NCBI GenBank assembly: GCA_002269645.1
Contig: NIVC01003943.1
Span: 4,492-68,491, forward strand
DNA: 64,000 nucleotides
From: Macrostomum lignano
Lineage: Eukaryota
Direction: 5' to 3'
This document shows, one piece after another, positions 1-64,000 of this stretch. A program made the position numbers and the translations under genes. The notes beneath the pieces were generated by a model, which saw only the letters and a program-made list of their open reading frames with translations, searched no databases and was not told the DNA's origin. Position 1 is the first letter of the stretch. The number at the start of each line of letters is the position of its first letter.

Positions 1-92
1 TTGCGGTGAGCTGTGCATGACTGTTTTGTATGCAATGACCAAAACACGAAAGACCTACAAGGAAATTATTCTTGGCTGTGTTTCCTAGGGGT

Positions 93-749
93 TCATTGTG
101 CATTTCTCGTTGTCCTTCTCGTTGTCCTTCTTTCCACATAATGTTGAAGAACTTTCTCGAGTTCATTTCTCAGCTGACTCATGTCATCAGTACCGACCAT
201 GTTCAAGTTCATTCGAATTGATTGTTCATAAAGATCCTGAATGGTTTTGAACTCATCCTCTGAAATGAACTTATCATCGATTGCCCTTGAAATGTACCCT
301 ATGATTGAAGTGTGCACCCCTTTCTCTTTTACTTGCTTCTCCTGTAGCTGCTTTAGTTTTTTTCGCCTGTTTCGCGCTACTGCTCCAGTAATTGCTGAAA
401 TAAGTCCACATGCAGCACCCACAGAGCCGAGCGGGATTGCGATTGGGGCTGTGATGACTGGCAACGTTGAGACAGCTGCAGCAGATCCAGATAGAACAGA
501 CACAGATCCTAGAATCATATTGCTGTAGTCGAAAAATTTACAGTGGCTTTCATAGCGCTTAATTTTCTTTGTGTTGTGGAAAATATTTTTTTCAAGATCA
601 TCGCGCATTTTTTGAATCTCCACCAGTCGAAACTGTTGAGAGTTACAAGTAATGACGGGGTAGAGTTTTTGTTGCTCATATTGGGGTGCACTAGGTGCAC
701 TAGGTGTTGTGGGAGCGTTCGGATCATAAAGAGAATTTTGAGCATCCAT
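93..749 (-). CDS. Viral two-helix membrane protein of the family seen in Polintons/adintoviruses (GasderminX-like annotation, recalled, unverified)
   Basis: QQFRLxEI motif, hydrophobic hairpin SNMILGSVSVLSG...IAIPLGSVGAACGLISAITGAV, basic stretch RNRRKKLK, C-terminal ISRAIDDKFISEDEF; N-terminal PSAPSAP and LYPVI. Confidence 0.65.
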   Translation of the reverse strand: MDAQNSLYDPNAPTTPSAPSAPQYEQQKLYPVITCNSQQFRLVEIQKMRDDLEKNIFHNTKKIKRYESHCKFFDYSNMILGSVSVLSGSAAAVSTLPVITAPIAIPLGSVGAACGLISAITGAVARNRRKKLKQLQEKQVKEKGVHTSIIGYISRAIDDKFISEDEFKTIQDLYEQSIRMNLNMVGTDDMSQLRNELEKVLQHYVERRTTRRTTRNAQ

Positions 750-855
750 TTTTAAGGGAATTTTTTAAAAAAATCGGCAACTAGTTGGTGGTGGTTAGAT
801 TTGTTTTACGGTTGATTGCTTCGTCTGCAGTGACGGCAACGGTCTCTGAATCTGC

Positions 856-1585
856 CTATTCATTATCTGTGAGCTCCATTCTACGCATGATCTCAAACAA
901 GTCGGTTGGATCACTTGTTTCCCTTGTGGTCTGTGGTGCCTCTTCAGCGTCAATGTTTTTGAGATTATGCAAGCGTTCAAGACGACCGATTCTTCTCACC
1001 GATTTCTGCCATTCGGTAAAAACTAAATCTACAAAGACTTTATTTGCAGTAATTCTTACTTTGATTTGATCATGCAACGCTGTTGACTGAGTCATGAACT
1101 CTTCTAAATTCCTCACTTTACATGTGTTGGTTGCGACGTTTTCTATAATTCTATCATGCAATGCTGTTGACTGGTTCATGAACTCTTCTAAATTATTTAC
1201 TTTAGCTGTGTTTGTGAAAACTCCTCCTTCAAGAATGCGCATCCGCCTATCAATGGAGTTTCCCAGAAGATTAACTGATGATCTCAAGCCGTTGATTAGC
1301 GAGACTAACGAAGTTATTTCTGACCTAAGTTCATTAGTTTCGTTTAACAACGGCATATAAAGCTTATCACTTTCAAACTTCTGCCTAGCTACTTTAAGCC
1401 TGAGATCTTCCATGTTTATTTGCAACTGGTGCATGGAGCGCTCTAGGTTTCAGTCTGTTTTTATTCAGTTTGATCTCTGGGATCTTTTCGTCGCTGTTGA
1501 TATATCGCCTGTCAAGGATGGATATCTGAGCTGATGTAAGAGCGCTGTTGCCAGAAATGGATTCACCTGCAAAGTTTATCGACAT
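856..1585 (-). CDS. Viral coiled-coil protein of unknown function, one frameshift near 1445-1450
   Basis: ORF 1394-1585 (MSINFAG...) joins ORF 856-1434 (…LERSMHQLQ…) across one indel; heptad-like sequence; internal ~28-aa duplication NLEEFMxQSTALHD. Confidence 0.5.
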
Positions 1586-1601
1586 CTTTTAATAGCAAAT
1601 T

Positions 1602-2402
1602 TTAAATTACAGTTCTTTTTTCTTTGCTGATAATCACAAACTGGTAAGGCTGATTCCACTTGTCATAGCAAAGATTAACGAATTCCTCTTGTGAAATCTT
1701 TCTGCTTGAGTTTTTTGTTGGATTTATGAAATAGGCAGGCGCAATGACCTCATTGTAAAATCTTTTTAACCTGTCCTGTGGAATGGTTGGAAACAGGAGA
1801 ATCAGATTGCAGTTCCCACGAATTGTTTTGTTCGGGAGCTCGAACCAGTTCTGTGCAATGTAAATTACATTACAATTGTTATGTCGCCCTCTTGTAAAAT
1901 AGTTTTCTATCTGCTTCTGTGGGCCTGTCATACAATCATCAAAGACGATCAAATGCTTTCTCCCCTTTTCTAGCTCATCTGGTTGGGGTAGAAGTTTGGT
2001 CTTTGGATCAGCCTGTGGATCTCCATAGGTGAACACTTTAATGTTCTGCCATTTTTCATTGTCTTTGAGGTGCTTTGCATATTCAGCAGCTACAATTTCT
2101 GGGTTACTGGGAAGGATTTGTTGGTTATTAAAACATTGAATAATGTCCTCTTTGTTCAGTTTGTTTTGCAATCCAGAAATCAGCATTTTATACTCATCTT
2201 GATACAGTGTGGGAGAGTAGATGTGCAGAGTGTCATAGTCGATAAAGCCAGGTCTAAGAAGCATGTTAAAGACTCTGAATGTTTTACCTGAACCTGATGA
2301 ACCAACAACAATGCATCTGAAGTGACTCGGGATTGACTCATGATGAGAAAACTTAATCTGATTACGTGTCCAGTGAGGATTGAAGTCGTTTGAAAAGTCC
2401 AT
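1602..2402 (-). CDS. A32/FtsK-HerA family DNA packaging ATPase
   Basis: Walker A IVVGSSGSGKT, Walker B LIVFDD, and family motif YFTRGRHNNCNVIYIAQ...IRGNCN. The likely start is ATG 2402 (MDFSNDF); the track's longer N-terminus is a tandem repeat. Confidence 0.92.
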   Translation of the reverse strand: MDFSNDFNPHWTRNQIKFSHHESIPSHFRCIVVGSSGSGKTFRVFNMLLRPGFIDYDTLHIYSPTLYQDEYKMLISGLQNKLNKEDIIQCFNNQQILPSNPEIVAAEYAKHLKDNEKWQNIKVFTYGDPQADPKTKLLPQPDELEKGRKHLIVFDDCMTGPQKQIENYFTRGRHNNCNVIYIAQNWFELPNKTIRGNCNLILLFPTIPQDRLKRFYNEVIAPAYFINPTKNSSRKISQEEFVNLCYDKWNQPYQFVIISKEKRTVI

Positions 2403-2442
2403 TTTTTCTATGATGAAAAAAAATTTAAATAATAAATAATGT

Positions 2443-2630
2443 AGATGTGTCATTTCGGGACTTAGATGTGTCATTTTGGGACTTAGATGTGTCATTTTGG
2501 GACTTAGATGTGTCATTTTGGGACTTGGATGTGTTATTTCGGGACTTAGATGTGTCATTTTGGGACTTAGATGTGTCATTTTGGGACTTAGATGTGTTAT
2601 TTTGGGACTTAGATGTGTCATTTCGGGACT
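2443..2630. repeat. 21-bp minisatellite (~9 copies) inside the viral element, upstream of the ATPase
   Basis: Unit gggacttagatgtgtcatttt, read directly. Confidence 0.95.
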
Positions 2631-2672
2631 AGTCTTGTACCTTTACATTTCTTGTACCCTCGGAAAGTACCT

Positions 2673-3061
2673 TTAGTCAAATTTGAAACCACTTCCTTTT
2701 TTAATGCTTGCTCTCATCTTCTCATAGACTGCAGGGTCCACACTGTCTGGGTTTGGGGCCAGCGGGGCCAGCGGGGCCAGTGGAGGTTGAATCTCTTGTT
2801 TAGGTGTTACAGTATCCTTTATCTTTTTGGCTGCTGTGGCTACACTGCCAGCCGCTTCGGCAACGTTCTTGATGTTCTCTTTGTTCTCTCCAATGACCTT
2901 AAAAATCTTAGCCCCCTGAGCGATCAAATCGGCAAGGCCATTCCCGAGCGCTCTTTTCTTGGATAGTGGCCTGCAGGGAAAAGTCCAGATCCGCGTTTAA
3001 TAAGATTAAGTTCCTCTTTGTCATAGTATTTGTCAATGTCTTTTTCGAAAATAATTGGCAT
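2673..3061 (-). CDS. Small viral core-like protein with GxG motifs, one frameshift near 2977
   Basis: MPIIFEK...KRGSGLF joins CRPLSKKRALGNGLADLIAQGAK...KKGSGFKFD if one base is restored in the ccc run; Ala/Lys-rich middle. Confidence 0.55.
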
Positions 3062-3078
3062 CTTTTTTAAATAGATAT

Positions 3079-4291
3079 TTATTTTTTGTTGAACCGCGAA
3101 AGCAGAAGCTCTCTCGCCCTCTTATCGATGTATTTTCTCTCAAGCATTTTATTGAGGATGTTGACAAATTCTTTTCTATTTTCATCTTTCATTCCGGTCT
3201 TTGCCGCTCCTAGAAGAACCGCTACTCGCTTGTAGATTTCAGAAATTCCTTTTCCAGTTGAGGGCGGTTGGTCTTGGGGTTGTGGAGTTGGTTGGGCTTG
3301 TAGCTGCTGGGGAGGTGATGCAAAAGACTGCTCACTTTCAGAGATGGAACTGTCATGTGGTGCCTGTCTTTGTTGAGGTGTGAAAACTCTTTGATTGATT
3401 CTATTCATTCGATCTGGAGAGTGTTGTTCTAAGCGTTGCCAGTCTGTTGGGTTTTGTTTCTTATATTCAGCTACTTTCAAAGGGTCTAACTGCTCGAGTT
3501 GACTGAGTACTTGTTCTTCTGTGAAATGTTGCTGCTGTTGTGGCGGTCGTTGTTGTTGTTGTGGTTGCTGTTGCTGTTGTTCTAGATATTTCATCTGATC
3601 AATGACTTCCCCCTGATCTGGCAAACCAAACCATTGTTTAAAGTGCTTGTACTTTTTGAATTTAGTCAGGTTGACACCGTTATCATACATAAGTCTCAGG
3701 ACTTCTGGGGCCTTTAGTATTTCTATATCTCTAGCAAGAGCAAAAGTCACTAGATCTCTATAGTTCTTTAGCTGCTTGTCCGAGATTCTCTCTTGGTTCT
3801 TGGTCATAAAAGTCAGTAAGGCGTCTGTGAAAGGAATTTTCATAGCTTCTAGCCTTTGACAACAGAAATATTTTCCTTATTTATGTCGATATAATATTCC
3901 ACTGGTTCATTATAAATGTTTTTTCTCCACATACTTATTCCAAATACATATTTCCCATCATGTTCGACACGCTCTACTGGTCCAAAAATGTTATCTGTCA
4001 CTTTTAGTTGCTGTTGTGGTTGTGATTGTTGTGGTTGCGGCTGTATCTGTGGTGCTTCTGGAATTTTGCCCAAAACCTTTTGCCTTGGGTTTCCTGTATG
4101 TCGTCGATAGTTTCTTTGACCTGATCAATATTTTTCTTAGCTTCTCCATACCCGGGCTTATGAAACTCTGTGGCTGCTTGGACAAACTCATTGTAGGATT
4201 GTTGCTCCTTATTTATTAGCCCGGTAACTCGTTTCTCTGCTTGTGCTAGCTTTTCTAGTTCAGATATCTGCTGTGTACTTTTTCGCTTCAT
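3079..4291 (-). CDS. Conserved Polinton-type structural protein, split into 3 ORFs by two single-base frameshifts (~4073, ~3852)
   Basis: DNIFGPVERVEHDGKYVFG, LLTFMTKN...KQLKNYRDLV and C-terminal TGKGISEIYKRVAVLLGAAKTG resemble a recurrent Polinton/adintovirus protein; Gln-rich linkers. Confidence 0.55.
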
Positions 4292-4321
4292 TTCTTATTT
4301 TATTTTATTTTTAGTTAAAAA

Positions 4322-5606
4322 ATGAACGACCACTGACACCAGTTTTCTACAAAATTAACAAGCCTATTTTGAGTGATGATAGCACAATCAAAGCGACTCA
4401 GGTAAGAGTTCCCAGTCAGGAAAATCAGAATGAAACTAATCTTGGTCCTGGTCAAACACTGACATTTACATACAATGGATGTTCGTCTTTGGTTAGTGTG
4501 CACAGTCTTAAGAGCGGCTTCCATATGACATTTCAATTCAAGACAAAGGGTGGTGCGGATGCGGCTCGTGCTAACGTTGACAAGCATGATGCGGATGTGG
4601 CTCTGATCAGTAACTTTTGGGCGTACATGTTCAAGGAGTTTAGTGTATCGAATGGGAGCACTGAGTTGGAGCGAATCGCCAACTTTGGAATTGTCTATGA
4701 CGCTCATTGTTTGATCGAGAATCCTGATTTTATTCAATTGGGAAGTGGTGCGGGTTTTATTGCAGATGAAAAAGAAGGAGACACCAATGACAGTGGCTAT
4801 AAAAAGAGGAAGAAGAGATACAACTATGCATTGCAAGGTGCTGATGATGCTGCTAAGAACCCGCTGTATCGGTCTGTTGATGTATTTGTACCATTGAGAT
4901 TCATGAGTGGATTCTGTAATACATTTAATCGACTGACTAGTAACTTTAGCTACACCTTTAGATGACTAGAGATGATCGCAGTAGAGTGTTGTGGACTGGG
5001 GCGGACCACACAAGGATGGAGGTGAAGCTAACCGGAATCGAGCTGTATTTGGAAGTCATTGAGCCAAAGACTGCACTAAAAGCTGATTATCTTAAGGCAA
5101 TAGAGAAGGACATTGATGTTGCATACACGGCCTACATGTGTCGAGATGAGCGAAACGAAACTAGAACAAACATCTGCATTAAAGAGGGATCATGCAGCAA
5201 TCCAAGGTATATCATTATTAATATGAGAAACCCAAATAGCATTATACGCTACATGCATGGAGACGTGCGGTCCATTCAGCATGAAATCAGTGATAATCTT
5301 TACCCTGCACTGCCACAAAATGGAGATTTCAGTCAGAACAAGATTAGCAAATTTTATAGCGAGTTGGTCGACTTGGCTGTGAAAGAGAACAATGGAATTG
5401 CTATCACTGCTCTTCAATATGGAACTCTATATCCAATGTTTGGCGCTGATGTGTCTGCCAGACAAATGCCTACTGATAACAGCCCTGTGAATATCGTGAC
5501 TAACATTGAGAGGACTGTCGCAACACCCGTGGACTTGTACATTATCTATGCATTTGAGAGGAAGGTGAAGCTTAACATGATCAACAATTCATCCAGTAAA
5601 GTTTAA
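4322..5606 (+). CDS. Major capsid protein (double jelly-roll, Polinton/adintovirus hexon-like), ~428 aa after restoring two bases
   Basis: Repaired N-terminus MERPLTPVFYKINKPILSDDST; beta-rich sequence; KLTGIELYLEVIEP, NPRYIII, YPALP, YGTLYPMFGADVS, LYIIYAFERKVKL pattern; directly upstream of a penton-like gene. Breaks at ~4324 and ~4960. Confidence 0.8.
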
Positions 5607-5632
5607 ATATTTTTTTTGTGGGTGAAAAAAAA

Positions 5633-6495
5633 ATGGAAGCTATAGCCGAAAGACTAAACAACATTGTTTCACACTCCAAGGAGAGCATTCCTATTACAAT
5701 AACTGGGCGAATTAATGACTCAAACGGGATGTTTGTTGAAAAATTAGAGCAGGCGATTCGCCTGGATCCAGGCGCTAATTACCATGTCTATCTTAACGAC
5801 TTCACTGGTTGGTCAAACGTTCCCAATGTGATGGCAGCAAATAATAAGTTTTATTACAAATGGAAAGGTGCAGCAGCAGACCCTGTGGTATTCCATGTGA
5901 GCACGCAAAGTGTGGATACCTACAATAACTTTCTAGAAAACGTCTTTACTAAAAGAGGCCATTTTGAGACACCTGATATGAGTAAGCCAGAGAAGAAACT
6001 GTTCCCTGTTAAACTAACCTATGATCTCACTGTAATGAGAGTGGTCATGCAAGTTCACAAAGATGCGGAGGTTGAGTTTAAAGATGACACTTGGTATAGG
6101 GAATTGGGATTCGTGAAGAAAGTTTATAAGGCAGAATCCACAGCGCGGACTGTCACTCAAGCATCGGGGGCCGTTAGCATGGCCCGGGAAAGTGTACGCG
6201 GTTTGTTCTTAGCACCCAATATAGCAGACATTGTAAAGGGTTTGAATATTCTAATCAGAAGCAATCTCAGTCTTGATTGGGTATTTAAGGGAAAGCGAAC
6301 GAATATTTTGTACAACATCTCCAACTCTGTTGCTGGAGGACAGATGGTGGTAGAGAAACCAAATCCAGTGAAAAGAGTTGTATTGAGTAATAAAGAGATT
6401 CACGAGATTGTGCTACAGTTTGAGACTGAAGATGGGATGGGCGTTGATTTTAATGGGAAGAGTTTGTATTGACGTTGATCATTGAAAGAATGTAA
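5633..6495 (+). CDS. Minor capsid protein (penton, single jelly-roll)
   Basis: FTGWSNVPNV...NNKFYY, ILIRSNL, ILYNI, EKPNP, IHEIVLQFETEDGMGVDFNG. Adding one g at 6455-6457 gives the family-type end FNGEEFVLTLIIERM* (stop 6493-6495). Confidence 0.82.
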
Positions 6496-6499
6496 GAAA

Positions 6500-6739
6500 T
6501 CACAATTGTCTAATGATTTCTACAAAGTTATAGTAGCTGTCGTAATCTTTTACATAGGTTACTCCATACTTATGAAACCAGTGTCTTTGGAGAGCTAGAT
6601 TAATATTAGGGACATTGATATCAACGTCGGGCCAATATTTTCTCATGTACTCGCTGCATTCAAGTTTGCATCGGTACTTACTCTTGTAATTAGGCTCGTG
6701 CGCTTTGTAATAAGAACCTGGAGAAACAACTGGAAACAT
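6500..6739 (-). CDS. Small viral orphan protein (79 aa, Tyr-rich)
   Basis: Intact ATG ORF convergent with the penton, tightly packed, with the same TAAAAATG start context as other viral genes. Confidence 0.45.
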   Translation of the reverse strand: MFPVVSPGSYYKAHEPNYKSKYRCKLECSEYMRKYWPDVDINVPNINLALQRHWFHKYGVTYVKDYDSYYNFVEIIRQL

Positions 6740-6855
6740 TTTTAGAGAAAATTTAATTTTTTTTTCAAAGGGTAAGGACCCTGGGTTAGGGGGTTTAAAG
6801 TTTTAGGGATCTGGTTTCATGTTGCGAATTGAATGTGGGGAGAAGAATGCATATT

Positions 6856-7157
6856 TTTTTCTGATTGTTTCGAAGATGCTATGGATGGATGTCAGTGGAT
6901 TATGTCTGTGTCAGTGAGCATAACAGGTGTCCTACTGTTATGCTCTGATTCTGTCAGGGATAATATGGATGGATTTAATGGGATTATGGAGGATGTTTTG
7001 TGAGCGAGTGCGACCCCCCTTTTTTTCTGATTCTGTCGGGGATAATATGGATGGATTTAGGTGGATTATGGAGGACGTTTTCGGAGCGAGTGCGACCCCC
7101 CTTTTTTTCTGATTCTGTCAGGGATAATATGGATGGATTTAATGGGATTATGGAGGA
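6856..7157. repeat. ~82-bp subterminal direct repeats (about 3.5 copies) with an 11-bp perfect hairpin
   Basis: Unit ctgattctgtcagggataatatggatggattt...gagcgagtgcgaccccc; hairpin gagcataacag (6916-6926) / ctgttatgctc (6935-6945). Confidence 0.85.
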
Positions 7158-8269
7158 GGTGAAAAATTTTGTCCCAGAAGCCCCCTCATGCCTTCTACGT
7201 ACCATCAAGCACACGGAAATTAAATTTGAAAGTAAATCTAAGCAAGATTAGCAGTTGCATAACATAAGTAGAGGTCTGCTAATCGCAGGTGCAAAAATAA
7301 AAGCAAAAAAATACTAGGGCTGTTAGCAGTCCGACAAGTTTTTCGTTGCCAATAAATGAAGCGGACTGAAATTGGTGCTTTGAACTGCGAGGCCCAGGTT
7401 AGCCAGATTCCTTAGCGCAGTAACGATCTATTGCTGAATCATTGCTTTGCTTTAGATGCGAGTTTGGCGAAATACTCCAATCGTAAACTTCATAGCACAC
7501 AGCGATTTAAGCGATTTTATAGGGAGCGAAAGGGGTCTTATGAGATCGATAACAAGGGGAAAAGCAAAATATGGTGTATTGCCGTTACTTTACTGTACGC
7601 CCGCCGCTCCCAATGTAGGTAAAGCGTCAAACTTTGCATCATGTAAAAGAAAACAAAATTTCGAACAATCTGGCGAAAAATTATCATTTTAAGTGCAATT
7701 GATCCAGAGTTATAAGCAGTTTAGCTGCAATGCAAACTTTAAAAAATTGCCATATATTTCGAGTGTTGTGTCCTTCTACTAAGTAGTCCTTGTTGCGAAC
7801 CCATATGCGAACATTCCTATTTAGCCAATTCGTTCATATGATATTTATGCAGCACGCCACGGCCTTTTGCGAAATAATACTTTTTGTGGTGCTTAAATAA
7901 AAAAACGAATTAATAATGTACAAAAGGGGTTTTGCACATTTTGAAGCGAGGGGGAGGTGTATTTGGGTGTAATTAAAAACCGGATAGATTTACTTTTACA
8001 CTACTAACAGTAGTTTCCAGTAGCAGAAACATCAGTAACAGTAGCAGAAACAGTTGAGGTTTTGGGGGAATCTTTATAAATACAGGGTTACCGAAATTTA
8101 GAAACGGCTGAGAGAGTTCGTATTTTTAACCATATGTAAAGTTCTTAGTTTGCATCGCGCTGCATCCTAGATACGAGTGCGACGGCTATGAGGTCAATAC
8201 AATGAGGTCCTGAGGTCAGCACGGAATTTACGAAGAGAAGGCTGCGCGCAAGTTCAAAGGGACCCAAGG

Positions 8270-9024
8270 ACGCTACATGTTGCTCTTTCAACTGCATTCC
8301 GTGTTTGCAGCCGCAGAGAGCAACGTCTGGCGCGCCAGTTTCACGTTGCAGTCATTGAGAGTGGCGAATGCGACCGGATAGGCAATCGGGTGGAGCTTGG
8401 CGTCCGTATTTCCTGGCTGCCGCACTCAAGTTCGGGTTCCGTCGCCGGGAGCAAGAAGCAAGCTTCGAACCAAGACGATGCTACTGAGGATCACCCAGAC
8501 TGCGACCCGAAAGAAGACACCGGCACCAAGCGCCGGCACGGTACGTACAAAGGCGCCAGGCAAGATGGTGGCGACCAAAGACATTGCGCGATGCCAAATC
8601 TCGAACTCTGATGAGGAGTCCAATGCCACCGAACAGGAGTGAGCAATGTTCGTTTTATTTAAATTCCATGTCAGCACAGCATACCTAAAGCAACGGCAAG
8701 CATGTCTAAGTCTAGTGAAAATCAACTCGGCTTTACTTGTTTCGGGCATAATTTGTTTGGCTGCTTGTCTGCTGGGCTCGAAGATTTGCGTGATTTTTAG
8801 GCATGGATTTCGCTGCATTACTCGCTTGCAATAACTAAATGCCCAACGTTAGTGCCGTCACCCAAAATCGAGAACACGCCCTTCCTCGGCCACCTCACTA
8901 TGAGACATGCTTGCTGCAAGGGCTTAGGCAAAACGGTCTTTAATGCTGTTGCGTTGGCGGCGGCTGCGATAGCAGTATAGTATGGAGCATTCCACCATCT
9001 ACTGCTGGACCGGAAGCGTCTCAT
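8270..9024 (-). pseudogene. Possible broken membrane-protein (GPCR-like?) coding remnant
   Basis: Hydrophobic segments LVATILPGAFV and GVFFRVAVWVILSSIVLVRSLLL, and downstream LHPIAYPVAF (NPxxY-like), spread over several frames. Confidence 0.2.
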
Positions 9025-9286
9025 GGAACAAAGGAAATCAAAATTTTGGTAAAAGATTTACTTAATTGCTAAGGCATATTCGTATAAACTTTAGGCGAAC
9101 AAAGAACAGATTCCTCGGATGAGGATGCCACAGGGGAGCATCCAGACGCCGTTTAAAATAATTATGTACATTATAAAAAATATGTATCGTTAACTCGCAT
9201 GAGTCCAATTTTAAAATTCTCGAAAATTCTTGGCTTTTGTAAGAAATACTGGCTGGTCACAGTCCCTATTTTACGTCCTAGATGTC

Positions 9287-10185
9287 CTAGGAGTCCCTGG
9301 CTTTCCCGCCTAGTTTCCAGTCCCAGTCCAGCGGAGATCTAGGAGTCCCTGGCTTTCCCGCCTAGTTTCCAGTCCCAGTCCAGCGGAGATCTAGGAGTCC
9401 CTGGCTTTCCCGCCTAGTTTCCAGTCCCAGTCCAGCGGAGATCTAGGAGTCCCTGGCTTTCCCGCCTAGTTTCCAGTCCCAGTCCAGCGGAGATCTAGGA
9501 GTCCCTGGCTTTCCCGCCTAGTTTCCAGTCCCAGTCCAGCGGAGATCTAGGAGTCCCTGGCTTTCCCGCCTAGTTTCCAGTCCCAGTCCAGCGGAGATCT
9601 AGGAGTCCCTGGCTTTCCCGCCTAGTTTCCAGTCCCAGTCCAGCGGAGATCTAGGAGTCCCTGGCTTTCCCGCCTAGTTTCCAGTCCCAGTCCAGCGGAG
9701 ATCTAGGAGTCCCTGGCTTTCCCGCCTAGTTTCCAGTCCCAGTCCAGCGGAGATCTAGGAGTCCCTGGCTTTTTCGCCCTAGTTTCCAGTCCCAGTCCAG
9801 CGGAGATCTAGGAGTCCCTGGCTTTCCCGCCTAGTTTCCAGTCCCAGTCCAGCGGAGATCTAGGAGTCCCTGGCTTTCCCGCCTAGTTTTCAGTCCCAGT
9901 CCAGTGGAGATCTAGGAGTCCCTGGCTTTCCCGCCTAGTTTCCAGTCCCAGTCCAGCGGAGATCTAGGAGTCCCTGGCTTTCCCGCCTAGTTTCCAGTCC
10001 CAGTCCAGCGGAGATCTAGGAGTCCCTGGCTTTTTCGCCCTAGTTTCCAGTCCAAGTCTAGCTGAGATCTAGGAGTCCCTGGCTTTCCCGCCTAGTTTCC
10101 AGTCCCAGTCCAGCGGAGATCTAGGAGTCCCTGGCTTTTTCGCCCTAGTTTCCAGTCCAAGTCTAGCTGAGATCTAGGAGTCCCT
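9287..10185. repeat. 52-bp minisatellite (~17 copies)
   Basis: Unit ctaggagtccctggctttcccgcctagtttccagtcccagtccagcggagat. Confidence 0.97.
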
Positions 10186-11237
10186 GCTTCTGCGCATCGA
10201 AATTGCGCAGCTCCTAACTGAATCAGTGACAGTAAACAGCAGAGCAAACGCTCGAATGCAATACACTAAAATTATTTTTCGCCACTAACCTAAACTACTT
10301 GATGAAGAAATTCGTAAGTAGAATAACTTGGACATTATTGTGCACAATTTGTTTTCGGGTATGTTTTACGAATGATCTTGAAATTAAAAATAAAAATGTT
10401 AATATGGATTTAAATATAGAATACAATCTTCTATTCAGATGGCTCATGGCTTCTCTTAAACTGCAAAACTAGAACACAGCAAAATAGTGCATTTGAACAT
10501 CAATATATTGACCCAACTGCTTTGACAAGCTGCTGCTCTCGAAGAGCAGATCAGAGCAGACGAACAATTAACTGCAACGAATAGCACAAAAGCTATCAAG
10601 GCACTTTCAATACCAATAGTTTTTGAAGACCATACCAACTGAAGCACAAAAGCTCTCGAAAAACTTACCAACTCGAACCTGAATCTCACTAATATGCAAC
10701 ATAAAGCTTGCAGTATCTGAACGAACGAATTCGCGGACGCACGCAAGCGACTGTAGCCTCTGCTGTGGCTGTGAATCAGGCAGCCGAACCCCATGCAAGC
10801 CGAAGCATAAAAGGTTAAGAAAGAGGCAGAGAGGAGTGTCCTGCGCCTCTACAGATGCAGCCTCCCCCCCCCCCCCTCCCCAGGCTCCCCTTCCATTCGC
10901 TGCAGCCACTGAATACAGAGATTGCCGCGCAGACTGATGACTAATGCGTCAAGCATGCCTGCTGGTCAGTCACAGAACTGTTCCAGCTTCACCCTCTGGG
11001 GCCAAGGCCGCCACTGTCTGGGATGGTCTGTCTGGCTCAAGGCCCTGACACAGTTCTGGCCCAGATCTGTGCAAAAAGCGTTTAGGTTCCAAATAATCTG
11101 GAATCCAAAAAGCCTAGACTAGACTTCAGGCAAGTTGTAAGTGGGTCTGTCAGTAATCGAATCTCTATTAGGCTTTTCAAAGTTCCGATTCCAGAACTAG
11201 GAATGGATTGGAGCCTTGCAGTTTGCTTGGTCCAGAT

Positions 11238-12668
11238 CTGAAACTGTGTGCTCTGTTCTGGAACTGTGTGCTCTGTTCTGGAACTGTGTGCTCTGTTCTG
11301 GAACTATGTGCACTGTTCTGGAACTGTGTGCTCTGTTCTGGAACTGTGTGCTCTGTTCTGGAACTGTGTGCACTGTTCTGGAACTGTGTGCTCTGTTCTG
11401 GAACTGTGTGCTCTGTTCTGGAACTGTGTGCTCTGTTCTGGAACTGTGTGCTCTGTTCTGGAACTGTGTGCTCTGTTCTGGAACTGTGTGCTCTGTTCTG
11501 GAACTGTGTGCTCTGTTCTGGAACTGTGTGCTCTGTTCTGGAACTGTGTGCTCTGTTCTGGAACTGTGTGCTCTGTTCTGGAACTGTGTGCTCTGTTCTG
11601 GAACTGTGTGCTCTGTTCTGGAACTGTGTGCTCTGTTCTGGAACTGTGTGCTCTGTTCTGGAACTGTGTGCTCTGTTCTGGAACTGTGTGCTCTGTTCTG
11701 GAACTGTGTGCTCTGTTCTGGAACTGTGTGCTCTGTTCTGGAACTGTGTGCTCTGTTCTGGAACTGTGTGCTCTGTTCTGGAACTGTGTGCTCTGTTCTG
11801 GAACTGTGTGCTCTGTTCTGAAACTGTGTGCTCTGTTCTGGAACTGTGTGCTCTGTTCTGAAACTGTGTACTCTGTTCTGGAACTGTGTGCTCTGTTCTG
11901 GAACTGTGTGCTCTGTTCTGGAACTGTGTGCTCTGTTCTGGAACTGTGTACTCTGTTCTGGAACTGTGTGCTCTGTTCTGGAACTGTGTGCTCTGTTCTG
12001 GAACTGTGTGCTCTGTTCTGGAACTGTGTGCTCTGTTCTGGAACTGTGTACTCTGTTCTGGAACTGTGTGCTCTGTTCTGGAACTGTGTGCTCTGTTCTG
12101 GAACTGTGTGCTCTGTTCTGGAACTGTGTGCTCTGTTCTGGAACTGTGTACTCTGTTCTGGAACTGTGTGCTCTGTTCTGGAACTGTGTGCTCTGTTCTG
12201 GAACTGTGTACTCTGTTCTGGAACTGTGTGCTCTGTTCTGGAACTGTGTACTCTGTTCTGGAACTGTGTGCTCTGTTCTGGAACTGTGTACTCTGTTCTG
12301 GAACTGTGTGCTCTGTTCTGGAACTGTGTGCTCTGTTCTGAAACTGTGTGCTCTGTTCTGGAACTGTGTGCTCTGTTCTGGAACTGTGTGCTCTGTTCTG
12401 GAACTGTGTGCTCTGTTCTGGAACTGTGTGCTCTGTTCTGGAACTGTGTGCTCTGTTCTGGAACTGTGTACTCTGTTCTGGAACTGTGTGCTCTGTTCTG
12501 AAACTGTGTGCTCTGTTCTGGAACTGTGTACTCTGTTCTGGAACTGTGTGCTCTGTTCTGGAACTGTGTACTCTGTTCTGGAACTGTGTGCTCTGTTCTG
12601 GAACTGTGTGCTCTGTTCTGGAACTGTGTACTCTGTTCTGGAACTGTGTGCTCTGTTCTGGAACTGTG
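11238..12668. repeat. 20-bp minisatellite (~70 copies)
   Basis: Unit ctggaactgtgtgctctgtt. Confidence 0.97.
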
Positions 12669-13485
12669 CTCTGTCAAGACTTGCTTAGGAATTTTTCAAA
12701 AGGCCTCGGAACAAGCGACAACACTTCGATCGATTGAAATCAGCCTTCAAGCCTGGCATGCAGATGCAGGCCTGTTTCTCAAGCACACGGAGTCAGAGGT
12801 AGAAGGCATCGGTCTACGAGCGTAGGTTCAATTTTACCCTCTGCGTTTACTTTTCCATTCGTTTACTGACAGACTAACCAGCAGCCGCTGCCTCCCTTGC
12901 CAACCAGCGATTGGAAATCAAGTAGGCCGAACAGGGGCTCGCACTAACCATACGGAAGTTCGGCCATTTCATTTTCGCCAAGACACGGAAGCCTCATCCG
13001 GCAGCGGGACAGGCGAGAGATGGGCGGCAGTGGATTGACTAGCGGAGTTCGCGCGGCTATTCAATCGCAAAAGAAAGATTTAGGGAGAGAGAGAAGGGGG
13101 CGCACGGAGGAGATGCAAAGATAACTTTTCAGTGAGCTAAATTTGGACGAGTGAAAGTACTGCAGCCGTCGCGCCGAAGGGGAGGGCAGTTTCCAGTTTC
13201 CAGTGTTTCCGAGACTCGATGGGGCAGTTAGGAATTCGGACAGCGGGGCTGGGGGCACTAGAGAGGCAGGGAGGTTGCCGAAGCCTCTGCCGAGGCGGCA
13301 AGTGCTTTCCCGAATTCCGAATTCTGCGCCCGGCCGGCCGCCCCCAGTTAAGCCTTCAGACAGCCGGTCAGCGAGGGCCACTCGGCCAGAACCCATAAAA
13401 GACGGCCAAAGATCAGCAGAACCGGACACAGACCAGAGGCATTCAGAGCTACTATGCGAGTGCACTTTGACTCGACGAATCCTGG

Positions 13486-13986
13486 ATGCCCGCGATCGAA
13501 ACTTCTGCCGGCTCGCCGCAGCCGCAGTCGACCACGCCGCAGCCGCAGCCTCTGCAGCTTCAGCTGCACCAGATGCCGAAGACTTCCAGCGCGCTGGCTG
13601 TCGGGACCGGGTGGCCAGTTTGGGCGGCGCACCTGCTGGTTGTGGCCGCCTGCTTCGCCCTGCTGTGCGTCAGCTTCGCAGCCTACCATCGAAAGCAGCT
13701 GCGGGTGGCTGCGGCCAAGCGGCACCGGCTAGCGATGCGCGGCCGGCCGAAACTGCGTATGATGTCCAGCGTGTCCGGCTGCGTGACCTTCGGCTCCGAC
13801 GGCAACGGAGGCCACCCGAACGCCTGCGGCTGTCCGCTGCGGCTCAGCGCCGACATGGGCGTCCCGTTTGGTGGCTCGCTCGGTGGCGCCGGCTTCGCGG
13901 CGGACTCCGGCAAGCGCAAGGGTGGCGGCATGCTGATGTTCGACTTCCGCCGGCAGTCGGGCAGGGGCGGCCCGAGCGCGATGTGA
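13486..13986 (+). CDS. Putative single-pass membrane protein (host, 166 aa)
   Basis: GC-rich ATG ORF with one hydrophobic helix WAAHLLVVAACFALLCVSFAAY followed by a basic stop-transfer stretch HRKQLR. Confidence 0.45.
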   Translation: MPAIETSAGSPQPQSTTPQPQPLQLQLHQMPKTSSALAVGTGWPVWAAHLLVVAACFALLCVSFAAYHRKQLRVAAAKRHRLAMRGRPKLRMMSSVSGCVTFGSDGNGGHPNACGCPLRLSADMGVPFGGSLGGAGFAADSGKRKGGGMLMFDFRRQSGRGGPSAM

Positions 13987-14132
13987 CGGGCGTGACTGCG
14001 CCGGATCCTCTGGCCACATTGTCCCATTGTAATTCCTCACTATAAATTCTGCCTTTAATGCTCTGCTATGCAGTTTGAAGTCTCGATTGTTTCAATTCAG
14101 TGAACAGCGTTGAATTGCGTGCTTTATTTGCG

Positions 14133-14927
<795 letters not shown>

Positions 14928-15550
14928 GGCTAAAGAGATTAAACTGAAGTGCGAGCGAAACTTGCGGATGAGCGAGTAGCAGCAGAAACCAGGGACGTCT
15001 CACTCCCATCTGCTCACTGTTGAATAAATTATGAGGACAAAAACACTTATCGCGAGTGTAGAAGAAGCACTGAAGTCTGGCACGGTTTTTGGAAATCATC
15101 TAGGAATGAATGTCTGGGATGCGACAATAGCGAGCGAGAGAAAAACGTCAGGGACGCTGAGAGCCGTGAGAGGTAATAGAAAAAATGAACAAAAGGCAAC
15201 GTATTTTGTCTTCTGTGTACCAGACTGAGATCTCCTGCTGCTTCTCAACTTCTTAGCAGCACTCAGCCGCCCTCTCTCCTAATTATTCTTTTCTTCTCCT
15301 GCCTGACTCTTCTCCTGCCTTCTTCTCCTGCGGGTCAGTCGATGAGATGACAACTGTGTCACCCTATGCATGATCGGAAGAGCTCGTGACAAACGATAGA
15401 ATCAAGTTAGCAACGATCATCGATGCTTGATCTTGACGATATTCCTTTATTTTGTATTTATTTATGTATTTTTATTTATTTATTTATAATGAGGGCAAGT
15501 TTCAGCACTTATTAAAAGTATGTTCATTGCTGATACAAGTAGCGAACCTA

Positions 15551-15623
15551 GGGGCCGTAGCCCAGTGGTCCAGCGCGGCGCTCTTACGTGCCCGCGGCTC
15601 ATGCACGATTCCAAGTGCAGCCA
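15551..15623 (+). ncRNA. Degenerate tRNA-like sequence (tRNA pseudogene or SINE head)
   Basis: GGGGCCG-TAGCCCAGTGG matches the Pol III A box; B box is degenerate (GCACGATTCC); the cloverleaf is imperfect. Confidence 0.3.
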
Positions 15624-16070
15624 CATTAATTTGGGGCTAAATCGGAATCTCGGCTTGGCTCTGCTCGTGCAATCAACGCCCTTGAGGGCCAACCCCAAAG
15701 GCACAGTGAAGTTTAAATGCCTAAAGATAGATAAAGTCAGGGCCGCTGTACACTCCTGTGTGAGTGTGTGCCTGTGCGTATGACTGCGTACGTATCCGCA
15801 CGCTTGTGTGCCTGCTCAGAGGAGTCGGCGGAATGGGTTCCTCCCCATCCCCTCCCCTTTATTTACGGAATCTCTCGCTCCAACACAAATTTCTGCAAAA
15901 ATATTGTTGTTGGGCAGCCAAATATGAGTGCTCATCTGAGCTAGGGCTGCTCCTGAAGCGCATCTGTCACGGGAAGTTGCAAACGGGAACTTATTAATTT
16001 TTAATGGCGCTGCCAAAGCCACTTAACATCGTTGAGAAAGCTGGGGCCAGAGCGAGGGAATTATCAGAAA

Positions 16071-18303
16071 TTAACCATTTGGAAGCCAAAGGCCTGCACC
16101 GCAGGACATGCCGAAACGGCCCAAAAGCCCAGAGATTGATAAATGTCTATGGCATCAAAAATCATCTCCCAATCACTAAAGCAAGTGCCCAGTATGACCT
16201 GCTGTGCAGGTCATGACTGATTTAAAGAAGTCTATTATGCATTTCCATTATGTTTTCACTCAAATGTTAAAGGTGAAATAAGCGTGTAAAGTGAAAATAT
16301 GATGTGATGCACAAATGCATGGTTCCAAACAAAACAAGGACATGAAAAGAAATAAAGTGTAGCAGGTTTCAAGTTAGGAGACGCCAATGCAGGACTGCAG
16401 GAATGCAGGGACCTCAAAGTGTCTCGTGCCAGATCCTGAAGCATGGATCTGGACAGAGACCAGGATTTCCGGGACATTGACTGCAGCAAAATACTGTCTT
16501 CTTAGCTGGAAGGTCAGGTTTCAAAGAGCACATTCGGCATCGTTTGCTTGGGCTTCCGTTACTGGGAGACTCAATTGGCGAATTAATTGGATGGTTGGCC
16601 TGCATCCGGGCTGGAACCTGAGTCGGTGGCCGAGCGCGTCCCTGTCTTGAGTCGCGGATCAGCGTCTTGATGCTATTCTCTAGGAAATTTAAAAAATTGG
16701 CTGTCCCACCAAATTTCTTGTACAGCGTCCAAGAGTTTCGTCCAAGCGTGAGAATCAGGTGAAACGCGAATTTCTGGAACCATTTGTAGGACTTACAATT
16801 TGAATGGTAGAGATGCACGGACGCACCGAGTCGATCAACACCGCCCATGTTGCGATTGTACTGGATGACAGCCGTTGGCTTCGGAATTTGTTCAACTTGA
16901 CCACCGCGAAGAATTCTGCGAACATCAGGTGCAAGCGGCAGGCATGCTTGTGTCCAGAAGGTAGACAACCTTTGTTCCCGAGGCCTTCTGTCAGCTAGCT
17001 TGATAGCGAGTGTCTGATCGCACCTCATGAAGCCCCGACCCGGAGCAACCACTAATTTTTCTTGCAATTCTCTCGGGATACCACGATCCTTTCGAACAGT
17101 TCCGGTGAGCAGTCGTTTTGTTGAACAATTAGATGGCCAATCTGTGTGACGTAAACCAACTGTCCGTGAATTTGTGATATCCTTCACCCAGCAGTTCGCG
17201 GCTAAGCTCAACAACGACTCGTTCGCTCATGGAGAGCTCATCGCATTGGAGACCAGCACCGAAGGTTGCGTGTTCGGCCTCAACAGAATGCAGTAGGAAA
17301 TTCCACAGGTTTCCCGTCGTGGACTCAGTCGGCAATAAAGTTTGATGCCGTATACTTCGCCAATTCCTGCTTGGAATATACTGCTTCAGCAATAGTCTCC
17401 CTTATACAGAATCAGCGTCTCCTCGATGGCGACATCCTGCTCTGGTCGGTAGGTTTCGCGACAAATTCGGCTAATCAAGTCCAGAAAAGGCCTTACTTTA
17501 CACAGTGGGTCGTTGATATTGAACTCTCGGCAGTCGTAGCACCGGAAGTGGGCCAGTAGTTGAAGAAATCGCCAACGGGGAAGGCTCTCGGCTTGCGAAA
17601 GTATGGATTCCGATACATGACGTCTGTGGACCAGTAGTGGCGTATGGTCGGCTTGCTGTTGATGCCCATGAAGAGCACCATGCCCAGAAACTTTTTCATC
17701 TCGGCCACACAGCATGGTTTAAGAGCAGACACTCCAACAGGCAACTCTTCCTCGCCAGTTTCTGCACTCTCCTGCTGGAACTCCCTCACTGCCAACCACA
17801 TTCGCTCATCGATCCATGTGACAAGACTGGTGAGAAACTCTTCAGTCAGTAAGATAGATAAAAATTCTCTCATACCCTCGTCTGAATTTTCTGGTAGATC
17901 GATGCTTGGATTGATGGTCAAAAACCCTCGGAATTCCGGCACCCCGTCGTGGTCAAACGAGTTGTCATTTCCAGGGGCTACTTCAGCCCATTCCGCGGTC
18001 GCCTCATCTTGGCTCTGATCAAATTCTGGATTCATGCTGTCTGGCTCCGTTTCTGGAACGGCCAGTCATCGCTTGATGAAGCGTCTTCCGAATCGGAATC
18101 CAATCCCAGTATGCGCAAGGCGTCACTTTTAGCTGTCCTTTTCGGGCGCGTAGAAGCCATTTGTGGGTAGGAAGGTTTGAACAGGAGCTAGCAGAAGAAC
18201 TCTGTGGTATACTTTACTTCTGGGCTTTTAGGGTGTGCACCCGATTCAGCAAAAAAGAAATTTGTCCATAGACTGACTGCTCTGCAGGCCTTTGGGCTTT
18301 TAA
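16071..18303 (-). mobile_element. piggyBac DNA transposon (candidate ends)
   Basis: TTAA at 16071 and 18300 flank imperfect inverted repeats (aagccaaaggcctgca 16083-16098 vs tgcaggcctttgggctt 18283-18299) around a piggyBac transposase. Confidence 0.65.
16414..18160 (-). pseudogene. piggyBac transposase (PGBD4-like), multiple frameshifts
   Basis: KFLGMVLFMGI...IRHYWST, DPLCKVRPFLD, AIEETLILYKG, KQYIPS, YGIKLYC, FTDSWFTS, GTVRKDRG, YNRNMGGVD, C-terminal Cys-rich CRMC...CSQC...LCPDPCFRIWH. Confidence 0.92.
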
Positions 18304-18848
18304 GCGATCGTACAGAACCAAGCTTGGGCGCGAAGTAACATTTGTTACTGTGGTAACTTGGCCTGCGTGCGCGTCGGGGGCGGGTGCTGGGTTTAAGTTT
18401 TTTGTCTCTCACTCTCGTTGAATGTACTTTGCTAGCGCGGGGTGGAGATTAGGGTGAGTCAGGCGATCGATAATAAAGCAGTTCAGTATAAAGCTGGCTT
18501 TTCTGCCTGCAATGTTGTTTACGCTTTTGTGCCACGATAAAGTTTTTACTTGACTTTATTGTAGATACATTCACTCGTATCCACTCAATGGGCAAGCTGC
18601 AAGAATTTCTGGCACCTCTTGAGCAACAATTTTCACGGCAATCAATATTTTTTCAATGTGGACGTTAACGACCTCCACACGTGCTTTTGCGAGCTTCATG
18701 GCTTAAGCGAGCCTTCCGCTAAGGCAAGCTGGCAAGAATGCTTTGCCTCTGCTGTCTCCTTCAATGTCAAATTGCTTTCCGTCGAAAAATATTAAGAAAA
18801 GCAAAAAATATTCCCAAGATATCAGGATCTTGGATTGAGACTTCAAAG

Positions 18849-18911
18849 CTGGGAGTGAGATGGGAGAGCTGGGAGTGAGATGGGAGGTGCTGGGAGTGAG
18901 ATGGGAGAGCA
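18849..18911. repeat. Short ~20-bp tandem repeat (3 copies)
   Basis: gctgggagtgagatgggaga. Confidence 0.8.
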
Positions 18912-19352
18912 CTCAGAGCAGGGTCTGAGATGAAGTGTCCTGTGGTGAGGCTGAAGTGATGGGGTAAGATCTAAATTTACTAATTCTTGGTGACAGGTAG
19001 AAATCACAGAAATCGTGTTACGGGATCGTTAATTCTTGCTTTTAGTAGCAGTCCAAAAGCTTTTAGTCCAAAAGCTTTTAGGTAGCAGTAACGAGTCAAT
19101 GTGCTTACACTTCTGTGATGGATGCGGAAAGTTTGACAGCAAATATAGTTATTAGAGTTCGCAATGAGGTCCATCGGATTAAAGGCTAAAATGTTCCTCA
19201 GGACTGTGCGACAACTCGGGAGTGCGGGAACTGTGCGTGTTAACTATGCCACTCATCCAGCTGCATCGCACGCGCGTCTCAAAGAAAGTTTCATAAAGTC
19301 AGAAAATCGACTGCTGCGTGGCAAAGGTTTTTATAATTAGTTTGTCTTCCAA

Positions 19353-20306
19353 TCAGTCGCATACGCGGGCCAGTCCTGCCAGCTGCTCAGCGCTCAGCTT
19401 CCCCTGAGCGATGCCGAAGCAGACGATGGTCCCCGACAGACAGTCATCGTCGCGGTAAGACGAGTAGCCCAGCCGGATCACCGAGTCCACGGCTTGTCCG
19501 CTGAATGTCGAGCTGACGAAGTCGTAAACCCGGCCATTCAGAAAAGCGAAGGCGCCTGTGACGTTGCTGGCGGCCACGCCCAGGAAGAAGCCGCTGGGAT
19601 CGGCATCCGTCTGCATGAACTTCGAGGTCGAGATAAAACGCTTGCCCAGTTGAGTGTACCTGAAGATCAAGTCTTCGTTGGTCTCGTAAATATCGCACAA
19701 ATTCTGATCCAGCTCAGAGGTGATCTTCATGTACACCGTCTTGGACTTGTAGGGCCGTCGCACCTTCATGAAGAAGCTCACTGCTCTCTCTCCTTTGCGA
19801 TCGATGAGCGCCGTGAGACCTCCCGGGATGCTCAGCTTCAGGTATGACGTCATCCTCCCAGCAAAGTGCAGTCCGCTCGAGTCTCTCGTCACGTCGAAGG
19901 CCTCGGAGCTGATGCTTGCGCTGCCCACCGCCTTCTCGAGCGACTCCCTGAAGTCGAAGAAGGCGAGGAGCTGCAGCAGGACGGGGGCCAGCGTGAGGCT
20001 GCTGCACTGACCGAGTCCTTCCGAGGTCGACCAAAGCGACAGCTGTGAGAAGTCGGCAGCCAGAGAGCAGACGGAGTCTTTGAAGTGAGCCGCCTTGCAC
20101 TTCGGCAGCCGCAGCGTGCACACTCGGATGCACTGGAGCTGGGTGGGCAGCTGCAGGAGCTCCGCTGCTGTCGGGTCTGCAGTGGGAGGGCACAGCTGAG
20201 TCCACTGCCACCGCCACCGACTGGCGCAAGCGGGGTTCGAACCCCCGACCTGCTGCAGGGACAGGACCAGCAGGTTAAAAATGAACAGCACCAGCATGGT
20301 TGCCAT
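19353..20306 (-). CDS. Secreted protein, PAN/apple domain + concanavalin A/LamG-like domain, intronless
   Basis: Signal peptide MATMLVLFIFNLLVLSLQQ; CIRVC...CKAAHF...VCSL (PAN); AFFDF, LHFAG...SYLKL, VSFFMKV, LSGTIVCFGI...LSAEQL (LamG/pentraxin-like). Confidence 0.7.
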   Translation of the reverse strand: MATMLVLFIFNLLVLSLQQVGGSNPACASRWRWQWTQLCPPTADPTAAELLQLPTQLQCIRVCTLRLPKCKAAHFKDSVCSLAADFSQLSLWSTSEGLGQCSSLTLAPVLLQLLAFFDFRESLEKAVGSASISSEAFDVTRDSSGLHFAGRMTSYLKLSIPGGLTALIDRKGERAVSFFMKVRRPYKSKTVYMKITSELDQNLCDIYETNEDLIFRYTQLGKRFISTSKFMQTDADPSGFFLGVAASNVTGAFAFLNGRVYDFVSSTFSGQAVDSVIRLGYSSYRDDDCLSGTIVCFGIAQGKLSAEQLAGLARVCD

Positions 20307-22790
20307 GTTATCGTGAATTGAATCTGTCTGAACTCGGATTCGGAGAAGAAAAGTTGTTGAAGAGAATAGTTGCTATATGCTGTTTTTTAACTCTTTTCCA
20401 GGGTGTGATAGAATTGTTGGTCTCTGATTGGCTGCTTCTCCGGTGGGTTAGTTAGTTCCTCATAACAGTCCTCATAACAGTCTCTTTATTCTACCGGTAT
20501 ACGCTATACATGTTTGAGCATAAAGCTGACTTGCTGCGAATCAATACTACATGTCTTCTCTAATACCTGGTGTAAGCTTTCTTCGTGTCAGTTAAATTTT
20601 GTATCTATACACGTAGGTACTGCTTCTGTAGATAATTTTCATACTCATAATTTATTCACTTCCGTTGCACGAATGTATTCCGACAGTGGCACAGGCGATC
20701 GCTTTTTGGTGAAAGCCCGGAGGACCTAGCGGATTTTCACCTAAATACAGGCCACTCCAAAGAACTTAAAAAGTGTATTAAATTCGTGAATAAAGATGAG
20801 CGCGCTCGCATGACCCATCTGCGATCTCGGCAACCACAAAGCTCTGAGCTTCAAAAAAGCCGTAGCAGAAGCAGAGCCACATATTCAAGCCTGCCTGAGG
20901 CTCAAATAATGAAGTCAGCACCCAAGACGGAAAGTGGTTCAGTTCCGAAGGTGGCTTTCAAACACCCAAGGACTTCCAACTAAGAGAATTCAGTCAGACA
21001 TCAACTGCAGAGACTACTACTCGGGATTCGCAACCAACCCGATGCCAGAAACAATCTGTCGCAAGTACGACGCAAAGTAGCTGCTTACATGTATATTTCT
21101 TATTTGAGTTTCACAACCAGATCTGTATTTCTTTCAAATAAAGAAGCCTAACGTAGATTTAGATAGGGAAAAAAGGAATATAACGGATGTTACAAAATGT
21201 TATCTACATTTCTGGATAAAAGTTCCATGGATTTTAAATTGACGTGTGCAAATTGACGAACACCTAGCTGGTGGAGAATAAAAAGTTAATATCGGATATA
21301 CTTTTTTCTAGAAGGTAAAATGACTTGTCTAAATTCAAGAAAGCTCTGCAAACTTTTTGCATGCTTATGGCAAATAGTGTGATTTCATTTCACAAAAGCG
21401 ACACTTTTCAGGAACTTTTCAAATGTTTTCCAATGCAGAAAAGGCGAACTATCTTCTTGGTAGTAATAAAACAAGCACTGAAGCTGCTTTGAACTACCAA
21501 GAAAGTCGTTTTTTACCTTTAATATAGTCTCTAAATAGTTTTCAAGGTCCTTGTCATTTAGTGCAAGTATATATCGCTTTGCTAATTGAGGGTTCATCGG
21601 AAGTCAGAGTTTAAGGCAATGAAAAGTTCTCTGCCACCAACGCTGCGTATAAAACCGAAAAGTAATGCTTTCAAGCGAACGTGCTTTCATTTTAAAGGAT
21701 TCTCATAAAATTTTTCTCCCGAAAGGGGGCACTAGATTGCTAGTAATTGCTATATATGCTTCTTCAAACTCTGGAAGCTTTTAAGCGTTAAATAATTATA
21801 AAAGTTTTTTCTAACAATTAACTAGACATTAAGTTTTTTGGCTTTCACTTCATTTTACTTTGTTCTTAATAACTTTCAGAGAAAAATACAACCATGTGGG
21901 TTTTGAGGTCGGGGGCTTTGGCGGTTTGGACCTGGTGGGTTCCGTTTAATTCGTTTGTTTCAGCCGTTCAAATCGGTGCGGTTTCGACGATTCAAACAAA
22001 CTTAAGCGAAGATCTCGGCTTGCAGATGACGGGGAGCTCCGGCTGCTGAGTTCCTCAGGCTCAGGGGGAGGGTAGCTGTGGTCGTGGCTGAGCGGTCTAG
22101 TTTTGTCGACGATCAGAATGCCGAATGCAGAAATTCGTAGCCGATACGGGAAACTTTAAGATAAGCAAATTTGTCGAGATTGTTACTGATAATAGTAGTT
22201 CGCTGCCACCACCGCGATTATACGCGGGAAAAGCTCTAAAGCTCAAAACTAGCTCGAGTTTTCTCTAGGACTTCTCTTGAGACCGCTAAGGGTCAAATAA
22301 AGCTTCCGAGGTCACGAAGGCTAAGACACCGTTTCAACACAAGATTAAATTGGCAGCTGGCGATTGGCTCCCCTATTGGCAATTGGCACTGAATAAATAT
22401 TATTATTTTACCAACACGAATTCGAGCCGCAATTATAAGCAAGTTCACTATTCTCAAATTGTAGCAACTTAAATTGATGGGTTGGACGAGGAGCTGGTCG
22501 GGTCGGGATGCTGGGCTTACAGGGTCCTAACGGTCGGGGTAGGGTCCAAACGAGAGTCTAGCCGGGAGAGGAGGGGCGCAGACTCTTAAATACACTCTCA
22601 TGAGCCACCGGGAGGAAAGGGGGTTACCCCAGGTGAGACAGGAGAGACACACAGCGGAAAAAGGGGGCGGTACACTGAGCGGTAACGACAAAACACCGGG
22701 TGGACCGCGGGAAAACAAACGAAAAACTGGAGGAGGTACAGGAGGTACCCAACCATACAAAGCCGAGGCTAATTAAATTATAATCGTATA

Positions 22791-23621
22791 ATGTCACAAA
22801 AAGGCAAACGAAAGAACAACGTTGGGGAACAAGAAGCATCCCCAACAGGCATCTCCCTTCCACCGAACGCGAAATCAAGGCGAGAGACTGTTGATGGCAG
22901 CTGCCTAGCCTGCAACGACGAAGTGCACGAAGGCATTCAATGCGAAAGCTGTCACCGCTGGTGCCACCAGTCCTGCTCCGGCCTAGCAAAGCCAATTTTC
23001 ACCGCCATCGCAAATGGCCCTAGCGATAATGGTCTCATATGGACTTGCCGAGATTGCAAGACCCATGCCCGCGCGCTACTTAACAGCGTGGAGCTGCTTA
23101 AAGACCTCAAAGTCAAGCTGACGGCCCTCGAAGAACGCATAGAAGAGCTAGAGTCGATTGAGAGCGGGAAGCAAACTGTCACCTACGACATCAGCTTTGA
23201 TGAAATCGTGGAGGAAGTCAGGCAGCGCGGTATAAAGAAGAATAACATCATAGTTTTTGGACTCCAAGAAGACGCTAAGCTCGAGGACTTTATGCAGGAT
23301 GGGCTCAAAGTGTCCCCCGCAACTGTCCCAATTGTCGCCACCAGGCGGATCGGTCGCGAACAACCTCTCAGCAATCGACCAAGGCCCCTCGTTGTTCGGC
23401 TGGTCAACGATAGCGACAAAGCGGCCTTCTTCGGTAATCTGAGAAACCTGCGCGAAACTGGCTCTGCCTACTCCCGTATTCGGATCGAGAACGACTTAAC
23501 AGAAAAGGAACGGGCATTTAAGCAGAAGATTGTTAAAGAGCTTAAGACTCGTCAAGAAAATGGTGAGAAAAACATCCGAATTGGCTATAAGAGGGGAGTT
23601 CCCTTCATTAAAACCTACTGA
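22791..23621 (+). CDS. LINE ORF1 with PHD finger and L1-ORF1-like RRM/CTD
   Basis: CLAC...CESCHRWCHQSC...WTCRDC; coiled coil; KKNNIIVFGLQE, RRIG, RPRPLVVRL, IRIENDLTEKER. Confidence 0.9.
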   Translation: MSQKGKRKNNVGEQEASPTGISLPPNAKSRRETVDGSCLACNDEVHEGIQCESCHRWCHQSCSGLAKPIFTAIANGPSDNGLIWTCRDCKTHARALLNSVELLKDLKVKLTALEERIEELESIESGKQTVTYDISFDEIVEEVRQRGIKKNNIIVFGLQEDAKLEDFMQDGLKVSPATVPIVATRRIGREQPLSNRPRPLVVRLVNDSDKAAFFGNLRNLRETGSAYSRIRIENDLTEKERAFKQKIVKELKTRQENGEKNIRIGYKRGVPFIKTY

Positions 23622-26600
23622 ACTTCCTCTGTAAACTGTGACTTAAATACCCCAACACTTAATGGTCAAAATAGTCAAAATATTATCCAGGCAAATGAAA
23701 AGCGGATACAATACACTAGAGAGTACCTCATTTCTATTAGAAATAACAATGCTCAAAAGATCAAAAAAATTCCTTACAATATCAAATCAAAACTCCTTGA
23801 ATTTAATATTATCCAAAAAATTGATAAAGAAAAATTTACTATTAGCAGCTGGAATATCAATGGACTTTACACAATAAAAGACTCTGTGATGATTCCCAAA
23901 CTTGAACTACTGGAAACTGAATCAATTTTTAAGAATAATATTCTCTGCCTTCAAGAAACTTGGATAATAGACACAAAAAATGAAAACAAGCGACTCAAAA
24001 TCAACAACCTGTCTGAAAACTACATGACATACCAAAAGCCTGCAAACAAAAAAGGCTGTAAATTCATTGGCAGAGCTTCTGGTGGATTATTAACAGCTTA
24101 CAAAAAGTCACTAGATACACAATACAATGTTACAGAATCATTCAAACATTATAAAAACTTCTTGACACTAAATTTTAAACACAAAAAGGATAAAAACAAA
24201 AGCTTTACCTTAATAAACTCCTATATACCCCCACTGTCTTCAAAATATTATGAAGAAGAAAATTGGGAACAGTTAACAATTCTCCTGGATGCTTACCACT
24301 CCGAAGAAAACATCTTCCTTATTGGAGACTTCAATGCTCATATAAACAATACCTCATACATAGATTTAAATTCAATATATACCACCAGAGCAAAAAACAT
24401 CTCACTTACTAGACAAAGCCAAGACAAGAAAACCTGCAAAAATGGTAGACTACTTAACCAGATTACTGACTCATACAACCTGCATCTAATCAATGGTAGA
24501 TCATTATCAGACACAAATGGTGAATTCACCTTTCTCTCAAAATCTGGTTCCTCTGTTATAGATCTCTGTTTCGTCTCTACCAGCTTACTCCAACACCTCG
24601 AAGACTTTAAAGTAAAGAACCACACCTACTTTAGCGACGACAACCAAATAGTGCTCTCCCTATCAAGTGAATTCACAGAGGAAATCACAGAAACTAAACA
24701 AGCAACCAATAACTCGAAAACGAGATATAGAGTCCTAAAAAAGTCACATAAACCCAACCTGCAACAAGAAAAACATATCAATAACTTCGCAAATGACCTG
24801 AAAAACATGAATGACAAAATCACAAATCTAGACATACAAAACCCAGCTTTTATAAATGAATTAAGTAGAAAAGTTAGACAAATTCAAAACAACATCACAG
24901 TAGAGATAAAGAACCCACTATGCTCAACACTGCCTCGCTTCCTTAAAGATTTAAGAAACGCTGCTAGACATGCCTGCAGAAGATATAAAACCTTCCCTAC
25001 TCCCAACAACCTCTCAAGCAAAGTACAACTCAAAAAAGCATACGAAAAAAGCTCACTTCATGGAAATTTGAAACAACTCTCTGTGCAGACAACATGATCA
25101 ACCAAGCCTTTATTCAAAACGATACAAAACAACTTTGGAACTTATTAAAAACACCAAATCCCTCAAACAACAGAGTAACAATTGATGAAAAATTTATCAT
25201 ACACTTTCAAAATCTTGTAACTGAACAAGACAGCAGCATTAGACTATCATACAATCTTCACCTTGACAACCCTATTCTGGCTGATTTAGAGGATTTCAAT
25301 GCCCCATTCACCAAAGAAGAAGTTATAAAACATATTAAAAAGCTCAAAACCGACAAAGCACCTGGGCACGATAAAGTATATGTAGAAACACTCAAATACC
25401 TCGAGAACGAACTTGCTGACCTCCTATGCTCACTTTTCAACGAAGCACTCAAACAAGGAACCTTCCCAACTAGTTGGATAACAAATACACTTCATCCGAT
25501 TTATAAAAACAAAGGCAGCAGTGCCGACCCCAACAATTACAGAGGAATCTGCATTCAACCAATTCTTGGCAAGCTCTTTTGCCAAATTATTAAATCCAGA
25601 CTCGAAAACCTAGCATACGCAAACAATCTTATATCAAAATACCAATACGGTTTCAAGCCCAATCACAGCACAATCGACCAATGTTTTAATCTTTACAACA
25701 TTATAAACCAATCCATCTACAACAAAGAAGAACTCTTTATTGGATTTGTTGACTATGAAAAAGCCTTCGATAGCTTAAATCAACCAACCCTTTGGCACAA
25801 AACGGATAACCAGGGTATTAAAGGTCAAATGACGGAACTTATCAAGAACATGCATAAAAATGCCTGCTTCATTCTAAAAAATGATGATGATGATGATGAA
25901 ACCCAGCCAATCCCAATATCTAAAGGTGTTCTTCAAGGCAACCCTCTCTCTACCATCCTTTTTGAACTATATATTGACGACATTGTTGAATATCTTGAAC
26001 TCTCTAGCGCTAGGCGCTCTCTTACGAGATCTGCTTTCCCACTCATCCTACTCTTTGCAGACGATCAAGCCATTCTAGCTAAAAACAAAGACGAACTTCA
26101 AGACACATTTACGACTATGGAAAATTACTGCAAACAAAATTACTTGAAAGTAAACGCAAGCAAAACAAAGTTCATGCAGGGCAATACCAGACAAAAAAAC
26201 GACACAGAAAGCATTGCTACAAAAATATACTACGACAACCAAGAAATAGAGGAAGTAAATGAATTTAAATACCTGGGAATTATATTTTTGAACCAAAAAA
26301 CAGCTTTAAAAAATGTATTGAACACCAAACTAAGCAGGGATATACAGCCATGTTTTCCCTACTCCATAGGGTAAAGAATACGTCCCTAGACATCACACTC
26401 ATTCGCAGACTATTTGACGCGCTTGTTACCCCCGTTATCACTTACGGTTGTGAGCTCTGGGGCCCTCTGGCTACCATGTCTGATACAAAAGCTATTGATA
26501 ATATTCAGCTGAAATTCTACAAATATCTCCTCAATCTACCAAAATTTGCTAGCAACAGTGTGGTATCATCAGAACTTGAGCTTACTCCAATCTCTCAACG

Positions 26601-27117
26601 AATCGCTAAAACCTACCTCATCTACTGGCTGAAGATTAGACACAAAAAACTCTGCCAAACGACTCTAGAAATTTTCTACTCAAACACCGGCCAAAAAAAT
26701 CCATGGAAAATGAATGTACTAAAGAAACTAGAAAGTATAGACCTAAAAGCACTAACTGAAGATAAACTTTCCCAAAGCTTTAATAACGAGAAATACCTAG
26801 TGAAAAAGCACCTCAAGATACACAGAGAAAGAGAACTTAGCCAAAAGCTAGAGAATCAGCAACATATTAAACTCTACAAAAACGCCTATCTCTACAAAAA
26901 AATCTGCAGGCCCGACCTTTCAGATTTCTTTCCATGTACATTTAGAAACAAAAAATTCTTAACAACCCTCCTAAAACTGAAATGCGAGATTACACCCAAC
27001 TTTTTTTCTCAAGAACCATGTAAAATGTGTGGAGCGCGAAATGGTTCTGACATTCTACACTACTTGACCGAATGTCCACAAACTGAAGAGATCAGGAAAA
27101 AATACTTCTGTCAATAA
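23622..27117 (+). CDS. LINE ORF2: APE endonuclease, reverse transcriptase and CCHC knuckle; two single-base frameshifts (~25048, ~26300)
   Basis: SWNING, LCLQETW, GRASGG, NSYIPP, IGDFNAH, SVID, DKAPGHD, NNYRGI, QYGFKP, DYEKAFDS, GVLQG, LFADD, FKYLG, YGCELWG, CKMC...HYLTEC. Confidence 0.93.
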
Positions 27118-29305
27118 CTCTTAAATAGCAATCAAATACACAAGATAGGATATGCTACAAATGAAAAAAGAGTCAGAAAAGAGCTCACTGGTGTAGCTAA
27201 AATATATGAAGTCATGAATAGCTAAAACAGTTAAACAAACTGAATCAGATACATCAGCAGTGTAACAAATCCGCTTTTCAGTTGTTTATTCATTTACTGT
27301 CTTTTTTAATTTCCTATATTTAAATCGTCGTTATTCGTTAAACGTAAAATTCTTTCGAAGTATTGTTTATGTTCGTTTTTCACGCTTTGAAATATCACGC
27401 GCTTTCAAAAATACTACATCTTTTTTTTTTACAAACTCGCTTACCAAAGTAATCTCGCAATTAAAGCTATACCTCGTAATTTGTACTCATTTTTGTATTA
27501 ATATTTATACTCGTTGTTAGTTGTTAGTCGTCACTTTTCGTCTAAAAATACCGTAAAAATTCTGGCGCGCTTTCAAATACTTTATCTTTTACAATAACTC
27601 AGCAAATCGTCGTCAAATCGTCTTTATAAACTTCTATATTCGAAAATTCCAAATACATAGCTCTATAATATATTGGCCAAACAGGCTAATTGCCTGAGCC
27701 AAATTCTCTTACTACTCTTACTACTACAGGCAGTGGGAAGGAAGGTTACATTAAGAGTTAAAATTTAGATGACGTCAGGATGGCGCAAATACCGAGTGAG
27801 TAATTTCGCACAGTGAGATACATCGGGTGGGGCGGACAAGTGGTCTGCTCGCCTGCTCGCCTGGAGGGTTTTAAAGTCTACCCTCGCCTGCCACAGTTTT
27901 AAAATTAAAATTTTGGTTTTGTCTGGATCGCGCGTGTTGTCATCATTTTAAATTGTAACACAAAAATAGGCCCTAGCACTTGTTAAATGCAATATATTTT
28001 TTGTGTAAAAATATGGAGTGTGTTTTTATTTATTTCAGAGCAGAGAATATTTTTTTATCTTGTATATTTATTTGTTTCAAAGCATAGAATTTTTTTCCAC
28101 TTGTATAAATTATATTTTCATTTTTTCTTTCATTTGATTTCATATACAAAGCCTAAGGCTTCAAATGAAATTATTTGTTCGTTTTATTTTCCTTTTTTGA
28201 TACATTTTTGCTTGCTAGAGTTATTAGCTAGAAAAAATTGAAAAACAATTTTTTAGGTTGCTCCTCTTTCTATTAGGGCCTACTAATTAGTCATATCAGC
28301 AAATAAACTGTTTGCCCTAAGTTTAATAATTGAATTTATATTTTATTAAGCTTAATTGATTAATTGAAGCAATAGAGTCTTAATTATTCAACTGAGCTAA
28401 TCTAATTCTATTATTATTATTATATTATATCATCCATCAAAAAAGTTATACTAGGCTAGGGGCTAGTCTAAACTCTAAAGTAATAGTTAAAGAATATAGA
28501 AGTCAGTCCTAAAATTTCTTTTTAAATAGGCCTATTTAATATCATATTGCATTATATATCTTAGATTTTATAAATTTTAATTGTTAAGGCAGTTGTCATT
28601 TTTTTATTGTTTATAATTTGCTTGATTTGATCATTCTCAAAACCTTTTCCTTTTTTGTAGTTGATTTTTTTAAATGAGTAAAGACAGAGTTTATTTTTTA
28701 AGAAAAAATGGTTAAAGTGCTTACAAGTGTTAGGGGCCTAGGAATATCATATTAAAAGCACAAAAAATTCTGGTTTTGCAAGTGAATTGGCATTTGTTTA
28801 TTTATAAAAAACATCACACTTGTCTAAAAACTAGAGTTAAAATCAGTAAAAAATAATGGCAATGCTTAGGCCTATCCCCACAGTACTGTAAGAATAATTT
28901 CTGTCTTATTTCAACAGTACTATGGGGATAATTTTCTGCTTATCCGCATGGCACACTGATAAGATAGCTGCCCTATCTTCTACATATACTATAGGAATAA
29001 TTTGGTTTATAGTTAATAACTTACAGTTTAAGTGCAGTATAACAACATAACTTTGCTTGGCCATTAGTTTTATAAAAGTAAATATTTAATGGCCTTTTTA
29101 TGCAAAAAACACTTTTTTGTATTTATGACATTTTATTTAAGGTAAATTGCTCTAGAATTGTTTATAATTTGAATTTTTAGCAAAGTCTAATCCCGAGATC
29201 CCCAAAAAGATGACCAGATTTTTAGTTCCCCATTCAATTCAAGGAAACTAAATCAACAAAAAATCAAATGTATACTATAGCAAAGAAAATCTTTTTAAAA
29301 TTAAA

Positions 29306-29566
29306 TTAACAGCATTTTTGCAGTATAACATCTGAGTAGACTTTACACCAAAAAGATCTTTTCAATTGAACATCTGTGAGCTTCATGGCACATTCTGAAT
29401 GCTGAAATGGAGAGATTTCTTTGTGCTTTTTTATCTGTTGTGGAGACACATTGTTCACCATAGCAGCCAAAAACACCTGAGCTTGTTTGGCAATTCTGGC
29501 TAACTCAGCCTCTTTTTCTCGTCTGTTGAAAGCACAGAAAGAGGTGGGTTCAAACATTGTCAACAT
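29306..29566 (-). pseudogene. Possible hAT-like transposase fragment in AT-rich DNA
   Basis: KHKEISPFQHSECAMKL...F loosely resembles the N-terminal SF-x-S-x-DC-xx-L motif of hAT-type transposases; no catalytic region seen. Confidence 0.22.
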
Positions 29567-31255
29567 ATTGAAAACTGAGATATAATGCTGACTGTGTCTG
29601 CTGACGTATCAGTGGACCTGACATGCCACGGCACAGACACATGCTGCAAGCAGTGGTTCATCACACCAGTGGTCTGGTGCTCCACGTGGAGAGGAAAACC
29701 TTTCATATGAGGAGCCAGGCCCAAACCCATTGATCAATCCAAACTAAATGTATATGTATAGCTGTTCTACATGTTCTCTATACACTACATGTACTTTTTG
29801 CATTATAAAACATAAAACAGACAAAATTAAGTCTGTTTAATTTTGCTTGAAGGCTAAGCTACTGATATATAGTATACCAATGGTAGACTATTTGAACTAA
29901 ATAAATATATAGTTCATATTCATACTATTTTCAGCTTATCTTAGCAATTCTAACTATTTTCAAATTTATACTAAGGCTTATTATAATCTTAATACTCATA
30001 TATTATACAATTATTGTGGTTTAAAAGCAATAAGAAATATAGACTAATTATTGAAAAATTAAAAGAATGTAAATAGTGCCTCACTCTAGTATATATTTGT
30101 TTAAATAGTTTAAGTAGCTTCTAGTTCTGAGTCATTTTATGGGATCATATGTATAGAAACATTTTTATTGTATATATTATTTTAAGTTTCAAATATCAAT
30201 TATGTAAATCATTCATTTTTTAAATTTTATAATGAAAAACTTTGCATTTGTATATAATAATAGAAGTATATAAATTTTCATTTTTGAAACAATGTCTGAA
30301 ATTTTTAGAGATAGACCATAAAATTAATCAAAACTTGACTAAATGTTGTTAAACAGTTAAAAACTTAATCAATTGTTTAGCTATTAGCTTTTTACAGTCA
30401 AAAAGTTTTGACAAGTGTGTGGTTATAACATTGTGCATTGGCACTAAACACATTTTTAAGTGATTGTAACTTTCTTCTATATAATCCCATGGAAATAAAA
30501 CCTAATGCTTTCAATAGAAAAGATCTTTGTTGTTTTTTTATCTTATAATTAATTTGTTTTTTAATAGCTATTAGTTTGTGTAAACTGATAATTTCTATTT
30601 TTGAAAGTGTTTATTTCTTGTGGAATGACCTTTATTTTCTTAATAATTCAGAAATTAAGTTGCTATTTATTTTTTATACATCTTTTTAGCATATCAGAAT
30701 ATAGATAGATTTACACTATATGAATGTTTTAGAGTTTTTCTAGGGAACAAGTAGACACAATTGTTGTCATGCGAGAGTTCTGTTTAGCCTGGCTAAATGG
30801 GTGGAATCTGTTGGGTGTCAATCAGGACACTGGAGTTAAAGTGCAAATAAGCTAAACCCAAGAGCCACACCACCCTAGCAGCAGTCTGGAGTAGATGAAT
30901 CTGCCTGTTAAAAGCGTTACCATGACAACAATTGCTAGTGATTGCAAATAACTCAATTGTGACTCTAGCGACCCTTGTGACTTTTTACTGACTCAAACGA
31001 CAAATATGACAGTGAGGTGACTGTTGAGAGCGCATCACGTGAATTGCAGAATCATAGAAGTCGCGAGAAAGTCGTCCAAAAGTCGTGTTAACTTCTACAG
31101 ACTCAAGTAGACTAAATAAATGTGGGTCTATGAGTAAAGACCGGGTCCGATTTTATTATCAAACTTCCCTCTGGCAATTTTAAACAAAAACTTTTCCGTA
31201 GCAGTTCCGGTTTTAACAGTAGTCACCTATTGTCAAAACTGCAGCCTGCCAGTTC

Positions 31256-32444
31256 ATGTGGCCAAAGCGACTCCGGCAATCCAGTTCGCAGCGGCCAAAA
31301 ACAACAGCAACACCTCATGCCCCACCGGCCAAGCTCAGTGTGAACTCGCGACTGAACCAGCTGCGTTACTATGGCAACCAGATGACTGCGCTTGATGCCC
31401 TGCGCAATGAGTTGCGTCAGTTTGCTGTTCGTCTGAAGGTGAGGCCTGAGGGCTTGCCGGATGCCAATGATATCTCAAGCATCCCAGATCCCCACTGCGC
31501 CAATATCCCAGATCCTCACTGCACCAATATCCCAGATCCCCACTTGCATCAATATCCCAGATCCTCACTGCACCAATATCCCAGATCCCCACTGCACCAA
31601 TATCCCAGATCCCCACTGCACCAATATCCCAGATCCCCACTGCACAAATATCCCAGATCCCCACTGCACCAATATCCCAGATCCCCACTTGCATCAATAT
31701 CCCAGATCCTCACTGCACCAATATCCCAGATCCCCACTGCACCAATATCCCAGATCCCCACTGCACAAATATCCCAGATCTCCACTGCACCAATATCCCA
31801 GATCCCCACTGCACCAATATCCCAGATCCCCACTGCACCAATATCCTAGATCCTCACTTGCACCAATATCCCAGATCCTCACTTGCATCAATATACCAGA
31901 TCCCCATTGCACCATCCAGATCCCCAGGCCATTCCCAGTTCCCCACTGCGTCGCCCACAGCAACAGCTACTCCGCCCACCACCCGTCCCCAGGTGGAGGC
32001 CGTGTCCCTGTCCGACATGCAGCGAGCGGCTGGTCTGGACGGCTCGGTGGGCGATCTGGACGACAAGGACGCCGCCACGGTGGGGTTCAGCAGCGCTGGC
32101 AGCGGCATCAGCGGCGAGTACACCGCAGGCCGGGGCTCGGCGGCGGCGGCTGCCGCTGTGTCGGCCGGCACCCGCGCCAGCAGCAGCAGCTGCAGCGGCG
32201 CCTGCTGGGACGATGCGCGCAGTTTTGCAACCACGGCGGCCGCGGCTTCCATTGCCGACACGACGACACGGACTCAAACTCGGGCTCAGTTGATGACGAG
32301 GAAGATGAGGAGGCTGACGAGTACAAGAACGCTGTTAATTATGTATCCAGCCTCATGGATGCGGAGTTTAATGGCAGCTACAAGTCGGACACGGGGGGTG
32401 ACGAGTCGTCTGACTCTGAGATCTACTCCGTGCACCAGCTGTAG
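31256..32444 (+). CDS. Unidentified spliced host gene (two exons, ~31256-31438 and 31994-32444)
   Basis: GC-rich coding-like segments with donor aag|gtgagg and acceptor cccag|; helical exon (RLNQLRYYGNQMTALDALRNELRQFAVRLK) then an Ala/Ser-rich acidic tail with one frameshift. Confidence 0.4.
31480..31925. repeat. 24-bp intronic minisatellite
   Basis: Unit cactgcaccaatatcccagatccc. Confidence 0.95.
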
Positions 32445-32614
32445 CGCCCTCGCCTCACGCTTTGGCATTTCCTTTGTTTGATTTGGCGCTTGCATCGCAT
32501 TGCGTGTTCCTTCCATGCGTATCTATGCCGTGATTTGTCCTTTTTGCACTGATATTGACTCACCAGTCTTCATGAATGTTTTACCAGTGTTCAAACGGGT
32601 TTCATTGATTTTCA

Positions 32615-32855
32615 CATGGGTGTCATCGGTGTTCACACAGGTTTCATCGGTGTTCACACGGGTTTCATCGGTGTTCACACGGGTTTCATCGGTGTTCACG
32701 CGGGTTTCATCGGTGTTTACGCGGGTTTCATCGGTTTTCACGTTGGTTTCATCGGTGTTCACGCGGGTTTTATCAGTGTTCACGCGGGTTTTATCAGTGT
32801 TCACGCGGGTTTTATCAGTGTTCACGCGGGTTTTATCAGTGTTCACGTGGGTTTC
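32615..32855. repeat. 21-bp minisatellite
   Basis: Unit gtgttcacrcgggtttyatcr. Confidence 0.93.
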
Positions 32856-33099
32856 ATCGATATACGCTCGCGGGTTACGTAACTGATGCTCATGTACAAG
32901 ATCTTCACGCGGACTTCATCAGTCTTAACTTAAGTTTGGTTGATGCCTTGATGGTGCTGATGGTCGCTCATTATACTCTTATATTGTAACCAAATTAACA
33001 AAAATACATTCTGTATAAATCATTACTTCACAAAGATTTCAAAACACGGTTTATTAAAGCCACGCTTCTTATCTTCTAATTTTTTATTTTTAGTATCTG

Positions 33100-33705
33100 C
33101 ATGCAGTGTGATGCTGGTGCCATGTAAAGGCGGAATAGCGATTAAAACGCAGATTGGACCTTGTGTGTCGTTCCTTCCTCCGTGGATGATATCAATAATA
33201 AAAGTAAAAGCCAAATGTAAGTCTGCAAATTTATAGTGCATAAACTGAGAACTAAAATTATGTAAATTGAAAGATGGTGCATGAAGCCAGAGCAGCTTAG
33301 CGGTAAAACACGCCTGACTTTCGCGCCACGATCCCTGTTTCGATACCGTGCGCGGCGTCGAGATACAACTGCTTTCCCAGGTACGAGTAGTACATGTACC
33401 TGAATATCTAAGTTGATGAAAGTAAAATAATGTCCGGTCTTCATCTCTTCATCATCATTGTACTTATAGTTTCCCGCGTCATACTGTTTTCTCCACGGAA
33501 TTAATGAGTTTTGGCCTTGTACTCCAATGACATCCGTCACGATGAGACGTGAGTCCTCTCCTCTCGATGGTCTTCAGGTACAGTACTACACAATACATGT
33601 ATATAACGTTATCCTGCCAAAAAATGCGCAGTCCGACCGAGTCTCTCGTCACGTCGAAGCTCTCATAGCTAATGCTTGCGCCTTCTCGAGCGACTCCGCG
33701 ACTCA
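33100..33705 (-). pseudogene. Decayed paralogue of the LamG-like domain of 19353-20306
   Basis: 33625-33700 (cagtccgaccgagtctctcgtcacgtcgaagctctcatagctaatgcttgcg...ccttctcgagcgactcc) aligns with 19870-19950; gtcgagatacaactgctttcccagg (~33358) aligns with gtcgagataaaacgcttgcccagt (~19627). Confidence 0.7.
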
Positions 33706-35219
33706 GTTTTAGTATACAGGAAGGCTTAATATTATTTGCAACTCATGCTTTACATGCTGTATATGTACTATGATCTAAGATCTAAGTATATGATGATCTA
33801 AGTATATGATCTAAGTATATCATGTCATATTATTTAATCCAAAAGTATTCTTTGCGCTGAAGACATTAATCTATAATGCTAAACATCATTTACAACAACC
33901 AAGATCCGCTTCTGACGTTTCAACTATATATCCATGCAGATCCAGGCATACAGATTCAGGTGGTACGGGTTCGGCTTTATTGCGGCTCCTCCAGACTTTT
34001 TGCTCTATTTCTTCAATTGTTAAAATTGATTTTATAACACTTATAAATTTTTAATTTAGTCCTAAATAGCAGAAGTGTGTGAATTATCAATTTTCGTTTC
34101 CATGCAAGTTAGTTTTGTTTTAAATTTTTAATTTATGCTAACAACAGCGCTGTTATCAGTTCAATTTAAGTTATCTTTCGCAAAATAGAAAAAATAGATT
34201 AGAATAAGAATTGCACTTTGCATTGCACCAACACAAACCGATAAATAATTCATTTTTTTGCTTTCCTAATAATTTTTGTAGGTGCAAGATATCGAAATAA
34301 GTTGTGCCACAACCAATTTTACCACTAATGAATTGTTTCCTGGCGTCTTAGCCTTCATATGTGTTAAATTTTTTATTTTCTTTTTTCGACACGCATTCGA
34401 TTACAATTTCGCTTTGATAACTTGCCGAAACTGTATGAAGTAAAATAGTATACAGTGCAGCATGAATTTTAATCACATATATTTAGCAGGGTTTCAAAAC
34501 AAATTTGAAAAATTAATGCTGCATTTTATTTTAAAAAGTAAATACGTTAGCAGAATAAAAAATTGAAAACATAAATCATACAGCATACATGACAATGACA
34601 TATTTAGTTTTAAACTTTCAGGGGCTAAAAAGGTTGAGAAAAGCGGTTGAGCCGCTTTTCTGAAATCGATCACATACCTAGCAACCTAGATGTCAAAAAA
34701 ACAATTTTAGTATATGGACAGGTGTTAAAAATTGATTATCTCATAAAAATCTGTGGTAAAATTTCTTTTAAAGTAGCAGCTTTGTTTTAAAGATGAAGAT
34801 GGTTTTACTGTAGGTGTAGATAGTGCAACAGGAATTTGAAGCTGTAAGAAATTAGCACCTGACATCTCTCCATCATTTTATTTGCTTTTTTATTTTTTCC
34901 GATGTGCCCCTTTGTGTAAACAAAAAAATATATTTATACATCTCCTAGTTAATTTTTTGTTTGGATACTTCTTTTTTGTGAAATGAAATTCGTGACTTTT
35001 GCAAAAAAATTATGTTTCAAGTTTTACCATAATATATATTTAGCCTTGAGTATACTTTTAAGATAGGACAATTATATTCAGAAGGCTTGATATTTTTGAC
35101 TAATGATATAACACATTTTATGCTCTGTTATACAAAAAGAAATTCAAAATGAAAAGAAATGAATGAATGGCCCCCTAAAAGCATCGCTCGCCCTTTCAGC
35201 CAGCTGCGCCCATTCCATC

Positions 35220-48831
<13,612 letters not shown>

Positions 48832-49429
48832 AGACTACAAAACTTTGCCCCGAAAGCAAACTTTCAATATTTTTTGCTCCAGATTCAGGACACCTCAGAT
48901 GCCAATTATCTAACTGCTTTGTACCTCTCATTAACGTTAATCAGACACTACTCTGGAATCTGTTAATAGCGTGTGATATCAGCGTAAGCATCCTTACTGC
49001 CCTTCAGCGTCCCCGGCTGGCTCGCAAAGCATCTGGGGACAAGGAAAGTACAAGATCAAATATTTATTAGCTTCACAATGCTCTAGAGCTGACAACTGCG
49101 CAACCTGTGTAAACAGTCGCACGCACCTTGATATACCTTTAATAAAATGATTTTGCACCAAGGTTGAGTCGGATGTATTAAGCATGGATTGCAATATTTT
49201 GCACAACTTTATAATTCGATGTAGAATGATGGCTGCGCCAAAAATAGCACAGTACATGACACGGAATTCCCACTTACCTGAAACCTGTTTTGATTTATTT
49301 TTTGAACTAAATAAAAATTAACATATTGTCTGCCCTTGTCTCTTGTTACTACAACTTTCGCACTTATGCAATCATTCTTGTTATTCATTTAAATCGAAAA
49401 AATAAAAAAACTGGGATTATTCTGTTGTG

Positions 49430-50700
49430 TCCCGAGACGGACCAGCCGGCTTCGTCTCGCGCTCCGTACGAGCAGGGAGACTCAGCCCCAGTCCTGCTGC
49501 TTGCCAACCCGCTGTCGCACAAACGCGCAGGCAGTAGGCCGGCAACCAGGGTCGCAGCGAACGCACAGGCCCTGGTGACGATGTCCTACTGGCACTAGAC
49601 CCCCTAATAGCAGAAGCAGGACGATACTTACGGTGGCACAGGTTGCTCAACTTGGTGCTCTAGGCGTCTCTGTGTAACTACGATGTGTAACTGTGTAACT
49701 CTGTCTCTGGCAACCTGCTCGGTGTTGGATCTGCCCGGGCGGAAGCCGCTTTGGAGGCTCAGCAGCAGCGGGTTGAGGCCAGGCAAGAGGCAGTTGCGCA
49801 GAGTTGTGTTCAGCAGCTTAAGCGTTGTGCATTCTAGCGCGATGCCCCGCTGGTTGTCCATTGGAGATGCACCATTGCTGAGGAACTGAAGCGGAATCGT
49901 TGCCTCTAAAGCTGCAGTGCTGGTTCAGCAAACTGGTGATGATTGGGGCAATGGCGAGTTGAAGGCACCAGCAACAATCATGACAGAGTCACGAGCAGGG
50001 ATGGAATCAAGCATGCAGCCCAGAGTGTTGTAAAGGATCTTCGCAGGTCCGGGGGCCGTTGGAGCATAGGCTCTGCGACGAGGGCGCCCGTGCTGGGCTG
50101 CTGGTGAATGCTCAAATGACGGAGGCGCTGCGCGGAGGCACGAATACCGCCCCAACTCTCACGCTCCCTATAGGAGACCGCATCGCGGTGTGCGAGGACT
50201 CCTGGTGATGAACCGCCCCGAAGCGATTGTCTCCGACAGGAGGAACCAGAGGAACCACCTGAAGGTGCGCCTGTTCCGCGCGGCCGTCGAGGCGATCCTC
50301 CTGTACGGCATGGAGGCTGTGCCGCTGACCGAGACGCGAGAGCGAGCCCTGGACGCGCTCTACCGATCGCTGCTGCGCTACGCGCTCTACCGATCGCTGC
50401 TGCGCTACGCGCTGGGCGTGCACTACCCAGAGCGCCTGTCGACCAACACTCTGATGTCCCGCGCTGGAACTCCGCCCCTGAGCGCTACCCTGCGCCGGCG
50501 CCGTCAGATGCTTCTGGGCCACTGCCTACGGACTCTGGGTCGCGGTGCACCCGTTTCTTTGGCCCTGCTGCACCGGCCGACCGAGCAGTTGCGCCGCGGC
50601 CAGGCCCGCACTGCAGCTCTGACTGACTGCCTCATCGCTGACTTGCAGGCGCTTGAGCTGAGCCCCTCAGGCTGCTGCTGCCTGCCCCTTCCGCCTGTTC
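49430..50700. mobile_element. Decayed RTE-clade LINE with an inverted 5' part
   Basis: Minus strand: EN remnant (VMIVAGAFNSP) and RT start (NQRGIALECTTLKL...QSGFRPGRSNTEQV). Plus strand: RTE C-terminus (LKVRLFRAAVEAILLYGMEA...RRRRQMLLGHCLR). Confidence 0.8.
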
Positions 50701-50809
50701 TGCAAGCGCGTGCCCGCAAGGGGCCTCCCCTCTGCGTCCTAATATCAATATTTATATATACGCTCGTATTTCAATATTTTATTGAACAGGTAACAGCGGA
50801 TGGGGTCCC

Positions 50810-51022
50810 AGCTGCAGCAGGGGCGCCAGTTACAGCGTGGGCGCCAGCTACAGCGGGGGCGCCAGTTACAGCGTGGGTGCCAGCTACAGCGGGGCGCCTT
50901 CTACAGCGGGGCGCCTTCTACAGCGGGGCGCCAGCTACAGCGGGGCGCCAGCTACAGCGGGGTGCCAGCTACAGCGGATGGGGGTGCCAGTTACAGTGGG
51001 GGGCGCCAGCTACAGCGGGGGA
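50810..51022. repeat. ~18-20-bp minisatellite
   Basis: ggcgccagctacagcggg units. Confidence 0.9.
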
Positions 51023-52043
51023 GCCACCCTCCGCTTGTGCAACCTCTAATCCAGAGGTAATCAGTCTAGAGAGCGGAATTAATTAAAATTTTGCCTAAGT
51101 CATTGCAATACAAGACGATCACTCGTAGACGGTTTTTTCCCGACAACTGAATATAATTTTATTTGCCACAAGGAATTAATTTAAATGGAATGAAATAGTT
51201 GCACTATACTACCTTCAAATACAAAGTAGATCCATTTCTTGTTTCTGGAGCTGAAGCCTTACAAATAATTTAGTTTATACAATCAGAGCTGTAAAATTAT
51301 TTTTTATTGACAAAAAAGTTTCTTGAACACTAGTTTTGATTAATTATATTACACATGTTGTTTTGGCATTTCTATGTCATTCGTTCATTCATTTCAGTTT
51401 TAGTCTACCCAAGGGAATTCCCTTTTTAGACCCATGCCACGCAAGCAGCTCGCTATCGTCCAATGAGATGAGAGGAATCATTCCATTCCTCAAGGTCACA
51501 GTGAACTTGGCGTCAAATCCCTATTATACTGAGGTTCGTGTGGACTGTGGAGAGTTTTGAATGTGAACTGCAGAGCAGACACGTTTGCTTTTCCACTTAA
51601 TTCTTACAAAACGACAACAGGAATCAGGATATTAATTATTAGAACACTATACAGAAATGGGTTATAAGAAATATAGTCCATTTTGCAAATCTATAAAGAT
51701 TTTGCTACTACTTTCTTTTATGTACTTTACAACAAGACTGGATGCAATTGGCATTGATCTATCCAAGCCCAAGATACCGGTTACAATGAACGAATTCGAC
51801 TATAACAGTAAGTTTTTCCGGTCGCAATTTATTATTTTTACTTCTCATTTGATCTTAAAATTTGTATTTGCATTATTGTAAGATTCATATAGTCATTTGA
51901 TTTTCATCCTTTGACTTGTTATCAAGTCAAGATAATAATTAAGGCATATTATATTGTGCAAAAGCAGCAAAACATTAACAAGTGTTACTTCAGTCTATTA
52001 TTTTCATTATTATGTAAATAATAAAAAATCGCTAAATTTTCAG

Positions 52044-52181
52044 AGCTACCAGTTTATTGCGAAGGCAGCACAAATCACTTTCCATGCAAGGCTGAAAACG
52101 GCGAAGTCTACTGTCTACCCAACTCCTTGAAATGCCGAATGAAGTGCACTAACGATGCCGACTTTAAATGTGAACACTCTG
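52044..52181 (+). CDS. Isolated phase-1/phase-1 exon encoding LDL-receptor class A-like Cys modules
   Basis: ttttcag| ... |gtgagt flanks, 138 nt; LPVYCEGSTNHFPCKAENGEVYCLPNSLKCRMKCTNDADFKCEHSG. Confidence 0.5.
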
Positions 52182-52846
52182 GTGAGTACTTTTTGAATAT
52201 TCGATTTACAAATGCTATTCAGATAGTTAGGCAATAGGCATTGTCACAACAGACTTGTTTTGTTGTTTTTGCTGAGAACTTGGGCCGAACTGGCAAACTC
52301 AAAGCGGGAAATAAAAACATTATTATCTGCTTCTTTAAGTTTGCCAATAATACTAATAGATAAAACAGTTAAGTGCACATTTTTATTAACATTGCCTTGA
52401 ATGAATGTAAGCGATACGGACGGCCTACTTTGTTAAAAAATCGCCGCGGAAGTGCAGAATGGAACGGAGTCAAGTCAGAGAGATAAGAGATCGGATAGAT
52501 AAAGTGACCAATTTATTTAACTGCCCTCCAAACTTGAGCTGAGACCCCACCTCACCGTGAACCCACCCCCTTGCGCCCGCCCTGTCTGCAATGTCAGTAC
52601 AATGAATGAATTCACTTATAATGAAACTGGGCTTGCGGCTTTCATTTAAAAGCTTAAATGATTGCGCAAAATATTCAAGGCTCAATTCAATTAACTGCAA
52701 ATGCTGAGCAAGGGCATATTGTTTAGGGAATTAGGGGGGGGGGGGCTGCGGAGCAAATTGGCGCGCGCATGTGGGGCGGCGCCTTTAATCCTTTGCTCTC
52801 TGATTCTCACTGTCGATTGCGCGCAATAAACAAAATCAATCGCCTT

Positions 52847-52870
52847 TATAAACTGCACCGGTCTCAGTCG
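52847..52870 (+). promoter_or_regulatory. Candidate TATA box and Inr for the LDLR-like gene
   Basis: TATAAA at 52847-52852 and TCAGT at 52864-52868, upstream of ATG 52920; spacing is shorter than canonical. Confidence 0.35.
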
Positions 52871-52919
52871 CCTTTGTTATAGTAGAGCAAATTCTGTCTA
52901 TCTTACTCAATCGCAAAAT

Positions 52920-55364
52920 ATGAAAGCATTGGCATCGCTGACTCTGTTAGCACTGCTGGCCTCCGTTGCAGCCACGGACTGCAAGCCCGGCCAGTTCGCC
53001 TGCAAAAAGTCCAACGCCACCGACTCGCTGATTTGCATCCCGGACGAGAGCCTGTGCGACGGCCTGGTCCACTGTCCCGACAAGGATGATGAAAACCTCG
53101 GCATGTGCAGCAAGCGCACCTGCGATTCCGCACTTCAGTTTGCCTGCAAGTCTCCCGGGCACTGCATCCCAATCGGCCGCAAGTGCGACGGCTCATTCGA
53201 CTGCAAACGCCCCGGCCTTGACGATAAGTCCGACGAGCAGAACTGTCACGCTACCAACAAGCAGCTGATGCTGACGCAGACCGCCTGCGGCACTGGGCAG
53301 TTTGCCTGCCACAGTGGCGATCACTGCATCAGCAAGGAGTTCCACTGCGACGGTTTCAAAGACTGCCTCGACGGGTCTGACGAATTCAACTGCAAAATCG
53401 GATGCACCAAGAACGAATTCGAGTGCGACGGCCGCTGCGTTGATAAGAAGCTGATTTGCGACGGCAAGCTGGACTGCGAAGATCATTCGGACGAATCCTC
53501 GTGCAAGTACAGCGAGTGCACGTTCTCTTCGGAGTTCAAGTGCCGCAACAGCAACAAGTGCGTCTCCAAGAGCTTCCTGTGCGACACCAACAACGACTGC
53601 GACACTGGCGACGACGAGGTGTGCCCGGCCGGCCACCAAGTGTGCAAGGACCCCAACTATTGGACCTGCCTGTCCGGCAAATACTGCGTGCCCTTAGCCA
53701 ACCGGTGCGACTCTCTGGTCCACTGTCCTGACGGCAGCGACGAGATGGACTGTCCGACCGTCGTGCCTCCGCCTGGCAAGACCGTGTGCGCTCCCGGCTA
53801 CCACCTGTGCAACGGAACCCGGACCTGCGTCGACACCATGGCTGCCTGCGCCGGCAACGCCCGCTGCCCGCAGCCGGACTCTGAGCTGCACGAAATCTGC
53901 CGCAACCATCACAACGCCCAGAGTCCCTGTCACAGCAACAACGGCGGCTGCGAACAGCTGTGCGAGCCCTTCCTGATCAATAACAAAGTGATGCCACGCT
54001 GCTACTGCCATTCCGGCTACCAGAGCTCGCCTGACCAGCCTCACCGCTGCATCGACATCAACGAGTGCGAGGAGTTCGGCTTATGCGACCAGCTGTGCAC
54101 CAACACGATTGGCAGCTACAAGTGCTCATGCCGGCCTGGATACACCTTGTTCGGCTCCACCTGCAAGGCGCACGGCTCAGTCAAGCTGCTGTACAGCACC
54201 GATTCGCACATCGAGTACATGGATTTCGATTCCCATCAGCGAATTAAAGTACACAACGAATATTACGTGAAGTACCTGTCATACGACTACGCCAACAAGC
54301 GCATTTTCTATCACGACCGAGCGGGCAACGTTGGCTCTGTGGGGATTGGCGGCTCCGACGAGCGGATCATCCTCAACTACACAGTCATCGACGCCATCGC
54401 CTACGACTGGACCCGCGGCCTGCTGTTTTACACTCGCCCTAAAAACATATTCGTTGACAATGACAGCGGCTACATCGGCGTTATCAACGTCACCTCCGGC
54501 CGGCAGGCCGTCGTTCGTGTACTCGACTGTCCCAGAGGCCTGGTCCTTGATCCCGAGCTGTTCACCGTCTACTTCACCATGTGGTGCGGCCAACAGCCGG
54601 GCATCTACAGCATGCGCATGGACGGCAGCGAGTTCCGCCTGCTGTTCAATCCCAGCACGCTACCTGGCTACTTGGCCATCGACACGGCGCAGAGTCCCGC
54701 CCGGCTGTACTGGACCGACGTGCGTCACAACGGTATCTACAGCGCCAACGTCAAAGGCCGCGATATGCGCGTCCACTTGCGCACCGGCAAGTACCACGAC
54801 CTGGCGGTCTTCGAGGACAAGCTGTACATGACGCATTTGCACGAGGGCCGGCTGTACCAAACCAACAAGTTTGTTCCGGAATCGCCAATAGAGATGCTGA
54901 ACATCTCCTCGAACTCCATGCTAGCCGTGAGCGTTTATCACTCGCTGATGCAGCCTCGGCCTCGCGGCCAGCTGCCGCAGTGTGATTGTCAGCACATCTG
55001 CCTGGCGCCGCCGTCTGGAAAAGCTACCTGCCTGTGCGACATCAACTACCGAGCTGAGTCCAATGGCAACTCAACAAATTGCGTTGCCAAGCCCGGTCGT
55101 GGCCGTCTGTCCGGCCCTCTGACGCCGTCTCTGGAGCAGCTGGGCAGCGCGGACGCCGACAGGGAGGCGGACAACCAGCAGCCGGCAGAGGCTCGCGTCG
55201 GCTCCATCGCCGGCATCGTCATTGGCGCCCTCTGCGTCTGCCTAATCCTCGGCGTGGCCCTGGCCATGTACTGCCTGCGCGTCCAGGACAGACAGTCCAT
55301 CAGCCTGGTCGGCGAGCCTGGCGGCGGCATGCCGAAAGTGAGCTCGGTGAGCGCAATTTCTTAG
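52920..55364 (+). CDS. LDL-receptor family type I membrane protein (LDLR/LpR-like)
   Basis: Signal peptide, 7 LDLa repeats (last degenerate), EGF + cbEGF (DINECEE), YWTD propeller (YDWT, LYWTD), EGF, TM VGSIAGIVIGALCVCLILGVALAMYCL. Confidence 0.93.
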   Translation: MKALASLTLLALLASVAATDCKPGQFACKKSNATDSLICIPDESLCDGLVHCPDKDDENLGMCSKRTCDSALQFACKSPGHCIPIGRKCDGSFDCKRPGLDDKSDEQNCHATNKQLMLTQTACGTGQFACHSGDHCISKEFHCDGFKDCLDGSDEFNCKIGCTKNEFECDGRCVDKKLICDGKLDCEDHSDESSCKYSECTFSSEFKCRNSNKCVSKSFLCDTNNDCDTGDDEVCPAGHQVCKDPNYWTCLSGKYCVPLANRCDSLVHCPDGSDEMDCPTVVPPPGKTVCAPGYHLCNGTRTCVDTMAACAGNARCPQPDSELHEICRNHHNAQSPCHSNNGGCEQLCEPFLINNKVMPRCYCHSGYQSSPDQPHRCIDINECEEFGLCDQLCTNTIGSYKCSCRPGYTLFGSTCKAHGSVKLLYSTDSHIEYMDFDSHQRIKVHNEYYVKYLSYDYANKRIFYHDRAGNVGSVGIGGSDERIILNYTVIDAIAYDWTRGLLFYTRPKNIFVDNDSGYIGVINVTSGRQAVVRVLDCPRGLVLDPELFTVYFTMWCGQQPGIYSMRMDGSEFRLLFNPSTLPGYLAIDTAQSPARLYWTDVRHNGIYSANVKGRDMRVHLRTGKYHDLAVFEDKLYMTHLHEGRLYQTNKFVPESPIEMLNISSNSMLAVSVYHSLMQPRPRGQLPQCDCQHICLAPPSGKATCLCDINYRAESNGNSTNCVAKPGRGRLSGPLTPSLEQLGSADADREADNQQPAEARVGSIAGIVIGALCVCLILGVALAMYCLRVQDRQSISLVGEPGGGMPKVSSVSAIS

Positions 55365-56964
55365 TTGCTCTTTATTTTACTTATTAGATGACGAGGCATT
55401 GTCTTTAATCTTAAATTTCATAGTTGCTCTCGCCGTTTACCATTTTCTAGTTATTTAGCCTATAGCATCTTATTCAACTGACTGCTGACTAATGAATGAC
55501 AGCTAGTGCTAAAGTGCATTTTAAGACGGGCAAAACAAGTGACGCTCAAACTCGCCCAGAGGGGTGCTCGCTTTTATTGTTCCACTTGTCAGTCTTTCAT
55601 TTTTTCAAAACGGCCGCGTTCATTCTTAACATGCAGCAGAACTCTTGTACGAGTTGGAGTGGGAATGACTGTGCAAAAGCTCTCTTAGTTTATTAGCATC
55701 AGCCAAGCCAGCCAGTTTGCTAAAGGCGCGGTCGTCGCGCCTCACGCCACCGCCCGCCACGCGTCTTGGAGAGAGCGGTGGAGAGAGCCAGCCAAGCCTA
55801 ACATTCAGCTGAACTGAACTGGGCCAGTGCGCGTGGGTGGGGCGGGAGTACCGGAGTTCGCGAAACGCCCGCTCCGCTTGCCGGCCAGACAGTGTGGTCC
55901 CACCAGAGTGCGCAAGCAGTGTACTTAGGCTGGGGCGGGGTGTGTCACGTGAACGGCCTTGAGTCTCGCCACTGGGGGGCCGCGCCCCAGTCTCCTCGAT
56001 ACTTACTGCAATACTGCTTGAAGCCTTCATTGGGTGTGGCCGTCTGCCGGCCTTGGCTGCCCTCTTTGTCCGCCGTGTTTTCTGCCTCTGTCCTCCTCTT
56101 ATGCAGACTGGCTGACTGACAGCCGCTTGCTGGGTCATGTGATGCGGAGTTTCTGTTTTTTTCCTAACTAAGAGTGCACCTGCCGTTGCATTGCAGAAAA
56201 CTCCGCTGACCGAGTGCGAGATTAACGTCGAGTAAGGCTCCAACCCGATTGGCAACAGTCGCGACCGGTTATGACTGCTTTAAGAGGCTCGCAACTGAAG
56301 GCGCTGGATGGCCGAGTTATCCCGATGTGTTTTCTGTAGTGACTTTAGTACGAACCTCGCTTGCGAGGCCAGCTCAGTAGTTAGTGTTGTCGCGCCCTTT
56401 CCGCCACCTGTTTTTGCCATTTTTGCTCCTATTATTTTTGAGCGAACTGATTGACATGCAGCAAACAATTCTGCACCTGTGCGGCACTAATCAATCAATC
56501 CAATAGGCATGTAGCGTCTTATCTACCTTTCTAGGCTTTCTATTGTTTTCCAATCTAAATATTCCGGAGAATTCCGGGAATTCTTTGCTGTTGTGAAGTG
56601 CACCTGTATAATATTTTACCTGAGTTTGGTAAAATACCTCAGTTTTTTCCTTTTGTTCGATTTAGCAATTGCAACTTTTGTTTTTGCCATTTCTTTAATT
56701 AAATACAAAATATGATGAATCGGTTTTCGTTTAATATATTGTTTTTGCTTGTTAGATTTCGCACTGTTCGAATTTGCAGAACTATAATTTCCTATTCATC
56801 TCCCTTATTTGTTTCGAATTGGAGCATCGAATTCAAATCTCAAATTTGCGTAGAGTAACTATAAAGATAAACATTTTGAATTGAAACCTGTTATTGAAAT
56901 ATAGAAAACTACATGTACTGTCTGTGATCGGAGGCTCGAAGACTTTCAAGCACAAAATCCTCTG

Positions 56965-59050
56965 CTGTCATCTATCAATCACAGATAATCATGTAACAAT
57001 CACGAGAGGATCGTCTATCAACCACACAGAAAATCTTCTATCAACCACACAGAATCATCTATCAATCACAGAATTATCTATCAATCACAGAGAATCATCT
57101 AGCAACCACAGAGAATCATCTATCAATCACAGAGAATCATCTATCAATCACAGAGAATCATCTATCAATCACAGAGAATCATCTATCAACCACAGAATCA
57201 TCTATCAATCACAGAATATCTATCAAGTACAGAGAATCATCTAGCAACCACACAGAATCATCTATCAATCACAGAATATCTATCAATCACAGAATATCTA
57301 TCAATCACAGAGAATCATCTATCAACCACACAGAAACATCTATCAACCACACAGAATCATCTATCAACCACAGAATCATCTATCAATCACAGAAAATCTA
57401 TCAATCACAGAGAATCATCTAGCAACCACACAGAATCATCTATCAATCACAGAATATCTATCAATCACAGAATATCTATCAAGCACAGAGAATCATCTAG
57501 CAACCACACAGAATCATCTATCAATCACAGAGAATCATCTATCAATCACAGAGAATCATCTATCAACCACACAGAATCATCTATCAACCACACAGAATCA
57601 TCTATCAACCACAGAATCATCTATCAATCACAGAATATCTATCAAGCACAGAGAATCATCTAGCAACCACACAGAATCATCTATCAATCACAGAGAATCA
57701 TCTATCAATCACAGAGAATCATCTATCAATCACAGAGAATCATCTATCAACCACACAGAATCATCTATCAATCACAGAATTATCTATCAATCACAGAGAA
57801 TCATCTAGCAACCACACAGAATCATCTATCAACCACAGAGAATCATCTATCAATCACAGAGAATCATCTATCAACCACACAGAATCATCTATCAACCACA
57901 CAGAATCATCTATCAACCACAGAATCATCTATCAATCACAGAATATCTATCAAGCACACAGAATCATCTATCAATCACAGAGAATCATCTATCAATCACA
58001 CAGAATCATCTATCAAGCACACAGAATCATCTATCAATCACAGAGAATCATCTATCAAGCACACAGAATCATCTATCAATCACACAGAATCATCTATCAA
58101 GCACACAGAATCATCTATCAATCACAGAATATCTATCAAGCACACAGAATCATCTATCAATCACAGAATATCTATCAAGCACACAGAATCATCTATCAAT
58201 CACAGAGAATCATCTATCAATCACAGAGAATCATCTATCAACCACACAGAATCATCTATCAACCACACAGAATCATCTATCAACCACAGAATCATCTATC
58301 AATCACAGAATATCTATCAAGCACAGAGAATCATCTGTCAAGCACACAGAGAATCATGTGTCAATCGCAGAGTATCATCTATCAATCACAGAGAATCATC
58401 TATCAATCACAGAGAATCATCTATCAATCACAGAGAATCATCTATCAATCACAGAGAATCATCTATCAATCACAGAGAATCATCTAGCAACCACACAGAA
58501 TCATCTATCAACCACACAGAATCATCTATCAACCACAGAATCATCTATCAATCACAGAATATCTATCAAGCACAGAGAATCATCTAGCAACCACACAGAA
58601 TCATCTATCAATCACAGAGAATCATCTATCAATCACAGAGAATCATCTATTAATCACAGAAAATCATCTGTCAAGCACAGAGAATCATGTGTCAATCGCA
58701 GAGTATCATCTATCAATCACAGAGAATCATCTATCAATCACAGAGAATAATCTATCAATCACAGAGAATCATCTATCAATCACAGAGAATTATCTGTCAA
58801 CCACACGGACAATAATTTGTCAACCACACAGAGAATCATCTATCAATCACAGAATCGCACCACAGAGAATCACAGAAAATCACAGAGAATCATCTATCAA
58901 TCACAGAATCGCACCACAGAGAATCACAGAAAATCACAGAGAATCATCTATCAATCACAGAGAATCATCTATTAACAACTGAGAATCATCTGTCAATCAC
59001 AGAGTCATCCATCAATCACAGAGAATCATCTATCAATCACAGAGAATCAT
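56965..59050. repeat. ~21-bp satellite, ~2.1 kb
   Basis: Unit agagaatcatctatcaatcac with 17-21-bp variants. Confidence 0.96.
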
Positions 59051-60468
59051 CCGTCAATCGCAAAAGAGAATCACAATGCTTTAATTCGGTCATTTCGGCC
59101 TAGTGAAAACAAAAAGCAACCAAAAATAAATTTATATTTATATATTATTTGCGCACAATTTAAAAATGGGGATGCAAGGCGGATAAAAATGTCGAAATAT
59201 CGACTTGCCCATGAATTGTGAATAAATTAGCAGCAAAAACTGCTTTCCTTATACTCAGATTATACAGATCCATGGCTTCTGCAAAAAAGGGACGTTATAG
59301 ATGGATAGAAACTTCAGATAAAAGTGAAGAGTTCGCTTTAGCACACTAGAGAGAGAGAGGGGGGAAAGGAGAGAGAAAGAGAAGAGAGAGCTGAGAGAGA
59401 ATTAGGTCTAGTATCTAAACGCTCGAACTCCCACTTCCAGACTTTAAGCCTGGGAACAGAATAAAGTGTTTACTTACGGCGGTGGGCTCCTCTTCTGTGT
59501 CGGGCAGGTTCTCCGATCTCGTTCCTTGTATCTTCTTTGTTGTGCACGTTTGTTGAGTTCGCTTCTTCAAATCTTCTTCTCTCCGGAGGAATCTTCTTGA
59601 AGTCTAGAATCGGCCGAATGAGAGCGTGACAATCAGATCAGGCGACGTCGCAGTATTTCTCGAATGCAAAAATCAATATAGGCCTTAAGCTCAGTAATCA
59701 ATATCAACGATGCGCCCTTATAACACAATCAACTTTCTGTAATAATCACGAGGTCCTCCAAGAAGGGCGTCTTCTTCTAGCAATAACGGAATCGGAGTCG
59801 TGTACTCCTATCGGTTAATCTAGGATAACCAAATCAATCACTCGATAATCCTCTAAGGGTATCGGAATCGGTCCGCAGATCCTATCCAATCCCTTAGGAA
59901 AAGGGGAGGCCTCAAATTCAATGAACTCAGTTAAATCAACGGATCAATAACGGCCGGCAATAAAATCGCTCTCAAAATCAATTCAATAACAAAGGCTCGA
60001 ACAAGAGCTTACCAATTGGTTTACTTCTTCCTCAGAGATGTAGCCTCGAGTAGCTTCTGCAGTAAGCCCAAGATGTTTTGAGGCTACTCCGAGTCTGAGA
60101 TTTTTAGCTCGGATTTTGGCTTGTATTTATAGAAAAACTTCTTGAAAAACAGATTATTTTTAGTAGGTGACAGTATAGCTTTTTGGAAATTTGACCCCTA
60201 TAGAATACATTAGGTTTGAACCTCAATACCATATTCAGAGTTCTAAATTTAAATGTTGCAAAAGATGGTCATTTGTTGCTTTCGTGGTCTTAAAAATAGA
60301 GTGTGACAATTTGCAGTTTTTAGCTTTTGAGTTTTCACGTTTTTACGTTACTACTTATAGTAACTTACTTTGTACCGTATTTGGAGATCTCTACAAAAGT
60401 ACTCATGGATCCTAACTAGCTTTTAAAAGTAAAACGCTTCACTAATTAAGACACGAATAGGGGTCGCC

Positions 60469-60708
60469 ATCACAAACCCGAAATATCATAATTCCACTGT
60501 CTCCACAAAGCAAAACAGTGTTGGACATTGCTAGAAATTTCGGAGTTATGATATTTTGGGTTTGTGATTTTTCGGGTTTATGATGTGCGTTGCTATCAAT
60601 TCGGAGTTGTGATTTTTCGGGTTTATGATATTTCGGGTTTGTGATATTTCAGGTTTATGATATTTCGGGTTTATGATATTTCGGGTTTATGATATTTCGG
60701 GTTTGTGA
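60469..60708. repeat. 27-bp inverted repeat followed by a 16-bp tandem array of the same motif
   Basis: atcacaaacccgaaatatcataattcc (60469) pairs with ggagttatgatattttgggtttgtgat (60542); then (gatatttcgggtttat)n. Confidence 0.85.
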
Positions 60709-61740
60709 AGCCCCCAGCCCCCCCCCCCCACGAAGAGGAGCGAATCAATTTCACAAATCACATGTTAGTTGCGATTGTTTTAGAGTTCAAACCATGCGCA
60801 ATACAGTTTACTTATAGTAGAGTAATCGATAGAACTCTTTCAGTTTCCTTGTTTTCATTCGCTTATTTTAAGAAAAATTAAACTCACCTCACCAGCATAG
60901 ATTCCCTGAGAATTTTCACAGAGAAAAACATACAGGGTTCGGTCTGTTATGATGAGGCTCGTATTGCAAAACATGGTATTATTTTACATTGCAAACATTC
61001 TACATTTTCACATTAGATTGATAAACTGCTATGTATCACTCACAGATCAATTTTCAGAATTAAATTTGCTGATTAAAACTTAGCTATCTCGGAATATCTC
61101 CTAATGATTAATTTGCTGATAATTATCTTTTCGTTACCACTAATTGTGGCTTGAGAGTCCAGCATTTTTTCGCTCGTATAGTAATTTATACATTTTATTT
61201 TTATTCCTATTTATTCGAATTCGACAAACTAATCGAATGGAAGCAATGAATAGATTGCCTTTTTGCAAAAAAGGAAGTCATTGAAGTCCTGGTTCTAATT
61301 CTGCGGACACAGCCCATGACATGACCCAATAAAGTAAATTCGAATACGGATTTAATTCGTGCCAAACAAGTTTAGGCTTGGAATTTCCGTTTAGCGCTGT
61401 CGTTTTTCGTTCACTTTATTGCTTGCTTCTGCCTGTTTCTCTTACTCTGCCGTCTGGCGCCTCTGCGGCATGTAAAATTGTAAATAAAAATATCAGTCAG
61501 GCATTATTTTTCAGTTTATTTTAATCGGGGCTTGAACTCTATGTGAATATATCATATAAAATTTCTTATCTTTAAAAATAAGACAAAAAACTATAGCCTA
61601 AACTTAAAGCATTGACCAAAGGCTCAATAAAACATTTTTCTTCTTACTGAGACGGCGGCGCGAGAAGCCCTATTGGTTTGGACCGGGCCGGGCCGGGGGA
61701 CCAAAAAGCCCTTTCTCTGCGCTGGCTACCTAATAGCATG

Positions 61741-62265
61741 ATGACTCATCGCTTCTATCCCTAACCAGAGAAAGAAAGGCCAAGGTTTTGAATGTACATT
61801 CAAATGAACATCCCCACTTATCGGCAGAGTGGAAGCCCGCGCGACTCTGTCCAAATTTAGAAATGAGCTTGAAGGGTCGAAAATAGCACGATAAAAAGAC
61901 CATGCCTCTGCCCCACACATCTCTTACACTACACTCCTCCCCCCACACCACTGAACGCCACACAGCACTCCAATCGATATTGGCATGGCAGCGAGGGACA
62001 GCACAAGACTCTTACCCCTCCGTGCGCGCGCAAATAGCCGGGCGGCCTTTCTAATTCTAGCGCATTGCCTCATTCCCGCGAAAGGGTTAAAAATAGCCTA
62101 CACAACCACCCCCCACAGTCTGACTAACCTATATAGCCTCTGCCCGCGTGGGCCCGCGCCGATGAGTCATTCCGCTTTGCTAGTGCTTCTAGGTTGGGCC
62201 TCGCTTTCTCTAGCATTTTGCCTTCGAATAGCGAGCGATTACACTGTTTTTTATACACTGACTCA
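61741..62265 (+). promoter_or_regulatory. jun promoter: AP-1 sites, MEF2 site, TATA-like box
   Basis: ATGACTCAT 61741, TTAAAAATAG 62087, TGACTAA 62121, TATATAG 62130, ATGAGTCAT 62162, TGACTCA 62259. Confidence 0.6.
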
Positions 62266-62294
62266 GTGTGCTTGCCGTGAAATATTCTTTTAGC

Positions 62295-63445
62295 ATGTCT
62301 TCGGTGCAGGCCAAGCCAGCAGTGGCGCAGAGTTCCGCTACAATCACTGTCTCAACGGCGGGCGCTCCGCCACAGCCAGCCTCCGAAATTTGAAGGGCTC
62401 AATGACCCTGCCACTGCAGTCTTCCGTAAACGTTGGCAACAGCATAGCCCACATCCGGGGCTTAACTCCCTTGGCGCAGCTGAACTCGCCCGATTTAAAA
62501 AATTTGACCTCAACTGGAGTGACGCCGTTTCTCACGTCGCCCGACTTCGACAAGCTGGTCAGCCAAAGCCTCGGCATAACGCCGACCTCGGCCAGCGGAA
62601 ATGCGCCTCAGACGCCGACAACTTTCCTTAATCCGAAGTTCGTGACGGAGGAGCAAGAGCGTTTTGTGATGTAAGCGAATTTTGCCGTCTTGAATTTGTA
62701 CTGATTTTTTATTATTAAAGTTAAAATGCGCTCGTAGAAAGAATTTGATTCATTTCCTATCATTCTCGACCTCATTCGGTTTCAATTCGCAGGAACTTCG
62801 ATGAGAAGATCAAAAGCATGATCAAGAAGGAGCGCGAAGGTGACGACGAAAACCAGCTGAACACGCCAGTCATCATGGACATCTCCGGGCCCGGCTATGT
62901 CATATCCTCGGTGGCGACCTCGATGGACACATCCGGCCAAGCTGTTGTCACCGTTGGCCAGCAGACAGCATCGATGTTCTCCGCCGCTGCCGCTCCGATT
63001 CCGACCTCCATCGTCACCGTGTCCTCAGCCCTGTCTCGCCCTCAGCTCGCCACCTCAGCCGGCCTCCATTGCTGCGTCCACAATAGCCGGTGGCAGCTAC
63101 ACCACCGAGGACGACAGCGGCGAGGAGCCGATGGACGATGTTGTCAGCAGCGTCGGCTCGACGTCCAGACGGCTCGGCCTGGGCGACCAGGAGCAGCTGA
63201 AGCTCGAGCGGAAGCGTCAGCGAAACCGCGATGCGGCCAGGAAATGCCGCGAGCGCAAACTCGAACGAATCAGATTCCTCGAGGAGCGAGTCGCCGAGCT
63301 CAAGTCGCAGAATAGCCGGCTGCAGCGGACCGCCGTTGACCTACGCGAGCAGGTGAAAACCCTGCAGCACGTGATCGTGGAGCACACGAAGCGCGGCTGC
63401 AGCCTGAAGGACTCGCTGGGCTCCAAGCTGGGCGGGCTGGCTTAA
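62295..63445 (+). CDS. jun: Jun-family bZIP transcription factor, one intron (~62671-62792), two apparent frameshifts (~62300, ~63060)
   Basis: Delta/JNK-docking-like [15 protein letters not shown] and LTSPD phospho-sites, [18 protein letters not shown], b[49 protein letters not shown]...HTKRGC. Confidence 0.95.
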
Positions 63446-64000
63446 GCCCCTGAGTCCACCTGACTGCTTGCTGCATTTGGAATCCCCAATTCGCCACCCT
63501 CTGCTCCGCCCCAGTGGATGCAGTCATACAGATGCGGAGATTCTGAGCAAACTCCCATTTAGAGCTCTGCGCGCCACATCCAGCCACCCCATTTTGATGC
63601 TGTACAGTGCAACCTGCTTATATACAAAGTTATTAAAACTTCTTGAGCCTCTCAAACTGATCCTGCGGCTTTGATCTGTAATTAAGCTGCATCCAATACC
63701 GTCTATTTCAATACCTTAGCTGTGAGCACATGAAATGTGTTCGTATCAAAGGCATTGCAGATGGTTGCTATGCAGTAAAACAGAGTCAACAAGCCGCTCA
63801 TATTCTTGGCCACGAATCCTCCACTGAGCTGAACCTGCTTCCAAAGTCCTGTTTTTTATTGCTTTCCAGTTTGTCAATTTCTGATTTCGTTGATATTTAA
63901 TTAACTAATCCCATATTCGCGCCCGTGCATTGGTTGGTACTCTCGCTATGATGCTTGCTGACAGCATTCATAATTCAAGTTCTAGTTCATCGATCAAAAT

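Follow-up and report, generated by a model that had tools for sequence, protein, structure and literature searches.

The first 7198 bases of the window, a 64 000-nucleotide stretch of Macrostomum lignano contig NIVC01003943.1, were found to be the right part of a Polinton/Maverick element, namely the frameshifted capsid-and-packaging half of an Alpha-adintovirus-like element of 15–16.5 kb. It belongs to a high-copy, recently mobile family, in which the region between the left terminal inverted repeat (TIR) and PLA2, here called the slot, holds 10–11 highly divergent types of a single family of helical proteins. Taken alone, the capsid module belongs to a familiar kind of element; the slot cassette is the more unusual part. 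This account of the gene set, the family and the slot cassette is, taken as a whole, probably correct.

In the window the element opens with the last 28 codons of an adenain-type cysteine protease (2–88, plus strand), 100% identical to aa 106–133 of the 133-aa ORF of a sister copy. The minus-strand block described in the first-pass annotation, an A32-type ATPase with four further genes, is present in full. It comprises an open 219-aa gene with a hydrophobic hairpin and no Pfam family over cut-off (93–752), whose product is, judged from its sequence, likely to be a membrane-active virion protein; a coiled-coil gene that lies in two frames and contains an internal repeat of 84 bp (856–1585); the open, 266-aa genome-packaging ATPase (1602–2402); a gene for a GxG-motif, putative core protein at about 2673–3074, in two frames here and 129 aa long in a sister copy; and a ∼404-aa, putatively PZ-like gene in three frames (3079–4291). 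The ATPase was assigned by its match to Pox_A32 (PF04665, 27.4 bits, E 2.8e-6, cut-off 22.8) and by the motifs GSSGSGKT, LIVFDD and TRGRH in the window sequence; it gave no match in PDB. An intergenic array of nine 21-bp tandem copies occupies 2442–2630. The divergent 428-codon gene and the penton-like gene of the annotation, followed by terminal repeats, were likewise recovered: the major capsid protein (MCP, 428 aa, capsid type A) is encoded on the plus strand in two frames (4322–5606), and behind it, in a position that supports the label, lies a penton (minor capsid) candidate (5633–6495, plus strand) of 287 aa in sister copies, the frame of which stops in the window after 278 residues. The right TIR (6503–7198) matches the left ends of sister copies in inverted orientation, contains 82-bp tandem units (6854–7157) and includes in its inner part a minus-strand 79-aa ORF with no Pfam match (6500–6739). 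The element ends at 7198 in CTAC, the final T of the other termini being missing, and is followed by host flank (7199–7500).

The annotation had called the module complete, which is true of the gene set only, because five of the seven core genes are frameshifted in the window copy when compared with the open frames of sister copies. Breaks lie near 4960 in the MCP gene and near 3860 and 4080 in the 3079–4291 gene, and the ATPase and the 93–752 gene are the only open genes; indels are common in all copies. The contig starts inside pPolB, and the integrase and left TIR of the window copy therefore lie beyond it. The annotation had placed pPolB, integrase and protease to the left of the window and proposed inspection of the 10–15 kb upstream; pPolB does lie upstream, and sister copies supplied the rve integrase, the protease of adenain type and a left TIR that matches, but the end of the protease gene falls inside the window.

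All 40 scored genome matches showed 95–100% identity. The copy-number check proposed in the annotation yielded 348 exact terminal 21-mers in the genome (control, 0) and an estimate of ∼170 copies, although the contigs may in part be duplicate haplotypes and the counts are thus not independent insertions. Termini were AGTAG//CTACT in all 23 paired ends, and 6-bp duplications of the target site (TSDs) were perfect in 17, carried one mismatch in two and were absent in four, as compared with 8 of 2000 mispaired ends used as a control. An empty site was identified on contig C1704, where the window flank is present at 100% identity over 302 bases, and at 97.8% over 1.6 kb, without an element end. 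Joining of the right junction of the window to the left end on contig C105 was rejected, as the empty site differs upstream. TIR lengths range from about 0.1 to 0.8 kb, and the gene order is PLA2, then integrase, pX, pPolB and protease, then the five minus-strand genes including the ATPase, then MCP and penton. The stretch was present in 20 runs from eight studies under one organism label, one of which is possibly the source of the window.

The replication and integration genes were assigned largely from sister copies. pPolB matched DNA_pol_B_2 (PF03175) with 61.6 bits in a sister copy and 38.3 bits in the DNA upstream of the window; its motifs are common to 33 homologues, all 33 of which also retain the N-terminal Cys and His. 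Neither Pfam nor PDB yielded a match to OTU, the domain that accompanies pfam03175 PolB in Alphadintovirus, and the pPolB sequence profile retrieved no useful PDB relative. The rve integrase (PF00665) scored 38.2 bits and PLA2 (Phospholip_A2_4, PF08398) 52.7 bits, both over cut-off like the 61.6 bits of pPolB; the 133-aa protease ORF scored 21.9 bits to Peptidase_C5 (PF00770, cut-off 21.3). An Adeno_PX match (30.1 bits, over cut-off) fell on a separate ORF behind the integrase and not on the PLA2 ORF, where a diverged pX would escape detection.

The annotation's MCP candidate is predicted to fold as a double jelly-roll (DJR), as it had proposed. The model of a 428-aa sister copy protein (pLDDT 93, pTM 0.90) retrieved in Foldseek the capsids of Sputnik (TM 0.65), iridovirus, PBCV-1, mavirus and PRD1, all at ≤12% identity; folding from the single sequence gave a pLDDT of 32. 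By sequence the MCP lies at the edge of PF21738 (type A 23 bits, type B 37.3 bits, cut-off 27), its profile found no useful PDB relative, and no named reference hexon, such as one of the Mayetiola class with which Alphadintovirus hexons cluster, was among its sequence matches. Non-self relatives of the MCP share 71–78%, the next 43–44% and the remainder ≤27% identity; a weak, pattern-based search of JGI metagenome and IMG/VR contigs found none. The suggestion of a divergent lineage is consequently apt for the capsid but not for pPolB, which is 35–44% identical to thousands of animal-type Polinton polymerases. The penton candidate had no Pfam or PHROG match and scored 0.98 to viral clusters in ESM Atlas. 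The two capsid types, A and B, share 83% aa identity, and the capsid genes are under purifying selection, with dN/dS between types of 0.103/1.29 (∼0.08) for MCP and 0.116/2.66 (∼0.04) for penton. Open frames were retained in 23 of 32 MCP and 27 of 34 penton copies fetched.

As the window copy lacks its left arm, the cassette types were read in sister copies. A slot gene was present in 37 of 58 sister arms, 36 detected by one profile and one more by tblastn, and the remaining 21 arms had none. The 10–11 protein types are helical and intronless, with 24–38% local identity where alignable, and no DNA similarity was found between types; the adjoining PLA2 is 91–97% identical across copies. A profile built beforehand scored two later-fetched types at 28.6 bits and 32.8 bits, where shuffled sequences reached at most 7.5 and 9.2, and nine of ten types passed a leave-one-out test, type 8 failing. 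Both capsid types were seen in combination with each of slot types 2, 5 and 6; they thus reassort with slot cassettes, and mismatched TSDs were seen in one of the three reassortant pairs. Searches of Pfam, PHROG and PDB with the slot protein gave no match, and one of 5.8 billion proteins gave no relative. An ESM Atlas score of 0.94 to a bacterial cluster is a lead only, and identity with the DUF3102 helix-turn-helix was dropped, since PF11300 was matched neither by the genome at E 1 nor by the types in hmmscan.

Of the 37 gene arms, 21 carry a heat-shock element (HSE) upstream of the slot gene, compared with a background of none in the 16.5-kb core and two in 56.8 kb of host DNA; types 3, 8, 9 and 10 have no perfect HSE. 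Downstream of the gene, six types carry their own palindrome array, with unlike words and unlike spacers (the type 4 array has a 119-bp period), whereas only one site is present in types 3 and 7, and none in type 8. The own-type site occurred at least twice in 18 of 23 arms held out from motif reading, a within-type match that linkage alone would produce since gene and array are physically joined. A foreign-type site was found twice in none of the 37 gene arms, and no slot-type site was found in the core or the window. Related proteins have related words in the pairs 0/2 and 5/7, and not in types 4 and 1. This architecture suggests a candidate DNA-binding protein.

By analogy with known Polinton and adenovirus biology, pPolB would start at the ends of the excised linear genome and copy it by protein priming, the ATPase would fill the DJR/penton shell with DNA, adenain would mature the GxG core proteins, PLA2 would breach membranes and the rve integrase would insert the element with its 6-bp target duplication. 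It is likely that members replicate as linear protein-primed DNA, recombine and package it. We give an even chance to the slot cassette being a stress-inducible switch with type-specific protein–site pairs, a reading drawn from sequence: host heat-shock factor would switch on the slot gene, the product, as a dimer, would bind the palindrome array specific to its type and would activate or hold only genomes of its own type, and recombination in the conserved flanks would swap cassettes and capsid types. The stronger form, in which at least 10 non-cross-reacting protein–palindrome pairs are exchanged independently of capsid types as a stress-triggered, type-private switch between integrated and replicating states, is put forward tentatively, at somewhat under an even chance. 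Lambdoid immunity regions, plasmid incompatibility pairs and EBNA1/oriP likewise pair divergent protein alleles with allele-specific repeated sites. The likeness, protein–site pairs in a conserved recombining genome, would be a functional analogy only; no connection of the slot protein to these systems by sequence or fold emerged, and its binding is predicted. The cassette system suggests that elements resident in one genome may compete or be incompatible, as phages and plasmids are known to do.

Other explanations were weighed against these readings. The contig starting inside the element, the frequent indels and the four paired ends without a TSD might be taken to mean that a fragment was captured, that the DNA is a contaminant or that the assembly is at fault; this reading was ruled out by the 348 exact termini and the TSD counts, and with hundreds of termini in diverse flanks, 17 perfect duplications, one empty site and recovery from eight studies its probability is negligible. 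The family might instead be a self-synthesizing transposon that spreads inside cells only and carries capsid genes as inherited baggage, forming no particle. Only assembled contigs were available, in which no virion or free genome was seen, the metagenome searches gave no relative, and Maverick particles have not been observed according to the text of PMC8097293 consulted. We regard this as improbable, however, given the low dN/dS of both capsid genes, the majority of open MCP frames and the full virion gene set, PLA2 and protease included.

For the slot itself, the protein and array could form an episome-holding or origin module with plasmid-like incompatibility types, analogous to EBNA1/oriP or papillomavirus E2, and not a transcriptional switch. 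Regular palindrome arrays beside the gene and terminus, core promoters without sites and four arms that, like cis-only cheaters, retain the type-2 array but not the gene are consistent with such a module; pPolB is established to start at termini and does without an internal origin, neither gene nor array is present in many arms, and heat-shock control with the acidic tails of types 0, 2 and 4 fits an activator better, so that we consider it unlikely. A similarly low probability is assigned to the slot being ordinary Maverick cargo, that is fast-evolving host-directed or anti-silencing factors with repeats as by-products of replication slippage. The element does contain other tandem repeats, and the portions consulted describe variable accessory regions in vertebrate Mavericks (PMC8097293) and, for nematode Mavericks, 2–5 kb of cargo that separates the left TIR from the integrase (10.1101/2022.07.12.499685). 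This reading does not readily explain why six types that diverged independently should each have a repeated palindromic word just downstream, and the nematode cargo consists of host-derived, intron-bearing proteases and kinases.

Comparison with described elements was made from parts of the published texts. Alpha adintoviruses (Alphadintovirus; the family has been renamed Eupolintoviridae, order Amphintovirales; PMC8502044; PMC12451622) share with this family pfam03175 pPolB with N-terminal Cys/His, rve integrase, adenain, packaging ATPase, hexon-like MCP, penton candidate, PLA2, a pX-like core protein, TIRs and integration in animal genomes. They differ in that pX there is part of the PLA2 ORF (PLA2X), the pX match here being on a separate ORF, and the best adintovirus-named structural match to the MCP is at 10% identity; the HSE, allele and palindrome cassette is absent from the main-text passages of both papers. 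Vertebrate Mavericks (12.7–24.6 kb) resemble the family in size, TIRs, 6-bp TSD, AG-starting termini, core genes, accessory regions, high copy number in few hosts and purifying selection on capsid genes, but differ in gene order, in terminus (AGTAGA here, (AGT)2 or (AG)3 there) and in that the accessory region here represents a series of alleles from a single family (PMC8097293, in the sections consulted). Nematode Mavericks, as far as the preprint text consulted describes them, also have a poorly conserved stretch of 2–5 kb that separates the left TIR from the integrase, and signs of inter-element recombination; unlike the intronless helical proteins, HSE and palindrome arrays here, theirs contains WASP proteases and KRMA kinases with introns, and no fusogen was seen here (10.1101/2022.07.12.499685). 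HSE-driven allelic cassettes in Polintons were not among the literature matches listed, and genome maps or element tables in supplements could already contain the family. The trigger of animal Polintons and their particle formation are described as open questions in PMC8097293 (text seen in part), and a young, high-copy family with an HSE before a candidate regulator and co-varying protein and site types offers direct handles, biochemical and transcriptomic, on that trigger.

No RNA run was among the listed runs holding the stretch; in four runs guessed to be RNA the element was far deeper than its flank, as multi-copy DNA carry-over would also appear. Trans-splicing at the T-run/A-run gene starts was dropped, as contigs continue across the start of the ATPase gene with no foreign leader. 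No group I intron matched Rfam in 12 loci or the window, the PLA2 genes of the 40 best matches, which are biased to the closest copies, were all unsplit, and a non-targeted scan of ORFs gave no TBP match. GGNCC was not depleted, and the 79-aa ORF of the inner TIR is duplicated at the left end in many copies.

The element at window positions 1-7198 belongs to a numerous Polinton/Maverick family. A terminal 21-mer occurred 348 times in the genome (control 21-mer, 0), which would correspond to ∼170 elements if these termini were paired, with haplotype duplicates still counted. Capsid-region matches were 95-100% identical in 40/40 scored (476 first-look candidates). Paired ends were mostly spaced 15-16.5 kb apart, and all 23 pairs examined had the termini AGTAG//CTACT; the 6-bp target duplication (TSD) was perfect in 17 of these, carried one mismatch in two and was absent from four, compared with 8/2000 for mispaired ends. 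The flank of the window copy was also found as an empty site. Sister copies are ordered terminal inverted repeat (TIR), variable slot, PLA2 (minus strand), integrase, pX-like gene, pPolB and protease (plus strand), followed by the genes of the window, and the element fits the Polinton definition. Judged by motifs, the genes flanking the element are those of an animal host. Orthopolintovirales-related insertions in Rhabditophora have been mentioned (10.1101/2025.04.19.649669). Two internally deleted derivatives spanning 3.6-3.8 kb kept the capsid genes and both TIRs, one with a perfect TSD (G000:C544:473029-476599, locus L113) and one without (C105:570683-574516, L112).

The compact gene block described in the first-pass annotation was present. 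After five minus-strand genes come two on the opposite strand, a 428-codon gene in divergent orientation and one resembling a penton gene, and the terminal repeat closes the block at 7198. One minus-strand gene, the A32-type ATPase, is open and matched PF04665 over cut-off. The module had been called complete; the gene set is there, but five of the seven core genes are broken in the window copy when compared with the natural open frames of sister copies. The split in the major capsid protein gene (MCP, 4322-5606, plus strand) near 4960 was seen again in 2/9 other best-matching copies and therefore reflects inheritance, duplication of a haplotype or an error that recurs. pPolB, integrase and protease had been placed left of the window. 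The contig begins within pPolB, and the others, with the left TIR, were found upstream in sister copies, but the protease tail lies inside the window (2-88). The starts of the genes appear to follow one pattern, in which a T-run is followed by a short spacer, an A-run and ATG (752-800, 1585-1630, 2402-2445, 4280-4324, 5590-5635 and 6739-6785).

The proposed double jelly-roll (DJR) fold of the MCP was borne out by a predicted structure (pLDDT 93, pTM 0.90), built from a 100-sequence alignment headed by the natural frame of a sister copy. Its best structural matches were the DJR capsids of Sputnik (TM 0.65, E 9e-19), iridovirus, PBCV-1, mavirus and PRD1; entries labelled virophage, pithovirus, MELD virus or adintovirus also matched, these at ≤12% identity. 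A word-indexed search gave nine sequence relatives and a profile 535 at E 0.001; their identity drops in steps from 71-78% to 43-44% and then ≤27%, and none bears a name. pPolB gave 2585 matches, the best 120 of them at 35-44%; those named among the matches listed were from molluscs, a spider, insects and a coral, and by sequence the polymerase is of an ordinary type for animal Polintons. The suggestion of a divergent lineage thus holds for the capsid but not for pPolB. The penton-like gene is a strong candidate for the penton. A second capsid type, B, was found in 5/32 MCP and 5/34 penton copies, sharing 76-79% nucleotide identity with type A of the window (MCP, 83% amino acid identity); the two diverged under purifying selection.

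The slot between the left TIR and PLA2 differs wholesale among copies (0.2-2.7 kb), while the adjoining PLA2 is 91-97% identical. The 58 left arms compared are a biased sample, 21 coming from paired ends and 37 picked by PLA2 similarity to one copy; two more were excluded, an arm occupied by a nested retroelement and a right arm that is truncated. A slot gene was present in 37 of the 58, 36 matching one protein profile and one detected by tblastn, and these genes form ten types and a broken eleventh, in both orientations. Types share 24-38% identity where BLAST aligns them, and no DNA similarity was found between them. Two tests addressed the unity of the family, one scoring types retrieved only once the profile existed and the other a leave-one-out that 9/10 types passed and type 8 failed; scores weakened when whole subgroups were left out, and four control proteins scored at shuffle level. 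Sub-alleles of type 0 had a pN of 0.23-0.25 at saturated pS and are therefore coding.

A perfect three-unit heat-shock element (HSE) lay upstream in 21/37 slot-gene arms; of the arms without one, four extend <270 bases upstream of the gene. Elsewhere it occurred in 4/21 gene-less left arms and 1/24 right arms, with none in 16.5 kb of core and two in 56.8 kb of host DNA. Downstream of the gene, types 0, 1, 2, 4, 5 and 6 carry type-specific palindrome arrays; type 9 has a threefold repeat, types 3 and 7 a single site and type 8 none. With motifs defined from one member of each type, the own-type palindrome occurred at least twice in 18 of the 23 remaining members of the six types with arrays, and none of the 37 arms contained a foreign-type palindrome twice. 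A search of 764 Mb gave 30 occurrences of the type-4 palindrome, spread over 11 contigs and mostly in arrays with a 119-bp period. Two pairs of related slot proteins have related words (types 0/2, TCCTG half-site; types 5/7, AACGCGTT core), whereas the words of types 1 and 4 are unlike those of their relatives. The array of type 2 was kept in four left arms lacking the slot gene (L091, L115, L134 and L141). Type-4 palindromes at G000:C1660:237501 and C4484:14819 flank capsid matches on the side of the right arm, and cassettes may therefore also occupy right arms. One right arm (L092) has an insertion carrying an HSE.

Linkage explains the match of gene and palindrome within a slot type; the telling observations are the repeated appearance of arrays across six diverged types, each with a different word, and the related words in the two pairs of related proteins. 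There is perhaps an even chance that the cassette is a heat-shock-inducible pair of protein and site, acting as a type-private switch. That it is an episome-holding module seems rather unlikely, and we are similarly doubtful that it is unrelated cargo. Anatomy, marks of mobility, fold, selection, the allele series and the motif distribution are observed here; by analogy, the life cycle would comprise protein-primed replication, packaging, maturation and integration. The element would work like an Alpha adintovirus (PMC8502044; taxonomy, PMC12451622), a likeness in working and not a genus assignment. Variable accessory regions are already known (PMC8097293; 10.1101/2022.07.12.499685). No report of an allelic HSE-gene-palindrome series was found among the papers listed in a literature survey, and supplementary maps or tables could contain this family.

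Slot types 2, 5 and 6 were each found with both capsid types (contigs C110/C298, C142/C66 and C744/C658); C66, which has no TSD, may be a chimera. TIRs were a median 98.2% identical within an element (250 bases, 20 elements) and 91.6% between elements (190 pairs). Five elements with a perfect TSD had left and right TIRs just 84-92% alike, as expected from insertion of recombinant genomes, and post-insertion conversion would give the same picture. Mosaicism between modules has been described at larger scale (PMC8502044; 10.64898/2026.10.13.758929). An 11.2-kb element (C276:289399-300644; L107, L117 and L108) has penton and MCP at both ends, inverted. It gave no pPolB, integrase or protease match and has a perfect TSD, suggesting mobilization in trans; its structure resembles that of a defective snap-back genome that was inserted in this way.

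Three sister copies presumably contain nested elements, judged by motifs: an RT/RNase H/tyrosine-recombinase-like set (L106), a tyrosine-recombinase-like ORF (L103:841-1896) and a non-LTR RT (L024:6272-7411). One fetched locus, a stretch without TIR, carries close to PLA2 a 153-aa ORF that matched PC4 weakly (L126:1860-2318, minus strand; E 0.15). Also by motifs, we take window 16414-18065 to be pieces of a piggyBac-like transposase, 22773-27117 a LINE with ORF1 and endonuclease/RT pieces, 50070-51086 a non-LTR RT fragment, 52830-55364 (plus strand) an intronless LDL-receptor-like host ORF of 844 aa and 62749-63445 (plus strand) a Jun-like bZIP ORF split over two frames. The host part (9287-60708) contains numerous long minisatellites with periods of 4-75.
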